From assembly GCA_965224085.1 (NCBI GenBank), contig CBDCYI010000005.1:128001-192000 (forward strand): DNA of 64,000 nt, written 5' to 3'. Shown one piece after another: positions 1-64,000 of the stretch. How positions within the stretch are numbered: the stretch's first letter is position 1; each line of letters opens with the position of its first letter. Made by a program: the position numbers and the translations under genes. The DNA comes from Candidatus Marinacidobacterales bacterium (GTDB lineage: Bacteria; Acidobacteriota; Vicinamibacteria; Marinacidobacterales; SMYC01). The notes beneath the pieces were generated by a model. It worked only from the letters and a program-made list of their open reading frames with translations. It did not search any database and was not told where the DNA came from.

Positions 1-413
1 GTGACGCATGCGGTAATCCTCAGGTAGTCCTTCTCTTTGGAATGAAGTTTCATTGGTGGACAACGTGGTACCCTCAAAGTATTCATCAATCCGCGACGTT
101 TGGTCCGGATTGGTGGATTTGTTTTCGGGTTTGCGTCTCTCGATGTCGGACAAACGTCGACTCTAGTTACGACAAGGAACGTGAAACTGGGGTTGACGCG
201 AGTTTAATGAATGTCCCGCGAATAGTTTAATGAGTGCGTTCTACCATGCCGACCCGGAACCCCTTCCCCGTCACAATTAAAAACTGTCCCATTTTACTGA
301 TGCCGACGCATTTGTCGAGAGGAAAAGAGACTTTTTTGAAGGCACGAAAGATTCCAAGGCCTTTAGAGCGAAACGCCGACGGAACAGAGACAACGAGGTA
401 TGATGAGCGCGCG

Positions 414-903
414 ATGTTCGAGGCGGCCGAGCTCGGCAGCAAGATGAGCAAAGAAGAATACGAGAAAATCGAGCCATCCCTTCGGGTCAGCCTGCTCACG
501 GTTCAGTACGAGCTTCGCGAAAGCGATTTTCCGTTGATCCTCGTACTCGCGGGAAACGACCGGCTGGGCTGCACCGAGGTGGCGAACCTTCTCCACGAAT
601 GGATGGACCCTCCTTATATCACGGCGCATTTTTTCGAAGATGCTACCAGGAGGAGAGGGCTGGGATGCTGCGGGCAAAGGCGGGGTGATCCGTCGGCTGA
701 CGCACGCGATGGACGCCGCACTTTATCGGGTCATTCCCATCGCGTCACCCACCGACGAGGAGCTCGCGCACCATTACCTCTGGCGCTTCTGGCGCAACCT
801 GCCTAAGAAGGGCCACGTCGCCATCTTTGATCGCAGCTGGTATGGCCGCGTGCTCGTGGAGCGCGTCGAAGGTTTCGCTACCGGGGAGGAGTGGAAGTGC
901 TGA
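414..903 (+). pseudogene. Polyphosphate kinase 2 / polyP:AMP phosphotransferase remnant (internal deletion, frameshift, truncated)
   Basis: N-terminal MFEAAELGSKMSKEEY...LLHEWMDP joins, in another frame near 640-655, to EGWDAAGKGGVIRR...YLWRFW...IFDRSWYGRVLVERVEG (PPK2 Walker A/B motifs); stops at 903. Confidence 0.85.
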
Positions 904-938
904 AGGCCGTCTGCCGCGCTTTGAAGACGATCCTGTGG

Positions 939-1772
939 TCAAAAAGTAACCCCGAAAGGCCCTCTCAAGGCGAAGGCGAAGACCATTGAGAGCACGAAAT
1001 AAATAATCATCCAGTGGATCTCGAGGCCGAAGACGCCCACGTTCACGTTTGCGTCCGGATAGGTAACGGTGATGGATTCTATCGGCCCGTCTCCGGGAAG
1101 CGCTGCTTCGGCCGGATAGAGCAGCTCGTCGACGAAGCCACGCACGCGCGTCGGCGAGCGGCGGCCGATGTTGTCCATGACGCGCACGGTCTTCGTCGCG
1201 GCAGCGGTTCCGTTTCGGATCTCGAGCTCGTAATCGCCGGGCGCTTCGGCCGTGAGTCTCCAGGCCATTTCTCCGAGCGTAGGTATCCAGACCGCGGGCT
1301 CGCGCAGACTCAAGCCGTCCGGCAAGTCTACTTCGAAAGCGGGCTTCACGCGTTCGCTGTAGGCGCCGGATTCCAGCTGCACTTTGAGCAGCACGTCTTT
1401 GCCGACCTCGAGACCTTCATAGCCGTAGTGGAACTGGAGCTGCGCGATGATGAGGATGAGCGGTGGGAGGGTCCACACCATCGGAGCCAAGGAATAACGC
1501 ATATAGGTCAAGTTGTGCCGGAGGATGTCGCGCTGTGCCCGCATGATGGCTCGAAAATCGTCGTTGAACAGGCGAATTTCGAAAAGACCCGCGTGAATGT
1601 GCTGCTTCACGTTCTCGAGGGCCTTTCGGTTCGATGTGTGCTTAAAGACGATGAGAAGTCCGATCGCGGTCAGGAGCGAGACGACGGTGATACCCACCAT
1701 CGCGGGCAAATCGCGAAACGGATAAAGAAGCGCGTCGAAGAGAGGGCGCATGAGCGCGTTGATGAATGACAT
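939..1772 (-). CDS. Membrane protein, possibly EMC3/TMCO1/DUF106-like, with an inserted soluble domain
   Basis: 277 aa; TM1, charged helical segment, SLAPMVWTLPPLILI, beta-rich insert, C-terminal HWMIIYFVLSMVFAFALR; last gene of a tightly coupled operon. CDS is solid, family call is inference. Confidence 0.6.
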   Translation of the reverse strand: MSFINALMRPLFDALLYPFRDLPAMVGITVVSLLTAIGLLIVFKHTSNRKALENVKQHIHAGLFEIRLFNDDFRAIMRAQRDILRHNLTYMRYSLAPMVWTLPPLILIIAQLQFHYGYEGLEVGKDVLLKVQLESGAYSERVKPAFEVDLPDGLSLREPAVWIPTLGEMAWRLTAEAPGDYELEIRNGTAAATKTVRVMDNIGRRSPTRVRGFVDELLYPAEAALPGDGPIESITVTYPDANVNVGVFGLEIHWMIIYFVLSMVFAFALRGPFGVTF

Positions 1773-1778
1773 GGGCGG

Positions 1779-1970
1779 CTAGGAAATGTAGCCCAGTCCT
1801 TTCAACCGTTTCTTGATTTCTTCTTCGTCGCCAGCATCTTCGAGCTTGGCGAGCTCTTTTTCGAGCGCGTGGGAGATGAACTCGGCCGGCGAGGAATAGC
1901 CCGCGATGTCGGAATATTTCTTCACCCGGGCGAGAAGGTCTTTGTCTAGTTTGATCTTTGATCCAAACAT
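1779..1970 (-). CDS. Small ribbon-helix-helix (CopG-like) protein with C-terminal RLKGLGY motif
   Basis: 63 aa; KIKLDKDLLARVKK...GYSSPAEFISHALEKEL pattern; GAGG RBS; lies 9 bp after the upstream stop. Confidence 0.75.
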   Translation of the reverse strand: MFGSKIKLDKDLLARVKKYSDIAGYSSPAEFISHALEKELAKLEDAGDEEEIKKRLKGLGYIS

Positions 1971-1979
1971 TTTTGCCTC

Positions 1980-3932
1980 TTATTCGTCGGTATTCTTGGT
2001 ATTGATAGGCTCGTCGATCCCGAACTCGGCGAGGATGGCCGCCGCGAGGTCTTTTAATCTCGGCGCGCTCTTCTCGAGCACGCGGCTCGTCAACAGAATT
2101 CCTGGCACCGTCTCGTGATCCATCAAGTGACTGCCGCTCCAATCGTCGGTGTTGTCGGTAATGATTTCTTTGCCGACCGAACCCAAAGCCGTTCGTCCCG
2201 ACGAGCGCGTGCCTTTCGCATAGCCGACAATAATGTCGGGCCCGATCTCGATCTCCCCTCGATCCTTGTAATACTCGTCGCGCTTGTACACTTTCGTCAC
2301 CGCGTTCGTCTCGGTCACGGGATCGATCTCTGCGAGCAGGTCGTCGCAAATTCCGTCGATGAGCGCCTTTCGCTCGCCGTCCGGCACGATGCCGTGTTTC
2401 TCACGCCCGCGCAGGTTGATGTAGAGGCCGTTGATCCCGAGTGCGTAGGCCTGCGTCTGGGTCCAGTCGACGTTAACGAACAAGCCTGGATCGTTTTCCA
2501 TGTCCGGATTCTTGACGGTGAGATAGCCTTTCTCTTTCAGCCAGGCATTGAGATGGAACGACCGGCGCCACGATGTGAAGCCATGATCAGACATGACGAT
2601 GAGCGTCGTATCCTCGTCCATGTTCTCGAGTGTGTAGCCGACCATGTCGTCGAGGCCAACGTAGAGAGACTCGATGAGGTTGGCGTATAGGGGATCGACT
2701 TCGGGGTCATAAGCGGGATGCTCGGGATCGAGCGTCTTCCACATCACGTGGCTTATCTGGTCGACGTTGCCGGTGTAGTAGAAGAGCAGCCCCTCGTCGA
2801 ACTGCCCGAGCACATAGGCATACTGCTCCTGAATCTCCCGACCTGCAATCTCGGCTTGCGCGAGAAACTCGTCCACAGCGAGAACACCTTGTTCGACTAC
2901 TTTGGTGTCCTCGGGCATACCCTGCGTGTAGAAACGCCCTGTCGCGGCCGCGACCTCGGCGGCGTAGTCGTCAGGCGTCGAGATGGGAGCAGCAGGTGCC
3001 ATGGGGTCGAAGTTCACCGGCGACGCGTAGAGCTCGAAATCGGGCCGGACGGAGCGCAAGTAAAAGCGTGCCATTCCCGTGAGGCTCTGGGTCGGGATCA
3101 TGGGGAAGTCGACGGGGACCCAGTCGCTGAACTCGCCCTCTTCGAGGATGAGCTCCTGATCGCCAGCGACGATCTTGACTGCAGGGTCGATCGGATCGAG
3201 ATAGACGGTGAACTCCGAAGTGAGCTTCTCCTGCTCGACGAGGAACGGGTTGTCCGGGCCGTAGAGCTTCGCCTCTACCAGATCGTCGAAGATGTCGACT
3301 TCATAAACCTCGCCGCCCGTGATGTCCTCACCGGCAAAAGCGAAGAGCTTCGACGTGTAGAACGAAAACTCGCCAGAGCTGCCGGTGATGTCCGTCGTTC
3401 CCATTCCAGAGAGCTCAAAGGAAGCGGTTCCGGAAGGAGGAAAATTAGCGGGCATGCGCAGGATGGTCGTCTCGAAGCCGTGGTTCTCGAGAACCTCCCA
3501 GAACGCGCGTCCTTTTCGCAAGAGCTCGACGGTGCCGCCCGAGAGGGGGAACTGGTACTTCCCAACGGTCAGCGTGCTTCCCGCGTCGCTCGCTCGGCTC
3601 GTCGACATATAGGGGATCATCGTTTCCTTGTCGCGGTGCAAGAAGTCGTAGATGCCGTGTCCCCCGGAGTCGAGCCCCGTCATGAAATCGGACCAGGCGA
3701 CCGGGCTTTGCGGTGGCACCGATGTCTCGAGCGGCCCGAAGCTCCCGCCTTTGGCTACCTTCGAAAAATTGGGCAAGCGGCCTTCCTCCATAAGTTTCTT
3801 GGTGAGGGCGTAGTCCATGCCGTCGAAGCCGAGCACGATGACTTTCGGCCCGGCGGCTGTGGCGTCTGGGCCGCTCTGGCAACCTGCGGTCGCCGCGGCG
3901 GTCAAGAGGACGAGAACGAATTGCTTCATCAT
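1980..3932 (-). CDS. Alkaline phosphatase superfamily (type I phosphodiesterase/NPP) lipoprotein
   Basis: Start MMKQFVLVLLTAAATAGC (lipobox), ATGA overlap with upstream stop; GFDGMD, PPQSPVAWSDFMTG, MSDHGF, WSGSH motifs. Confidence 0.9.
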   Translation of the reverse strand: MMKQFVLVLLTAAATAGCQSGPDATAAGPKVIVLGFDGMDYALTKKLMEEGRLPNFSKVAKGGSFGPLETSVPPQSPVAWSDFMTGLDSGGHGIYDFLHRDKETMIPYMSTSRASDAGSTLTVGKYQFPLSGGTVELLRKGRAFWEVLENHGFETTILRMPANFPPSGTASFELSGMGTTDITGSSGEFSFYTSKLFAFAGEDITGGEVYEVDIFDDLVEAKLYGPDNPFLVEQEKLTSEFTVYLDPIDPAVKIVAGDQELILEEGEFSDWVPVDFPMIPTQSLTGMARFYLRSVRPDFELYASPVNFDPMAPAAPISTPDDYAAEVAAATGRFYTQGMPEDTKVVEQGVLAVDEFLAQAEIAGREIQEQYAYVLGQFDEGLLFYYTGNVDQISHVMWKTLDPEHPAYDPEVDPLYANLIESLYVGLDDMVGYTLENMDEDTTLIVMSDHGFTSWRRSFHLNAWLKEKGYLTVKNPDMENDPGLFVNVDWTQTQAYALGINGLYINLRGREKHGIVPDGERKALIDGICDDLLAEIDPVTETNAVTKVYKRDEYYKDRGEIEIGPDIIVGYAKGTRSSGRTALGSVGKEIITDNTDDWSGSHLMDHETVPGILLTSRVLEKSAPRLKDLAAAILAEFGIDEPINTKNTDE

Positions 3933-6112
3933 GCTTTTCCGCCTTTGCCAAACGTCCCTTCCGAGTAAAGAGGTGCTCCCTCCATGTGTTGGGGTGGCTC
4001 CAGCCCGAACATCTTGAGAGCGCTGGGGGCGATGTCCAGAAGCGTCGGCTCGTCTTTGTCGATCTTGTGATTGCTGAAGAAAACGCCGGGCACGAGCCTG
4101 GGGTCGACGCAATGATCGCCGCTCCAGGCTTTGACGTTGTCTTCGAAGACGGGCCCCGCGACCATTCCGGTGGCGCAGTCCCAAGAGATACGATAGCCGT
4201 CGTTGTAGCCGATGATGAGGTCGGGCGCGTTATCCGAATAAGGCCCTTCATAGATCACTTTGGTGTCGAAGACTTCGCGGATGCCGACCACACCGCGCTC
4301 CTCGTCTTTGATCCCGCCGAGTCTTGCGATGATCGCGTTCTTTACGGCTTTTTCCTCCTCGCCGGGCTCGACGATGCCCTGAGCTTCACGCCCCTTCATG
4401 TTGAGAAACATGCCGGTGAGACCGAGCGAGTAGGCTTCGGTGCGCGACCAGTCGACGTCCTGCAGCCATTCGGCTTCGCCGGTGGCGCCTTCTTTCAGCG
4501 TGAGAAAGCCTTCCTTTTGCAGCCAACGGTTCAAATTGACGCCGCGCTGGAAGGAGTTGAATCCGTGATCGGAGAGAACGATGAGCGCATCGTTTTTAGA
4601 GAGACGCTCCATGACTTTGCCGACGAGCACATCGTTGTGTTTGTAGATTTCCTCGATAGCGTTTCTGTGCTCGGCCTTTTCGATGTTAGCGCCTTTATTA
4701 GCCGGGTGGTCTTTTTCAAGATAGTGCCAGAACATGTGCTGGATACGATCCGTGGCGTCGAAGACGCAAACGAGCGAGCCTCGGCGCAAGCGGTCGAGCG
4801 CGGCGAAGAACATGTCTTGCCGCTCGCGATCGATGTCGTAGGTCTGCGTCAGAAACGTCCCGTCGTCGGTAACGCCCTCGTTCAGAGCCCACGTATCCTC
4901 TGCGAGGCCGAGCGTACAGAAGTGGCCGACCATCTTCGAAAGATAAGTCGAATAGTATGACGGATGCGAGATCGGCATTGCCGGCTTTTCGGGGTCGATG
5001 TTGATGGGCGTGACGTAGAGGGAGAAGTGGTCCTCCACTTCCGTCACCATCATGCGGCAGATCCCGGAGACTTTGATCGTGGGCGCTGCTTTGAACGAAA
5101 GCGGGATCCAGTCCGAGAGCTTCATCGGCTCGAGCTCGACCGTCTCGCCGTCCACCGTCAGCTTGGTCGTCTTCTTGGCCCGGTCGATATCGATGACGAG
5201 CGGGACTTCGAGCGGGGGGGAGCCCTCGAGGAACATATTCTCCGGGCCTTGGAGCGTCGTTTCCATCCGGGTCCCGTTCTTTTCGAGCTGGAAGCGCAAG
5301 CCGCCTTCCTTGAACTTCTTTTCCGCGGGCCGCGTCGTGTAGATTTCCGCGGGCCGCGTCGTGTAGAGAAGAAACGTGCCCTGAGTGCCGAGAAGATCGG
5401 GAACGCACATTGCGGAGAGCTGCGCGCCGTAGAACTTGTCCGGCGGAAACGTGATGGGGACGCGCAGCACCGTGCTCCAGATTTGGTGCTCTCCCAGAAT
5501 CGACCAAAACGGCTTCGATTTCCGGAGGAGCCGCACCTCGGGCTTGTGTAACGGAATTCTGTAGGGGCCGATCTTGAGCGATTTTTCGACGCTCCCGATA
5601 TGGGTCGACGAAAGGAGCGGCAAGTAGTTCCGTTTGTCCCGGTCGAGAAAGTCGAAAATGTTGTGCCGCGCCGGGTTCGTCCCTGTAGCGAAAGAGGACC
5701 AGGCGACCGGCGAGATCGAAGGGTAGGTCGTTCCGATTTTCGCGTAACAACCCGCCTCGGCGAGCTTCTTCATGTTAGGAAGAAGCCCCTTCTTCATGAA
5801 TTTGTCGGTCAGTTTTGGGTCTTGTCCGTCGAAGCCAACAATAATCAGGCGCTTCACCCAGGGTTTGGCTTGGGTTTTTCGGCGAAGAAAGCGCCACGTC
5901 ATCCGGAAAGGCCAGATGAGAAGCGAGAGAAGTGCTATGACGATGGTCGTAAAGACGACGAGAAAGGACGACACGAGCGCAAAGCCGGCGCCTGGGCCGA
6001 TATAGGCGTCTGCGGGCGCGGGGAGGAACAAAAGTGTCGCGACGAGCGCAGCAAGTGCCGCGGGACCCGCCGAAAACCAAGGTCGATTTCTCTCAGATTT
6101 GCGTCCAAGCAT
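3929..6112 (-). CDS. Alkaline phosphatase superfamily (type I phosphodiesterase/NPP) protein with signal peptide and TM anchor
   Basis: Signal ending ADA, then YIGPGAG and a TM helix; GFDGQD, PSISPVAWSSFATG, DRIQH, LSDHGF, WSGDH motifs; start at 6112 is an estimate. Confidence 0.9.
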   Translation of the reverse strand: MLGRKSERNRPWFSAGPAALAALVATLLFLPAPADAYIGPGAGFALVSSFLVVFTTIVIALLSLLIWPFRMTWRFLRRKTQAKPWVKRLIIVGFDGQDPKLTDKFMKKGLLPNMKKLAEAGCYAKIGTTYPSISPVAWSSFATGTNPARHNIFDFLDRDKRNYLPLLSSTHIGSVEKSLKIGPYRIPLHKPEVRLLRKSKPFWSILGEHQIWSTVLRVPITFPPDKFYGAQLSAMCVPDLLGTQGTFLLYTTRPAEIYTTRPAEKKFKEGGLRFQLEKNGTRMETTLQGPENMFLEGSPPLEVPLVIDIDRAKKTTKLTVDGETVELEPMKLSDWIPLSFKAAPTIKVSGICRMMVTEVEDHFSLYVTPINIDPEKPAMPISHPSYYSTYLSKMVGHFCTLGLAEDTWALNEGVTDDGTFLTQTYDIDRERQDMFFAALDRLRRGSLVCVFDATDRIQHMFWHYLEKDHPANKGANIEKAEHRNAIEEIYKHNDVLVGKVMERLSKNDALIVLSDHGFNSFQRGVNLNRWLQKEGFLTLKEGATGEAEWLQDVDWSRTEAYSLGLTGMFLNMKGREAQGIVEPGEEEKAVKNAIIARLGGIKDEERGVVGIREVFDTKVIYEGPYSDNAPDLIIGYNDGYRISWDCATGMVAGPVFEDNVKAWSGDHCVDPRLVPGVFFSNHKIDKDEPTLLDIAPSALKMFGLEPPQHMEGAPLYSEGTFGKGGKA
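5320..5367. repeat. Perfect 24-bp in-frame tandem duplication
   Basis: tttccgcgggccgcgtcgtgtaga x2, encoding YTTRPAEI-YTTRPAEK. Confidence 0.95.
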
Positions 6113-6158
6113 AACCAAGCAGTCTACCGCAAAATCCGACCTGGATGTTATAGGATCG

Positions 6159-6830
6159 ATGGCCGTCATGAAGAGACTCTATCGAAGAATCCGCTACGGC
6201 GAGCCCATCATCATCGTCTCGGGGCTTCCTCGCTCGGGAACGTCCATGACCATGCAAATGCTAGCGGCGGCAGGCGTTTCGGTCGTCACCGACGGCGTGC
6301 GCAAGGCCGGTGAGGACAACCCCAAGGGCTATTACGAAGACGAGCGGGTGAAAGACCTTCTCAAAGATAACGAGGACAGGGCGTGGGTCCAAGACGCCCG
6401 CGGTAAAGCGATCAAGATCATCTCGTTCCTGTTGAAAGACTTGCCGGAGACCAACAACTACAAAGTGATCTTCATGCGGCGAGATCTTTCTGAAGTCCTC
6501 GCCTCCCAGCAGAAAATGCTGGACCGGCGCGGCGAGGACAACGACACGGATGACGAGCGGATGCTCGAGCTCTGGAAAGACCATTTGTGGAAGGTGAACT
6601 ATCTGATGACGCACGCGGACCCGTTCGAGTTCCTGAACGTGCCCTACCGGGACGTTGTCGCGAAACCCCTCGAGCAGGCTCGCCGCATCAAGGAATTCCT
6701 CGGCCTTTCCGTCGACCCCGAGCAGATGGCGAGTGCTGTCGACGAAAAACTCTATAGAAACCGCTCCAAAGCTCGACACTCGAAAGTGGTGTGCGCGGAT
6801 CTTCGCACTTCTGGGACGTCGCGCCCGTGA
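6159..6830 (+). CDS. PAPS-dependent sulfotransferase family protein
   Basis: 5'-PSB loop SGLPRSGTS, NPKGYYE, RRDLSEVLASQ; the tail after LYRNR may be read-through into remnant DNA. Confidence 0.85.
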   Translation: MAVMKRLYRRIRYGEPIIIVSGLPRSGTSMTMQMLAAAGVSVVTDGVRKAGEDNPKGYYEDERVKDLLKDNEDRAWVQDARGKAIKIISFLLKDLPETNNYKVIFMRRDLSEVLASQQKMLDRRGEDNDTDDERMLELWKDHLWKVNYLMTHADPFEFLNVPYRDVVAKPLEQARRIKEFLGLSVDPEQMASAVDEKLYRNRSKARHSKVVCADLRTSGTSRP

Positions 6831-6910
6831 TCTAGATCATGTCTGGATAACGTCGCTGCTGTCATCATCGATGACAGTATTCCTGTAGACATCAAGACGC
6901 CACCGAATCG

Positions 6911-6994
6911 GGCCATTTCGAGATGATCGATCCTTCCACCTCGACGTGGCCGCTCGTACGCGACGCCGCGCGCGACCTCGTCAAAGATCAATAG
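6911..6994 (+). pseudogene. C-terminal fragment of an alpha/beta hydrolase
   Basis: Reads GHFEMIDPSTSTWPLVRDAARDLVKDQ*, resembling the catalytic-His end of esterase/lipase proteins. Confidence 0.45.
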
Positions 6995-7014
6995 TAAGAA
7001 AAACGTAACGCCTA

Positions 7015-7812
7015 CTAGTTTTGATCTCGATAAGCGCGGCCGTGGCGCTCGATCGCGGCTTTGACGTCTTTTTCAAAGTGCTGTGGATGGGCGACGAGCC
7101 CGCTCAGCAGCGGATCCCGTCGATTGAATAGGCGAGGCGTGCCGTTTGGCTCGTAGACCTGCCCGCCCGCGGCGAGCACAAGAGCAACCCCCGCGGCCAC
7201 GTCCCACTCGTTCTTGGGAACGAGTGTCCACATCGCGTCGGCGCGTCCCGCCGCAACGAGTGCGAGCTTGTAAGCGACGGAACCCATCGGTTTCACATCG
7301 AAAGCAGCATCCTCGAGGATGTCCCACTCGCCGCGCTTCGATTCGCTGCGGCTTCCGAGCACCACCCCGCCAGCGAGCGCCTCGCGGGTGCTCATCGCAG
7401 CCTGCTCGCCGTTTCTCGACACACCGATGTCGCGGCCCCCAACGATTTTCTCCCCGGATTGCGGGTTCAAGATGCCGCCCGCGACGGGCACACCGTCCTC
7501 GACATAGCCGATGGACACGCACCATTCGGGGATGCCGAGGACGAACTCCTTCGTGCCGTCGAGCGGGTCGACAACCCAGACTCGCTCGGCGGCCAAGCGG
7601 ACCAGATCGTCGGTCGTTTCCTCCGAGAGCCAGCCTTCGCCCTCGCGCGGCAGAAGCTCGTGGAGCACGTCGTTAACGGCGTTGTCCGCCGCGGTGACCG
7701 GATCGCCGCCAGCTTTTTTTTCCGCTTCGACTTCGCCGGGTGTGAAGGCCGCCAGCACTTTCTCCGCGGCCAGCAGAGCTTCGCAGATGCGCTCGATAGG
7801 CGTCGTGCCCAC
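7015..7812 (-). CDS. cysQ: 3'(2'),5'-bisphosphate nucleotidase (inositol monophosphatase family)
   Basis: DPVTAAD, LSEE, WVVDPLDGTKEF, EWDVAAG motifs; directly downstream of sat-cysC. Confidence 0.85.
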   Translation of the reverse strand: MGTTPIERICEALLAAEKVLAAFTPGEVEAEKKAGGDPVTAADNAVNDVLHELLPREGEGWLSEETTDDLVRLAAERVWVVDPLDGTKEFVLGIPEWCVSIGYVEDGVPVAGGILNPQSGEKIVGGRDIGVSRNGEQAAMSTREALAGGVVLGSRSESKRGEWDILEDAAFDVKPMGSVAYKLALVAAGRADAMWTLVPKNEWDVAAGVALVLAAGGQVYEPNGTPRLFNRRDPLLSGLVAHPQHFEKDVKAAIERHGRAYRDQN

Positions 7813-7815
7813 TGC

Positions 7816-9534
7816 CTATGCTCCGATGAACCCGAGGCTCTCGAGGTGCAAGATGATCTCTTGCGCCGCCTCCTCGGGGCTGATATCGGTCGTGTCGATC
7901 GTGAGCGCGGCGTTCTCGGGCACTTGATAAGGATCCGAGATGCCCGTGAACTCTTTGATGATGCCCTGACGCGCCTTCGCGTACATGCCTTTCCGATCGC
8001 GCTTCTCACAGACGTCGAGGGGCGTCGACGTGTGGACAAGAATGTAGCCACCGAGCGGTGCTATCATTGCTTCGACTTCCTTACGCACCGAATCGTAAGG
8101 TGCTATGGGGGCGCAAATCGCGATGCCTCTGTTTTTCGTGATCTCCGAAGCGACATAGCCGATGCGGCGGATGTTGATATCGCGATGCTCTTTCGAGAAG
8201 CCGAGCTCCGAGGACAGGTTCTTGCGTACGATGTCGCCGTCGAGAAGCGTGACCGGCCTTCCGCCCATTTCGAGAAGCTTCACTAGCAGCACGTTCGCGA
8301 CGGTGGATTTCCCCGAGCCCGAGAGGCCGGTAAAGAAAACGGTGAGGCCTTGCTGCTTCCGGGGAGGATGCGTGCGTCTGAGCTCCGTGGCCACGTCTTC
8401 GAACGTGAACCATTCCGGCAAGTCCTTCCCCGTCGCGAGACGCTCCCGCAGCTCCGTTCCAGAGATGCTAGAAACGCGAGCGCCATCGGGCACTTCGTCC
8501 TGCGGCATGTACGCATCTTTATCCTCGAGATAGACCATCATCTTGAACGGCACCATCGCGACGCCAAGCTCTTTTTCGTGCTTTTGCAAAAGCTCCTGCG
8601 CGTCATAGGGGCCGTAAAAGGGCTGGCCGCTCGAATCGCTCCCCGGGCCGGCGTGATCCCGGCCGACGATGAGGTGCGTACATCCGTAGTTCTTCCGGAT
8701 GATCGCGTGCCAGACCGCTTCGCGCGGGCCGCCCATGCGCATCGCGAGAGGCAGAAGCGAAAGGCGCGCGGTGTTGCGTGGATAATGCTCCGAAATCGCT
8801 TGGTAGCAGCGCACGCGCGTGTAGTGGTCCAGATCGCCGGGCTTGGTCATGCCCACGACGGGGTGGATCAGCAAGTTGGCCTCGACCTCTTTCGCCGCTC
8901 TGAGTGTGAGCTCGTGGTGGGCGCGGTGCATGGGGTTTCTCGTTTGGAAGGCGACGATCTTCCTCCAACCGAGCCGCGTGAACTCTTCGCGCAGCCGCTT
9001 GGGCGTGAAGCGAAGCGCGCGAAAGTCGTAGTGGCTCGGAACCTGTAGGCCTTCGAGGCGCCCGCCGACGTAATAGGGGTTGGCTTGGTCGAGCGTGTAA
9101 GCGACCGCGGGATGCTCACGATTCGTCGTTCCGAATACCGACTCGACTTCTTTGTCGCGGTCCGGCTGCCACACTTCTTCGACGTGAAGCACGGCCAGCA
9201 TCACACCTTCCGGATCGCGAAGCGCGAGCTTGGATCCCGAAGAGAGTTTTTTCGCGAGAGTTTCCGGTAGATCCAAGGTGATAGGTATCGGCCACAGGAT
9301 GCCGCTCGCGAGCCGCATGTCGGAGCACACACCGTCATAGTCGGCGCGGCCGAGAAAACCGGTCAACGGTGAGAAGCCGCCATTGAGCAGAAGCTCCAGG
9401 TCGCAAAGCTGACGGGGTGTGAGGTCCCAGGACGGCCAATCCCGAGATTCCGTTTTGATTTCCTCCTGCCGCTCTGGCGTGGCGATGACGTCGACGAGAC
9501 TCCCGCCATGGGGCTCAACTAGATGTGTGGACAT
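7816..9534 (-). CDS. sat: Bifunctional sulfate adenylyltransferase / adenylylsulfate kinase
   Basis: FQTRNPMHRAH, VGRDHAG, ISGTELR, then APS kinase GLSGSGKST, LDGDIVR, FTGISDPY; start MSTHLVEPHGG. Confidence 0.95.
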   Translation of the reverse strand: MSTHLVEPHGGSLVDVIATPERQEEIKTESRDWPSWDLTPRQLCDLELLLNGGFSPLTGFLGRADYDGVCSDMRLASGILWPIPITLDLPETLAKKLSSGSKLALRDPEGVMLAVLHVEEVWQPDRDKEVESVFGTTNREHPAVAYTLDQANPYYVGGRLEGLQVPSHYDFRALRFTPKRLREEFTRLGWRKIVAFQTRNPMHRAHHELTLRAAKEVEANLLIHPVVGMTKPGDLDHYTRVRCYQAISEHYPRNTARLSLLPLAMRMGGPREAVWHAIIRKNYGCTHLIVGRDHAGPGSDSSGQPFYGPYDAQELLQKHEKELGVAMVPFKMMVYLEDKDAYMPQDEVPDGARVSSISGTELRERLATGKDLPEWFTFEDVATELRRTHPPRKQQGLTVFFTGLSGSGKSTVANVLLVKLLEMGGRPVTLLDGDIVRKNLSSELGFSKEHRDINIRRIGYVASEITKNRGIAICAPIAPYDSVRKEVEAMIAPLGGYILVHTSTPLDVCEKRDRKGMYAKARQGIIKEFTGISDPYQVPENAALTIDTTDISPEEAAQEIILHLESLGFIGA

Positions 9535-9557
9535 TCCTTCTCCTTGAATTTTCGGGC

Positions 9558-10391
9558 TCAAGCCTCGAAATCCACGTCCGCGGCGAGCTCCGCGAAACGT
9601 TCCAAACAAAGGGCGATTCTTCTCTTGCTATCGGGGGAGAACTCGAGAAAAGAGAGCCCGACACCCTTTTTAGGTTCGGCCCCTTCCGAGCGCTGCCAGG
9701 CCACTTTGACCTTGGCTCTGCATTGCCCGAGTCCCCAGGGGAGCTCGAACCGCACTCGGCCCACGGCGCCCTCATCGGGCAACTCGTCCGTATGAAAGAA
9801 GGTACCGCCCCGGCTCAGATTAGTCAAATAGCCGAAAACGGTCAGATCGGAAAGGAATAGCTCGGCCGGGATGGTGAAGGGCCCGTAGCGCGGCTCAACG
9901 CGCGCTTCTTCCCCTGCTTTCTTGGGCTTGTTGTCGTACTCGACCGTTGTGACCGCGACTTCCTCGCTGTCCGGATCCATCGCTTTTTCGAGCACGAGCA
10001 GGAGGTCACCGGTATCGAGGGCACCGGCCGCGTAGAACGACTGGATGTCCAGGCCTTGAAGCTCGTCCACGGGCTCTTCGCGTTTGACGAAACGGTATTC
10101 GCCCTCGGGGATTTCGAGGAGCTCTTTCAGCGCTGTGAGGACTTGGATGCGACGAAACGTGAGACGGTGATCGGCATCGGCTTCCTTGGCGGCCTTCACG
10201 AGCAACGTCAGCGCGCCCGGTGAGTAGGCACAAACCACGTCGCCATTCTTGAAAATCACGAGGCCTTTGCTCGTAGCGCCTTTGATCGAGAGCAGCCCAC
10301 TCTGTTGGGAATAGGCCACGATTTGGACGATGTCCAAAAGTGGGGAGACTTCGAGACGTCCGCTTAGGGTATTCAGTGTTTTGTCGAGCAT
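9558..10391 (-). CDS. DUF4388 (PatA-N-like) + PilZ domain protein
   Basis: LSGRLEVSPLLDIVQ...SGLLSI N-terminus; PilZ RxxxR (RVEPR) and NxSxGG (NLSRGG). Confidence 0.85.
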   Translation of the reverse strand: MLDKTLNTLSGRLEVSPLLDIVQIVAYSQQSGLLSIKGATSKGLVIFKNGDVVCAYSPGALTLLVKAAKEADADHRLTFRRIQVLTALKELLEIPEGEYRFVKREEPVDELQGLDIQSFYAAGALDTGDLLLVLEKAMDPDSEEVAVTTVEYDNKPKKAGEEARVEPRYGPFTIPAELFLSDLTVFGYLTNLSRGGTFFHTDELPDEGAVGRVRFELPWGLGQCRAKVKVAWQRSEGAEPKKGVGLSFLEFSPDSKRRIALCLERFAELAADVDFEA

Positions 10392-10443
10392 TTGGGGCCG
10401 GGGTATCGATCTATGTTAGCGGATCCCGGGCGGGAGCGTAAGT

Positions 10444-12391
10444 TCAGAGAGGACGCGAAGTGGAGACGTATCGTTCGAGTGCGTCCAAGAGCTCGTGGGC
10501 CGGGAGCGGACGACTGAACAAGTAGCCTTGCACCTCGTCGCAGCGATGGTCGCCGAGAAAGGACATCTGGGCTTCGGTCTCGACGCCCTCGGCCACGACG
10601 TTCAGCTGCAGCCGGTGGGCCATGACGAGAAGAGCTTTTGTGATCGCGGCGTCTTTCACGTCGCTCGCGATCCCCTGCGTGAGGGACTTGTCGATCTTGA
10701 GCGTGTCGAGCGGAAAGTGTTTGAGATAGTGAAACGTCGTGTGGCCGGTTCCGAAATCGTCCACCGCGAGACGCACGCCCATCTTCTTGACTTCGCGAAG
10801 CACATCGAACGTCTTGCGATCGTGCTGCATGACCCCTCGCTCGGTGAGCTCGAGCTCGAGCTCCCCCGGGCGCATCTGCGTTTCTTCCAGTATGCCCGCG
10901 AGGTTCTCGAGGAAACCAGGCGCGCGAAATTCGCGCGGCGAGACATTGACGGAGACCCGCAGGGCGCCAACCCCCTGTTCGCGCCAGCTACGTAGCTGGT
11001 GGCAGGCCCTTCGGAGAACCCAGCGACCGATGGAAATGATGAGACCGGTCTCTTCGGCTAGAGGGATGAATGCGTCCGCGCTCAAACGGCCCTGCGTGGG
11101 GTGTTTCCAACGCGCGAGTGCTTCGACGCCGACGCATGCCCGTGTCTGCGCATTGACCAAAGGTTGGTAGAAGAGCTCGAGCTCGTCTTGCGTCATAGCG
11201 CGCCGCAGATGGTTTTCCATCTCGAACCGCTCCACCACGGCCGCGTGCAGCGGCTCGTCGAAAAACTGAAACGCGTTACGGCCAGAGTCCTTCGCGCAGT
11301 ACATCGCGATCTCGGCTTGGCGCAGCAAGTCTTCCGCCGTGGCGTCGGCGCTCCGGCTCATCGAGATGCCGATGCTCGCCCTGATGTAAACGGTCTTGCC
11401 TTCGACGCGGAACGGAAGGCGGAGTGCTTCGAGCAGTCGTCGGGCGGCGGACGCTGCGTGGTGCGCCTTATTCACATCGTTCAGAAGAAAGAGGAACTCG
11501 TCCCCACCCCGATGGGCGATCTTGCAGTCGCTTTCGTGAGCGACGACGTCCGCTTTTCGCAGGCAATGGACGAGCCGCTCGGCAACGTCTCTTAGCCCTA
11601 ATCGCAAATAAACGTCACCGTGTCTGAGGTCTTTGGCCCCGTGAATAGCACCTTTTCCAGGTTCTGCATACACCGTGCAGAATCACCTATAGTGGCGGCG
11701 AGCGGGTGCCCCAGCACGAGCTTCTCGCCTGCGCCCAGTGCGGCTGTTTCGCGTTTTCGTGCTTCGAAGATTTTGCGATTAGGGTTAGAAGTGTGTCTCC
11801 CGCGCTGTATCCAAGACTCTCGTTGGCCTCCCTGAAGCGATCGATATCCAGAAGGAGTACAGCGACGGCGCGCGATTGGCGCTGGCTTTGCTCGAGTGCG
11901 CGGCGCACCATATCGAGGAAAACGTGCCGAATCGGGAGTCCCGTCATCGCATCGCGATTCGCGAGAGTTTGGCTCTTGCGACTAAGCTCGCGGAAAGCGC
12001 CTGCGGCCACTACCAGGAACCGAAGGCGTTGCCGGAGCATCGTAGGGCTCGCATTGTCGGGCCAAACGTCGGTGGCCCCCGCCTCATAGGCAAGCTCGGC
12101 GTGCTCTGGCTCGGTCACGGCAACGAGGGCCATTTGCTCGCGACCCGCGGCCTGCAAGAAGCTGAGGTCCTCTTCCAGCGAGGCCTGGGTCAGACCCGCG
12201 ATCACGATATCGGGCGCGTTCTCCTCTAGGGTACGGAGAGCTTCCTCGGTTCCGCTTACATGGAGTACGTTGAAACCAGCCTGTTCGAGCGCGAGTAGTT
12301 CAGTGCCCAGGTCGTAAACGACGAGTGCTACGAGCTTTTCCTCGAGAAGCGTATCCGTTGCCGAACCACGTGACGTTTTCGATTGGATCAT
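10444..12391 (-). pseudogene. REC-GGDEF-EAL c-di-GMP enzyme interrupted by a MITE
   Basis: Removing 11596-11784 plus one TTAG copy restores ...YSAGDTLLRDVAERL... and a 584-aa ORF with GGDEF, EAL and DDFGTG motifs. Confidence 0.9.
11592..11788. mobile_element. 189-bp MITE (11596-11784) with 13-bp TIRs and TTAG target duplication
   Basis: TTAG-CCCTAATCGCAAA...TTTGCGATTAGGG-TTAG; excision restores the host reading frame. Confidence 0.92.
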
Positions 12392-15300
12392 TTGCTACCT
12401 GCTTTGACTTGTGAAAAAGATTGCACCAGAGTGGGCCGGCGGTGGCGCGAGTCGCGAAGTGCTATGACACCTTCGGCAACGAGCTCTTCGAGCTCGTGAT
12501 GGATGCGCTCGAGCAGTCTCGGCGACTCGAGCGTTTCAGCCGCGTGCAGGCCGACCCAGCCGTTTTTGCCGCTTTGTTTGGTGACGTAGAGCGCCCGAAC
12601 GGCGATTCCGACGATTTGCTCCCACGAGAACATCTTGGGCGCTTTCCGGTCGAACGGATAAAACGCGAAACCGATGGAGCAGCTCAAATGGACGTTTTGC
12701 TCGAGTCCGATGTCGAATCGCGTTGACTCTATGCTGTTGTGGACGCGCTCCGCGAGATTTTCGGCGCTGACAGGGTCGGCATTCTTGCCGACGAGGAGGA
12801 ACTCGTCGCCGCCCCAGCGAACGATGATGTCCGATTGGCGGCATACGTCGAGGAACATCTTGCGAACTTGAATCAAAACGCGATCGCCAGCGGCGTGACC
12901 ATAGGTGTCGTTCAGCTCTTTGAAGCCGTCGAGATCGAACATCAAGAACAGCAGGCTTTTTCCCTTGGCGGGATCTTCCTTCCCATCCTTCTCGAGCGTC
13001 AGGTGACGGTCAATCTCCGCGACGTCCGCGGGGATCTGCTGCAACAGATAGCGGCGATTCCAGAGCCCGTGAGAGAGTCTGTCAAGCTCGCTTCCTCGAG
13101 CTTCTCGTTGAACGCTTCGAGCTCCCGGTTGCGACCGGCGAGCTCTTCGGTCCGAGCGGCTACTTGGAGCTCGAGCTTGCGGTTATATTCCGCCTCGCGC
13201 TCGAGCTTCCGTGCCTGGACGCGCGTATAGGCATAGATGATGCCGATGACGCTTTGGCCATAGATTATGTAGGCCCACCACGTTCTCCAAGGTGGCGGAA
13301 TGACGTTTACCTGGATCGCGAGGCCTCCATCGTTCCATACCCCGTCGCTATTGGCGGCCTTGACCCGGAAAGTATATTCACGCGGCGCGAGATTCGTATA
13401 GGTGGCTCGGCGGAGATCCCCGGCCTCGATCCAGCCTTCGTCGAAGCCTTCGAGCTGATACATGTAGCGGTTTTTCTCGGGCTTGGTATAGTCGAGCGCG
13501 GCAAATTCGAAGGCGACGACGTAGTCCTTGTGGGTAAGCTCTATCTCCCGCACATCTGTGATTGGCTGGCCGAGATCCACGGATTCGTTGAACTTCAGAA
13601 AAGCTCTCAAAGCTACTGGCGGTGCCTGTTGGTTGTCTTGTATCTCGCTCGGCCGGAATCTGTTGAAGCCGTTGGGTCCTCCGAAGAACATCTCTCCATC
13701 TGCGGTTCGATAGGCGGCGCCATTCTGAAACTCGTCGCCCTGAAGACCGTCATCCTCGCTGTAGTTTTTGAAAGTCTCGCGCTCGGGATCGAATTTCGAG
13801 ATTCCGCGATTCGTACTGATCCAAAGGAGTCCCGCGTCGTCTTCGAGGATCCCGTTGATGACGCTGCTGGGAAGACCGTCCGTTGTCGTGTAACGTCGAA
13901 ACTCTCCCCGGTGCGCACGCCTTTGTGCGGCGTCCCAGCGATTGAGCCCTCCGTCTCGGGTGCCGATCCAGAGCCGCGATTTGCGATCCCGATAAAGGAC
14001 GCGGACGTTGTCGCTCGCTAGGCTCATCGCGTCTTTTGAGTCGTGCCGGAAATGCGAGAAGCTGGCATCGGTCGGGTCGAATCGATTGAGACCACCTCCG
14101 TCGGTCGCGATCCAAAGCGTGCCGTCTTCACCCTCGATGATGGCGCTGATGCGATTGTCGGAGAGGTTGGTGTTCGCTGTCGTGTAACGGATGAACGTGC
14201 CCTTTTTTCTTTGAAGCTTGTTCAAGCCGCCGCGATGGGTACCGATCCAGAGATCACCGCGACTGTCCTCGAAGATGCGCGTGACTCCATTCCAGGAGAG
14301 CGTGTTCTCGTCATTGGGATCGTGACGATAGTGCTCGAAGCTATCGGTCCCGGGGTCGTATCTCTTCAGGCCGTCCTGGAACGTACCGACCCAAAGCGAG
14401 CTTTCGCTGTCCACGAGCAATGACGTAATGCGGTCGTCGGCGTGTCCAGACGGATCTTCCGTCGCGGCGCGATGGTGCGTGAAAAGCTCCGTTCGGCGAT
14501 TGAAAAGGCTCAACCCGCCGTCGTAAGTGGCGACCCAGAGGCCGTCATCCCGATCCTCGGCGAACGAGAAAACGATGTTTCCACCGGGCTCATTCGCGCC
14601 GCCTGGGTCTTGCCTGTAAAGAGCGAAGCTTCCCGCTGTCAGACTCCAGGTGTCGAGGCCGCGATCGGTTCCGACCCAGAGCACCGAGCCGCGGTCTTCC
14701 ATGAGAGCGGTGACGCGGTTGTCGCTGAGACTTACTGGGTTGCTCGAATCGTGAAGGTAGCTTCGGCAGCGGCTTTCACGGCGCTGCCATTCGCAAAGAC
14801 CACCATCGGTCGCGATCCAGAGCGTTCCCCGCGAATCCTGTCGCATGGCAACGACGGAGTCGTCTGCGAGGCTTTCGGGCACGTCCGGATCGTGTCGAAA
14901 GCGCACGAACGTGCCGCTCGCGCGATCGAACCGATTGAGCCCGGATTCGTGGGTACCGACCCAGAGCACGCCCTCGTCATCTTCGTACAGGCTTTGCACG
15001 CGATCGCTGCTCAAACTCGTGGGGACTTCAGGCTCGTGACGGTAGTGATCGAATCGTCGGCCTTCGGAATCCGTGCCCTCGAGACCGCCGCCGTCGGTGC
15101 CGATCCATAGGTTGCCGTCACGACCTTCGAAGATCGCGCGGATGCGGTCGCTGCTGAGACTTTTCGGATTTGCTGGATTGTGAATGATGCGCTCGAAGCT
15201 TCCGTCCTCCTTCAGACGATTGAGCCCGCCTCCATTCGTTCCCACCCACAGTGTATTCGAGCTGTCCTCGTAAAGGACGCGCACGCTGTTGTGACTCAAG

Positions 15301-15755
15301 CTTTCCGGGTTGCTCGGGTCGTGTGTGAAATGCGAGAAGCCCTCCGTCCGGGGGTCGAAGCGATCGAGGCCGGAATCCGTGCCGACCCAAAGTGTGTGCT
15401 CGCGATCTTCGTAGATGGCGCGGACGGTACTGTTGGAAAGCGATGTCGGGTCGACGGGGTCGGGAACGAAGCTCGAGGTCTCGTAGCCGTCATAGCGATA
15501 CAGGCCGTCTCTTGTGCCAAACCACATGAGGCCGTGATGGTCCTGAACGATGGCGTGAATGGCTCCTTCCGACGTTTCCGGCAGAGAGACGTGGCGAAAG
15601 CGGATGTTGTGTGGCCCCACCGCGAAAAGCTCGGCAGGGAGTAGTGCGAAAACGATTAGCGAGGCGAAGAAGGCACGCTCGCAGGCCGTGAAGGCCACGA
15701 CGCTAGTCCCCCCTGTGTAACGTGTCGTTGTCTCACGCGCCTTCTTCGTCGCCAT
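12388..15755 (-). pseudogene. Beta-propeller/Y_Y_Y sensor diguanylate cyclase with a 1-bp frameshift
   Basis: Many LWxGTxxGGL propeller repeats, Y_Y_Y, PPPWRTWWAY TM; LTDSLTG continues as LWNRRYLLQQ...RWGGDEF after one missing base near 13066. Confidence 0.88.
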
Positions 15756-15888
15756 CGGCGAGCTTTGTTCAGTGGATGAGGAGATGATGGACGCGCCCGC
15801 GGAAACCGCGGACGCGTCCGTCCCCTCGCTGTCAACCCTTACACTCGTCATAGAAGCAATCTTCAAAGAGAAGAACACTCGTGGGTAT

Positions 15889-15904
15889 AGCAAGCCACAT
15901 GCCA
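15889..15904 (-). promoter_or_regulatory. Sigma54 (-24/-12) promoter for the DGC operon
   Basis: Minus strand TGGCATG-TGGC-TTGCT fits TGGCACG-N4-TTGCW; lies directly downstream of a bEBP gene. Confidence 0.75.
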
Positions 15905-15996
15905 GAGATCACATCTGGTAGGGCTACGGACAAAAAGGCCTAACTTCAATCGTTGGGTCAGTTGTCATGCGAGCGCTGCAAGAATAGCGTGAGGGA

Positions 15997-16066
15997 CGCC
16001 GGAAAGCTGGCGGGGGTTTTGTGAAAAACCGGCGGACGGACGCGCGGCCGCTGCAAAAGCGGCGGA
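15997..16066. promoter_or_regulatory. Putative bEBP upstream activating sites
   Basis: Three AAA-N2/3-GGCGG half-sites (GGCGG at 16009, 16031, 16061), two within imperfect palindromes, about 100-160 bp upstream of the sigma54 promoter. Confidence 0.45.
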
Positions 16067-16175
16067 TGAAACCAGGCGCTTTAGCAACTTCAAGCTTTGC
16101 CTGGCTGGCGTTAGCTCAAAAGCGTGGACCGGAACGTGGGTAACTGGAAGCCGGCCCCAACTCGGATCGAAGGAA

Positions 16176-19172
16176 CTAGACGGAGACGCACGCTTTCTGG
16201 TCGAGTGTGTTGTCGGGTCGCTCTTCCATCCAGCGGCGATAGGTTCGCACGGTCACTCCCATCAAAGCGGCTCCGAGGGCGGGATCGTCGGCCCGGGCGC
16301 TGACCGCGGACAAGACCAAGTCGCGCGCTGTCTGCAGCACATCCGTGAGCGCGATGTCCGGCGTCCGCAGAAGAGCGATGATATGAGGCGCTACCTCTTG
16401 CCAGGGGGACTTTCTCATCAAGAGCTTAGCCTTTGCTTTCGATGTCGCTTTCCGCAAGCGACGGCGAAACGTCGTCTCGGGAATGCCCAGCAGGGCACTG
16501 GCGCGCCCTGAGACCTCGCCGGTGGCGGCATAGGCCTGTAGGACGATGTCTTCCATGAGCCATGTGCCCAGCGGCACGGGCTGACCCGATGGATCGTTGA
16601 GTGCTGCTTGGATCTGGCGTGTCAGCGCAGAGCCGAGTGCGGCCCAGGATTCGACTGGCGTGAGCTCCGAGAGGTCTTCGTCGCTACCCGCCGCCGCCAC
16701 TTCCAGGGCCGCGGGTCCATGCAATGGCTGTGGCCGAATCGAAGGCGGATCACACTCCTGCGTCTGTTCCGGTGGCACGGCGTCGAGATCGAGCTTGCGG
16801 ATACCGATCTCGGGTCCTTCGGTGAGAATCACCGCTTGCATGATGCGGTTTTGGAGCTCGCGGACATTCCCGGGCCAATGTTGTTTTTGCATCAAAACCC
16901 GTGCGGCGGGGGCGAAGCGCAACGTACCCTTCTGATACTGGAGTGCGAAACGATTCAGAAAGTGCTCAGCGAGAAAGAGGATGTCATCAGGGCGCTCGCG
17001 CAGTGGAGGGACATTAATCCGAACGACGTTCAAGCGATGGTAGAGGTCTTCTCGGAATCGTCCCGCCGCCGCTTCGACGGAGAGCTCACGATTCGTGACC
17101 GCCACGAGTCGCGTGTCGACGCGTAGCACCCGAGTTCCTCCAACGCGTGTGATCTGACGCTCTTGGACGAAGCGCAGCAGCTTGCTTTGAACTTCTAGGG
17201 GAAGCTCACCGATCTCATCGAGCACGACCGTGCCGCCTTCGGCTTCCAAGAGCCGGCCGATCCGGCGCTCTTGGGCTCCCGTATAAGCACCCCGCTCGTG
17301 TCCGAACAACTCGCTCTCGATCAACGTCGTCGGGATGGCGCCACAGTCGACGACGACGAGCGGTTTTTTCTTGAAGGGGCTGAGCTCGTGTACCATCCGC
17401 GCGACGAGCTCTTTGCCGGTGCCGCTTTCTCCGATGACGAGTACCGTTGCCTTGGTTGGCGCGACCCGCCGCACCGTATCGACGATCGATTCCATTTGTG
17501 AAGATTTGTAGACGAGCTCGGCTCTTTGGAGCGACGTTCGAAGGTCGTCCACCTCGGCGCGCAGCCGCGACTGTTCTTTTTCGCTTTGCTCTCGCTGTTG
17601 TTCTCCCAAGCGCGCACGGTCGAGCGCCACGGCCAGCTGGGTCGCAAGCGCTCGGAGGAACACGAGATCCGAATGGCCTTCGAGCGCGAGCACTTCGGCG
17701 CGCCCGTCGAGGTACAGACATCCGATGCAAGTGTCGTTCAGAAGCAGCGGGACGGCAAAGCACAGGACTTTCTGGCCCGACGCGTCATGGGAAAAAGATG
17801 CATGGACCGCGTGCCGCCCGCGCCGCGCGTCCTCGATCAGTGCTTTCTCGCTCTCGCGCAGCTCGATCGGCTCACTCATGGGAACGCTGTTCGCTCCCTG
17901 CGGCGGCCGCGCCAAGCTCTCGAGCACGTCGAACTTTTCGTCTCTCCATTCGAGGATGCTGATGCGATCCACCTTCAACGTATAGAAGAGCCGCTCCACG
18001 ACTCGATCGGCGAGCTCTCTCACATTGCCGCTCCCCGCGACCGCGGTCATTGTTTCCGAGAGAAGCGTCATGTTTCGGTAGTCTTTGGCCATGTTGCCGG
18101 TATAGACACCGGTCATACGATCGAGACTCCCGAGATCTTTCTCTTCCAAGTCGGCGTCCCAGGCAACGATGTGATCCCCGCCGAAGCGCTTGGCGGCGTT
18201 CAAAGCTTTGTCGGCCCGTCGGATCAGCTCGAGCGAGCCTTCGACGTCTTGTTTCCTCGGATCGAATTCTGCGACGCCCAAACTGATCCCAAGGCGAACC
18301 GAGCCGTCCATATATTTAGTCTCGGAAAGTCGCGACCAGATCTTCTCCGCGACGACGCGCGCGGAGGAAATATCGGTATCCGGCAGGAACGATGCGAAGA
18401 TAGCGCCGCCATATTTAGCGATCCCATCCGACACGCGCTGCGTGTTCAAAAGCCTCTCGCCGATCTCGCGAAGGACGCGATCCCCAGCCTCGTGGCCGTT
18501 GTCCTCGTTGACGGCGGTGAAGTCGTCCGGGTTGACGAATAAGAGGCTGAGCGGCCGGCCGCTCCCGCGAGCGGTCTCGAAAGCGTGGCTCAAGCTCGCT
18601 TGGAACTCTGCGCGCCCTGCGAGCCCGGTGACCGGATCATCGAGGATCGATGAGATCTCGCGGCTATACCCGGCGAGGACCCCGCCCAGGTCCAGAAGGG
18701 ATACCAGCTCGCCATCCATGGCTTCGGAGTCGGCTTGGTCGCCGCCCAACGAGCGGAGCACGGCGGACTCTTGGGAGCCGCCGAACTTCTCGAGTCCGAA
18801 GCGAAGTCCAATCCAACAAACGACAGGACTGTCCGTCCTGCCGGACTCGTCCTCCGCCCGCCGCCGCAACGCGTCCGAAGTCTCTATGTCCGGCGGAATG
18901 CGTGAAGGCTCGCATGGGACGCCCATGAGCCAGCCGCCTTCGGTATCACTCTGAATCCTGAGAATCTCGTTCTGGGCCGTAGCTTTGCCCTGCCGCCAAA
19001 ACGTGGCGGCGGTTTCCAAGGACGACAGCTCGCCCACCGTCGGCTCACCGTCGTGGAGCAGAATGGGCGTGCGCTCGCCTTCGGGAGGGAGGTAGAGGCA
19101 GACCGAGGCGGCTCCGCTCACGCGGCGGATTAGCGTCGTATAGGCTCGAAGAAGTCCCGTCGATCGGTTCAC
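16176..19172 (-). CDS. Sigma54-dependent activator with degenerate GGDEF, GAF, AAA+ and HTH domains
   Basis: DPVTGL, RVSD I-site and GGAIF; GAF; GESGTGKE, ESELFGHERGAYTGA, LDEIGEL, WPGNVREL. Confidence 0.9.
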   Translation of the reverse strand: MNRSTGLLRAYTTLIRRVSGAASVCLYLPPEGERTPILLHDGEPTVGELSSLETAATFWRQGKATAQNEILRIQSDTEGGWLMGVPCEPSRIPPDIETSDALRRRAEDESGRTDSPVVCWIGLRFGLEKFGGSQESAVLRSLGGDQADSEAMDGELVSLLDLGGVLAGYSREISSILDDPVTGLAGRAEFQASLSHAFETARGSGRPLSLLFVNPDDFTAVNEDNGHEAGDRVLREIGERLLNTQRVSDGIAKYGGAIFASFLPDTDISSARVVAEKIWSRLSETKYMDGSVRLGISLGVAEFDPRKQDVEGSLELIRRADKALNAAKRFGGDHIVAWDADLEEKDLGSLDRMTGVYTGNMAKDYRNMTLLSETMTAVAGSGNVRELADRVVERLFYTLKVDRISILEWRDEKFDVLESLARPPQGANSVPMSEPIELRESEKALIEDARRGRHAVHASFSHDASGQKVLCFAVPLLLNDTCIGCLYLDGRAEVLALEGHSDLVFLRALATQLAVALDRARLGEQQREQSEKEQSRLRAEVDDLRTSLQRAELVYKSSQMESIVDTVRRVAPTKATVLVIGESGTGKELVARMVHELSPFKKKPLVVVDCGAIPTTLIESELFGHERGAYTGAQERRIGRLLEAEGGTVVLDEIGELPLEVQSKLLRFVQERQITRVGGTRVLRVDTRLVAVTNRELSVEAAAGRFREDLYHRLNVVRINVPPLRERPDDILFLAEHFLNRFALQYQKGTLRFAPAARVLMQKQHWPGNVRELQNRIMQAVILTEGPEIGIRKLDLDAVPPEQTQECDPPSIRPQPLHGPAALEVAAAGSDEDLSELTPVESWAALGSALTRQIQAALNDPSGQPVPLGTWLMEDIVLQAYAATGEVSGRASALLGIPETTFRRRLRKATSKAKAKLLMRKSPWQEVAPHIIALLRTPDIALTDVLQTARDLVLSAVSARADDPALGAALMGVTVRTYRRWMEERPDNTLDQKACVSV

Positions 19173-19187
19173 GACCTATGGAGTGAC

Positions 19188-19203
19188 TGCAAATTGTGTG
19201 CCC
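19188..19203 (-). promoter_or_regulatory. Possible sigma54 promoter of the activator gene
   Basis: Minus strand GGGCAC-ACAAT-TTGCA, overlapped by a GCCGCAAATGGCGG element like the sites at 15997-16066. Confidence 0.5.
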
Positions 19204-19297
19204 GCCATTTGCGGCACTAACTGCAATAGCGACCGCGGCAGCCGCCGATGAGCGAAGTGGATTGGCTACAGGAAGAGGATGGAGTGTGGGGGGAACC

Positions 19298-20137
19298 CTA
19301 CGAGATTTGCTCGGCGTTCGCGATGTCTTTGTGATGAGCCCAAATGCCATGGGCGAGCGCGACCACGCCCACGACTGCGATACACGCGGCAGCGACCGAT
19401 CCATGACGAATCACCGGTTGACGCCACAGACGGGCCCAACGTGCCTCCACAACGCTCGCTGGAGCGACTCTCACCGGACTCACGCGTTGTCGAGCTTCGA
19501 CGGGCGCCGCGGCGAAGACGGGCTCCTCGGTCGGCGGCATGCGCCCTGCGAGTCGGTCTCCGAGATAAGGCGGGTTGAAGTTGAACGCGAATTCCGGGAT
19601 CTCGTGATGGATGCGATGATGCTCGATCTGGCGAAGACGGAGCGCTCCCAGCAACGGAAGCCGTGCGATCGCGCGATCGACCGTGTTGTACTCGATATGC
19701 GTCAGCCAGTGCGATATCTCGAACGCCAAGTAGTGAAGGACCGATCCCAGAAGGAAGGCCAGACATGCCGCAGGCGCCAAGATCCAAACGAGCACAGCGT
19801 AGTGAAGAAGGAACAGGAGCGGGAACGCCCAGTAGCGCCCGGGGATGTGCTCGAGCAGCTCCGCTTCTTTTGCCTGAAAGCTCTTGCCGTGGAACATGCG
19901 ATGGTGTTGGATGTGACCGAGGCGAATGAGCTCGAGCAGCTTCACGCGGCGGTGCATCGGAACCCGATGGCACCAATATTCCACGAACTGAGTGTACAGG
20001 GCACCTAAAAGGACCCATCCCATGAGTCCGAGTGATAGGGTGGCCGCGCCCAAAGCGTCGAGATGGAGTAAGGTAACGGCGAGGAACGAGCCGATCGCTG
20101 CGAGAGCGACCTTAATGATGGGCCATTGATGTTGCAT
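19298..20137 (-). CDS. Fatty acid hydroxylase / sterol desaturase family membrane protein
   Basis: His boxes EYWCHRVPMH, HIQHH, HWLTH, HHRIHH plus TM helices. Confidence 0.8.
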   Translation of the reverse strand: MQHQWPIIKVALAAIGSFLAVTLLHLDALGAATLSLGLMGWVLLGALYTQFVEYWCHRVPMHRRVKLLELIRLGHIQHHRMFHGKSFQAKEAELLEHIPGRYWAFPLLFLLHYAVLVWILAPAACLAFLLGSVLHYLAFEISHWLTHIEYNTVDRAIARLPLLGALRLRQIEHHRIHHEIPEFAFNFNPPYLGDRLAGRMPPTEEPVFAAAPVEARQRVSPVRVAPASVVEARWARLWRQPVIRHGSVAAACIAVVGVVALAHGIWAHHKDIANAEQIS

Positions 20138-20254
20138 GGCCGCCTCCCCCCGTTAGAGAACGGTAATATCCTATACTTATATTATCCGCGATCTGGACGG
20201 AAAAAGCAAGATGGCGAGCGGCTCACGCGACTTGGGGCCCGATCTGTCGGACGG

Positions 20255-21592
20255 CTATCGTTGCTCCCGACCAACAAGCTTGAGAAAACCTTTTTCCTTT
20301 AATCCGCGCACACTCTTCATGAACTCCGGAGGCGTCATCTTCATCGACTCTCGGATCGTGCCGAGGTTGCGCCGGCCGTCGACCTGCGAAAGAAGCTGCC
20401 ACTCCGCGACAGTCAAAGCAAAGGGCTCATTGACGTTGATGTCGTTCCCTCGTTGCGGGACGAGATCGAAGGCGCCGTCTTGGGGGTCAGCGTCCTTGTC
20501 CAATCGGAGCACGCCAACGGTGATGAGACTATAAACGACGCGCCCTGCCTCGAAGATATCGGTCTTCAGCTCATCGACGATTTGACGAATGGAGCGGCGC
20601 CCGTCCACGAGGTGGATGACGGCCCAGTCGGACTTCGTCAAACGAATCGACTTGGCAGACATAGGCAACAATTTGGGTATGAGGTCGAAGTTCTTGACCT
20701 TGGACGCGATCATGTTCCACGCGTCCAACCGGCGACTCGCCTCCACGAGAAGGTGCCTGGTCGATGTCGTGATGGTCCGTTTCCTGGCGGGAGTCCCGTC
20801 CTGGAACTCGAAGCGTCCCTTTTTCCAGAGCGCGAGCTCGTAGAAGGCCTTTTCGCCGACGTGCTGGTCGTGGGTCGCGTGGACGACACCGCCCTCGTCG
20901 ACGAGTACCGTCCCTTCGTGATTCGCGTTTCGGAGCTCGACGACGCCGCTACTGCTGTGTGCCAGGACCAGCTTCATGGCATCCGGGAACGGGACGCGTT
21001 CAAGAGGTACCGATACCGCTGAATCCGAGCTCTCGGTCGGAGCCACACGAGCGTTTTTGGCCGCTTCGGATTTCGCCTTTGGCTTCGCTTCGGCTTGGGG
21101 CTCGGGCTGGGCCGTGGCGGCTCTAGCAGGAGCCACGGCGGCCTCATGGGCCACAGGTGTGGGCGCAGATGCTGGAGCGCTCTGCTCTGCCCCCATGATG
21201 GCCAGACTCGAATATTTCTTGGCGCGTTTCAGCACGGACTCGATGCGGGTCCGTAGCTCGTCGGGCTCCACGGTTTTCAGCACATAGTCGTCGGCACCGT
21301 GTCGGAACCCATGGATCCGGTGTGACATCTTTTCTAGACCGGTAAAGATGATGACAGGAATCCATTCGGTCTTGGGGTTCGTCTTCAGCCGTTCGCACGC
21401 CTCGAACCCGTTCATCTCGGGCATCTCAAGATCCAACAAGACGAGATTGGGTGGATCGGACTCGACTCTTTCGAGCGCGATTCTGCCGTTCTTGGCCGCA
21501 TCCACGACGAACCCCCAGCTGGAAAGGAAGTGGGTGATCATCGCCCGGTTGTCGGGGTCGTCGTCGACGACCAGAATGCGGTCTTTTCCCAT
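20255..21592 (-). CDS. Response regulator with DUF4388 domain
   Basis: ILVVDDD...LLDLEMP...DYVLK receiver; Ala/Pro linker; SSGVVEL...WKKGRFEF region. Confidence 0.85.
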   Translation of the reverse strand: MGKDRILVVDDDPDNRAMITHFLSSWGFVVDAAKNGRIALERVESDPPNLVLLDLEMPEMNGFEACERLKTNPKTEWIPVIIFTGLEKMSHRIHGFRHGADDYVLKTVEPDELRTRIESVLKRAKKYSSLAIMGAEQSAPASAPTPVAHEAAVAPARAATAQPEPQAEAKPKAKSEAAKNARVAPTESSDSAVSVPLERVPFPDAMKLVLAHSSSGVVELRNANHEGTVLVDEGGVVHATHDQHVGEKAFYELALWKKGRFEFQDGTPARKRTITTSTRHLLVEASRRLDAWNMIASKVKNFDLIPKLLPMSAKSIRLTKSDWAVIHLVDGRRSIRQIVDELKTDIFEAGRVVYSLITVGVLRLDKDADPQDGAFDLVPQRGNDINVNEPFALTVAEWQLLSQVDGRRNLGTIRESMKMTPPEFMKSVRGLKEKGFLKLVGREQR

Positions 21593-21623
21593 GTTTTTGA
21601 CTGTGCGGAAGCGTTTGCCCTCA

Positions 21624-21632
21624 ATTGTAGCA
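21624..21632 (-). promoter_or_regulatory. Extended -10 promoter element
   Basis: Minus strand TGCTACAAT about 30 bp upstream of the 21592 start. Confidence 0.45.
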
Positions 21633-21734
21633 ACTCGGTGCGAAAAAGGGCAGGGAGATGTATCGTAAAGACCTGCCGAGACGCGCCTTATGGGCGCACT
21701 TGGGATAGGATGCGCCAAGCCCGAGGTTTTCTAG

Positions 21735-23168
21735 ATGGCCTTTATCGTTCTCGCTTTGTCTGTTGTTTTCATCATTTTGGCTATCGTCGTTGTCGATCTC
21801 CATCCTTGCTTGGCTCTCGTGCTCGCTTCCGTGCTCGTGGGCGTTGTCTCCCCACGCCCCTTGATGGAGGCGGAGCTCGAGCGCGCCGAACGCCGCCACC
21901 GCGACCTCGCACCGGAAGAGCTCGAGGGTGTACGTTCCGAGATTCTCGCCGGCAAAGATTTGCCGCAACCGGTCTTGGCTCTGGAGCTCACGGCAGAAGG
22001 ATTCGGCGCGACGGCGGCGAGCATCGGGATCGTCATAGTCCTGGCCGCTGTGATCGGGCAGTGCCTCATTGGAAGCGGTGCGGCCGATCGTATCGTTTCT
22101 GCGATGCTCGCTCTTTTTGGCGAGCGCCGCGCGGGAGCAGCGCTCATGGGCAGTGGCTACGTCCTGTCGATTCCGGTCTTCTTCGACACCGTGTTCCTTT
22201 TGCTCGTGCCGCTCGCGCGCTCGCTCAGACGGCGCACCGGCGGGCACTACGTTCTCTATGTGATGGCGATGAGCGCGGGTGCGTCCATCACGCACTCGCT
22301 CGTGCCGCCCACACCCGGCCCGCTCGTGATGGCCGAGACGCTCGGCCTCGATTTGGGAACGGCCATCATCGGTGGCCTTTTCTTGAGCATTCCCCCGGCA
22401 GTGGTTGTACTGTTCGTCTCCCATCGCGTCGATAAAACGCTGACGCCCTCCAATCTCGACAAGGGGATTTCTGATCCGGCGGGTCTCGAACCGGTTTTGC
22501 CGGGGCTTTGGGTGTCGGTGTTGCCCGTTCTGCTCCCCGTGGTGTTGATCTCCGGTCATAGCATCGTGGGCCTACTGGGGTGGAGTGAGCTTTTGGCCTG
22601 GACCGCGTTTTTCGGCAACAAGAACTTCGCTCTTCTTGCGGCCGCTTTCATCGCCGCGTGGGTGCTCAAGCGGCAAAGAGACTTGACGCTTCGACAGCTC
22701 AGCGAATTGCTCGAGCCTGCGATCGTGAGCGCGGGCGTCATCATTCTTATTACGAGCGCCGGTGGTGCTTTCGGCGGCATGTTGTCGCGTATCGGCATCG
22801 AGACGATTCTGCGTGACTGGTCCGTCGGGGGTGGCGGCGCGACGTATTTATGGCTCGCCTTCGCCGTCGCCTCGGTGATGAAGATCGCTCAAGGGTCGGG
22901 AACGGTTTCCATGATCACGACGGCAGCCTTGATGACAGCCGTGTTGCCGGAGAGCTTGCCGTACCACCGTTTCTACGTCTACGCCACCATCGGATTCGGC
23001 TCCGGCATCCTTTCGTGGATGAACGATAGCGGGTTCTGGGTCGTTTGTAAGATGAGCGGTCTCACGGAGACGGAGACGCTCCGCACTTGGTCTCTCGCCC
23101 TCGTCGTCATCGGGGTGACCGGACTTTTGGAGGTGCTCGTTCTGAGCACCATTCTTCCACTGGTCTAA
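21735..23168 (+). CDS. GntP family permease
   Basis: SGAADRIV, IPVFFDTVF, HSLVPPTPGP, AQGSGTVSMIT, WMNDSGFW. Confidence 0.9.
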   Translation: MAFIVLALSVVFIILAIVVVDLHPCLALVLASVLVGVVSPRPLMEAELERAERRHRDLAPEELEGVRSEILAGKDLPQPVLALELTAEGFGATAASIGIVIVLAAVIGQCLIGSGAADRIVSAMLALFGERRAGAALMGSGYVLSIPVFFDTVFLLLVPLARSLRRRTGGHYVLYVMAMSAGASITHSLVPPTPGPLVMAETLGLDLGTAIIGGLFLSIPPAVVVLFVSHRVDKTLTPSNLDKGISDPAGLEPVLPGLWVSVLPVLLPVVLISGHSIVGLLGWSELLAWTAFFGNKNFALLAAAFIAAWVLKRQRDLTLRQLSELLEPAIVSAGVIILITSAGGAFGGMLSRIGIETILRDWSVGGGGATYLWLAFAVASVMKIAQGSGTVSMITTAALMTAVLPESLPYHRFYVYATIGFGSGILSWMNDSGFWVVCKMSGLTETETLRTWSLALVVIGVTGLLEVLVLSTILPLV

Positions 23169-23241
23169 AGGCGGCGTTTGTCATATGCCGTCAGCCTAGA
23201 TAACATCCTTCGCGGCGAGGGGTTTCGTTAGGAGTCGTGTC

Positions 23242-26200
23242 ATGAAGAAAATAGCGATGGCTTTGGCTGCCTTGGGGTTCGTTCCGACCGCGATGGCCGA
23301 GTATCCCACCAATTTGTTCTCAGGCCTCGAGTACCGGATGGTGGGCCCGTCCCGCGGCGGACGCGTCACCGCCGTGGCCGGGCATCGTGCGCAGCCGTCG
23401 ACGTTCTACATGGGCACGGTCGGCGGCGGTGTCTGGAAGACCGAGGACAATGGGATCCATTGGCATCCCATCTCCGATGGTTACCTCGCCACGGGCTCGA
23501 TCGGCGCGATCCGGGTTGCGGATTCGAACGCTAACATTATTTATGTAAGCACCGGCTCGGACGGATTGCGCAGCAACGTCATCATCGGCAAAGGCGTTTA
23601 CAAATCCACCGATGCGGGCGAGACGTGGACGCATGTGGGCCTCGAGAAGACGGGCAATAGCGGTGCCGTTCTCATCCACCCCGAGGACTACAACCTCGTC
23701 TATGTAGCGGCCATCGGCAACCCGTTCGCTGCGAACCCCGAGCGCGGTGTCTATCGCTCGAAAGACGGCGGCGAGAGCTGGGAGCAAGTCCTCTACGTCT
23801 CGGACGAGACAGGTGCTGTCGACCTGGAGTTCGCTCCCGACAACCCGAACGAGATATATGTCTCCATGTGGCGCGCCGAGCGCAAACCATGGACCATCAT
23901 CAGCGGTGGGCACGAAGGCGGTGTTTACAAGACGGATGATGGCGGCGATAGTTGGGAGCATTTAACGACCGGCTTGCCCAATGGGCTTCGCGGCAAATCG
24001 GACCTAGCGGTTTCCGCGGCGGATCCCAACCGTGTCTATGTGCTCATCGAAGCGCCGGGACAACAGGGCGGTGTCTACCGCTCCGATAATCGCGGCGTCG
24101 GCTGGCGTCAAGTGTCGGACTTCCAACCCATTCGGAACCGGCCTTTCTACTACTGCAACCTCGAAGCGCATCCGAAGACCCCGGACATCATTTGGGGAAT
24201 GGCGGAGGGCTATTTCAAGTCCGAGGACGCGGGCGCCACGTGGACCCGCCAATCCGTTCCCCACGGAGACAACCACGATATGTGGATCAATCCGGACAAC
24301 CCGGATATCTTCGTCCAGTCGAATGACGGCGGAGCGAACGTCACGCTCGACGGTGGCAAGACGTGGTCCACGCAGCACAACCAGCCCACGGCGGAGCTCT
24401 ATCAAGTAGATATCAGCGACGAGTTTCCCTACCGTCTCTACGCTGGCCAGCAGGACAATTCGACGATTTCGGTTCCGAGCCTACCGCCCCGGAGCATGCC
24501 CGGCGGCCATACGGCGCTCTGGGAAGCGCAAGGAGGCTGCGAGACCGGCCCCGCCGTGCCGAAACCGGGAGATCCGTCCATCGTCTACGCGGATTGCAAA
24601 GGCCGATTCGGGATGTTCAATCGTCGTACCGGTCAGGAGCAACATTATTATGTAGGCTTCTGGAACATCTACGGGCACAACCCGAAAGACCTTCAGTATC
24701 GGTTCCAGCGGGTGGCGCCTATCCACGTGTCGCCGCACAATCCGGATCGGGTGTACCACACTTCGCAATATGTCCACGTGACCGAGAACGGCGGGCGCGT
24801 CTGGCAGACCATTTCTCCGGATCTCACCGCGTTCACATCGGAGACGCAAGTTGTCTCCGGCGATCCGATCACGATCGACGTGACCGGTGAGGAGCACTTC
24901 GCGGTGATTTACGAGATTCAAGAATCCCCGCAAGAAAAAGGGGTCATTTGGGTTGGCGCCAACGATGGACCGATCCATCTCACGCGAGACAACGGTGAGA
25001 ACTGGAAGGACGTCACGCCTCCCGGGATCGGGCCGTACGGACGCGTGCAGAATATCGAGGTGTCACCGCACATGCCGTCTAAAGCCTATGCGGCGATCCT
25101 TCGTTACCAAGTGGGCGATTTCGAGCCCCACGTTTACAAGACCGAGAATTACGGTGAGAGTTGGAAGCGCATCACGACAGGAGATAACGGCATTCCTAGC
25201 GACCATCCCGTCCGTGTCGTGCGCGAGGATCCCGACCGCGCCGGGCTTCTCTATGCCGGCACCGAGTTCGGGATGTTCATCTCTTTCGACGACGGCGTGA
25301 GCTGGCAGGCGTTTCAGTTGAATTTACCGGTCACGCCGGTAACGGACTTGAAAATCGTCGACAAAGACCTCGTCATGTCCACGATGGGACGAAGCTTTTG
25401 GATCCTTTACGATTTGACACCGTTGCACGAGATCGACGAGCGCGTCGCCTCTGCCGACGCGCACCTTTTCGCGGTCAAAGATCCTTATCGGCTTCGGATG
25501 CCTCGTCGCGCGAATCGCTCGGCGATGTCTCCCGACGAGCCTCAATATCCCGAAGCTGGCGCCAGCATTGACTACTACCTCGCGAGCGAGCCGACGGGAG
25601 AGATCGAGCTCGAGATTCTCGATGGTGAGGGCCAGGTCGTACGCAGCTTCTCGAGCGACGCCAGCGGTGAGACCAACGTCTTGCCGGAGGAAGCGAGCAT
25701 GCGCGAATGGCGGCTCGAACGCGTGGGCACACCCAAGCTCGACAGGAGCGCGGGCATGCACCGATTCAATTGGGATCTGCGCTATCCGGGGCCGTGGCAT
25801 GAGGATGCCTCGACGTCCGGACGCCGGGGCCCGATGGCCGCGCCCGGCACCTATCAGGCGCGTCTCAAAGTCGGTGACTGGACCGAGACGGTCTCTTTCG
25901 AAGCCCGCATGGATCCCCGAATAGTGAGAGAAGGCTACGTATCCGCGGAAGATGTCACCGGCCAGGTGAGCTTGGCGCTGAAGGCACGCGATGCACTCAG
26001 TCGAGCTCGGCTCGCGGCTTCGAGACTCGACAAAGCACTCGAGAGCGCGGCGGACGGGCAGAAAGCCGCTCTCGAGCAAATCGACGAAGATCTCATCACG
26101 GTATCTCGGCGGTATTCGCAGCCGATGCTCGTGGATCAGATTTCCTACTTGTATCAGAACCTGGACCGCGCCGATCAGCGCGTAGGACGCGATGCTGTCG

Positions 26201-26286
26201 AGCGCTACGAGAGCCTCGCCTCTCAGCTCGAAGAGCAGATCGGAAAGCTCGACGAGATCTTGGGCGCAACCGAAGAGGATCGTTAG
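23242..26286 (+). CDS. Secreted BNR/sortilin-like repeat glycosyl hydrolase-like protein
   Basis: Signal peptide; GPSRGGRVTAV, repeated SxDxGxxW Asp-boxes, HGDNHDMW. Confidence 0.9.
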   Translation: MKKIAMALAALGFVPTAMAEYPTNLFSGLEYRMVGPSRGGRVTAVAGHRAQPSTFYMGTVGGGVWKTEDNGIHWHPISDGYLATGSIGAIRVADSNANIIYVSTGSDGLRSNVIIGKGVYKSTDAGETWTHVGLEKTGNSGAVLIHPEDYNLVYVAAIGNPFAANPERGVYRSKDGGESWEQVLYVSDETGAVDLEFAPDNPNEIYVSMWRAERKPWTIISGGHEGGVYKTDDGGDSWEHLTTGLPNGLRGKSDLAVSAADPNRVYVLIEAPGQQGGVYRSDNRGVGWRQVSDFQPIRNRPFYYCNLEAHPKTPDIIWGMAEGYFKSEDAGATWTRQSVPHGDNHDMWINPDNPDIFVQSNDGGANVTLDGGKTWSTQHNQPTAELYQVDISDEFPYRLYAGQQDNSTISVPSLPPRSMPGGHTALWEAQGGCETGPAVPKPGDPSIVYADCKGRFGMFNRRTGQEQHYYVGFWNIYGHNPKDLQYRFQRVAPIHVSPHNPDRVYHTSQYVHVTENGGRVWQTISPDLTAFTSETQVVSGDPITIDVTGEEHFAVIYEIQESPQEKGVIWVGANDGPIHLTRDNGENWKDVTPPGIGPYGRVQNIEVSPHMPSKAYAAILRYQVGDFEPHVYKTENYGESWKRITTGDNGIPSDHPVRVVREDPDRAGLLYAGTEFGMFISFDDGVSWQAFQLNLPVTPVTDLKIVDKDLVMSTMGRSFWILYDLTPLHEIDERVASADAHLFAVKDPYRLRMPRRANRSAMSPDEPQYPEAGASIDYYLASEPTGEIELEILDGEGQVVRSFSSDASGETNVLPEEASMREWRLERVGTPKLDRSAGMHRFNWDLRYPGPWHEDASTSGRRGPMAAPGTYQARLKVGDWTETVSFEARMDPRIVREGYVSAEDVTGQVSLALKARDALSRARLAASRLDKALESAADGQKAALEQIDEDLITVSRRYSQPMLVDQISYLYQNLDRADQRVGRDAVERYESLASQLEEQIGKLDEILGATEEDR

Positions 26287-26575
26287 CGCGTCGGAACGAG
26301 CCGTTCGAGCTCAGGGACCCAGTCGTGGATGACTTGAATCTTGTTCGTCTTTGAGCGTGGCTAGCCAGCTAATACGACCGCACTAGCGCATCAGCTCACC
26401 GTTGCCACGCGGAATCGGAGCGACTTCGAGAAAGCTGGAGTCGATTCGTTAGCCCCCTTTTCTTAGAGCGTCGCTCGAGAGCGTGAGCCCGTCGAGCGAT
26501 GAGTTCCCTCAGTGGGAAGAATCTTGATCGCTGCGAGCCGGCCGAGCCTAGTCTCCCGGGCAACTTGCACTTCAG
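26283..26575 (-). pseudogene. Fragments of a Ser/Thr kinase-PD40 gene (5' piece about 26500-26575, 3' end 26283-26350)
   Basis: EVQVARETRLGRLAAIKILP (kinase subdomains I-II) and KIQVIHDWVPELERLVPTR* (typical C-terminus). Confidence 0.55.
26371..26467 (+). pseudogene. VapC/PIN toxin C-terminal fragment
   Basis: TALAHQLTVATRNRSDFEKAGV. Confidence 0.6.
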
Positions 26576-26581
26576 ACTCTC

Positions 26582-26848
26582 GTGGTGTCTTATCGAAACA
26601 CCGACGTTTCGCACGCCAACCGCTACGAAAATCTGCTCACGGAGAGTCGAGGCCTGCAGGTGATCGAGATCGACCGTCCTCTACTGCGCCATGCCGCGCA
26701 GCTTCGTGCCGTGTCGGGCGTCAAGACCCCCGACGCCCTTCAACTCGCCGCCGGGATGATCGCCGGGTGTAAGGTGTTTCTCACTCATGATCGCGATCTT
26801 CCCTCCATAGGAGGGTTGGACGTGCTGCAAAAAGGACGCTACTTGTAG
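26582..26848 (+). pseudogene. VapC/PIN toxin, 5'-truncated
   Basis: AAQLRAVSGVKTPDALQLAAG...FLTHDRDL; lacks the N-terminal DT motif. Confidence 0.7.
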
Positions 26849-26878
26849 AACTGTTCCATCTAGCGAATCCTCACCTCA

Positions 26879-27463
26879 TTACGACGCACTCTCGGGAGGA
26901 CCCTCCCAGCGCGCGAACAAATCCTTGCCCAGCTCGATGTCGAGCACGTCGAGGACGCGATTGACGGTTTGATTGATGATGTCGTCGATCGTTTTCGGGC
27001 GATGGTAGAAAGCGGGCATCGGGGGCATCAAGATCGCACCCATCTCCGTAACTTGCGCCATCAGACGGAGGTGTCCGAGGTGAAGCGGTGTCTCGCGGAC
27101 GACGAGAACGAGCTTGCGGCGATCCTTCAAAGCCACGTCGGCGGCACGCAACAAGAGATTGTCACTATACGCGTTAGCGACACCGGACAGCGTCTTCATG
27201 GCGCAAGGGATGACCACCATCCCGGTCGTCTTGTAGGAGCCCGAAGACAGCGACGCGGCAATATCGCCGAAGCTGTGGACTTCGCTGGCTAGTGCCTCCA
27301 CTTCGCTCACCCCGAGGTCGGTTTCGAGGACGATCGTTTTTTTCGCCGCGGGACTCATCACTAGGTGTGTCTCGACGCCTTCCACCTCCTGCAGCACCTC
27401 GAGCATGCGAACGCCATAGATGACGCCGCTGGCGCCGGACATACCGATAATCAACCGTTTCAA
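26879..27463 (-). CDS. ubiX: Flavin prenyltransferase
   Basis: IGMSGASG, SSGS, PCAMKTL, RAADVALKDRR, RETPL, PPMPAFY. Confidence 0.95.
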   Translation of the reverse strand: MKRLIIGMSGASGVIYGVRMLEVLQEVEGVETHLVMSPAAKKTIVLETDLGVSEVEALASEVHSFGDIAASLSSGSYKTTGMVVIPCAMKTLSGVANAYSDNLLLRAADVALKDRRKLVLVVRETPLHLGHLRLMAQVTEMGAILMPPMPAFYHRPKTIDDIINQTVNRVLDVLDIELGKDLFARWEGPPESAS

Positions 27464-27658
27464 ATCGCAATCTCCTCACGGTGTCCGAGCTTCACCGAAT
27501 TGTCGATGAAGAACATGCGCTCCGGCGTCACTTCGTACCAAGCGATCTTAACTCGCGTAGATACGGCCGCGACCCCACACGCCTTCCGCTCCATGGGTGG
27601 CGAGCGTCATCAGGGTATGGCCCTCCACGTAAGCCGCGGCCCGGTCTTCTCGTCTCAA
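27460..27658 (-). pseudogene. Pyridoxamine-5'-phosphate-oxidase-like (YhbP-type) remnant with central deletion
   Basis: N-terminal YVEGHTLMTLATHGAEGVW joined to C-terminal IAWYEVTPERMFFIDNSVKLGHREEIAI*; the stop overlaps the ubiX start. Confidence 0.65.
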
Positions 27659-27785
27659 CGCGTTTGCTAGGTTCGAGCGACATGAACGACGATCTTAGGA
27701 CGACGCCGGACTGTGAGCAACCGCATAGATCCTCGAAAAGGGATTTGGAAGCGGTCGGTTCACTTTACTCGAAGCGTTCCGCGAA

Positions 27786-29638
27786 CTAGTCATGACGATG
27801 AGACGCGAGCTCGCGCGCAAAGACCGTTTTGCGATCGTGATGCCCGTCGAGTTCGTTCGCCGAAAAACTTTGAGACGTTAGATTTTCGATCTATCGAAAT
27901 CTGAACAGGTACTCCGCCGTTCTGTTTCGCAGCTGGAATCGGCGTTCGACCGTCAATCGAGGTGTCGCGCGCGCGAGCGTGCGCTCGGAGTGATTCGGCG
28001 ATGGTCGTACCCGTGACGCCCGAGTCTCGTTGAGCAACGTCTGCGCGTCGACGATACTGTAGTTCGACGGTGTCCCCGGAGACCAGCCCTAAATGCGAAA
28101 AACAATCATTCCACAACCAAGCCTATGCGAGCCCTGGCTGGAGGTGGAGCACGCGCGCGAACTCGAAGCGATATCATCGCTGCTCGATGCCCATCCTAAG
28201 CTCAATGAGCTGGTACTGCAAGACCTGAGGTCGGTCACCCCATCGGCAGGGAGCGATGTTGGTCGTGGGGGAATGAGCGCGGAGCAGGTTCTCCGGGCGT
28301 TGTTGGTCAAGCAGCTGAATCAGTTCACCTATCGGGAGCTGGCGTTTCACTTGGCAGACTCTCGAAGCTATCGGACGTTTTGCCAGCTCGGCATCATAGA
28401 GCCGAGCCCGTCGAAGTCGACCCTAGCAGCAAACATCAAAGCCGTGAAGTTCGAAACGCTGGAGAAAATCAACCGAGAGTTGGTGAGTGTTGCCGAGAAG
28501 ACCGCGATCGAAAAAGGAAGAAAAGTACGAGTGGACTGCACGGTAGTGGAGTCGAATATTCATTCTCCTACGGACTCCGAGCTTCTTTATGACTGCGTCC
28601 GAGTTCTCACTCGCCTCATGTGCCGAACTCGCGAACTGCTGGGTACAGTAGTGGTCTTCGGCAATCGAACGCGTCGAGCGAAGAGACGTCGACTGGGAGT
28701 TCTAAACGCGAAGGATAAGGAACAAAGGCGTCGCGTCTATCGAGATCTACTGAAGGTGTCGGAAGAAACCTATCGCTCCGCTCAACGCGTTGCAGACCAG
28801 TTGGACGAGTCCGGCTTGACCGAGCCGGTGAAGCGAGCGAGTGCGGAGAAGATCGCCGCGGATTTTAAGCACTTTCTCGTCCTCACCGAAAAAGTCATCA
28901 ACCAAACTCGGCGTAGAGTGATTGATGAAGAGCGTGTGCCTGCGGAGGAAAAGGTCGTTTCGATCTTCGAAGAACACACCGACATTATTCGCAAAGACCG
29001 GCGCGAGACTCTCTACGGTCACAAGGTGTGTTTGACTGGTGGCTCGTCCTCGATGATTTTGGATTGCGTGATCTTGGATGGGAATCCGTCCGATTCAACT
29101 CTCGCGGAAACCATGATCGACCGTCAAGTCGAACTCTACGAACGGGCCCCGCGCCAGGTTGCCTACGATGGCGCGTTTTCTTCAAAGGCAAACTTGGAAG
29201 CCATCAAAGGCAAGGGAGTTGAAGATGTTGCCTTTACCAAGGCTCACTTCGCGGTGACCGATATGGTCAAGAGTTCCTGGGTCTATCAACGCCTACGGCG
29301 ATTTCGCTGCGGAATCGAAGGCGTCATTTCGTTCTTGAAACGAGTCTTTGGTCTCGACCGATGCACATGGCGCTCATTGCCTTCTTTCAAATCCTACGTA
29401 TGGAGTTCCATCATCACCTGCAACCTGTTGGTAATGGCAAGGCACCTATTACGATAATAATGATTGCTCTTACTGCGTTTATAGCCATGGATTGCTGACG
29501 ATTCGCCTCTCGTTTCGTCCAAGATTTTCATTCGCTTCCGAGCCTACGAGGTGCCGACTGAAAACGTATAATACCCACATCTTCGATAGGCCTCTCGTAC
29601 ACCACAAGTTATGGTGTTTCTGGACAGGTACTAGCTAG
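27786..29638 (+). mobile_element. Insertion sequence (ISNCY/IS5-like); right end clear, left end uncertain
   Basis: Lower-GC segment around a transposase; right end GTTTCTGGACAGGTA-CTAG-CTAG; CTAG at 27786 with only a degenerate inverted match. Confidence 0.55.
28093..29457 (+). CDS. DDE transposase (ISNCY/IS5-like)
   Basis: GRGGMSAEQVLR, RVDCTVVE, YGHKV, AYDGAF, RCGIEGVIS; 454 aa, intact. Confidence 0.92.
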   Translation: MRKTIIPQPSLCEPWLEVEHARELEAISSLLDAHPKLNELVLQDLRSVTPSAGSDVGRGGMSAEQVLRALLVKQLNQFTYRELAFHLADSRSYRTFCQLGIIEPSPSKSTLAANIKAVKFETLEKINRELVSVAEKTAIEKGRKVRVDCTVVESNIHSPTDSELLYDCVRVLTRLMCRTRELLGTVVVFGNRTRRAKRRRLGVLNAKDKEQRRRVYRDLLKVSEETYRSAQRVADQLDESGLTEPVKRASAEKIAADFKHFLVLTEKVINQTRRRVIDEERVPAEEKVVSIFEEHTDIIRKDRRETLYGHKVCLTGGSSSMILDCVILDGNPSDSTLAETMIDRQVELYERAPRQVAYDGAFSSKANLEAIKGKGVEDVAFTKAHFAVTDMVKSSWVYQRLRRFRCGIEGVISFLKRVFGLDRCTWRSLPSFKSYVWSSIITCNLLVMARHLLR

Positions 29639-29700
29639 CGGCTCTGACTTTTTTCGAATCGAGCCAGGTGTCGTGAGAGGTGGGTTGGATTAGGCGGAGC

Positions 29701-29976
29701 TCAGTAGCGTCGACCGCCGCCGCCGCCGTCACGATTCTTTGGCCGCGCCTCATTGACGACGAGCGTGCGTCCATCGAACTCATGCTTGTTCAGCGAATCG
29801 ATCGCTGCCGTTGCGTGATCTTTCTCGACCATGGAGACGAAGCCGAAGCCGCGAGAGCGTCCGGTGTCCCGGTCGGTGATGATGCGGACTTCTTCCACGT
29901 CGCCGTGCTCTGCGAAGAGGTCCCTTAATGCGCTCTCAGAAGTGTTGAAACTTAGGTTACCCACGTAAATCTTCAA
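29701..29976 (-). CDS. RRM RNA-binding protein
   Basis: RNP2 IYVGNL, RNP1 RGFGFVSM, Gly-rich tail; TTG start after GGAGG. Confidence 0.92.
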   Translation of the reverse strand: MKIYVGNLSFNTSESALRDLFAEHGDVEEVRIITDRDTGRSRGFGFVSMVEKDHATAAIDSLNKHEFDGRTLVVNEARPKNRDGGGGGRRY

Positions 29977-30093
29977 CGCTACTTCCTCCAGCCTGTGACC
30001 CGATGAGACCTGGAGCCAATCCAGGGGCACAGGGCAAGGCTCATCCAAAAACGCGGCCAGTATACACCATTTCCCGCCGCCGTTAGTCGAGCG

Positions 30094-30892
30094 CTAGTCG
30101 TGCCGGAGGGCGCGAAGAGGATTCACACGCGTGGCCGTGAGTGCCACCAAGTTCGTGTCGAACACCGCGACATCGGCCAACTGAGAATACCCGTGAGACG
30201 GCCGCTTGCGTCCTTGGCGATCTCGCCGTCAGGAGGGGAAGGCGTGCTCTCATCGATGCCGGCAGCCTCGAGCGCAAGACTATTGGCAAGATGCATGCTG
30301 CGGTCGAAACGGCTGACAAGAACGGGATGATCGGCCGTGACCGCGTCGATCAAACTACGATTCGGCGTGAACGGGCCATCCTGAGCTGGTCCTGGCGGAT
30401 TCTCGCCGCTCGATCCCTCCCCCAATGATCGTAGGCGCCCTACATCCCGCGCGCAATCCAGCTACCCTCGGGGAGTCTGGATGCGGTCTCTTGAATCCGC
30501 TTCTTGAAACCATCCGCGGTGTGAACGTCGAGGAGGTTCACGCCGGTCAAGAGCCTGCCGGTGCTCTCCACATGGACATGGGAATCATTGAAGCCGGGCG
30601 AGACGAAGGCGTCGCCGGCATCGATCGCGCGCGTGTCCGGGCCTTTATACTTCTCGATCTCCGCGTTCGTACCGACAGCGAGAATCCACTCGCCACGGAT
30701 GGCCAGGCCCTCGGCCCAGGGTTGGCCCTCGTCGAGCGTGTATACGCGGCCGTTGACGATTACGAGATCGGCGACCTCTTGGGCTCCGTCCGCCGGAGCG
30801 AAGAGGAAGACTGCAAGAATCGATGCGACGGCGAGCGTTATCATGTTTGGTTGCCTCCCGAGGGCGCGTAGTTTATCAGTGATCAGCGACAT
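30094..30892 (-). pseudogene. Amidohydrolase_3 (YtcJ-like) remnant with deletions, ending in an ABC-permease C-terminus
   Basis: NGRVYT, PGFNDSHVH, ANSLALEAAGI...GRLTGIL, LADVAVFD, then ATRVNPLRALRHD*. Confidence 0.8.
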
Positions 30893-30973
30893 GCGGATGT
30901 CACCAGCTGCCGGTTGGTCTCCGGCGTGCCGTTGAGCCAGAATAGGGCCGCGTGAGGGGCGAGAGGAGCAAAA

Positions 30974-31540
30974 ATGAGATTCGAAGTCTTGGTCTTGACC
31001 ACCGTGCTTGGGACGGTGAGTGCGCCGTCCACAGGGGCGGGAGCTCAAATCGACCAGAAAAAAGCGCCCGCGCAGCAGATCGAAGAGGCGCTGAGCGCAC
31101 TGCCGGAATCGATGCGGGAGGATGCCACGGTGGAAGGCTTCGACGACAGTGGGAACTTGGTCGTGCTGCGCGAAGGCTCGAGCTCCATCACTTGCCGCGC
31201 CGACGATCCGGGCGTTCGCGCATGGATCGTTCATTGCTATCGGAGGAGCTCGAAGCGTTCGTAGCGCGGAGTGAAGAGCTGAGGAAAGAAGGTGTGGATA
31301 CGCCCGCGCGTATCAAAACGCTCGCGTCAGAAATCGCGTCCGGGGCGATCCAGCTTCCCGACATCGCGGTCGTCTACGCACGCCAGGGGAACAGCGTCGA
31401 TGTCGCGAGCGGCATCGTCATCGCGCACGTGCCTAACGCCACCGGCCGCTCGACCGGGCTTCCAACGTTGCCGACGCGGGTCACCGTGGCTGGCGGAAAC
31501 GGGAACCCCGATGGCGAACATTCGCATCGCCGTACGTTGA
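30974..31540 (+). pseudogene. Secreted hypothetical protein with two apparent frameshifts
   Basis: Signal peptide and GGAG RBS; coding sense continues across about 31240 (HCY to EELEAF) and about 31475 (to GSPWLAETGTPMANIRI). Confidence 0.55.
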
Positions 31541-31590
31541 CTAGCCCAAGAAGCGGTGGTTAGGATGGGGGTGACGGACTTGGAATCGTC

Positions 31591-32232
31591 ATGAAGAAAA
31601 CTAAAGTTTTGTTGGCGGACGATCACACCATCGTTGCGGAAGGATTGGCGAGCTTGCTCGAGCCGGATTTCGAGCTCGTCGGCCGCGTCGATAACGGACG
31701 GGATTTGCTGCGGAAGGCGGAGGAGCTCTCTCCCGATGTCATTGTAACGGACATCTCGATGCCGCTTTTGAACGGGATCGAGGCGCTGCGTCAGCTGAAG
31801 AAGACCAAGCCCGACTTGCGGGTCGTTTTTCTTACCGTTCACGCCGACGTGTCTTATATTACTGAGGCGTTTCGCGCCGGCGCCTCCGGCTATGTGCTCA
31901 AGCAATCCGCCGCGGAAGAGCTGCGCTCGGCGATCAAGGCCGTGCACGAAGGCCGGACGTACTTGACGCCTCTCATCGCCAAGGACTTCCTGAACGATAT
32001 TCTCGACGCGGACGAGGGCGTCGACAGCGTCACCGTTACGTTGACGCCCCGCGAGCGTGAAGTGCTTCAGCTGCTCGCCGAGGGTCGCTCGGTCAAAGAG
32101 ATTGCCGCGATTCTCGACATCTCGCCGCGCACGGTCGAATTCCACAAATACAACATCATGGAGAAGCTCGGCCTGCGAACGACCGCGGAGCTCACTCAAT
32201 ATGCCATCAAGCATGGCGTCGTATCGGTCTGA
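31591..32232 (+). CDS. NarL/LuxR family response regulator
   Basis: LLADDH, TDISMP, GYVLK, LTPREREVLQL...TVEFHK. Confidence 0.93.
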   Translation: MKKTKVLLADDHTIVAEGLASLLEPDFELVGRVDNGRDLLRKAEELSPDVIVTDISMPLLNGIEALRQLKKTKPDLRVVFLTVHADVSYITEAFRAGASGYVLKQSAAEELRSAIKAVHEGRTYLTPLIAKDFLNDILDADEGVDSVTVTLTPREREVLQLLAEGRSVKEIAAILDISPRTVEFHKYNIMEKLGLRTTAELTQYAIKHGVVSV

Positions 32233-32317
32233 GATATAGCTATCGCCTATTTCCGTACGGCTCGAAGCTCGCGCGTCCAATTGAGCCCGAGGCAGACGTT
32301 TCCGCGGACACGTTCGC

Positions 32318-32359
32318 TGTGGAAAACTCCAACAAGTTGTGTGGAAAACCTGTGGAAAG
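32318..32359. promoter_or_regulatory. Cluster of DnaA-box-like motifs
   Basis: TGTGGAAAA at 32318 and 32340 (fit TGTGNAWAA), TGTGGAAAG at 32351. Confidence 0.5.
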
Positions 32360-32929
32360 CGGCGTCACTTGAGTGACGGCGGAGCGACATTTGGACGTGA
32401 GAAAAAATTCAGGATTTCGCCCAGGGCCATAGTGCGGATCGGAAAGACCGGTACTGAAGATATAGAGGCTTCGAAGCAATCCGCTTGGGCGCTGCCTGCC
32501 CCGTGAGCCAGGGTGCCCTCGTCGCGTCGAGTCGCCATGTGTGTCTGGACACAGTTGAAACGACGGTGGCGGTTCGCCGACACGGTCAGCCGAACCACGA
32601 TACCGCACAAATGCAGACTTTTTCGACCCTCCTTGTTTGCGCATGATGCGCGCAAACACTTCGAGACACTTTCGAAGTCTCCATAAACGTTGGGACATGA
32701 TTGACGCTTCGATGACGTAAGCAGAGACGCACCGCTGGCGGTGCTTGAAACATTTTGCGACTTGCTTCAAATAACCTGTAAAGGAAAAAGAGGAGCCGAC
32801 ACGTTTTTTCAAATGTGTCCGGAGCGACTTTGTCCGGACGAAGTTGGCGTTTCGCGACAACTGGATCCGAGTGCGAGGCGGCGGCCGTTTTTGCTGGCGG
32901 GGGACATTGCTGGTAGTCTGGGTCGAGCG

Positions 32930-33166
32930 ATGAGCACTGAGAATGACACACAACAGTTGGAGCGCGCGATCGATGAATTGGTCGACGAGTATCGCCACCA
33001 GTGTCTCTGGTTCCTTCGCTCCGATTTCTATCCGAAGACGGTCGACCAGAAGCTGCGTACACTGAAGTACATCGAGCGGTACGGCGATCGCACGGCTTAT
33101 CGCAAGGCGGCTGAGGTCCGACAATGGCTCTTACAGAGTTCCAACGAGACGTCTGCCGGCTGCTAG
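32930..33166 (+). CDS. Small putative antitoxin partner
   Basis: 78 aa with CLWF...YIERYGD motif; overlaps the downstream NTase gene. Confidence 0.7.
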   Translation: MSTENDTQQLERAIDELVDEYRHQCLWFLRSDFYPKTVDQKLRTLKYIERYGDRTAYRKAAEVRQWLLQSSNETSAGC

Positions 33167-33942
33167 CGCAGAATAGAGTCGCCGCCGGCGAGGCCTATCT
33201 TGCCGGGGGCGCTACGCTCAACGAGCTCATCGCGTCGTCTCGGATTTCGCGGGATGTCGACCTTTTCCACGATACCGAGGAGGCTTTGGCGGCCACCTGG
33301 GAGGCGGACCGGCGCCTGCTCGAGACCAGCAGATTTTCCGTCACCGTGCTTCGGGAACGCCCCGCGTTCGTCGAGGCGAGCGTCGAACAGGGTGACGCGT
33401 CTGTGCTGCTTCAATGGGTGAGGGACAGTGCTTACCGTTTTTTTTCCCTCGTCGAGCACGAGGAGCTAGGACTCGTGCTCCATCCGTTCGACCTTGCGAC
33501 GAACAAAGTCCTTGCGCTGGTGGGTCGACTGGAAGTCCGTGACTGGGTCGATGTGATCGAGTGCGACGCCGCGATACAACCTATGGGCTACCTCATGTGG
33601 GCAGCATGCGGCAAGGATCCCGGCTTCAGCCCGGCGGCGATTCTGGAACACGCCGGACGATCGGCGCGCTACTCTGCAGATGAGGTCCTGGAGCTATCCT
33701 TTGCCGGCGACCCGCCCGATCCTGGCGAGCTATCGAAGAGATGGCATCACTTGCTCGACTCCGCCGCGAAAGTGATCGAGCTTCTTCCCGCAGAGGAGGC
33801 TGGCAAATGCGTTCTCACACGGAAAGGTGCTCTCTACCGCGAAGGCGTCTCAGAGCTACGGGAGGCATTACGTCGCGACGAGATCGTGTTCCATGCGGGA
33901 TGCATTCGCGGTGCCTTTCCGCGTGTCCTCGACGACCGATAA
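33124..33942 (+). CDS. AbiEii/AbiGii-like nucleotidyltransferase
   Basis: YLAGGATL, RISRDVDLF, NKVLALVGR, RDWVD. Confidence 0.8.
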   Translation: MALTEFQRDVCRLLAQNRVAAGEAYLAGGATLNELIASSRISRDVDLFHDTEEALAATWEADRRLLETSRFSVTVLRERPAFVEASVEQGDASVLLQWVRDSAYRFFSLVEHEELGLVLHPFDLATNKVLALVGRLEVRDWVDVIECDAAIQPMGYLMWAACGKDPGFSPAAILEHAGRSARYSADEVLELSFAGDPPDPGELSKRWHHLLDSAAKVIELLPAEEAGKCVLTRKGALYREGVSELREALRRDEIVFHAGCIRGAFPRVLDDR

Positions 33943-33957
33943 GGCAAGACCGGCGAA

Positions 33958-34362
33958 TCAATACTCCACGCTCAGCCGAAATCGAACTCCGGCCGCTTCC
34001 GCGGCTTCGAGCACCGCGCGCATCGCGTGGAGACCATCGCGGATGGCCGCGGCCTCTCTGACTTCGTCGGGATTCTCATCGAGGAAGTCTTGGATGGCGC
34101 GCACCACCTCGAGGCCGCTCGCGCAGGAAAACCAACGTCCCGTCGAGTCACCAACGGTGGGGGCGTCGAATTTCATGTCCGCGGCAAGCGTTTCCGCTTC
34201 GGCGTGCGAGAATGCGACGAACTCGCCGAGACCGGGAAGACCCATTTCATGCGCCGCTGCGTCCAATGTGTGACGCTCGGCAGCGAGCGCGCGCCCGTCG
34301 ACTTGACGCGGGTCGATCCCGTCGAGCTCGCGCTCCAAAACGACGACATATCCGAGTCCCAA
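33958..34362 (-). CDS. Hypothetical protein
   Basis: 134 aa, GGGAGG RBS before TTG, protein-like composition. Confidence 0.65.
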   Translation of the reverse strand: MGLGYVVVLERELDGIDPRQVDGRALAAERHTLDAAAHEMGLPGLGEFVAFSHAEAETLAADMKFDAPTVGDSTGRWFSCASGLEVVRAIQDFLDENPDEVREAAAIRDGLHAMRAVLEAAEAAGVRFRLSVEY

Positions 34363-34381
34363 ATGTTCCTCCCGATGATGG

Positions 34382-34579
34382 CTAGTCCTCTACCGGGGCA
34401 CGGCGTTTGAGCTCCTCCGCCCAGTTGAGAACGAGGTGGAGCCGCGCCGGTCCAGACTCGCTCTCACCTTCGACCATCAGGAAGCGCTGGCCGTCGGGCG
34501 ATACGTCGTAGATTGGTGCAAAGACCCGCCCAGAGACGATCTCACATCGGCCCAGTCTTTTTCCCGATGCGAGCGTCAC
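34382..34579 (-). pseudogene. Collapsed Ser/Thr kinase-PD40 gene (about 15 N-terminal aa fused in frame to about 45 C-terminal aa)
   Basis: MTLASGKRLGRCEI joined to YDVSPDGQRFLMV...LVLNWAEELKRRAP. Confidence 0.75.
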
Positions 34580-34690
34580 AACCGGCAAATGATGTCACAT
34601 TCGATCGCGACGTCAAACAGAGCGCTTTACGAATCTGGAGGTTCGTCTTCGCGATGCTCAGGTCGGCAGGATCGAATAGGATAAGCGGGT

Positions 34691-35665
34691 ATGAAACGCT
34701 GGCTGCTGGCTCTATCGCTCGTCCCGCTCGGGGGCTGCGCCGATTCGGGTCCCGCCGGTCCTACGACCGTTAGTCGGGATCTATCCGCGCCGGCCGCATC
34801 TTTCGGCTTCGTTGCTGGTACGAGCTTGAGCTTCGTTTCTGGGGAGACCGGTCAGCCCGTGCCAGGGGCGCGCGTCGTGATTGCGGGCCGCGATTTCGTC
34901 AGTGACGGCGCCGGTCGGGTCTTGCTCTCGGAGCTCGCTTCGAACGGCGCGACGGTGGATATCCAGGCAGACGGCTTTCTCGATAGGAAAACGCTCGTGC
35001 GTCAAAGTGAGGTCACCATCTTCGAGCTCTGGCCTTCCGATAGCCCCACCCGGATGGACGCGGACTATTCGCGCGCTCTCGTTTACGATAGTGCCACGCT
35101 CGAGAGCGCGGGTGCGCCCGAGCCCATGGATCGTCCCAGCCTCGATACTCCTCGTGTGACCTTGATAGCGGACGGCGTCCTTGCAGGCGACGAGCGCGCG
35201 ATGGTCGCCCTCCGGTCCGCTGCTCTCGAGCTCACCGACGCGCTTCGAGGTGCAATCGTTTACAACGTTGGCGACGATCCATCGGCGATGCCCGTTGCGC
35301 TCACGGTCGAGCCCCAGAATCCGCAGATCGTTTCGGAAAACCTCAGGGCCCTGACCCGCTGCTGGCGCTCCCGTCTCGTCATCACGCGGTGCGAGATTGT
35401 TTTCAAATCGGTCGAGGTCGCGCGCTCGGACACTGCGCTACACGAGCTCGGGCACACGTTCGGCCTCAACCACTCTCCGGACCGGCGCGAGATCATGGGG
35501 GTGCGCCGCCTCGCCGCGCCCGAGCGTTTCTCACCACGCGAGCGGCTCGTAATGGCGATGATGTTGAAACGGCTTCCCGGTAACCTATTCCCCGACAACG
35601 ATCGACAGGCGCCTGCCTTACGGGTGTCGCAAAACGTCAGCACGGTGGTATGTCGGCATCCTTGA
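34691..35665 (+). CDS. Metzincin (matrixin-like) metalloprotease lipoprotein
   Basis: Lipobox LGGC; HELGHTFGLNH and Met-turn EIMG. Confidence 0.85.
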   Translation: MKRWLLALSLVPLGGCADSGPAGPTTVSRDLSAPAASFGFVAGTSLSFVSGETGQPVPGARVVIAGRDFVSDGAGRVLLSELASNGATVDIQADGFLDRKTLVRQSEVTIFELWPSDSPTRMDADYSRALVYDSATLESAGAPEPMDRPSLDTPRVTLIADGVLAGDERAMVALRSAALELTDALRGAIVYNVGDDPSAMPVALTVEPQNPQIVSENLRALTRCWRSRLVITRCEIVFKSVEVARSDTALHELGHTFGLNHSPDRREIMGVRRLAAPERFSPRERLVMAMMLKRLPGNLFPDNDRQAPALRVSQNVSTVVCRHP

Positions 35666-35695
35666 GCCAGGTTTCAAGGGTTCAGGGGACGTTGT

Positions 35696-36410
35696 TCAAT
35701 CCTTCCTTCTTGCTGTGAAGGCTATTCTTCCTTCGAGGAGTTTCTTGTTGCCGTAGGTTCGGCTCGTCTTTGCTTCGAAGCCTTTGACGTCGAGCTTTCT
35801 TAGCGCTTCGGCGCGACGACACAGCTCTACTTCGTGGACTTCGGTTTGACTGTCGGTAGGCTTTGCCTATTTTCCGGAAGGTTGTGATCTTTCTCCTCAG
35901 CAACCTGTGCCTCGAGTGGTCTTCGACCTCCATCATCAGAGCCCAGTCTTTGCCTTCGAAGTGGCGGCGCGCGCTCCAGCTCGGTCCGAGCTCCGGTAGA
36001 TCGAATAGGAAAAGGCCGCCTGGCCGGAGAGCGTCGTACACCCGTCCGAACAACGTATCGAGGTCTCGAGCGCTGTCGGAGCAGTAGCTCAGGACCTCGC
36101 CGATGGCGGTGACGGCGTCGCATTGAGGGAGCTCGGCTCGGTACAAAGACACAACGTGAAAAGGTGCCGAGGGGACGCGCCGGCGCGCGTACTCGATGAG
36201 CTTCGAAGAAACATCGAAGCCCACGACGTTGTAGCCGGCTTGCGCGAGCCCAGCTAAGAAGACGCCGGCACCGCAACCGAGATCCACGACGCCGCCGGAA
36301 TCGACACCGGCATCTCGCAGGATCGTGACCACGCCCATCGCAGCGTCGCTGGCGAAGCCGCCAAAGGCGACTTCCTGGATGTAGGCGAGGTCGGTACCGT
36401 AGTGGGTCAA
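35696..36410 (-). pseudogene. Class I SAM-dependent methyltransferase with a frameshift near 35848
   Basis: VDLGCGAG, GFDVS, LRPGGLFLFD; natural C-terminus EVHEVELC...AFTARRKD* lies in another frame. Confidence 0.75.
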
Positions 36411-36598
36411 GCGTTCCAGATTTCTGCAAGCACCCGCTCGAAGTTGCCGCCCAAAACGAGCTCGATATCCCGATCGCTATAGCCGCGCCGGATGAGACCT
36501 TCCTTCAGATCGAAGACTCGCTTGGGGTGTGCGAGCGCGTCGGGTAGGAGCGGGAGGCTTTTCAGAAACTCGCGTCGGGTTCGCGATTTCGAGGTCAT
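36407..36598 (-). pseudogene. Collapsed membrane dipeptidase (M19): Tat-signal start fused to the C-terminus
   Basis: TRREFLKS joined to GLIRRGYSDRDIELVLGGNFERVLAEIW. Confidence 0.75.
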
Positions 36599-36680
36599 GG
36601 GACGAGATTGTCACCCAATTCGGGCCAGGAGCCAAGCCGATTCGATGGCAACGCGGGGCACGGGTTGATATCCTCATCGC

Positions 36681-39120
36681 GTGTTCTGTCGACGCACGGA
36701 CCCCGGAACTGCTCTCGCCTTCCTCTTCTTGCTCGTGACGCCAGCAATCGGCCAAGAAGCCCCGGAAACGCCCGCTCAACCGGAGGCAGCACCGGTCGCG
36801 ATCCCTTTGGCGGTTGTCGCGCCTCGGGCGGAGGAGCTCGCCGCCAACTTGCGCCGTATCGAAGCGCTCCTCGAACCGAGCGTTGAAGTGGCTGCCATCG
36901 AAGCCGTGGTGTCCGCGCAGGCCGACACCTTCGTCGAGCTTCGGCGTGAGCTCGATGACCTCGACTCCTCCGAGGTCTCGGTGCGCATGCTCGACGACCA
37001 TCGCCTGGCGTGGTCGGAGCAGGACGCGATGCTCGCGGACGGGCTGTCTAGGCTGCAGGAACGGTGGCAGAGTCTTACGCATGAAGGTGAAGAGCTCGAT
37101 GAGACGAAGCGTCGATGGATCGCGACGCGGGAGAGTGCGATCGCCGAGGACGCGCCCACGGAGATGCTCTCGCATATCGATACGCAGCTCGAGAGGATCG
37201 CTGAAGTAGAAGCGAAGCTAGAAGAACGAGGCGTGGCGGTGGCCGCTGTGCTCGCCCGCGTGTCGCGCAGCCGGGAGATTGCGCTCGAAGGCCTCGCGCG
37301 GCTCAGCGACTTCGCCAAAGATATCCGCCAGCGTTTGTGGATCCGGGACGCCCCACCGTTGTGGAAATGGACGGTCTCGACAGAAGGGAGCTCGCTTTCA
37401 GAAGAAGCCGAGAACGCGCACCGCTACTGGCTCGACACGCTCGTCCACTTCGTGAGCGCCCGGCAAGGACCATTCTTGTTTCTAGCCGCTCTCTTCCTCG
37501 GCTTTCTTCTCGTGGGCGAAGTCGCTAAGCGCCGCAGCAGCACTTGGCCCGCCGAGAACCATGAGCTCGACGCCGCGCGATTCGTTGTCTCGCGGCCCAT
37601 CTCGATGGCGGTCGCGTTCACTTTGGCTCTAATGGTTTTTGTTCTGAACAACCCGGCCGGGCCGATTTCCGACCTTATCGTGCTCGTCGCGATAGCACCT
37701 TTCATTCGTCTCGGGACGGGCCTTTTCGCTCCGATAGCCCACTCGGCGCTCTACAGCTTCGGAGTCCTATCGCTCCTGAATCGATTCTGGACGCTGACAC
37801 CGGATGGCTCGTTCCTGCGCCGGCTCTTGCACTTCGTCGTCACCGCGCTCGCCCTTGCCGTTGTCGGCTGGCTGATCGCGCGCTGGCGCTCGGCCGACGA
37901 GACGAAATCGAGTCGTTGGTGGTCGTTCGCCTGGATGCTTCTCGCGACAGCAGGCGTGACGCTCACTGTCTCCTTGATTGCTAACTTCCTCGGATGGACC
38001 AATCTTGCACTCGGGTTGACGGATAGCACGATCCAGGCCGGGTTTTCCGGGATCGCGTGGACGGTTGTTGTCCTGGCACTCAGAGCACTCGTGCCGGTCG
38101 TGGCACGGAGTCAGCTCGGGGTGACGCTACCGAGTCTTTCGCGACACAGCGAGATGTTCACGCGCGCTACGTTTAGAATCGCCGCCGCCTTGGCGTTTGT
38201 CTTCTGGACCCGAAGCGTGCTGCGCTTACTTTCAGCTCCTGGAGCCGGCCACGGAAAAACTTACGACGATGCTCACGGCGTCGGTGTCGTTTGGGGGCCT
38301 CGAAGTTTCGGCGGGTCGCGTGTTGGCGTCCATCTTCATTTTGGCGGCGACGTGGCTTCTGGGACGCACGGCGCGCTTCGTACTTCGTGAAGAGATTTTA
38401 CCCCGCGTACGCTTGCCGGAAGGTGCCGATCACTCGGTCGTCTCGATCATCAACTATCTGATCTGGGGCAGTGGGCTCGTTCTTTCGGCGGCGGCCGCGG
38501 GTCTGAGCGGCACCCAGCTCACCGTCGTCTTCGGCGCGCTCGGTGTCGGCATCGGATTCGGCCTCCAGTCGATCGTCAACAACTTTGTCTCCGGGCTCAT
38601 CTTGATTTTCGAGAGACCGATCAAGGTCGGGGACCGCGTCCAAACGGCCGACTATTTCGGTATCGTCACCGGCAACGGTATCCGGGCGAGTACGATCCGG
38701 ACATTCGATGGCGCGGATGTCGTCGTCCCCAACGGGGATCTCGTTGCCAAGGAGTTCGTGAATTGGACCCGCACCGACCGGACGCGACGAGCTGAGGTAC
38801 TCGTCCGTGTCGCGCTCGGTACCGACCCCAAGCAAGTGCTATCCATCTTACAACGCGTGGCGGAGCGGGAGAAGATTTTGGCAAACCCCAAGCCTACCGC
38901 CTTGATGACGGGTTTCGGCGAAAGCTCGCTCGATTTTCGTTTGCTGGTGTGGACGCGGATCGAAGACTACATGACGGTGGCGAGCGACCTGCACGTTGAA
39001 GTCAATGACGAGCTTAAGCGCGCCGGCATCCGCATCCCGATCCCGCAACGAGATCTTCACCTGCGTGCGGCCGACAGCGAAAAACTGGAGGATGTGGTCG
39101 CGGAACCGACGAAGAGCTAG
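36681..39120 (+). pseudogene. Large MscS/MscK-type mechanosensitive channel with a 1-bp frameshift near 38226
   Basis: Periplasmic coiled coil and TM region; GIGFGLQSIVNNFVSGLILIFERPIKVGD, VPNG, FGESSLDF, IPQRDLH; removing one T gives a continuous ORF. Confidence 0.85.
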
Positions 39121-39241
39121 CGCGGAAAGCTGCCTTGCGGACGCAAGCCATCCGGCCCGCGGCGGGAGCAAGGTCGCTTGGTGTACTGAGTGGTGGCAAT
39201 CTGAATCTTATCTGCTCAACGAAATATGACGTGGAACTAGA

Positions 39242-39568
39242 ATGGTCAGCATAGTCGTCTTCGTCACGATGCTCCTCGCCGTAACGGTCGCTTCGATTCG
39301 CTCGGCGCATTGGAGACGCCGTCTTCCCTTTGTCGGCGCGGCCGCCCTCGCGTTGGGAATAATGGTGTTCGCCTTTTTCGTTTTCGCGCCGAAGGACTAT
39401 CTCGTGCGGTGGCCTTCTCTATCCTCCTGGTTCCATCCTTTTCAGCTCGTCTGGTACTCCGGTCTTCTGTGCCTCTTCGGCGGCGGGATTCTCCTGGGCT
39501 CGGCGGTCAGGCGAGTGTTTCGACCGCATGGCAGCGTGCGTTCTCGCGACACAGAACTGAGAGGCTAG
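39242..39568 (+). CDS. Small hypothetical membrane protein
   Basis: 108 aa, three hydrophobic segments. Confidence 0.5.
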   Translation: MVSIVVFVTMLLAVTVASIRSAHWRRRLPFVGAAALALGIMVFAFFVFAPKDYLVRWPSLSSWFHPFQLVWYSGLLCLFGGGILLGSAVRRVFRPHGSVRSRDTELRG

Positions 39569-40581
39569 GGCCGCAACGAGCTCAGCCCGACGAAAGCGCC
39601 GCCGTTGTCGCGGCACAGAAGCCGCATCAGTGTCGCGAAGCGAACGCCCGTGTTCTCCTGAAAGCCGATGCGCGAGAACATGACGGGAAAGCCGATGGAA
39701 TGGATGCGCACGAGTCGATTGCCGTTGCGGTCTTTCTTGTTGATGCGGTCCACCGTGTCGACGACGGATTCCATCGAATCGCCCGTGAACTCGTCGCCGA
39801 AGACGTAGAGGCTTATTTTCTTGTTCGGGGAAGCGAAGGCGCTTATGGCGCGGGTGATCCCTTCCACGGGGCTCGAGTTGCTGAACGGGGCCCATCCGCG
39901 CAGTCGGTCGAGAATGATGCGGCGCCGGCCCGGAGTATCGGGGATCCATTTTCCGGAATAGTTCCGGAACATGTATTGACCCATATCGTTCATGACCTGG
40001 ATGCCTTTGACCTTGGGATAGACGTTCAGGACTTCTTCCATCTTCTTCACGACGAGCGGCCATGCATAGTTGTGCATGCTTCCAGAGGTGTCGATGATAA
40101 AGATGATGTACTCGCTGTCTACGGGTATGCCGCCAATCGTCGCATCGGTTTTGGGGCGACGATAACTTCGTCCGAGAAGCCTCTGCATCTCGGCGGTGAG
40201 CTCTTGCTGGGCGGCGAGAAGGCGCCCTTCGACGATATTGTTGATCTCCGAGAGCTGCTCGGTGGCGGCATATTCTCCTTGGATTTTGGAGAGGTCAGAA
40301 CGGAGGCGCGCGATGGCTTCGCGCTCGGTCGATACTTGCTCGACTTTCGTTTTCAGATCCCTCTCGAGGACATTGGTCTCGCCGCGGATCTCGTAGAGCT
40401 CTTCTTGAAGCTTGGCTACGAGTCCCTCGAGCTCCGTGCGAATGTCCTCTAGGGCTCGAGGCTCACCAATCTTCGTGAGCACGAGAAGCAGAATGATCGC
40501 GCCAAAGCCACAGCAGATGACGTCGAGGAAGGAAAGACTGAAACCGTCGAAGTTCCGGTTTCTTTTTCTAATGGTCTTCAT
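39565..40581 (-). CDS. Membrane-anchored coiled-coil vWA protein
   Basis: RKRNR...FSLSFLDVICCGFGAIILLLVL anchor; MIDAS IIDTSGSM; ATGA overlap with upstream gene. Confidence 0.88.
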   Translation of the reverse strand: MKTIRKRNRNFDGFSLSFLDVICCGFGAIILLLVLTKIGEPRALEDIRTELEGLVAKLQEELYEIRGETNVLERDLKTKVEQVSTEREAIARLRSDLSKIQGEYAATEQLSEINNIVEGRLLAAQQELTAEMQRLLGRSYRRPKTDATIGGIPVDSEYIIFIIDTSGSMHNYAWPLVVKKMEEVLNVYPKVKGIQVMNDMGQYMFRNYSGKWIPDTPGRRRIILDRLRGWAPFSNSSPVEGITRAISAFASPNKKISLYVFGDEFTGDSMESVVDTVDRINKKDRNGNRLVRIHSIGFPVMFSRIGFQENTGVRFATLMRLLCRDNGGAFVGLSSLRP

Positions 40582-41672
40582 GGCCAGTCTTTCGAAGGAC
40601 TGACGAAGGCCCCGCCCGAGAAGAGAGCGAGCTTCCAAAACGCACTCGCCGCCGCGGGGTCGCCTTCCATGGGAAACAAGATGACGTTGATTGGGGTGGA
40701 GTCGCGGAGCTCTTTGACAGCTTCGTTGAAGAGCTTGATACGGTCCCGTCCCGATATCGTTGCACGCCGAGGTAGTCTCTGACCTTGGGTAGGGAGGCCG
40801 TCTGTCAGCAAATAAATATTGTCGGGCGCGGGCCGGAGCGATCGGATCGAAGCAAAAGCCTGATAAAGGTTCGTGCCCCCTTCGGGAACGATCCCTCGCA
40901 CCCGCACGACGGCTTCGTCGAGCGCTTCTCGGTCGCCGCCATCGAGCCACTGGGCGCCTTTGTCGGGAACCACTGAGCTCGACTTGGTATTGAAGGCATA
41001 AATCTGAAAGCGGCTTTCCGTTGGGATCTGCGTGGTGAGCCAATCCACTGTGGCGACGGTTTGCCGCCACTTTTCCGAGTTCTGCCGGATCTCGACCGTT
41101 TGGTTGCGCCGCCTCAAGACATTGACGACGGTTTCATCGATCATGCTCGCCGAGGCGTCCACGAGGATGAGGATGCGGCGGCCGCCGACTTTCAACCCCG
41201 TGAGATATTGACGGTCACCGTCGCCGACGAAGGTCCGCAAGCGATCCCCGGGGGTTTCCTCGCTTTTCGCCGCGGCGGAGAGTCGCTTGACCTCTTCCTC
41301 GAGCGTCTTGAGGTCCGTCTTTAGCTTGTTGACGTGTTCTTTCTTGGCGAGCGTCGAGTCTTCGTAAGTGGCCAGCTCCTCTTGGATGGTGGTCAGCGTC
41401 TCGAGCAGCCGGCGGGAGAGTCCCGAGGCGACGATGTCCTCCTGATCGATTTCCAGGATCGAGTTTCGAAGCTCCACGAGCTTGACGTAGCCTTCGAGGA
41501 CTTCCTCTTCGAGGCGGTTCACCTCGCCGTGAAGGTCGGCGCTCATACGGCCCGAGACGCGGCCGAAACTCGCATTGACGATCATGTAGAAGAGCACGAC
41601 GGCGCCGAAACCGCAGGTCATCGCGTCCAGAAAAGACAGGCTGAAGACGTTCAAGCGGCGGCGGCGAGCCAT
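40578..41672 (-). CDS. Membrane-anchored coiled-coil vWA protein
   Basis: RRRR...FSLSFLDAMTCGFGAVVLFYMI anchor; LVDASASM, GGTNL, LTDGLP. Confidence 0.88.
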   Translation of the reverse strand: MARRRRLNVFSLSFLDAMTCGFGAVVLFYMIVNASFGRVSGRMSADLHGEVNRLEEEVLEGYVKLVELRNSILEIDQEDIVASGLSRRLLETLTTIQEELATYEDSTLAKKEHVNKLKTDLKTLEEEVKRLSAAAKSEETPGDRLRTFVGDGDRQYLTGLKVGGRRILILVDASASMIDETVVNVLRRRNQTVEIRQNSEKWRQTVATVDWLTTQIPTESRFQIYAFNTKSSSVVPDKGAQWLDGGDREALDEAVVRVRGIVPEGGTNLYQAFASIRSLRPAPDNIYLLTDGLPTQGQRLPRRATISGRDRIKLFNEAVKELRDSTPINVILFPMEGDPAAASAFWKLALFSGGAFVSPSKDWP

Positions 41673-43090
41673 CAGCGAGCCACCTCGATGAGGTGGAGCT
41701 CGATGCCCGGAGCTCCCAGCTTTAGCCGGTCGCCCTTTTTGAGCACGGCCTGTTCGTGGATTCGTTTGTCGTTCAAGAACGTTCCGAACTTGCTGTGATC
41801 CTCCACGACCACTTGTCCGTCCACGCCGTAGATAATGCAGTGATCGCGCGAGATGCCGCTGGTCTCACCCGCGAGATTGATACCTCGCTTCCCGTCCGGA
41901 ATGGAGACGCCGAGAAAAAAGGGTTCGCTCTTGAGTGCGTAGGCCACGCCGTCGTGCAGAATGTGCGTCGGTGGATCACCCGCGCGCGCGTTCTCCGCGA
42001 TCGGCGCGCCGCTCGTAGCGACGCTCGCGTCAGCTTTAGCGCCGAGCGCTAAGGTCGTTAGAAAAGTGAGCGCGTCGTCTTTGGTGGATGGGGTGGATGG
42101 GGTGGATGGGGTGGATGGAGCGAGCCGTTCATAGAGAAGCGCGCCCGACGCGGCCGCGGTGGCCGGAAGCACGATGATGTTCTCAGAGACGTCGCGGGCG
42201 AGTTTTTCGACGAGGCCGGGTAGCGCGGCAAGCCGGTTCGCGATCAAGAGCATCGCGGGCTCGTCTGGAGGCATCGACATTGCCGCAAGCGACGTGATGG
42301 GCTTGTAATAGGGAAGCGCGGCATCGACGATTTGCTGTCTCGGAAGCTCGATGACACGCCCCTTTCCGGCCGATTCCATCTGGAGCGTTGCGACGTCTTC
42401 GTCGTAGAGCGCGTCGAGCCATCCCGGGAGCGCGTCGTAGAGCTTCTGCTCGCTCTCGGCCGAGTGGAGCGGGTCGAAGCGCGTCTGTCGAACGAAGGAT
42501 TGCGCGACGAGTGTGGCCCACGCGTCTTGGAGCGGAACGAGTCCGACATCCTCGTTGACGACGGTGTTCTCGCGGACGAGCTTCTCGTCGCGGAAGATGC
42601 TGGTTGCCGAAACGCGATGGAGGTGCAGATCGAGGTGGACAAGAGCGCGACCCTCGGTTACGCCCGCGGCGGCCGCGAGTGCTGCGTCCATCATGCACCC
42701 GACGGCGATCCCGATCGCTCGCGCCATCCCGAGGATCAAACCCAGCTGGTCCAAGGAGTACCAGCCGGGGACGGCTAGCACGGCACGATCCCTGTCGGAG
42801 CCTTCGGCTTCGTCCCACAGGTGGCTCAGATGCGCATGAGCTAGATCAGCTCGGCTCAGCTGGCTCGGAAATGGCCGCGAAAGGGGAGTCGTATCGAGAG
42901 CGTCCCAAAACCGTGTATGGGTAAAACGTGGCGTGAGGCGTAATCGCGACCGCGCTTTTCTGCCGGTGAAGATGGCATCGCCGTCGACGACGGCAATGCC
43001 CGGGCTCTCGGGCAGCGCCAGCACTTTCGGTGCGCTGTCACGCACGGCAACAATGCCGGCGTCGTTGAGCTCGAGTGCGAGAGCCGCCAT
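41672..43090 (-). CDS. Actin/Hsp70-like fold protein with C-terminal FHA domain
   Basis: LALELNDAG, PESPGIA, LAVPG, DAALAAA, VHLDLHL; FHA ISRDHC...SKFGTFLN. Confidence 0.75.
   Translation of the reverse strand: MAALALELNDAGIVAVRDSAPKVLALPESPGIAVVDGDAIFTGRKARSRLRLTPRFTHTRFWDALDTTPLSRPFPSQLSRADLAHAHLSHLWDEAEGSDRDRAVLAVPGWYSLDQLGLILGMARAIGIAVGCMMDAALAAAAGVTEGRALVHLDLHLHRVSATSIFRDEKLVRENTVVNEDVGLVPLQDAWATLVAQSFVRQTRFDPLHSAESEQKLYDALPGWLDALYDEDVATLQMESAGKGRVIELPRQQIVDAALPYYKPITSLAAMSMPPDEPAMLLIANRLAALPGLVEKLARDVSENIIVLPATAAASGALLYERLAPSTPSTPSTPSTKDDALTFLTTLALGAKADASVATSGAPIAENARAGDPPTHILHDGVAYALKSEPFFLGVSIPDGKRGINLAGETSGISRDHCIIYGVDGQVVVEDHSKFGTFLNDKRIHEQAVLKKGDRLKLGAPGIELHLIEVAR
42083..42118. 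repeat. 9-bp tandem repeat x4 (PST linker)
   Basis: ggtggatgg x4. Confidence 0.95.
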
Positions 43091-43098
43091 CCCGCCCT

Positions 43099-43896
43099 TC
43101 AGGGGACTTGCAGATGCTGGATGAGGTGGTCGTCGAGATACGTCTCGGTATCGAGCACCAGGCGCTCTTGATGCAGCTGTAGCTGATGCAGAAGGAACAT
43201 CAACACGATCGAGATGAGCAGCGCTATGAACGTCGAGTTGAACGCGACGCCAAGACTCTGCGTCACGCCGGCGATATCGCCTTCGACCGCTTTGTGCGCT
43301 TGTCCGAGAGCATCGCCGATCCCGCGCACCGTGCCGATGAACCCGATCGACGGGATAGCCCAGGCGATGTAGCGGACCATCGACAGCTCGGACTCGAGTC
43401 GCTCCGATTCGCTGGCACAGACTCCATGCGCCGTCGTCGACACGTCCTGGATGTTCCCTGTCGCGCGAAATCGGTGAAGCGCCGCGAGCAGCGAGCGCGG
43501 CAGCAAGAAACTTTGCTCGCCGGCCGGAAGCGATTGGATTTGCCGTGCATATTCTCGGGCGTCTTCCGGCAGGATCCGCGTCCCTTCACTGACGGGTACG
43601 AGATCCGTTTCCAAAAGGCGATTTTCTTTCACGGCGATGACGCCTTTATACGCCATGATGGCGATAGCCCAGATCATGAGCACGAAACAAGCTTCTTGCT
43701 CGAAATCACGAATGATGACCCAGACCGAGCGCTCTTGAGCATAGGCAGGGTCGATCTCCATCATGGCGCGCTGCTCGCCAAGAACGATCTCGGCCTTTGG
43801 CCGCACGACGAGCACGTAGACGGCATGCACTACGATGAAGGCGATGATGAGAGACAGCGCCTGATAGACGAACTCGACCGGGTAGGACTTCTTCAT
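43099..43896 (-). CDS. MotA/TolQ/ExbB proton channel family protein
   Basis: AIPSIGFIGTVRGI and GVAFNSTFIAL TM motifs. Confidence 0.9.
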   Translation of the reverse strand: MKKSYPVEFVYQALSLIIAFIVVHAVYVLVVRPKAEIVLGEQRAMMEIDPAYAQERSVWVIIRDFEQEACFVLMIWAIAIMAYKGVIAVKENRLLETDLVPVSEGTRILPEDAREYARQIQSLPAGEQSFLLPRSLLAALHRFRATGNIQDVSTTAHGVCASESERLESELSMVRYIAWAIPSIGFIGTVRGIGDALGQAHKAVEGDIAGVTQSLGVAFNSTFIALLISIVLMFLLHQLQLHQERLVLDTETYLDDHLIQHLQVP

Positions 43897-44088
43897 TTAG
43901 ATGTCCACGGGAAAGGAGACGGAGCTGCCTGCGGGAACTCTCTCCGATGGGATGAAATCTTCGTCCTTGGTTTTTTGGCGTTCTTGCACCGGCGGCGCGC
44001 CCGCCGGCTCGATGGTTGCCACAGCACTTCCCACGAAAGCGCCACTCAAGAAGAGCGCGATACTCAGAGAATAGATAATCCACTTCAT
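43897..44088 (-). CDS. Small secreted protein
   Basis: 63 aa, signal peptide, ends FIPSERVPAGSSVSFPVDI; abuts both neighbours. Confidence 0.7.
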   Translation of the reverse strand: MKWIIYSLSIALFLSGAFVGSAVATIEPAGAPPVQERQKTKDEDFIPSERVPAGSSVSFPVDI

Positions 44089-44092
44089 GGCT

Positions 44093-46531
44093 TTACTCCA
44101 GATATCTCGCGATCCGAAACCCCACATCGGATCGCGCTTTGTTTCCATAATCGCGAAAGCTCAGACGAAGCTGGGTGACGGTTCCGTGTAAGAAGCTCCC
44201 TCCACGGATCACGTGGAACTCACCCTCGGCGGGACCCATCGGGTCCTGCAGAACGTTCCGGCGCCCGGATGCATAGATCGTATACAAGTCGTGAACCCAT
44301 TCCGCAACGTTGCCGCCGAGGTTGTACATGCTGAGAGGGTTGGCGTCGAAGCTTTTCGAGGGAGCGGTCCCGGGGAAGCCGTCGGTATAGCTCGGTACCG
44401 TGGTCAGAACGAGCCCCTTTGCGGTGGCATCCGCAAAGTTCCCCGCGCCCGCTGGAACCGGAAGTGAGTTGCCCCAGGAATATTTGAGCTTCTCGCCCTC
44501 GGGGTATCGAGCAACGAGAGCCCACTCCGCTTCGGTCGGGAGGCGGTAGCCCGTCGTGGGCGCGTTCGCGGGCCCGAGCTTACCGCCCACGTTGACATAG
44601 GCGGGCGGAAGGGATTCCTGCTCGCTCAGCCAATTGCAGTACGCGGCTGCGTCTTGCCACGTCACCTTCACCACCGGGTGGTGATCGATTTCGAGGTTGT
44701 GCCCTTGGACGGCGCCCGATCGGTGGCCGGCGCGAAACTCGCGAAACTCGCGATTCGTGACTTCCGTCGTGGCCACGTAGAACGCGCGCGTGAGCTCCAC
44801 CGTGCGAAGCGCTTCATTGGCACGACGGCCCGGCTCGCGGCGTGATGCTCCCATCTCGAACCGTTTGGGCTTTATGAGGCGAAGCTCTTGACCTTGGGAC
44901 GTCTGGATCACGGGCAAGATCGACGCGGCTTTGATCTCGGCTAGCGTCTTCAATTGGACTTCGATCGTCTGCGGGAAACCTGGCCGCGGTGTGACCTCGG
45001 TGGCGAAGCCCTCATAGAGATCTTTCTTGATCTCGATTCGATGCGGCGCTGCGGGGAGCTTCAAGGTCTGGTGCGCCGGGCCGTGCGCTTCACCATTCAC
45101 GAAGAGATTGGCGTCAGGCGGGTCCACGACGAGCTCGATCTCGCCGATCAGGGGCTCGAGCGTGACGGTGATGGTCTGGCTCCGCGAAGAACTTACCGAT
45201 ATTTCACGGTTGACGGACTCGTAGCCCGCGCGTGACAGCTCCAGCTGATGGTCCTTGTTGGGCGGGAGATCTAGCTCCAGAGGTGTTTGCCCGGCATATT
45301 CGCCATCGACGGTGACGTTCACAGCGCCCGGGACGCTGAGCACAACGAGATTGCCGTCGACGAGCTCGAGCGGCACCGGGCCGACCGTCTTCGCCGTTTT
45401 CGAAACGACGTGCACCCGGCCTCGATAAGGTTTATGGCCGTTGAGAATGACGTCGTAGTTGTGCGTGCCCTCGAGTAGATTGGCGTCGACGGGTGTCGGA
45501 CCGTAGGTTGTGCCGGCGACACGGATCATCGCACCTTTTGGCTCCGAGGTGAACGTGACGGAGCCCCAAGCGGGCTCGAGCGTGGCTTCGAGCTCGACGA
45601 TGGTGCCTTTTCCCTCCATCGTGACCGTCTCGACGAAGTCATGGTGCAGATCGGCTCGAATGACAACCGTGTACTCACCCCGCTCGAGCTCGAGCGGCTC
45701 GAGGGGCGTGACGCCGACTTCTTCGCCGTCGATCAAAACGACAGCTCCTTCCTCTGGTGACGTCGTCAGAACGAGCTGCCCCGACAATTGCTTCAAGAAA
45801 AAGGAGACTTCCTGATTTCGATCGGAACCGACGGTGAACGTCGTCTCTAAATGACGATAGCCTTCTTTCTCGGCAATCATCGTATACGCGCCGGGATGGG
45901 CGAAAAAGCGGTCGCCTATTTGGAGAGCGAAGGGCGGCCCTTCCACACGGTAGGTGTCGGGAGCCGGGTCGAACTCGAAGGCGACCGAACGCGCGCCAAA
46001 AAGCGCCCAGGCCACCGAGCCGAGAAGAAGGACGAGTACCCAGAAGACGATCGCCCCCGCCCGCACGCGAGGCCGTCGTCGACGCGCTTCGGCGATCGGC
46101 GTCGGCGTGAACGCGACCGGGCTAATGGTCTCTCCCGAGCTCTTCGGTGCGGTCGCGGTGGTGTCAGTGGTATTCGTGGGGCCGACGATGATGGGAGGAT
46201 CGGTCTTTTTGTCCTCGATGTTGTTGAGACAAAACTTGAAGTCGCCACCTTGCGCTTCGATCTCGATGCGGGCCCCGCCGATGGCGATGACATCGCGGTC
46301 GCGGAGCCATTGCGACGTCTTCACGGGAGTGCCGTTGACCCTGACGTTTCCGGATGCGGCTTGCACGAAGACCTCGTCGCTCGATAAACCGAGATGAGCG
46401 AGCGGCTCTTCAGTTTGAGGGCCAAAAACGGGGATATCGGCGTCGGGCCCGCCAACGGATAACGGGAAAGCGCTCGCCTCGACGCGACGCCGCGTGCCGT
46501 TCGCCTCACGTATAACGAAGCGCCAGCTCAA
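44093..46531 (-). CDS. FHA-like / TM / PEGA repeats / SUMF1 (FGE-sulfatase) domain protein
   Basis: N-terminal FHA-like region; PEGA repeats (GVTPL, GPTPV, GQTPL); FEMG, EVTN, RLPTEAEW, GNVAEW, RGGS, GFR. Confidence 0.88.
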   Translation of the reverse strand: MSWRFVIREANGTRRRVEASAFPLSVGGPDADIPVFGPQTEEPLAHLGLSSDEVFVQAASGNVRVNGTPVKTSQWLRDRDVIAIGGARIEIEAQGGDFKFCLNNIEDKKTDPPIIVGPTNTTDTTATAPKSSGETISPVAFTPTPIAEARRRRPRVRAGAIVFWVLVLLLGSVAWALFGARSVAFEFDPAPDTYRVEGPPFALQIGDRFFAHPGAYTMIAEKEGYRHLETTFTVGSDRNQEVSFFLKQLSGQLVLTTSPEEGAVVLIDGEEVGVTPLEPLELERGEYTVVIRADLHHDFVETVTMEGKGTIVELEATLEPAWGSVTFTSEPKGAMIRVAGTTYGPTPVDANLLEGTHNYDVILNGHKPYRGRVHVVSKTAKTVGPVPLELVDGNLVVLSVPGAVNVTVDGEYAGQTPLELDLPPNKDHQLELSRAGYESVNREISVSSSRSQTITVTLEPLIGEIELVVDPPDANLFVNGEAHGPAHQTLKLPAAPHRIEIKKDLYEGFATEVTPRPGFPQTIEVQLKTLAEIKAASILPVIQTSQGQELRLIKPKRFEMGASRREPGRRANEALRTVELTRAFYVATTEVTNREFREFRAGHRSGAVQGHNLEIDHHPVVKVTWQDAAAYCNWLSEQESLPPAYVNVGGKLGPANAPTTGYRLPTEAEWALVARYPEGEKLKYSWGNSLPVPAGAGNFADATAKGLVLTTVPSYTDGFPGTAPSKSFDANPLSMYNLGGNVAEWVHDLYTIYASGRRNVLQDPMGPAEGEFHVIRGGSFLHGTVTQLRLSFRDYGNKARSDVGFRIARYLE

Positions 46532-48780
46532 ATCTCCTCCTCGCAGCGCACGAGTAGAGGCTCGGGTGGTGCCGTGGCTTCGACGACGAGCCGGAGCCTT
46601 ACGTCGCGGTAGCCCAGGCGTGTTCCGACCACCGTGTAGGTTCCGGGCCGCAAGATGAGGGAGTGACGGTCGAACTTTCCGAGCGTTCCGACTTTGTAGA
46701 CGACGACCTCGGTCTTTTTGTCGGAGAGCAGATAGACTTGTACGGGCGTCGAATATTCGCGCACGAGCGCATCGAGCCGCTCGATCTGGCCTGCGAGCCG
46801 GGGACCTTTGTCCGCGATTTCCATCGCCCGCTGAAGCGACGCGGAGGCTTCATCGAGCACTTTGGCCTCCGAGAGCCGTGCCGGGTTTTTTATGTGGAAC
46901 GAGAGCTCGGACGAGAGCTCGGCTCGGTCCTCGGCGCGTGCCTTGCCCGCCTGTGCGAAGCGGATGGTCGCATCCACGTCCAACACGGCTTGATAATGTT
47001 GGGCCGCGGAGCGCCACGCTTCGTGGGTCTCGAAGCCGCGTGCTTTCTCGCGATTCTCGGCGATCTTGGCGAGCCGTTCACCTTGTGCGACCGCCAGAAG
47101 CCCGCTCGTGACGTCTGGCGCGTCCGGTTTGATGGCGCGGGCGCGCTCGAAGGCCTCCCGCGAACGCGGGAAGTCTCGTGCGTTCAAGGCCGCCACCGCC
47201 TCGGACATCGCGGCGGTGAACACCTGCTCCGAAGAGTGCTGGTCGATGCGGGCCAAGCCTTGCTGGGCGGCCGTCGTGAGCGGGTCGAGCGACACGGCTT
47301 TGCGGTAGCGCTCGGCGGCGCCGTCCGAATCACCTCTAGCCTCGAGTTCCTCCGCGCGCGTTATGAGCGTGCGAACTTCGTCGAGGACGCGGCTGCGCTC
47401 GAGTCCCTTGCGGGCGGCGCTTCCGCCCGGTTGGACCTGGAGGGCGAGCGCGAACGCCTCGGCGGCTTCAGTGCTTCTTCCTGCCGCGAGCGCCTCGCGT
47501 CCACGGGCGAGCGCTTCTTTGGCGACTCCGCTAGCAAGACCTCGCACGGTGTTCCAGTGCGTGAGCGCCTCTTCATAGCTCGTCTCGGCGCGCGCGAACT
47601 CGCGGCGCCGCATTTGCTCGCCACCGGCCGTCATGGCCTCGACGCCGAGGCGATAATCTGCGCCACCCCAAATCTGCGCTTGTCTCGCCTCGAGCGAATC
47701 GCGTGCGCTCGTAGCGCGTTGTTGTGCTTGCTCCGCCAGCGCCTTGCCTTCGGCGAGGGTTTCTAGGTCGGTGGTCTCGACCGCTGGCACGGCTCGTGCG
47801 GCCGGCTCCGATTCTGTTAAGGGCGGGGCGGTGTCGACGGCAAAGCGCGGGAGCACGAAGAACACGACACCCGCAAGTGCTACGAGCACCGCGAAGGCGG
47901 TGAGCGTCTTGAAGCCCATCCCGCCGCCGGAATCTTCACGTCGCTTCACGCGAGCCGCTGGTGTAGGCGGTTTCGCCGCATCGAACGCGATCGCCTCGAT
48001 CTTCTTCGCCACAAGCGGAGGCGGCGTCAGTTTGACCGCGGGCGTTTCGGTGATCTCTCGCCGAATCTCTTCGAGGCTCGCCTGGATCGACCGCATGTCG
48101 GTTGGGCGGTGGCGCGGATCCCAGTTGGTCGTGGTACTCAAAAGTGCTTCGAGCTTGGAAGGGAGCTTTTCGCCGCTCGTCAAGTCGCGCACGAGCATGC
48201 CGAAGGCGTAGATATCGTCGGTGGGTGATGGCGTTTCGCCGGCGAGCTGCTGCGGGCTCGCTGTTCCTTCCGAGCCGCCGCCTCTGATCTCGAGCACGCC
48301 CGGTTTCCGATCGATAACGCCAGCAATCCCGAAATCGAGAAGCTTCGGTTCGCTCGAAGGGTCGATCAAGATGTTCGAGGCTTTGAGATCGCGGTGCACG
48401 ATCCCCTGAGCGTGCGCATAGGCGAGCGCATCGGCGACGGAGATGAGCGGCGCGAGAACCTCCTTCAGTGGACGCCCGCGCAAACAGCCGATGTTCCCGC
48501 CTTCGACATAAGCCATCGTGATGAAACTGGTACCGGAGCCGCGATGAAAATCGTAGACCGGCACGATGTTTTTGTGGACGAGCTTGCGTGCGTGGCGGCA
48601 CTCGCGTCGCAAAAGCGTGAGCGCATCTTCGGAGGCGCCTTTGGGGATGACTTTCGCCACCACGCGATCCTCGAGCTCACGATCGTCTGCTAGCCACACT
48701 TCGCCCATACCTCCTTTGCCGAGTGGACGGATGAGTTGAAAGCGCTCCCCGAGCAACTGACCGCGAGCCAGACTCGTCAT
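46528..48780 (-). CDS. Hanks-type Ser/Thr kinase with TM and TPR-like extracytoplasmic region
   Basis: LGKGGMGEV, VAKV, HRDLKASN, DFG; TM; helical repeats. Confidence 0.9.
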   Translation of the reverse strand: MTSLARGQLLGERFQLIRPLGKGGMGEVWLADDRELEDRVVAKVIPKGASEDALTLLRRECRHARKLVHKNIVPVYDFHRGSGTSFITMAYVEGGNIGCLRGRPLKEVLAPLISVADALAYAHAQGIVHRDLKASNILIDPSSEPKLLDFGIAGVIDRKPGVLEIRGGGSEGTASPQQLAGETPSPTDDIYAFGMLVRDLTSGEKLPSKLEALLSTTTNWDPRHRPTDMRSIQASLEEIRREITETPAVKLTPPPLVAKKIEAIAFDAAKPPTPAARVKRREDSGGGMGFKTLTAFAVLVALAGVVFFVLPRFAVDTAPPLTESEPAARAVPAVETTDLETLAEGKALAEQAQQRATSARDSLEARQAQIWGGADYRLGVEAMTAGGEQMRRREFARAETSYEEALTHWNTVRGLASGVAKEALARGREALAAGRSTEAAEAFALALQVQPGGSAARKGLERSRVLDEVRTLITRAEELEARGDSDGAAERYRKAVSLDPLTTAAQQGLARIDQHSSEQVFTAAMSEAVAALNARDFPRSREAFERARAIKPDAPDVTSGLLAVAQGERLAKIAENREKARGFETHEAWRSAAQHYQAVLDVDATIRFAQAGKARAEDRAELSSELSFHIKNPARLSEAKVLDEASASLQRAMEIADKGPRLAGQIERLDALVREYSTPVQVYLLSDKKTEVVVYKVGTLGKFDRHSLILRPGTYTVVGTRLGYRDVRLRLVVEATAPPEPLLVRCEEEI

Positions 48781-48799
48781 GGCACGGCCATTCGGACGC

Positions 48800-50041
48800 T
48801 TAGTTCTTGGATGGACCCCCAGACGCCGGAATGGGTGCGGCGTTCGGGTCCAAAGGCAGCCCCGTCTCGGCTGCAAACATTTGACGGAGAATCTCGCGCC
48901 ACGTGTCGTATTGGGTAGAAACGGAACCTGTGAGTCGCAGCACTTCGCCTTCGACGTCAATCAAGATGGGGGCGACTTCCGAGTCGAAGGACGCTGCGAG
49001 CTCGCGAAGCGCCTCCCGATGCATTTTCGCCTCTTCGGACTTTTGGAATCCATCGTTCAGGACCGCCATCCCGCCCAAGATCCCGACTTGTCCGACGCCC
49101 TGACCTGCACGTCCGCCGCGGGTTGCGGCGATAACGCCACCGATGATGGCGGCCCCGCCGAGGATTTTTTCCAAGCGGCCTTGTTTGGTGAGCTTCTCAT
49201 AGGCGAGCCGCTCTTCATAAGCGTAGCTGCGCCAGCTGTCATAAGCGGGATCGATTTGTGCGTGGAAGTCGGCGTAATACTCGTTCAACGTGTCGACGAA
49301 CATGAAGTCGCGCTCGCGGATATCGGCGAGGTGCGACATCATCGGATCCTCATAGGACGGGAGCTTTTCGATCTTGTACTTATTCTTCTTGACTTCGAGA
49401 TAGTGGCCAAAGGCGATGGGCGCGAGGTAGTTTGCGAAACGCAGCTCAGCTACCCGGCGCACTTCCTGTACGTCTTCTTCATCGAGCTTTTGGGCCACTT
49501 TCAGAAGATCGTTCGCGATTTCGTTGTAGAGGCTTTGAAACGGCTCGCGGTCGGTCTCGGTATCTTTGTAGACGATAGGATTGGCCTCGCCTTTGTACCT
49601 ACGGTCGAACCACTTTTTTCCGCGCGCGTCTACGACGATGAGATCGATTTCGAGGTCCTTCCCGTTGGACTTGTGGATAGTCCCACCGATCCGCAGATCG
49701 ACGACATGCGATGCGGGAACGATGCGCACGGCGCCCCAATAGCCGGACATCTCGAGCGTCTGTTTGAGGCGCATCGGAAAATAGCGCGCTTCCGACTTGC
49801 GGACGTCGGCATAGACACCTTTTTCTTCGAGCATGTAGCGCTCGTACTCGTCGTTGGGGAGACCCGGGTCGAAGAGCTGGATGCCGACATCGAGGAGCGA
49901 TTCTTCCGGCACTTCGGACTGCGCCAAGACGAGCTCGACGGGTTTGTCGTCGAGCGCCCACGACGGTGTCGCAAGCGCTAGGCCGAGGATGCCTAGGAGA
50001 AGGGTCGCTCCTGATCCGCGAGTCGGCGCTTTTCTAGTCAT
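48800..50041 (-). CDS. Secreted hypothetical protein with a C-terminal glycine-zipper-like segment
   Basis: Signal ending SWA; ILGGAAIIGGVIAA...GVGQVGILGG. Confidence 0.8.
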   Translation of the reverse strand: MTRKAPTRGSGATLLLGILGLALATPSWALDDKPVELVLAQSEVPEESLLDVGIQLFDPGLPNDEYERYMLEEKGVYADVRKSEARYFPMRLKQTLEMSGYWGAVRIVPASHVVDLRIGGTIHKSNGKDLEIDLIVVDARGKKWFDRRYKGEANPIVYKDTETDREPFQSLYNEIANDLLKVAQKLDEEDVQEVRRVAELRFANYLAPIAFGHYLEVKKNKYKIEKLPSYEDPMMSHLADIRERDFMFVDTLNEYYADFHAQIDPAYDSWRSYAYEERLAYEKLTKQGRLEKILGGAAIIGGVIAATRGGRAGQGVGQVGILGGMAVLNDGFQKSEEAKMHREALRELAASFDSEVAPILIDVEGEVLRLTGSVSTQYDTWREILRQMFAAETGLPLDPNAAPIPASGGPSKN

Positions 50042-50059
50042 GTCTGTCTCCCCACGCAA

Positions 50060-50872
50060 CTACTTCTTCGTCGCGCTCTTGTAAGCACGATACTCCTCCC
50101 AGAGCTTCTCTCGAAGCACGGGGTCGCTCTCACTCATTGCAGCTTCACGAAGCTGTTTGGCGACGATGTCGTCGTCGCGTCCGTCGCCTACGTCTTCGGG
50201 AACGGGTGGCGCTTGTGTATCGTCCCCGGCGGGCGCGCTCTCGACGCGGGCGCCGCTCTCATTCGTCGGCGGCTCTTCGGGCGCATCGGGCGATCCGCCC
50301 GTGCCACCCGCCATTTGTGCCGAGCGACGCGACTCCAACTCGTCTTCACTCGTACCTTCGCCAGCGTCTTCCCCGCCGCCACCACCGCCCGCGGCGGCTG
50401 CGGCTTCGCGCCGGCCTTCGAGGAGCTCTTGCTCCTTCAAGATCAAACCGTCGAACTCGCGCAAGGATTTGTCGAGCTCGCCGTCCAAACCGGCGCGCTG
50501 TTCATCCGACGTCCGCGCTCCTGGCGGTGAGCCGCCTGCCGTGACCGCCGTTGTACTCGCCGCCTCGCCTGCTTCTTCGCCGGCTGGGCCTTCTTCGCCG
50601 GCTTCGCTGTCACTCTCGTTGCTTTCGGAAGCGGCGCTGGCCTCCGTCGTGGGGGTACTCTCGCTGCCGCTGACCGGTGTCGGAGTGGGAGCTTCGGATG
50701 TTACAGAAGGCTCTGAAGGAGGTTTGGGCGGCTCGGGAACCGATGGCATCGAGGACTGACTTGCGGAACAACCGATCAAGGCGATCGAGGCAACCAAGAG
50801 TGGTATCAGCTTCCACGGCGCCAAGTTTCTTGCCAAGCGTTCCAGCATGGTCATCCGATGGGCGTTAGACAT
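50060..50872 (-). CDS. Low-complexity acidic lipoprotein
   Basis: Lipobox LIGC; ends DDDIVAKQLREAA...LWEEYRAYK; start is an estimate. Confidence 0.75.
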   Translation of the reverse strand: MSNAHRMTMLERLARNLAPWKLIPLLVASIALIGCSASQSSMPSVPEPPKPPSEPSVTSEAPTPTPVSGSESTPTTEASAASESNESDSEAGEEGPAGEEAGEAASTTAVTAGGSPPGARTSDEQRAGLDGELDKSLREFDGLILKEQELLEGRREAAAAAGGGGGGEDAGEGTSEDELESRRSAQMAGGTGGSPDAPEEPPTNESGARVESAPAGDDTQAPPVPEDVGDGRDDDIVAKQLREAAMSESDPVLREKLWEEYRAYKSATKK

Positions 50873-50903
50873 TGGGTCCAGTACCTCCACATGGTAACCC
50901 ATC

Positions 50904-50919
50904 TGCAAAGTCAGGGCCA
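50904..50919 (-). promoter_or_regulatory. Sigma54 (-24/-12) promoter of the 39565-50872 operon
   Basis: Minus strand TGGCCC-TGACT-TTGCA, just upstream of a GGAGG RBS. Confidence 0.65.
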
Positions 50920-51089
50920 CAACACCTCTATGGCGCGTAAAGACGCGGAAATCCCCGGATGGCAAGGACTTCCGGTTCCGCCGATCCTGCTGTCAGAGAG
51001 TAAGTTACGCTCAGTCAAGCGACGCGGAGAGGACGAAAACGTCCACTCGAGATGACAGGGCCGCATGCTATTCTTCACAAGCTTCTACC

Positions 51090-52541
51090 ATGATTGAATG
51101 GGTCGCCTCGCATCTCGTTCTCGCAGGCACGGCGTTGGTGGCGGTGTTTGCCGGGGTAGCGGTCGTCCACGCGCTTTTGTTCAAGGATGAAGTCCGCGCG
51201 GCGATCGGGTGGGTGGGTCTCATTCTCCTCGTGCCGCTCTTTGGCTCGGTTCTCTACTACTTGATTGGTATCAATCGCATCCGGCGGAGGGCGGTGGCGC
51301 TTCGCCGGCAAAACAAAGAAAACGCACAAGGCCCGCTCCCCGCGGCCGGCCTCATCCCGGGGGATGTCGCGGCGATCTTGGGGGCTACCGACCAAGCGGT
51401 GGAGCTTGCTCATCTTGTCGGCAACGTGACCTCGCGGCCGCTGCTCGGCGGAAATCTTGTCCAGCCGCTCGTGAATGGCGACGAGGCCTACCCTGCCATG
51501 CTCGAGGCCATTCGGAGCGCCGAGCAGAGCATCGTGCTTCTCACTTATATCTTCGACAACGACTCGGCGGGCCGACAGTTTCTCGACGCGCTCACGGATG
51601 CGACCCATCGCGGGGTTGAAGTCCGTGTCCTCATCGACTCGGTCGGCTCGCGCTACTCGCATCCTCCGATCTCACGGCTTCTGAAACGAAACGGTGTACC
51701 GGTCGCGTCGTTTCTACCTACGTTTTCGACGCGGTTACCGTCGTTCAACTTGCGCAACCACCGCAAGGTCATGGTCGTCGATGGTCGCATCGGTTTCACC
51801 GGTGGGATGAATATTCGTGAGGACTTCGTTCTCGATCCGAAGCCGAAACATCCCGGGATGGACTTGCACTTTCGCGTCGAGGGGCCGGTCGTGCAGCATC
51901 TTCACGAGACCTTTGCCGAGGATTGGGAGTTCACGACGGGGGAGTCACTCGACAGCGCGCGCTGGTTCAAAAAGCTCTTGCCCATCGGCCAAACGATCGC
52001 ACGCGGCATCGTCGACGGCCCCGACGCGGATCTGAACGTTTTGAACTTTACGCTCATGGGCGCCATCGCTTGCGCTACGCGCTCCATCAAGATTGTCACG
52101 CCCTATTTTTTGCCGGACCAAGCGCTCGTCTACGCCCTCAACACGGCCTCGTTGGGCGGTCTCGATGTCGATATCGTTCTGCCCGAGAAGGGCAACTTGA
52201 GACTAGTGAACTGGGCGATGGGGGGGCAGATCGATCAGGTTCTCGAACATGGGTGCCGCATTTGGCTTTCACCGAAGCAGCCTTTCGATCACACCAAGCT
52301 CATGGTAGTGGACGACTATTGGGTCTTGTTCGGGTCGATCAATTGGGACCCGAGAAGCTTGCGCTTGAACTTCGAGTTCAACGTCGAATGCTACGACCGG
52401 GAGCTCGCCGAGCAGATGGGGGACCTCGTGCGGGAGCGGATTGCGAAAGCGCGTCGGCTGACGGCCGAGCAGCATGGGCAGAGAAAACTTCCGGTGCGCC
52501 TTCGAGACGGAGCGGCACGTCTGCTGACACCTTATTTGTAG
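51090..52541 (+). CDS. cls: Cardiolipin synthase
   Basis: N-terminal TM pair; two HKD motifs (HRKVMVVD, HTKLMVVD). Confidence 0.92.
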   Translation: MIEWVASHLVLAGTALVAVFAGVAVVHALLFKDEVRAAIGWVGLILLVPLFGSVLYYLIGINRIRRRAVALRRQNKENAQGPLPAAGLIPGDVAAILGATDQAVELAHLVGNVTSRPLLGGNLVQPLVNGDEAYPAMLEAIRSAEQSIVLLTYIFDNDSAGRQFLDALTDATHRGVEVRVLIDSVGSRYSHPPISRLLKRNGVPVASFLPTFSTRLPSFNLRNHRKVMVVDGRIGFTGGMNIREDFVLDPKPKHPGMDLHFRVEGPVVQHLHETFAEDWEFTTGESLDSARWFKKLLPIGQTIARGIVDGPDADLNVLNFTLMGAIACATRSIKIVTPYFLPDQALVYALNTASLGGLDVDIVLPEKGNLRLVNWAMGGQIDQVLEHGCRIWLSPKQPFDHTKLMVVDDYWVLFGSINWDPRSLRLNFEFNVECYDRELAEQMGDLVRERIAKARRLTAEQHGQRKLPVRLRDGAARLLTPYL

Positions 52542-52673
52542 TGCTCGCTCTCTCTTCAAGCATCGCTGAGCTCGCTCGGCGTGTCGTCGGCCCATTCGGG
52601 GCCGCAGGCTGCTAGAGTGCTATGCTTTCGACCTCACATGAGTCCTGATGACCGGAGTTAGCCGGAAGCAGCT

Positions 52674-53033
52674 TTATTCGCAGCTCGGCGAGACGTGCTT
52701 CAGGGAAGAGATGTTGATTCTGGGCTCGGGGCTGGCTTCGATCAGAAGCCCCTTGATGCGCACTTTGTGACCAAGATGTTTCGGGGCGCTAAACTCGTCG
52801 AGGGTACCTATCAGATGAAAACGCGCTTTGCCTTTGGCGGTGGGATCCAAGTTCTCGTCGATGTCTACCGCCGGGACGGGCTCGGTTGCGTCGGTGAGAA
52901 ACCATTTATCGTCTTCTTCTTGAACGAGGCAGCCCACGGTGCCCATGAGTTGCATGGGTTTGCTCTGGGGAAACGCTATCGCCGCTAAAGCTAGGAGCCC
53001 CAGAAGGACCAGAGCCCTCGAAATCAAAATCAA
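52674..53033 (-). CDS. Small secreted hypothetical protein (possible OB-like fold)
   Basis: Signal peptide; VGCL...GHKVRIKG...SPSC; overlaps the upstream stop. Confidence 0.75.
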   Translation of the reverse strand: MILISRALVLLGLLALAAIAFPQSKPMQLMGTVGCLVQEEDDKWFLTDATEPVPAVDIDENLDPTAKGKARFHLIGTLDEFSAPKHLGHKVRIKGLLIEASPEPRINISSLKHVSPSCE

Positions 53034-54085
53034 TGCTCGTTCTCCGACGTCGTGCTCACCGGAACGAACTTTTGTAAGCGTTGTCCGTAAGTGTCGCCGA
53101 CATAGACAGCGCCTTTGGAGTCGACGGCCAGGCCGTGGGCCCAGTCGAACTCGCCGGGCCCGCGTCCTTGCGCGCCCCAGCGGGTGACAATCTTGCGGTC
53201 TCTCAGTGAGACTTTGAGGACCTGCTCCGATTCGTGCTCGGTCATGAACATGTGCTTTTCGTCGGGAGCGAGCGCGATGCCCCAGATATAGCCGAGGCCG
53301 TCGAGCTGGCCTTTGTAGTTGCCGTCGGTGTCGAACATCTGGACACGGTGGTTCTCGCGGTCGAGCACGTAGACTTTATCGTTCGAGTCCACGACGACCG
53401 CATGCGGCAAATGGAACTCGCCGGGCTTCGTGCTCGTATCCTCGGGACCACCGCCCCATTGTTTGATGAACTTGCCGTCGGGCGAATATTTTGCCACGCG
53501 GTTGTTGCCGTAGCCGTCGGCAATCAGAATCTCGCCTTTACTCGTGGTCGCGACATCCGCCGGGCGGTCGAGATGGGTCGCGTCGTAGCCCGCCTCGTCT
53601 TTCACGCCGATCTCGACGAGGACCCTCTTCATCTCGGGATCCATCTTGAGGATCCGATGCGCATCCTCATCGACGAGCCAAACGTTCCCATCACGGTCGA
53701 CTTTGATGAAGTGCGGCACGGTGCCCGTGACGCCAATGGCGCCCGAGCGGAGGTACTTGCCGTTCGCGTCGAACACGATGACGGGATGCTTGCCGCGATT
53801 AAAGACATAGATGTGGTCGTTCTCATCTATCGCGACGCCCGAAACGCCTGGCTGGAGATTGGGCGTCCGCGGCGGTGGCGTTTCACCTCTTGCTACCGCC
53901 TGTGCGCGCTTTTTCTCGCGCTCCGCCCGCATTTCAGCGCGAGCGTCCGGCATGGGGAAGTCCTGCGGGTGGCCGAGATACATCCCGTCTGGGATCGTCG
54001 GCCAGTTTTCGACGAGACGATACTCGGGCGCATCTTGGAGCCCGAGAAGCGCCAAAGAGCTCAGCATCAATATTAGTGTCTTCAT
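53030..54085 (-). CDS. NHL-repeat peptidyl-alpha-hydroxyglycine alpha-amidating lyase (PAL)-like protein
   Basis: VPH, ADGYGNNRV, FHLPH, DRENHR, FDWAH motifs; signal peptide. Confidence 0.85.
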   Translation of the reverse strand: MKTLILMLSSLALLGLQDAPEYRLVENWPTIPDGMYLGHPQDFPMPDARAEMRAEREKKRAQAVARGETPPPRTPNLQPGVSGVAIDENDHIYVFNRGKHPVIVFDANGKYLRSGAIGVTGTVPHFIKVDRDGNVWLVDEDAHRILKMDPEMKRVLVEIGVKDEAGYDATHLDRPADVATTSKGEILIADGYGNNRVAKYSPDGKFIKQWGGGPEDTSTKPGEFHLPHAVVVDSNDKVYVLDRENHRVQMFDTDGNYKGQLDGLGYIWGIALAPDEKHMFMTEHESEQVLKVSLRDRKIVTRWGAQGRGPGEFDWAHGLAVDSKGAVYVGDTYGQRLQKFVPVSTTSENEH

Positions 54086-54684
54086 CGTCTTTCGAACTCC
54101 TTCCGCCACCACGGATGTCCAAAATTGGTAAAAGGGCCGCCGTCGACGGAGATCTTGGTTTGGACCTTGAAATTGACGGGCGAGACCATCCGCGTCTGAT
54201 ATTGGAGTTGTACCGTGTGCCCATTCGCCGGAAACGGCGGCGTTTGATAATGGATGGTGTAGAAGCCGCCGAAATCGCCACCGATGGGCCCCGTCTTGAG
54301 GATCTCGAAACCTCGGCTATCCTTTTCGAGGCGGACGAAAATCTTCTGCTCCTTCTCGTAGACGATGGTCGCGTCCACGGTGAAGGGACCGTCCGGGCCT
54401 ACCGCTTCGATCTTGCTCGTGTAATAGCGGCCGTCCTCGCTCGGTGCGAAGACTTCTGTGCCCTTGATGGTCCCCGCGGCGCCGAGTGGGCTTTCGGGAA
54501 CGCGCCACTCGAAATCCCATTTGCCGGGGAAGTAGATGTCATAGTCGAAGAGCGGAACTTCGTCGTCCTTTTCGGTAGGCCGGCCGTGATCCGGAATCTG
54601 TCCCTTGGGAAGATCCGGCTTTTCCTGCTGCGGGTGCGCGACGCTCAGAGCGAGCGCGACGACCCAGATGCAAACCTGAAACAT
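54082..54684 (-). CDS. Secreted beta-rich hypothetical protein
   Basis: Signal peptide; FPGKWDFEW; coupled to both neighbours. Confidence 0.8.
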   Translation of the reverse strand: MFQVCIWVVALALSVAHPQQEKPDLPKGQIPDHGRPTEKDDEVPLFDYDIYFPGKWDFEWRVPESPLGAAGTIKGTEVFAPSEDGRYYTSKIEAVGPDGPFTVDATIVYEKEQKIFVRLEKDSRGFEILKTGPIGGDFGGFYTIHYQTPPFPANGHTVQLQYQTRMVSPVNFKVQTKISVDGGPFTNFGHPWWRKEFERR

Positions 54685-54690
54685 TGCAGG

Positions 54691-56139
54691 CTATTGATTG
54701 TCGTTGTCGGTTGCCGTGTCGAGCTTGGTGAGATCCTGGCTGTCGATCGTGTACTCGGTGAATGCCTGGTACATCTCGTCCCAGCTCTGCTCGCCCCAGT
54801 AGACCTCGAGCTGCGGTCCCGGATTCCAGCGATTGTAGAGCGAGTTGTCGTAGACCCCGATCGCCGTAATCTTGCTGCCCGCCGTGATTTTCAAGGGTTC
54901 GACGAGCTCGTAGTGAATCTGCCAGTTGAAGTCGAACTCCGGAACGTCGAGGATGATGTCTTCCCGTCCGTCGGGCCAGGTAACGATCCACTTCAAGCTC
55001 TTGCCGCGCAAGTGCATGTGCGGCGACAAGCCATAGAGCGTGATGTCCTCGGTGACGGGCGTGATGCCGGTGATCTTCCAATCTTCCGCGTATGCCGGAA
55101 TCGTCGGGATCTTCGGGCGCACGGGCTTGCCGTTCTCGTCGGTCGTGGAGACGATCTCTTCACCGTTCACGATATAGATGTCGTGGCCGAAAGGGTCGGT
55201 CGGGACCGGGTTGCCGCCTTGGCGCGTCAACACTTCGTGTGTCACGGGCTTCGTGTTGAACCATACGCCGAGCTTCGAGCGATCCGTCTCGGGCTTGCCG
55301 GTGGGGTTGTAGTGCATCGTGAAGCGGACATATTTGCCGGCTGTGATGCGCTTGCCGGTCCCGGGGCGATGGCTCTCGACGCCACGTCCCGGCACGAAGG
55401 AGAGGAGCTTGCTCGTACCCTTTAGGTTGAACTGGTTGAAGACTGCTTGCTGGATACGATTCTCGGCATCTTCCGATTTGCGCTCGCGCTCGCGCTTGTT
55501 GGCCTCGCTGCGCGTGAGAGGCTCGCCCTCGAGCGTGACGAGCTTGCCTTCGACCACTTTCGTATCGGGCGGCAAGTCGACGACATAGGCGCCCGCGTGG
55601 TGAACGATTGCGGGGTTACTTGGACGCAGCTCCAGGATCTCCGCGAAGCGATCGACGACCCACGGGACCTTGACGTAGAAATCGAGATACTCTTCTTCAC
55701 CTTCCGCCGGGATCTCGCACTCGACCGGTAACTCGAACACGAAATCGGGGACGCGTCCTACCGTCCACCCGTTGGAGAACTCGGGCATGCTCGGAGGCTC
55801 GCCGTCGCCTCGCGGCGCGCCACCATCGGCCCAAGCGGCGATGATGCCGATCTCCTCCTCGGTGAGCCGGCGCTCGTTACGCATCGGGAAGGAGTGAGCC
55901 GGATCGGCCAGCCACGGGGGCATTTCACCGGTTTCGGTGGTCGATTTGATGGCCTGGGCCCACGGGCGTACTTCCTTATAGTCGCGCAGCGGCATCGGCC
56001 CAATCTCGCCAGGGCGGTGACAGCTCACACAATTCTCGTAGAGAATCGGCGCAACATCTTTGGTGAAGGTGGGGGTCTCCGCCGCCGCCATGGCGGACGC
56101 GAGAACCAACACTATCAGTAAGAACGAGAGGCGTTTCAT
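54691..56139 (-). CDS. Cytochrome c-fused copper type II (PHM/DBH-like) monooxygenase
   Basis: CVSCH heme motif; IVHHA, MHY, PHMHLRG, WDEM copper-ligand motifs. Confidence 0.85.
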   Translation of the reverse strand: MKRLSFLLIVLVLASAMAAAETPTFTKDVAPILYENCVSCHRPGEIGPMPLRDYKEVRPWAQAIKSTTETGEMPPWLADPAHSFPMRNERRLTEEEIGIIAAWADGGAPRGDGEPPSMPEFSNGWTVGRVPDFVFELPVECEIPAEGEEEYLDFYVKVPWVVDRFAEILELRPSNPAIVHHAGAYVVDLPPDTKVVEGKLVTLEGEPLTRSEANKRERERKSEDAENRIQQAVFNQFNLKGTSKLLSFVPGRGVESHRPGTGKRITAGKYVRFTMHYNPTGKPETDRSKLGVWFNTKPVTHEVLTRQGGNPVPTDPFGHDIYIVNGEEIVSTTDENGKPVRPKIPTIPAYAEDWKITGITPVTEDITLYGLSPHMHLRGKSLKWIVTWPDGREDIILDVPEFDFNWQIHYELVEPLKITAGSKITAIGVYDNSLYNRWNPGPQLEVYWGEQSWDEMYQAFTEYTIDSQDLTKLDTATDNDNQ

Positions 56140-56199
56140 CGGCTAGCCCTCCGAGATCAGTGCAATCTACGGGCTGACCGTGGAGATGTCAATTGGGGC

Positions 56200-56249
56200 C
56201 TAGTATCATTCCAGTGCTTGCCGATGACCTTTTTTCAGCATCCTGCTAG
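56200..56249. mobile_element. MITE scar / solo terminal repeat
   Basis: CTAG...GATGACCTTTTTTCAGCATCCTG-CTAG resembles the end of a common CTAG-targeting MITE. Confidence 0.45.
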
Positions 56250-56262
56250 TACGAAGGGGGCC

Positions 56263-57369
56263 GTGCGCGTCATCCTCAGTGTCAGTTTTTTGCTCGCAAG
56301 CTTTTGCGGCTCGAGCGCCTTGGCGCATGATTTGGAGTTCACCTACACCATTGTCCTGCTGCGGGCCGACGGTAAATTCCAAGTGGATGTCACCTGCGAT
56401 CTCGACGCGCTCGCTCTCGGCGTCGCGCCGGGGGTCGACTCGGAGCAAGCGGTGCGGCGGCTGCGTGCCCTCCCAGTCGGAGAGCTCGAGCGCCGGGTCG
56501 AGCAAGTTCGCGATCGACTCGCGGACCTGGTGACGGTGAGCTTCGACGGTGTCGCGATGTCGATCCGCCCGCGTCTTCCGGATTACGGCCACAGCGAGGA
56601 AGCCCCCATCCCGACCATCCTCGGGCTGACCGCACGTTTCCGAGGTGCGATCCCGCCGGATGCCGAACGGATCGGGCTTCGCGTCGACCGTTTGTTCCCG
56701 CCGGTCTATCTGACGGTCATGGACGAAGCGGCGGATATCGTCGCGCACCAAGTCCTGACGCGTGGCGACGACAGCGATCCTTTTGCGCTGATCCCGAGCT
56801 CGAGAACGCCACCATCTAGGCTCACGGTCGCCCGGCGCTATTTTCGCCTCGGGATCTGGCACATCGTCCCCGAAGGCCTCGACCACATCTTGTTTGTTTT
56901 GGGCTTGTTTCTTTTGAGCACGCGGCTGCGTCCGCTGCTCATTCAAGTCACCGCGTTCACCGTCGCGCATACGGCAACGCTGGCCCTCTCGGCGTATGGC
57001 ATCGTGCGCTTGCCGCCCTCGGTGGTCGAGCCACTCATCGCTTTTTCCATCGCTTATGTTGCCATCGAGAACCTCGTAACGCGCGAGCTCAAGCCGTGGC
57101 GTCCCCTTGTCGTGTTTCTTTTTGGGCTTTTGCACGGAATGGGCTTCGCCGGGTTTCTCGGGGAGCTCGGCATCCCCGAGCAACAATTCCTCACCGCGCT
57201 CGTGAGCTTCAACCTCGGTGTAGAAGCCGGCCAACTCAGTGTTGTCACCGCCGCGTTCTTGACGATTGGCTGGTTTCACGACAAGTCGTGGTATCGCGCG
57301 CGAGTGACGATCCCGCTTTCGCTCGGGATCGCGGCGATGGGCCTATACTGGGCAGCCACGAGGCTATGA
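56263..57369 (+). CDS. HupE/UreJ family protein
   Basis: ALAHD N-terminus; GIWHIVPEGLDHILF, AFTVAHT, FGLLHGMGFA, FNLGVEAGQ. Confidence 0.9.
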   Translation: MRVILSVSFLLASFCGSSALAHDLEFTYTIVLLRADGKFQVDVTCDLDALALGVAPGVDSEQAVRRLRALPVGELERRVEQVRDRLADLVTVSFDGVAMSIRPRLPDYGHSEEAPIPTILGLTARFRGAIPPDAERIGLRVDRLFPPVYLTVMDEAADIVAHQVLTRGDDSDPFALIPSSRTPPSRLTVARRYFRLGIWHIVPEGLDHILFVLGLFLLSTRLRPLLIQVTAFTVAHTATLALSAYGIVRLPPSVVEPLIAFSIAYVAIENLVTRELKPWRPLVVFLFGLLHGMGFAGFLGELGIPEQQFLTALVSFNLGVEAGQLSVVTAAFLTIGWFHDKSWYRARVTIPLSLGIAAMGLYWAATRL

Positions 57370-58214
57370 GCTACCGCGAGCTGACGCCGTCTGGATTTGG
57401 CTGGGAGCTATCCGAGCTCGATCCGGCGCGAGCGATGGAGGCGTTCCACAGCTCGGGCGGATTCATCTTGATTCGCAACCAGCAAAGGTTGGAGCCGAGA
57501 GAGCTCATGAACGTTGCGACCCTTTTCGGCGAGCTCGAGCTCAACGAGAAATACGACCCGAATTTCCTGCTCCCGGATCATCCGGAGATTCTTCGCCTCG
57601 GTAATCTTCGGGAGAACGGCAAGTATCGCTCCCTCTTCGTCCAAGCCGACCCGCCGCCGCTCCTGTGGCACACGGACGATTCTTTTCGCATCCCACAGCC
57701 ACTCGGATCTTGTCTCTTGTGCGTGAAGACGCCGCCGTCGGGCGGCGAAACGGGCTTCGCGGGCATGGCGGCTGCCTATGACGCGCTGCCGGAAGCAACG
57801 AAGCGCCGCATCGACGGCCTCACGACGACGCACTCCTATCATTATTTAAACGAGATCCTGAGGCGCCGGAACCCGCACCGGCAGCCTTTGAGCGAGGAGC
57901 TCCGGGCGAATCACCCGCCGGTCGAGCGGCCCTTGGTCGCGCGCCATCCGGTGACGGGTCGCAAGTCCCTGTATCTTCCGAAGTGTCACATCGAGTCGAT
58001 CCACGGCCTCTCGCCCGAGGAGGCCGAGTCACTTCTGAGCGAGCTTCTGGAGCACGCGACGGGAGAGGATTTCGCCTTTATGCATCGCTGGGCGCCTGGG
58101 GATATTGTCGTGTGGGACAACCGCTCGGTCTTACACGCGCCATCGCCATTCGACGACACGCGCTACGATCGTCTGCTTTATAGCCTTACGATGAAAGGCG
58201 AACAAGTCTCGTGA
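57366..58214 (+). CDS. TauD/TfdA family Fe(II)/2-oxoglutarate dioxygenase
   Basis: WHTD, GGETGF, HPVTGRKSLY, WDNRSVLH; ATGA overlap with hupE/ureJ. Confidence 0.9.
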   Translation: MSYRELTPSGFGWELSELDPARAMEAFHSSGGFILIRNQQRLEPRELMNVATLFGELELNEKYDPNFLLPDHPEILRLGNLRENGKYRSLFVQADPPPLLWHTDDSFRIPQPLGSCLLCVKTPPSGGETGFAGMAAAYDALPEATKRRIDGLTTTHSYHYLNEILRRRNPHRQPLSEELRANHPPVERPLVARHPVTGRKSLYLPKCHIESIHGLSPEEAESLLSELLEHATGEDFAFMHRWAPGDIVVWDNRSVLHAPSPFDDTRYDRLLYSLTMKGEQVS

Positions 58215-58259
58215 ATGAAGAGCCGTTCATCGCGACGCTCGTTCCCGCCCATCGAGCAT

Positions 58260-58618
58260 CGCACGTGGACGGTGAAGATCACCATGAAGCCGACCTGGGC
58301 CGTCAGGATGACCAGCATGGGAATCGCTACGTGCGCGAGCTGCGCGAGGTCGACGCTCATTGCGGCGACGGCGAGAAACAAATTGAGGCAGAGGAACATC
58401 ATGAGCGCTACGACCCGATCGCGGATCCAAGGACGACCGGTGAGCTCGAGACTGCTGCGAAGCGCGATGCCCACGATCATCGCGCCGATGTAACCCGGAA
58501 GCACGAGAGGGGCGCCCGCGAGCTCGATCGAGCCGAGCCCATAACTCACCCACGCACCCAGCTTGAGGGAGACCGCCCACCACGCTGTGATCTCCAAGGG
58601 TCCGGGCTCTAAGGACAT
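58260..58618 (-). pseudogene. Internal fragment of a sodium/glutamate symporter (GltS family)
   Basis: LPGYIGAMIVG...LNLFLAVAAMSVDLAQLAHVAIPMLVILTAQ. Confidence 0.65.
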
Positions 58619-58729
58619 ATTTGGCCGTGCACGTTGCCTTCTTCTCTAGGTTATCCTAGCAACTTCGGCTGAGGCCTTTCCGCGCGAACCGTTGGAAGTA
58701 AAACCCCAGTCGACTCCAGGAGGACGCGC

Positions 58730-59884
58730 ATGGTTTTGAATCTCGCACGGTGGATCTTTATCCTTTTGGCGATCGTGCGGCCGCAACGAGGCTTCACTCA
58801 GCCACCGCTCGACGATACGGAGCGCTTGCTCGAGGAATTGACCAATGCGCACGGGGTGAGCGGATTCGAGGGCGAGGTCCGCGAGATCCTTCGTCGCGAG
58901 TGGCGTGAGCTGCTCCCCGATCTTCACACCGACGGTATCGGCAATCTTCTGGGCACGCTCCCCGGCGGTCCCGACGGGCCGCGCGTTCTCGTCATGGCGC
59001 ATATGGACGAAGTCGGCTTTCTTGTCCGCCATATCGATGACGACGGATTCGTCTACATTAATAATGTTGGCGGTTATTTTGCTCAAAGCGTGCTCACGCA
59101 GCGATTGTCGATCCTCACGGCGACGGGACGCGTCGTCGGCTATACCGGGATGAAGTCGGGTCACATCCTCCGCCCCGCGGAGCGAAACCAGATGGTCCCG
59201 CTCGAGCGCATGTTCATCGACGTGGGGGCGCGCAGCCGCGCTGAGGTGCTGGCGATGGGTATCCGACCCGGTCTCCCCGTCGCCTATGAGACCGCGTTCG
59301 AAAAGCTCGGCGACACAGGCCGCTACCTCGCCAAGGCCTGGGACGATCGGGTCGGGCTTGCAGTGTTAACCCAAGCCCTTCGCCAGCTCGGCCCTCATCC
59401 CAATCAAGTACAGGTCGCGGCGACGGTCCAAGAAGAGATTGGCTTGAGAGGGGCCGCGGTCGTCGAAGAGAGCCTGCACCCGGATATCGTCATCAACCTC
59501 GAGATTGGTATTGCTTCCGACTTTCCACTCTTGACCTCACCCACTTTGTCCCAAGAGGCTCTCGGAGACGGCCCTGGGATATTCGTCTTCGACCGAAGCA
59601 TGATCCCGAACAACCAGTTCATCGATTGGATTATCGACGTCGCCCGCCAAAACGCGATCCCAATCCAGTTCGAGTCGGTCTCGGGCTATGGGGAGGATGG
59701 CGCCCAGCTGCAACGCTCGGCCCGAGGCATCCCCGCGGTGAATATTGGTATCCCGACGCGCTACGGACACAGCCAATCGGGCGTGATCGACCGCGCGGAT
59801 TACGACAACACCGTGAAGCTTGTGCGGTGCATGATCGAAGGCCTGTCCGATCAAGCCGTCCAGCAGATTCGAACGTTCGAGTGA
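58730..59884 (+). CDS. M42 family metallopeptidase
   Basis: GVSGFE, AHMDEVG, KAWDDR, VQEEIG, PTRYGHS. Confidence 0.92.
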   Translation: MVLNLARWIFILLAIVRPQRGFTQPPLDDTERLLEELTNAHGVSGFEGEVREILRREWRELLPDLHTDGIGNLLGTLPGGPDGPRVLVMAHMDEVGFLVRHIDDDGFVYINNVGGYFAQSVLTQRLSILTATGRVVGYTGMKSGHILRPAERNQMVPLERMFIDVGARSRAEVLAMGIRPGLPVAYETAFEKLGDTGRYLAKAWDDRVGLAVLTQALRQLGPHPNQVQVAATVQEEIGLRGAAVVEESLHPDIVINLEIGIASDFPLLTSPTLSQEALGDGPGIFVFDRSMIPNNQFIDWIIDVARQNAIPIQFESVSGYGEDGAQLQRSARGIPAVNIGIPTRYGHSQSGVIDRADYDNTVKLVRCMIEGLSDQAVQQIRTFE

Positions 59885-60137
59885 CGGTCAACCATCGATG
59901 ACTGTGTATGGCGTTGGCGGCCGTAGCCCATCGACTTCACGCATGCGTTTCGCGATAGGAGCAAGCGAGTTTACCTCCCCTGGACGAGGCGTTCAAGTTC
60001 TCACCCGCGGCGTAAGCAATACTCTACGAGGCACAGCCTGAGTCCGGAAAAACGGATGTTATAGTGTGTTCTTGTGCGTCCAGGCTTCCAACACCGCGCC
60101 GTGGTTTCGGTACGGATCCCGTTCCAGGCGAGATCGA

Positions 60138-60302
60138 CTAGTCCCCTGGAACAGAGGTTCGTGGCCTAAAGCTCGAGGTCATTTTGTGGGCTGGCAAGGC
60201 GTGACGACGAAGTCATATTGGGATATTTCGAGGAGAAACAACGCAGCCAGCGCGCAAAAGGGCCCGAGATTTAGGTTACGAATCTCTGTTCCAGGGGACT
60301 AG
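60138..60302. mobile_element. 157-bp MITE (60142-60298) with long TIRs and CTAG target duplication
   Basis: CTAG-TCCCCTGGAACAGAGGTTCGTGGCCTAAA...TTTAGGTTACGAATCTCTGTTCCAGGGGA-CTAG; internal GCAAGGCG...CAACGCAGC core. Confidence 0.9.
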
Positions 60303-60303
60303 C

Positions 60304-62115
60304 GTGACACGTCATCCGGAATGGCTGGTGCCCGGCGCTCTCTTAGTGATGACGGCTTGCGGAGGGGAAACGCCGTCCCTTCACGAGCCGGTTCGCCTGG
60401 CGGATCGAGTCTTCGACCAGGCGGCCCTCACTCCCGTGACCTTCCAGGATGAGACGCGCTTCAGCGTCGCCCCCAACGTTCCGTCCCAAATGCGTTTCGA
60501 GATCCGGGTCCCCATGCGAGGCGTTCTCGAGTTCGGTACGGGGGCTCGGGTTGCCGACGGAGCGGTGCTTCCCGCCCGCGTCGAGTTCCGGGTCGAGCTG
60601 CGTTCCGGAGACGAGCGAGAGATGGTTTTTTCACACACCATTAGGCGCTTCGAGCCCAACGCGTGGTTCGACCACGAAATCGATCTGACGCGGTGGGAAG
60701 GCTCCGTCGTCGATTTGAGCTTCGAAGTGTCGGCACTGGCACCGCGCGGGGACCGTGACGGCACACCCGCGAGTGTGGATGGGCTCACGCCCCTGTGGGC
60801 CAATCCCGTGATCTTCAGTCGCGAGGCCCCACGCGATCGCCCCGACGTGATCCTCGTCTCCATCGATTGCTTGCGCGTCGACCACGTGAGCACCTACGGC
60901 TATGCACGCGAGACCACGCCCTGGATCGATCGCTTCGCGAAGGACGGCGTGGTGTTCGAGACGGCAGTGGCTTCGGCTCCGGAGACGTTGCCTTCGCATA
61001 TGTCCATTTTAACTGGGTTGACACCTCCGCTCCATGGCGCGAGCAAGCGTTCGAGGCTTCCCGCGAGCGTTCCCTATCTTCCCGAGCTTCTCGCATCGAA
61101 CGGATACGAGGTGGACGCCATCGTCACGGGAGCGTTCTTGTCCCAGGCGTTCGGTTTCGAGCGAGGTTTCCACTCCTATCGATTCTTGGACGTGCCCCGC
61201 TCGGAGGCGGCGGTCGACGCAGCGCTACGCCTATTGCATCGCGGTCGCGGACGGAGCCAGTTCTTGTGGTTGCATCTGTTCGAGGCTCATTGGCCCTATC
61301 TTCCTGAGCGCGATCTGATCGAAAAGTTTGGCCCGCGGCCGCGCGACATCACGGCGCTCATGAGCAAAGTTTCGAATCAGGATCTCGCGCCGGACGGACC
61401 GGATGAGATCCAGGCGGTCGTGAACCTCTACGATGCCGAGGTCTTCGCTACCGACCGAGCGGTGGGCCGCTTTCTTGAGAATCTGAAGTCGCGGGGTCTC
61501 TACGAATCCTCGCTTATCATCGTCGTGGCAGACCATGGCGAGGCCTTCTATGAGCACGGATTGTGGCAGCACACGCTGGCGCTCTACGAAGAGATGATTC
61601 GGATACCGCTCGTCGTCAAGTGGCCGGGAGACTCTCCCATCGGGAGAAGCGACGTCCGCGTCCATCAAGTCGACTTGTTCAGCACGATGCTCGACATCGC
61701 GGGCATCAGCCCCCCGCCGAACGAAGGCCGGAACCTGAGGAGCTTTGTGGACGCCTCGAAAACCGAGCCCCGAGTGCTGTGGAGCGAGGCCGGATGGGCC
61801 TCCGCGGGACGTTTCTTCCGCATCCTCTCGTCCCGGGACGACAAGTTTAAGTATATCGTCAGCATGGAGGACGACGAGGAGCGCGGTTGGCCCCCAACGC
61901 GGCTGAGCCGCGAGGAAGTTTATCGGTGGGTCGCGGACCCTGGCGAACGCGAAGAGCTGTCGGAGGGAAACGGTGCCCAGCCCGATGTTTTCCGAGGCCA
62001 CCTGCGAGCGTACTTGAAAGAAACCGCAGCACGCCGCGCACAGACTCCCAAGATGACCATCGAGCTCGACGAGACGACGCTCGAGCAGCTCAGGGCTTTG
62101 GGTTACCTCAAGTAG
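60304..62115 (+). CDS. Sulfatase-like lipoprotein
   Basis: Lipobox MTAC; SIDCLRVDH, TLPSHMSILTG, EAHWPY, ADHGE; ends QLRALGYLK. Confidence 0.9.
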   Translation: MTRHPEWLVPGALLVMTACGGETPSLHEPVRLADRVFDQAALTPVTFQDETRFSVAPNVPSQMRFEIRVPMRGVLEFGTGARVADGAVLPARVEFRVELRSGDEREMVFSHTIRRFEPNAWFDHEIDLTRWEGSVVDLSFEVSALAPRGDRDGTPASVDGLTPLWANPVIFSREAPRDRPDVILVSIDCLRVDHVSTYGYARETTPWIDRFAKDGVVFETAVASAPETLPSHMSILTGLTPPLHGASKRSRLPASVPYLPELLASNGYEVDAIVTGAFLSQAFGFERGFHSYRFLDVPRSEAAVDAALRLLHRGRGRSQFLWLHLFEAHWPYLPERDLIEKFGPRPRDITALMSKVSNQDLAPDGPDEIQAVVNLYDAEVFATDRAVGRFLENLKSRGLYESSLIIVVADHGEAFYEHGLWQHTLALYEEMIRIPLVVKWPGDSPIGRSDVRVHQVDLFSTMLDIAGISPPPNEGRNLRSFVDASKTEPRVLWSEAGWASAGRFFRILSSRDDKFKYIVSMEDDEERGWPPTRLSREEVYRWVADPGEREELSEGNGAQPDVFRGHLRAYLKETAARRAQTPKMTIELDETTLEQLRALGYLK

Positions 62116-62482
62116 GGCCGGGCTCGAAGCGAACCCACGCTTGTGGAAGCCGCTGACACCGTTGCAGATTCGCAAGAGCCAGCCAACGACGGATAAAGCC
62201 ACTTGCACAAGGCAACCGTTCATCAGGATGCGTACCGTATCCCTCATCTGGTTCCGGCGGGTCCTATGCGCCGTGATCGAGTATGACTTGGCTCCTCGCT
62301 TCGAGGCGTATGGCCAGTGAAAAATGACGCACGCGGCACGTGAGCCCCCAAGCGAAGCTCAGACCAAATCGCCCACCGAGCGCCATGTACCTCGTCTGCG
62401 GCGGGCATGAGATCAGACCGCCAAGGGGCCGCGGCGGCACGGGTTCTTGGCCGACCAGGGAAAAAGCGATGTACGATGGCGC

Positions 62483-64000
62483 ATGAGATCACTCACACGA
62501 CAGACGGCTCTCCGGCCGCTCTCGCGCTGCCGATGGGCACCGTTTCTGATCGTTACTTCGACGCTGGCTGCGGGAGCGTGCAGCTCTCCAGCAACGAACG
62601 CGCCGGACCCGGTCTTTTCCTTTGTCCGTCGTATCGCGGATGCAGAGGGCGCCTATGACGAGCTGCAGTTTCGGTCGGTTCGCAAGGACGGCCAGCTCAC
62701 CTCTCCGGTGACCATCGAGGGGGAAACACGTTTTTCGTTGACACCCCCTGTGCCTTCGAAGCTCAGTTATCGGGTGGAGATACCCACTGACCCGGTGCTC
62801 GCTCTTTCGGTCGCGGTGTCTCCCATCGGGTCGGATTTCTTCCACGCGGCGATCGAGTTCAACGTCTTCGTGGATACGGGTGAGGGCGACGAGTTGGCGT
62901 TCAGTGAAGTGATATTGCCGGACCAGCCGAACCAGTGGATGAGGAGTCGCGTCGAGCTGGATCGTTTTGCCGGCAAGAGCGCACGGGTTACCTTCGATAC
63001 CAAGCTGTCGGCAAAATATCGTTCTCGCCCGCCCTCATCACGTCAGCAAGCGGTGCTTGCGAGTTGGGGCGATCCCGTCCTCAGAAGTGAGACGACGGAG
63101 CCGGATGGTAGCAACTTGATTCTCGTCTCCATCGATTGCCTTCGAGCGGATCATCTGAGCGCCTATGGCTACGAGCATGCGACCACCCCCAACCTCGACG
63201 CGGTAGCAGATGAGGGCGTTCTCTACGAGAACGCCTATGCCAGCGCTTCGTGGACCCTGCCGGCGCACATGTCGATGCTGACCGGGCTTCTTCCTTCCTT
63301 TCATGGCGCTACAAAGTGGGAGAAGCTCTCGACCTCCGTCCCTTACCTGCCTGAGCTTCTGGCAGGGCAGGGCTATCGCACGGCCGGGATCGTTTCCTGG
63401 GTCTATCTGTCCCAGGTCTACGGCTTCGAGCGAGGCTTCGATTCCTATCGTGTGCTGGACGCGCCCAGGGCCAGTGACATCGTCGACGCCGCTATCGAAG
63501 AGCTGGGTCGCGGGAAGGGACAAAATCTGTTTCTGTTCCTTCACCTCTACGATCCCCACTGGCCTTACATGCCTCCTCGAGAGTTCCACGGTCGCTTCGG
63601 GCCGCGGCCGGGGGACATCTCGGAGCTCATGGATTTCATGGCCGAAGCAAAGACGCCAGACACGGAGGCCAAATCGGAAGAGATCATCCGCCTCTACGAC
63701 GGCGAGATTGCCTTCGCCGACCGGGAGCTCGGTCGTTTCTTTCGGGCGTTGAGACAACGCGGAGTTTACGATGACGCACTCCTCATCCTGACTTCGGATC
63801 ACGGTGAGGCCTTCTATGAGCACGGCCATTGGCAGCACACCCAGACACTTTACGACGAGGTCACGCGCACTCCACTCATCGTCAAATGGCCGGGGGGGAA
63901 GGTGCGCGGCCGCGACCGGAGGCTGGCCAGCCAGGTGGATATCTTCGCCACGCTTGCGAAGGTAGCCGGGATCGAGACCTCCGAAACGGAGAAGACTTAT
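62483..64000 (+). CDS. Second sulfatase-like lipoprotein (runs off the window)
   Basis: ORF from ATG 62483, absent from the supplied track; lipobox AGAC; SIDCLRADH, WTLPAHMSMLTG, DPHWPY, SDHGE. Confidence 0.88.
   Translation, partial: MRSLTRQTALRPLSRCRWAPFLIVTSTLAAGACSSPATNAPDPVFSFVRRIADAEGAYDELQFRSVRKDGQLTSPVTIEGETRFSLTPPVPSKLSYRVEIPTDPVLALSVAVSPIGSDFFHAAIEFNVFVDTGEGDELAFSEVILPDQPNQWMRSRVELDRFAGKSARVTFDTKLSAKYRSRPPSSRQQAVLASWGDPVLRSETTEPDGSNLILVSIDCLRADHLSAYGYEHATTPNLDAVADEGVLYENAYASASWTLPAHMSMLTGLLPSFHGATKWEKLSTSVPYLPELLAGQGYRTAGIVSWVYLSQVYGFERGFDSYRVLDAPRASDIVDAAIEELGRGKGQNLFLFLHLYDPHWPYMPPREFHGRFGPRPGDISELMDFMAEAKTPDTEAKSEEIIRLYDGEIAFADRELGRFFRALRQRGVYDDALLILTSDHGEAFYEHGHWQHTQTLYDEVTRTPLIVKWPGGKVRGRDRRLASQVDIFATLAKVAGIETSETEKTY

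Follow-up and report, generated by a model that had tools for sequence, protein, structure and literature searches.

The window, a stretch of 64,000 nt, carries on its minus strand a conserved operon of nine genes, g1 to g9 (Table 1), centred on a TolQ/MotA-type channel gene and two genes for von Willebrand factor A (vWA) proteins. On balance we lean towards reading the operon as a single machine that spans the envelope and has a proton-driven motor at its core, with a vWA-headed axle and, in this case, an optional kinase switch. Ion-driven 5:2 motors supply the power for flagella and gliding, for nutrient uptake and the upkeep of the outer membrane, and for one phage defence, and to our knowledge each new set of 5:2 partners has brought to light another route by which energy passes from the inner membrane to the surface of the cell. 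In the system of this operon, the usual inner subunit appears to be replaced by two integrin-like heads.

Table 1. Features of the operon, in positions of the 64,000-nt window.
Feature	Position	Strand	Description	Remark
operon g1-g9	39565-50872	-	nine genes	
sigma54-type element	50904..50919	-	-24/-12 promoter element, TGGCCC-N5-TTGCA	33 nt upstream of the ATG at 50872
g1	50060..50872	-	putative lipoprotein; long acidic/Gly-rich disordered region; C-terminal helical motif DDDIVA.QLREAA...LWEEYR.YK	
g2	48800..50041	-	predicted secreted protein; N-terminal PelC/LptE/TolB-N-like domain; long helical hairpin with Gly-zipper tip	
g3	46528..48780	-	Hanks-type Ser/Thr kinase (cytoplasm); one TM helix; periplasmic TPR region; conserved C-terminal beta domain	
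g4	44093..46531	-	degenerate FHA-like domain (cytoplasm); TM helix; four PEGA; cysteine-less FGE-sulfatase-fold domain (periplasm)	
g5	43897..44088	-	predicted secreted peptide of 63 residues; signal peptide; acidic linker; C-terminus F-x-P-[ST]-E...[SA]-F-P-x-D-I	
g6	43099..43896	-	TolQ/MotA/ExbB-type channel subunit, 265 residues; pore threonines T189 and T222	PF01618
g7	41672..43090	-	cytoplasmic Hsp70-NBD-like domain, nucleotide motifs apparently degenerate; canonical FHA domain (S414, R415, H417, N440)	
g8	40578..41672	-	putative trans-pore helix with D16; coiled coil of ~100 residues; vWA head; MIDAS D172-x-S174-x-S176	
g9	39565..40581	-	paralogue of g8; putative trans-pore helix with D20; coiled coil; divergent vWA head; MIDAS D164-x-S166-x-S168	

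An earlier note on this DNA had described nine co-oriented genes with overlaps or gaps under 20 bp behind a sigma54-type promoter, and both observations stand. With the most plausible starts, the intergenic gaps from g1 to g9 are, in order, 18, 19, -4, 4, 0, 8, -1 and -4 nt. The strict sigma54 motif is found upstream of g1, the first gene in related operons, in 16/48 related loci versus 0.9% of random windows, and the host genome includes rpoN. Near the operon we find neither a sigma54 activator nor a phosphatase. Within it, the count of sigma70-like and terminator-like sites is not above that of shuffled sequences.

The claim that the genes are one conserved unit is borne out by synteny. In tblastn searches on both strands, gene order and strand agree in 158 of the 159 related loci fetched (80 + 79), the lone exception being L143, and the nine-gene arrangement is therefore not due to chance. 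The eight larger genes are all found in 88 loci, 87 of them co-linear, while no flanking gene is conserved beside the operon across related loci. The hosts are marine and sediment metagenome-assembled genomes of about seven phyla (by record titles Acidobacteriota, Gammaproteobacteria, Desulfobacterota, Myxococcota, Gemmatimonadota, Kiritimatiellia, and Planctomycetota), and the operon is among the best-conserved gene sets of many such bacteria. Congregibacter variabilis (IMCC43200) has the same gene order and provides a culturable, non-pathogenic host for a form without the kinase. The spread of g9 is patchy (5/301 sampled Acidobacteriota), which fits an accessory rather than a core function.

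A patchy phyletic spread is also what one may see for a Zorya-type anti-phage or conflict system, in which the MotA-like channel would sense an envelope perturbation and trigger a response. Zorya has a MotAB-like 5:2 unit, and the g3 kinase matches the defence-kinase models PD-T4-6 (E 6.7e-44) and mad6. We regard a defence system as very improbable, however. The system is carried by 17/18 genomes of the family, the tree tracks phyla closely (9 label changes, where the minimum possible is 6), and the very high sequence conservation is atypical for defence islands. PADLOC reports ZorA only at E 0.0042, its other models are generic kinase and coiled-coil matches, there are no ZorB-G, and the nine proteins include no nuclease or other effector domain. 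The weak ZorA match also agrees with the earlier note in setting the operon apart from the Tol, Ton, Agl and Zorya systems, as does the presence of Tol-Pal in the host genome besides the operon, with TolQ adjoining TolB at a separate locus (contig C11).

The three most conserved of the nine proteins are g6, g8 and g9. The assignment of g6 as a MotA/TolQ-type channel holds, with a match to MotA_ExbB past the cut-off (E 1.2e-13) and an identity of 59-97% across phyla; the nearest solved relatives, TolQ (E 0.03) and MotA (E 0.057), show a distant likeness only. The two threonines T189 and T222 align with the pore threonines of TolQ. Of the two vWA genes that had been proposed, g8 is recognised directly (Pfam VWA_3, E 1.8e-6), whereas g9 on its own falls below the Pfam threshold (VWA_2, E 0.016) and is identified by its orthologues, 30/30 of which match VWA_2 at E <= 1, and by a profile match to g8 (99.3% probability, E 3.9e-20) that makes the two paralogues. 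The MIDAS DxSxS is intact in all orthologues of both (67/67 for g8, 63/63 for g9). At E <= 1e-30, the g9 family counts 338 clusters in a set of 1.84 billion representatives. No match to the ExbD/TolR, MotB/OmpA or TonB families is found in the nine proteins at E <= 0.01 (Pfam, NCBIfam), as the earlier note had it. Its proposal that the vWA proteins are the channel partners gains from a helix with an Asp like that of ExbD/TolR, present as D16 in 67/67 g8 orthologues and as D20 in 62/63 g9 orthologues. In this operon g7 sits between g6 and g8, which are adjacent in a second copy in the same genome and in 8 loci. From this sequence logic and from an in-silico model of relatives by others we propose a g6:g8:g9 assembly, for which we infer proton drive and a 5:2 stoichiometry.

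That model means that the machine cannot be called undescribed, as it had been, at least for its core. The passages of PMC12204202 (Mol Biol Evol 2025;42:msaf138) available to us predict a tolQ-like gene with paired "TPH-vWA" proteins where tolR/exbD is absent: two heterologous TM-anchored vWA proteins with a helix bearing a proton-binding Asp, and with the pore threonines present. They include an AF3 model of the 5:2 type, with the Asp ringed by the pore threonines, in which the pair is proposed to rotate inside the pentamer, and the hosts they give are mainly Proteobacteria and Verrucomicrobia. The sequence traits described there are found in g6, g8 and g9: a MotA_ExbB gene, no tolR, exbD or motB, the N-terminal Asp helix, and a heterologous pair with C-terminal vWA domains. 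The correspondence is one of described features; the query family in those passages is from Idiomarina. The same passages include neither g1-g5 and g7 nor a phospho-switch nor the g5 peptide; "kinase" and "PEGA" have 0 occurrences each, and FHA appears only as FhaC. Our literature search found no paper describing these six other genes, and what we add is the parts list beyond the published three-gene core.

The lipobox of g1, read from the sequence, is LIGC; g1 has no match in Pfam or NCBIfam, and its C-terminus is conserved across 50 orthologues. The protein g2 carries a signal peptide and a hairpin whose tip is rich in Gly, and 48/95 of its orthologues have a lipobox. Its AF2 model (pLDDT 79) has Foldseek matches to the LPHT ring, DUF330, TolB, PelC, FlgT, LptE, CsgG, and PqiC, which gives middling support to a fold of the ring-forming outer-membrane lipoproteins (PelC, LptE, TolB-N, flagellar LPHT ring): the fold match scores Z 8.4-9.6 (VIA-wide, same set), and the best unrelated matches reach 7-8. 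Judged by its sequence, g5 is a near-universal secreted peptide of the operon with an invariant C-terminus. Residues F45, P47, E49, F59, P60, D62 and I63 are invariant in an alignment of 21 orthologues, and just upstream of g6 the full motif is found in 111/128 loci and a short C-terminal motif in 123/128. The composition FHA-TM-PEGA-SUMF1 proposed for g4 stands for the four PEGA stretches (E 2.7e-45) and the FGE-sulfatase domain (E 1.8e-41). Its N-terminal FHA is seen at the profile level only (FHA structures from E 7.5e-4) and does not have the phosphothreonine-binding GR and SxxH, in whose places the consensus reads GG-P and P-x-A. Even short forms of g4 retain the juxtamembrane motif I-x-P-[VI]-x-F. 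We considered the g4 C-terminus as a formylglycine-generating enzyme and rejected it, as the catalytic cysteine pair, at the position where we presume it relative to g4, is absent: C632 (in a YCNW motif) is the sole invariant cysteine of the domain, and the stretch RGGSFLHGTVTQ has none.

The FGE fold of g4 brings up a transport or motility apparatus similar to the T9SS/gliding core (a PorL/M motor with an FGE-fold PorK ring) or to Agl-Glt, whose motor would move a surface adhesin or export cargo encoded elsewhere. The g4 domain matches the GldK/PorK model TIGR03525 (E 1.8e-29) and the solved PorK (E 1e-12), but the former match scores 103 bits, far under the cut-off of 350, and g4 is closer to true FGEs (E 3e-19) than to PorK. 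A motor combined with a long, dimeric stalk in the periplasm and a ring former close to the outer membrane would resemble PorLMKN. For Agl-Glt, the available text of PMC11761067 describes an FHA-TM protein, GltG, modelled on the AglR5QS motor, and the use of a vWA adhesin, CglB. Against this, the vWA heads of the operon are predicted to be tethered to the inner membrane, and the genes next to it include no conserved translocon, outer-membrane barrel, adhesin or cargo, and we consider an apparatus of this sort quite unlikely.

The remaining two proteins, g3 and g7, form a putative phosphorylation switch. In g3 (Pfam Pkinase E 2e-28, plus TPR) the catalytic Lys, the HRD Asp, the loop Asn and the DFG Asp are intact (K103/D191/N196/D209 in the numbering of the 810-residue ORF), and the best-conserved part is the periplasmic C-terminus. 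The C-terminal FHA of g7 (Pfam E 3.6e-11) keeps the phosphothreonine-binding Ser-Arg-x-His and Asn at S414, R415, H417 and N440; by eye, the Arg of what we take to be the usual GR pair of FHA domains seems absent. The N-terminal part of g7 is, by its AF2 model (pLDDT 88.7), a Hsp70 nucleotide-binding-domain fold, with Foldseek matches to Ssz1 (E 3e-18) and to the DnaK NBD (TMt 0.74), and by eye it has ELNDAG and DLHLHRVS at what are presumably the sites of the Gly-rich phosphate-binding motifs of Hsp70. The description of g7 as actin-like-FHA thus keeps its FHA and its actin/Hsp70 superfamily, but not actin proper.

The two sets of residues are kept or lost together. Amongst 89 operons, 32 have both the kinase KDND and the FHA SRHN intact and 52 have lost both; the kinase is intact without the FHA residues in 1, and the FHA residues are present without an intact kinase in 4. 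Of 9 independent contrasts on supported branches, the FHA changes along with the kinase in ~7 and against it in ~0.1 (median p ~0.016 by a sign test), with the same outcome on two trees. The Thr content of the g4 linker shows no difference between kinase-positive and kinase-less operons. This evolutionary evidence argues for the link from kinase to FHA in the earlier note, and suggests that the Hanks-type kinase and the FHA reader together make up a control layer that can be detached. As the defining feature of the system, phosphorylation control does not hold, since the kinase is intact in 33/89 operons only and the second operon copy in the host genome has neither the kinase domain nor g7.

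The same covariation would be expected of an envelope-damage sensor similar to TagQ/TagR/PpkA/Fha1 of the Pseudomonas H1-T6SS. Here, g1 and g4 would report outer-membrane damage to g3, g7 would read the mark, the channel and vWA proteins would sense or anchor, and the output would lie elsewhere in the genome. The domain set (lipoprotein, FGE-sulfatase fold, membrane Ser/Thr kinase, FHA reader) matches that pathway as given in the available text of PMC13713981. Nonetheless we think such a sensor unlikely. The 56/89 operons without an intact kinase retain every other part, and the copy in the same genome is kinase-less as well, so phosphorylation signalling cannot be the core function. There are no T6SS genes nearby, and with g6, g8 and g9 as the most conserved of the set, a working machine fits better than a sensor.

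In the motor reading that we favour, a motor of the TolQR/ExbBD/MotAB kind would stand at the centre of the envelope-spanning machine. A ring of g6 subunits would be the rotor housing, and g8 and g9, probably as a heterodimer, the axle, their Asp-bearing helices entering the g6 pore in place of TolR/ExbD. Each would span the periplasm with a coiled-coil stalk of ~100 residues and end in a metal-dependent vWA head. Anchored in the inner membrane beside the motor, g3 (through its periplasmic TPR and beta domain) and g4 (through its four PEGA and its cysteine-less FGE fold) may act as scaffolds, and g2 (with its Gly-zipper hairpin) and the lipoprotein g1 would form the outer-membrane end. The g5 peptide is a candidate ligand or plug, whose C-terminus could bind the vWA MIDAS or the groove of the FGE fold. 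Driven by proton flow, the axle would be turned or pulled, and its heads would thereby work mechanically on g1/g2 at the outer membrane, a working principle like that of Tol-Pal, beside which and not instead of which the machine would act. Here and in about one third of the operons a cytoplasmic switch would be added, in which a phosphothreonine mark set by g3 would be recognised by the FHA of the Hsp70-like g7, and this recognition would gate the assembly or activity of the motor. The protein contacts, the phospho-site and the cellular function are all what such a motor would imply, and because the operon genes encode no outer-membrane barrel, peptidoglycan-binding domain, substrate or effector, its output is a guess.

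A more specific proposal, to us somewhat unlikely, is a rotary machine of a type not so far known. The TolQ-like ring would spin the heterodimeric shaft so that the vWA heads turn in an outer-membrane-proximal ring of g2, similar to the bushing round the flagellar rod, and the heads would catch and release an acidic ligand, either the invariant C-terminus of g5 or the acidic tail of the lipoprotein g1. The eukaryote-like kinase, the FHA reader and a nucleotide-dead Hsp70 fold would be a removable clutch on the cytoplasmic face. If true, 5:2 motors would gain a fourth functional class, in addition to flagellar rotation, the force transduction of Ton/Tol, and T9SS/gliding.

Several known systems share parts with the operon. 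Tol-Pal has an inner-membrane TolQ-type channel, an Asp axle helix, a periplasm-crossing protein and an outer-membrane lipoprotein partner in one operon; the operon here has no TolR periplasmic domain, TolA, TolB or Pal, and its own axle would bear both stalk and head. With the T9SS PorL/M-PorK/N (GldKLMN) it would share a 5:2-type motor, a dimeric periplasm-spanning subunit and an FGE-fold protein near the outer membrane, but g6 belongs to PF01618 and not to GldL, the g4 FGE would be inner-membrane-anchored via PEGA, and there is no translocon. The TagQ/TagR/TagST-PpkA-Fha1 pathway of the P. aeruginosa H1-T6SS, in the available text of PMC13713981, likewise brings together genes for an outer-membrane lipoprotein, a periplasmic protein of FGE fold, a Hanks-type kinase in the membrane and an FHA reader. 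In contrast, the operon has no T6SS, TagST-like ABC unit or PppA-type phosphatase, the g7 FHA is fused to a Hsp70-like domain, and the kinase/FHA module is optional and would be attached to a motor. Agl-Glt of Myxococcus (PMC11761067, available text) has a TolQR-like motor, AglR5QS, with the FHA-TM-periplasmic GltG modelled beside it and the vWA protein CglB as the working head; there the axle resembles TolR and the vWA adhesin sits at the cell surface, whereas in the operon the vWA proteins themselves would be the axle and there are no Glt barrels. Finally, Zorya shares a MotAB-like channel unit outside flagella, and differs by its long ZorA tail, its peptidoglycan-binding ZorB domain and its ZorC/D/E effectors, none of which the operon has.

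The nine co-oriented genes that the earlier note placed behind a sigma54-type promoter were confirmed, with successive gaps from g1 to g9 of 18, 19, -4, 4, 0, 8, -1 and -4 nt. Sigma70-like and terminator-like sites show no excess over shuffles within the nine-gene block. Of 48 related loci, 16 have the strict -24/-12 motif ahead of g1, compared with 0.9% of random windows drawn from these loci. From the window's own element, transcription would start near 50893. The genome has rpoN, with no sigma54 activator or phosphatase found near the operon.

Features of the operon and its surroundings, in window coordinates (gene bounds from the ORF list with the most plausible start codons)
Feature	Position	Strand	Description
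-24/-12 element TGGCCC-N5-TTGCA	50904-50919	-	33 nt upstream of g1 ATG, after GGAGG
g1	50060-50872	-	lipoprotein
g2	48800-50041	-	secreted protein
g3	46528-48780	-	kinase-TM-TPR
g4	44093-46531	-	FHA-like/PEGA/FGE
g5	43897-44088	-	63-residue secreted peptide
g6	43099-43896	-	TolQ/MotA-like channel
g7	41672-43090	-	Hsp70-like + FHA
g8	40578-41672	-	helix, coiled coil, vWA
g9	39565-40581	-	helix, coiled coil, vWA
phospholipase D/cardiolipin-synthase-like gene	51090-52541	+	divergent from g1
sulfatase-family gene	60304-62115	+	9 kb from operon
ORF	33124-33942	+	weak match to AbiEii nucleotidyltransferase toxin family (E 3.3e-5)

The neighbours of the operon are unrelated to it: the divergent phospholipase D/cardiolipin-synthase-like gene, which keeps this position in just 8 close relatives among the acidobacteria, and a convergent MscS. 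A conserved tenth gene was sought in the flanks of related loci, where the flanking genes proved not conserved. Two small lipoprotein-like ORFs adjoin the operon in 13 of 80 loci (e.g. L046:14279-15635), either following it in the same orientation or preceding it in the opposite one; none were detected next to the copy in the window. A search for expression found RNA-labelled runs of small share only. At 80% likeness, contigs of three marine-sediment libraries (one RNA on record, two guessed) touch 29-30 of 30 bins, but they are fragments of relatives, DNA carry-over is possible and the comparison has no silent control, so they hint only weakly at transcription of related operons.

The core of the system is formed by g6, g8 and g9. 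Domains were called in all nine proteins with Pfam and NCBIfam. The g6 protein matches MotA_ExbB; among solved structures, TolQ (E 0.03) and MotA (E 0.057) come nearest to it, and in the TolQ alignment the two pore threonines correspond to T189 and T222 of g6. None of the nine proteins matches the ExbD/TolR, MotB or TonB families, just as the earlier note had it. That note read both g8 and g9 as vWA proteins. This stands directly for g8, which matches VWA_3; the g9 protein itself has no vWA match at E <= 0.01, only weak coiled-coil matches, but 30 of 30 g9 orthologues match VWA_2 at E <= 1. From the profile-profile comparison of the two (probability 99.3%, E 3.9e-20), g9 is a divergent paralogue of g8. 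In both proteins the N-terminal helix resembles the TolR/ExbD trans-pore helix and carries an Asp (67/67 orthologues of g8, 62/63 of g9), a coiled coil of about 100 residues separates this helix from the head, and the head has the MIDAS DxSxS motif (67/67 and 63/63). Against solved structures, the g8 profile finds coiled coils only.

Of the remaining proteins, g1, g2 and g5 have no Pfam or NCBIfam match. The g1 protein combines a lipobox with a long acidic/Gly stretch of low complexity and a C-terminal helix motif that is strongly conserved; the count of lipoboxes across its orthologues (19/73) is unreliable because the N-termini of g1 are poorly set. For g2, which has a lipobox in 48 of 95 orthologues, the model (pLDDT 79) shows an alpha/beta domain at the N-terminus, together with a very long hairpin of helices whose tip is rich in Gly. 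The same relatives of the N-terminal domain come out of Foldseek and of an independent all-against-representatives search: a Vibrio flagellar LPHT ring chain (Z 9.6), DUF330 (9.4), PelC (9.0), the TolB N-domain (8.8) and CsgG (8.4), with PqiC and LptE lower, all values that only moderately exceed the stated background of the search tool. These relatives are outer-membrane-proximal proteins, mostly ring-forming lipoproteins. The g2 profile has a sole match among solved structures, at E 0.017, and an atlas search leads to clusters auto-named DUF2884, none commonly with a Pfam family, which we take as a lead only.

The g3 protein matches Pkinase and TPR, and g4 has four PEGA stretches and one FGE-sulfatase domain. 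The FHA domain that had been assigned to g4 holds at profile level only: its first 100 residues match FHA structures at E 7.5e-4, and the phosphothreonine-binding residues are absent. The FGE domain of g4 is closest to true FGEs (E 3e-19), with PorK next (1e-12), and has no catalytic cysteines (judged partly by eye), so g4 is unlikely to be the maturase of the sulfatase-family gene 9 kb away. Just before the membrane helix of g4, at residues about 135-150, there is a motif I-x-P-[VI]-x-F, present in orthologues too; since it is retained even where lineages have lost the entire FHA-like domain, it may be a motor docking site. In g7, the "actin-like-FHA" protein of the earlier note, the FHA is found at the C-terminal end, and the N-terminal part is more precisely an Hsp70 nucleotide-binding domain fold (first 330 residues; AF2 model, pLDDT 88.7). 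Its relatives are Ssz1 (Foldseek E 3e-18; sequence profile E 2.5e-4) and the DnaK NBD (TMt 0.74), and its phosphate-binding motifs look degenerate by eye. The g5 peptide, though missed by tblastn, is near-universal across loci. In 123 of 128 non-redundant loci, g6 is directly preceded by a small ORF that ends in [FY]-P-x-D-[IVL]; 111 of these have the longer motif F-x-P-[ST]-E...F-P-x-D-I, and the misses are mostly variants. In an alignment of 21 g5 sequences, seven C-terminal residues are invariant, and ahead of them stand a signal peptide and an acidic linker whose length varies.

The gene order is conserved across several phyla. Scans of species-representative genomes, one with g6 and one with an alignment of g9, gave 80 + 79 loci, some contigs being recovered by both. 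By tblastn with the nine proteins on both strands, order and strand are identical as far as contigs reach, and an ORF-based tally finds 158 of 159 loci co-linear (87 of the 88 that hold all eight larger genes). The sole exception is a Myxococcales MAG (L143:446-11005), in which the operon is split, with g1-g4 and g5-g9 on opposite strands. Judged by record titles, the hosts belong to Acidobacteriota, Gammaproteobacteria (including Halieaceae), Desulfobacterota, Myxococcota, Gemmatimonadota, Kiritimatiellia and Planctomycetota; nearly all are marine or sediment MAGs. The only cultured host is Congregibacter variabilis IMCC43200, which has the kinase-less form (L162, within NZ_CP136864.1:3321548-3342528). 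The branching of a g6+g8+g9 tree (113 rows) stays close to the phyla, needing 9 label changes against a minimum of 6. In the window's family, 17 of 18 genomes have the system, which is patchy Acidobacteriota-wide (5 of 301 sampled genomes, the window's own included). Close relatives of g6 number at least 8000 at E <= 0.001, the best 120 of these being 77-100% identical; relatives of g9 at E <= 1e-30 number 338 among 1.84 billion cluster representatives.

Control by phosphorylation, as proposed in the earlier note, agrees with how kinase and FHA co-vary, but it belongs to an accessory layer. The window's g3 kinase has all four catalytic residues. We scored 89 non-redundant operons for the KDND residues of the kinase and for S-R-x-H...N of the g7 FHA: 32 have both sets intact, 52 have lost or lack both, 1 keeps only the kinase set and 4 keep only the FHA set. 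The tree calls for at least 14 changes of kinase state and at least 12 of FHA state. Among 9 phylogenetically independent pairs, taken on supported branches and with identical figures from FastTree and IQ-TREE, the FHA changes with the kinase in about 7.1 and against it in about 0.1 (sign test, median p 0.016). A long cytoplasmic N-terminus of g4 is found in 26 of 31 kinase-positive and 25 of 54 kinase-less operons. A search for the phospho-site found the same Thr content in the g4 linker of kinase-positive and kinase-less operons, and the PSTPST linker of g7 is not conserved. The same genome carries a second, minimal copy of the operon on contig C11, at about 3900-12975 of locus L093 (G000:C11:670500-686500), with g1', g2', g3' (457 residues, without a kinase domain), g4', g5', g6' (75% identical to g6), g8' and g9', and without g7. 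There, g2' lies over two frames (4883-5368, 5415-6116), perhaps through a frameshift, decay of the gene or a mistake in the assembly. In 8 further loci g7 is absent between g6 and g8. We read the path from kinase to phosphothreonine to the g7 FHA as a detachable, co-evolving control layer, sitting on top of a putative core machine of g1, g2, periplasmic g3, g4, g5, g6, g8 and g9.

The stoichiometry, contacts and cellular role of such a machine are what we infer. Proton flow through a g6 ring with a g8/g9 axle would rotate or pull two stalked vWA heads; g4 and g3 would be periplasm-spanning scaffolds, g2 and g1 the outer-membrane end, and g5 a candidate ligand or plug.

The earlier note had set the operon apart from the Tol and Zorya systems, and both distinctions hold. 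The genome has a separate TolQ adjoining TolB (above its curated cut-off) and one further ExbB-type gene, with four PF01618 matches in all, so the operon works beside Tol-Pal and Ton; with only these four matches, the genome has no flagellar stator. For Zorya, the PADLOC match to ZorA reaches only E 0.004, and its other matches are to generic kinase and coiled-coil models. The match to the GldK model, at 103 bits, falls far short of the cut-off of 350. Other likenesses are partial analogies. The Agl-Glt model has the FHA-TM protein GltG docked on the AglR5QS motor (PMC11761067), which suggests that g4 might be placed beside g6 in a similar way. In the Pseudomonas H1-T6SS, the lipoprotein TagQ, FGE-fold TagR, kinase PpkA and FHA protein Fha1 report membrane damage, a domain vocabulary that also occurs in the operon (PMC13713981). 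The literature search yielded no description of all the genes together, of their control layer or of what the system does; a 2026 preprint on ParA immunity has no bearing on it. The one paper found that touches the nine-gene set, on the core only, is PMC12204202 (2025); in its article text the words kinase and PEGA do not occur, and FHA only as FhaC. The trans-envelope interpretation of the earlier note thus stands in outline, but not as undescribed, as the core is in print as a prediction: the paper describes a tolQ-like gene without tolR/exbD beside a heterologous pair of TM-anchored vWA proteins with an Asp in the helix, includes an AF3 model, and so predicts for its motors exactly the arrangement of g6, g8 and g9.
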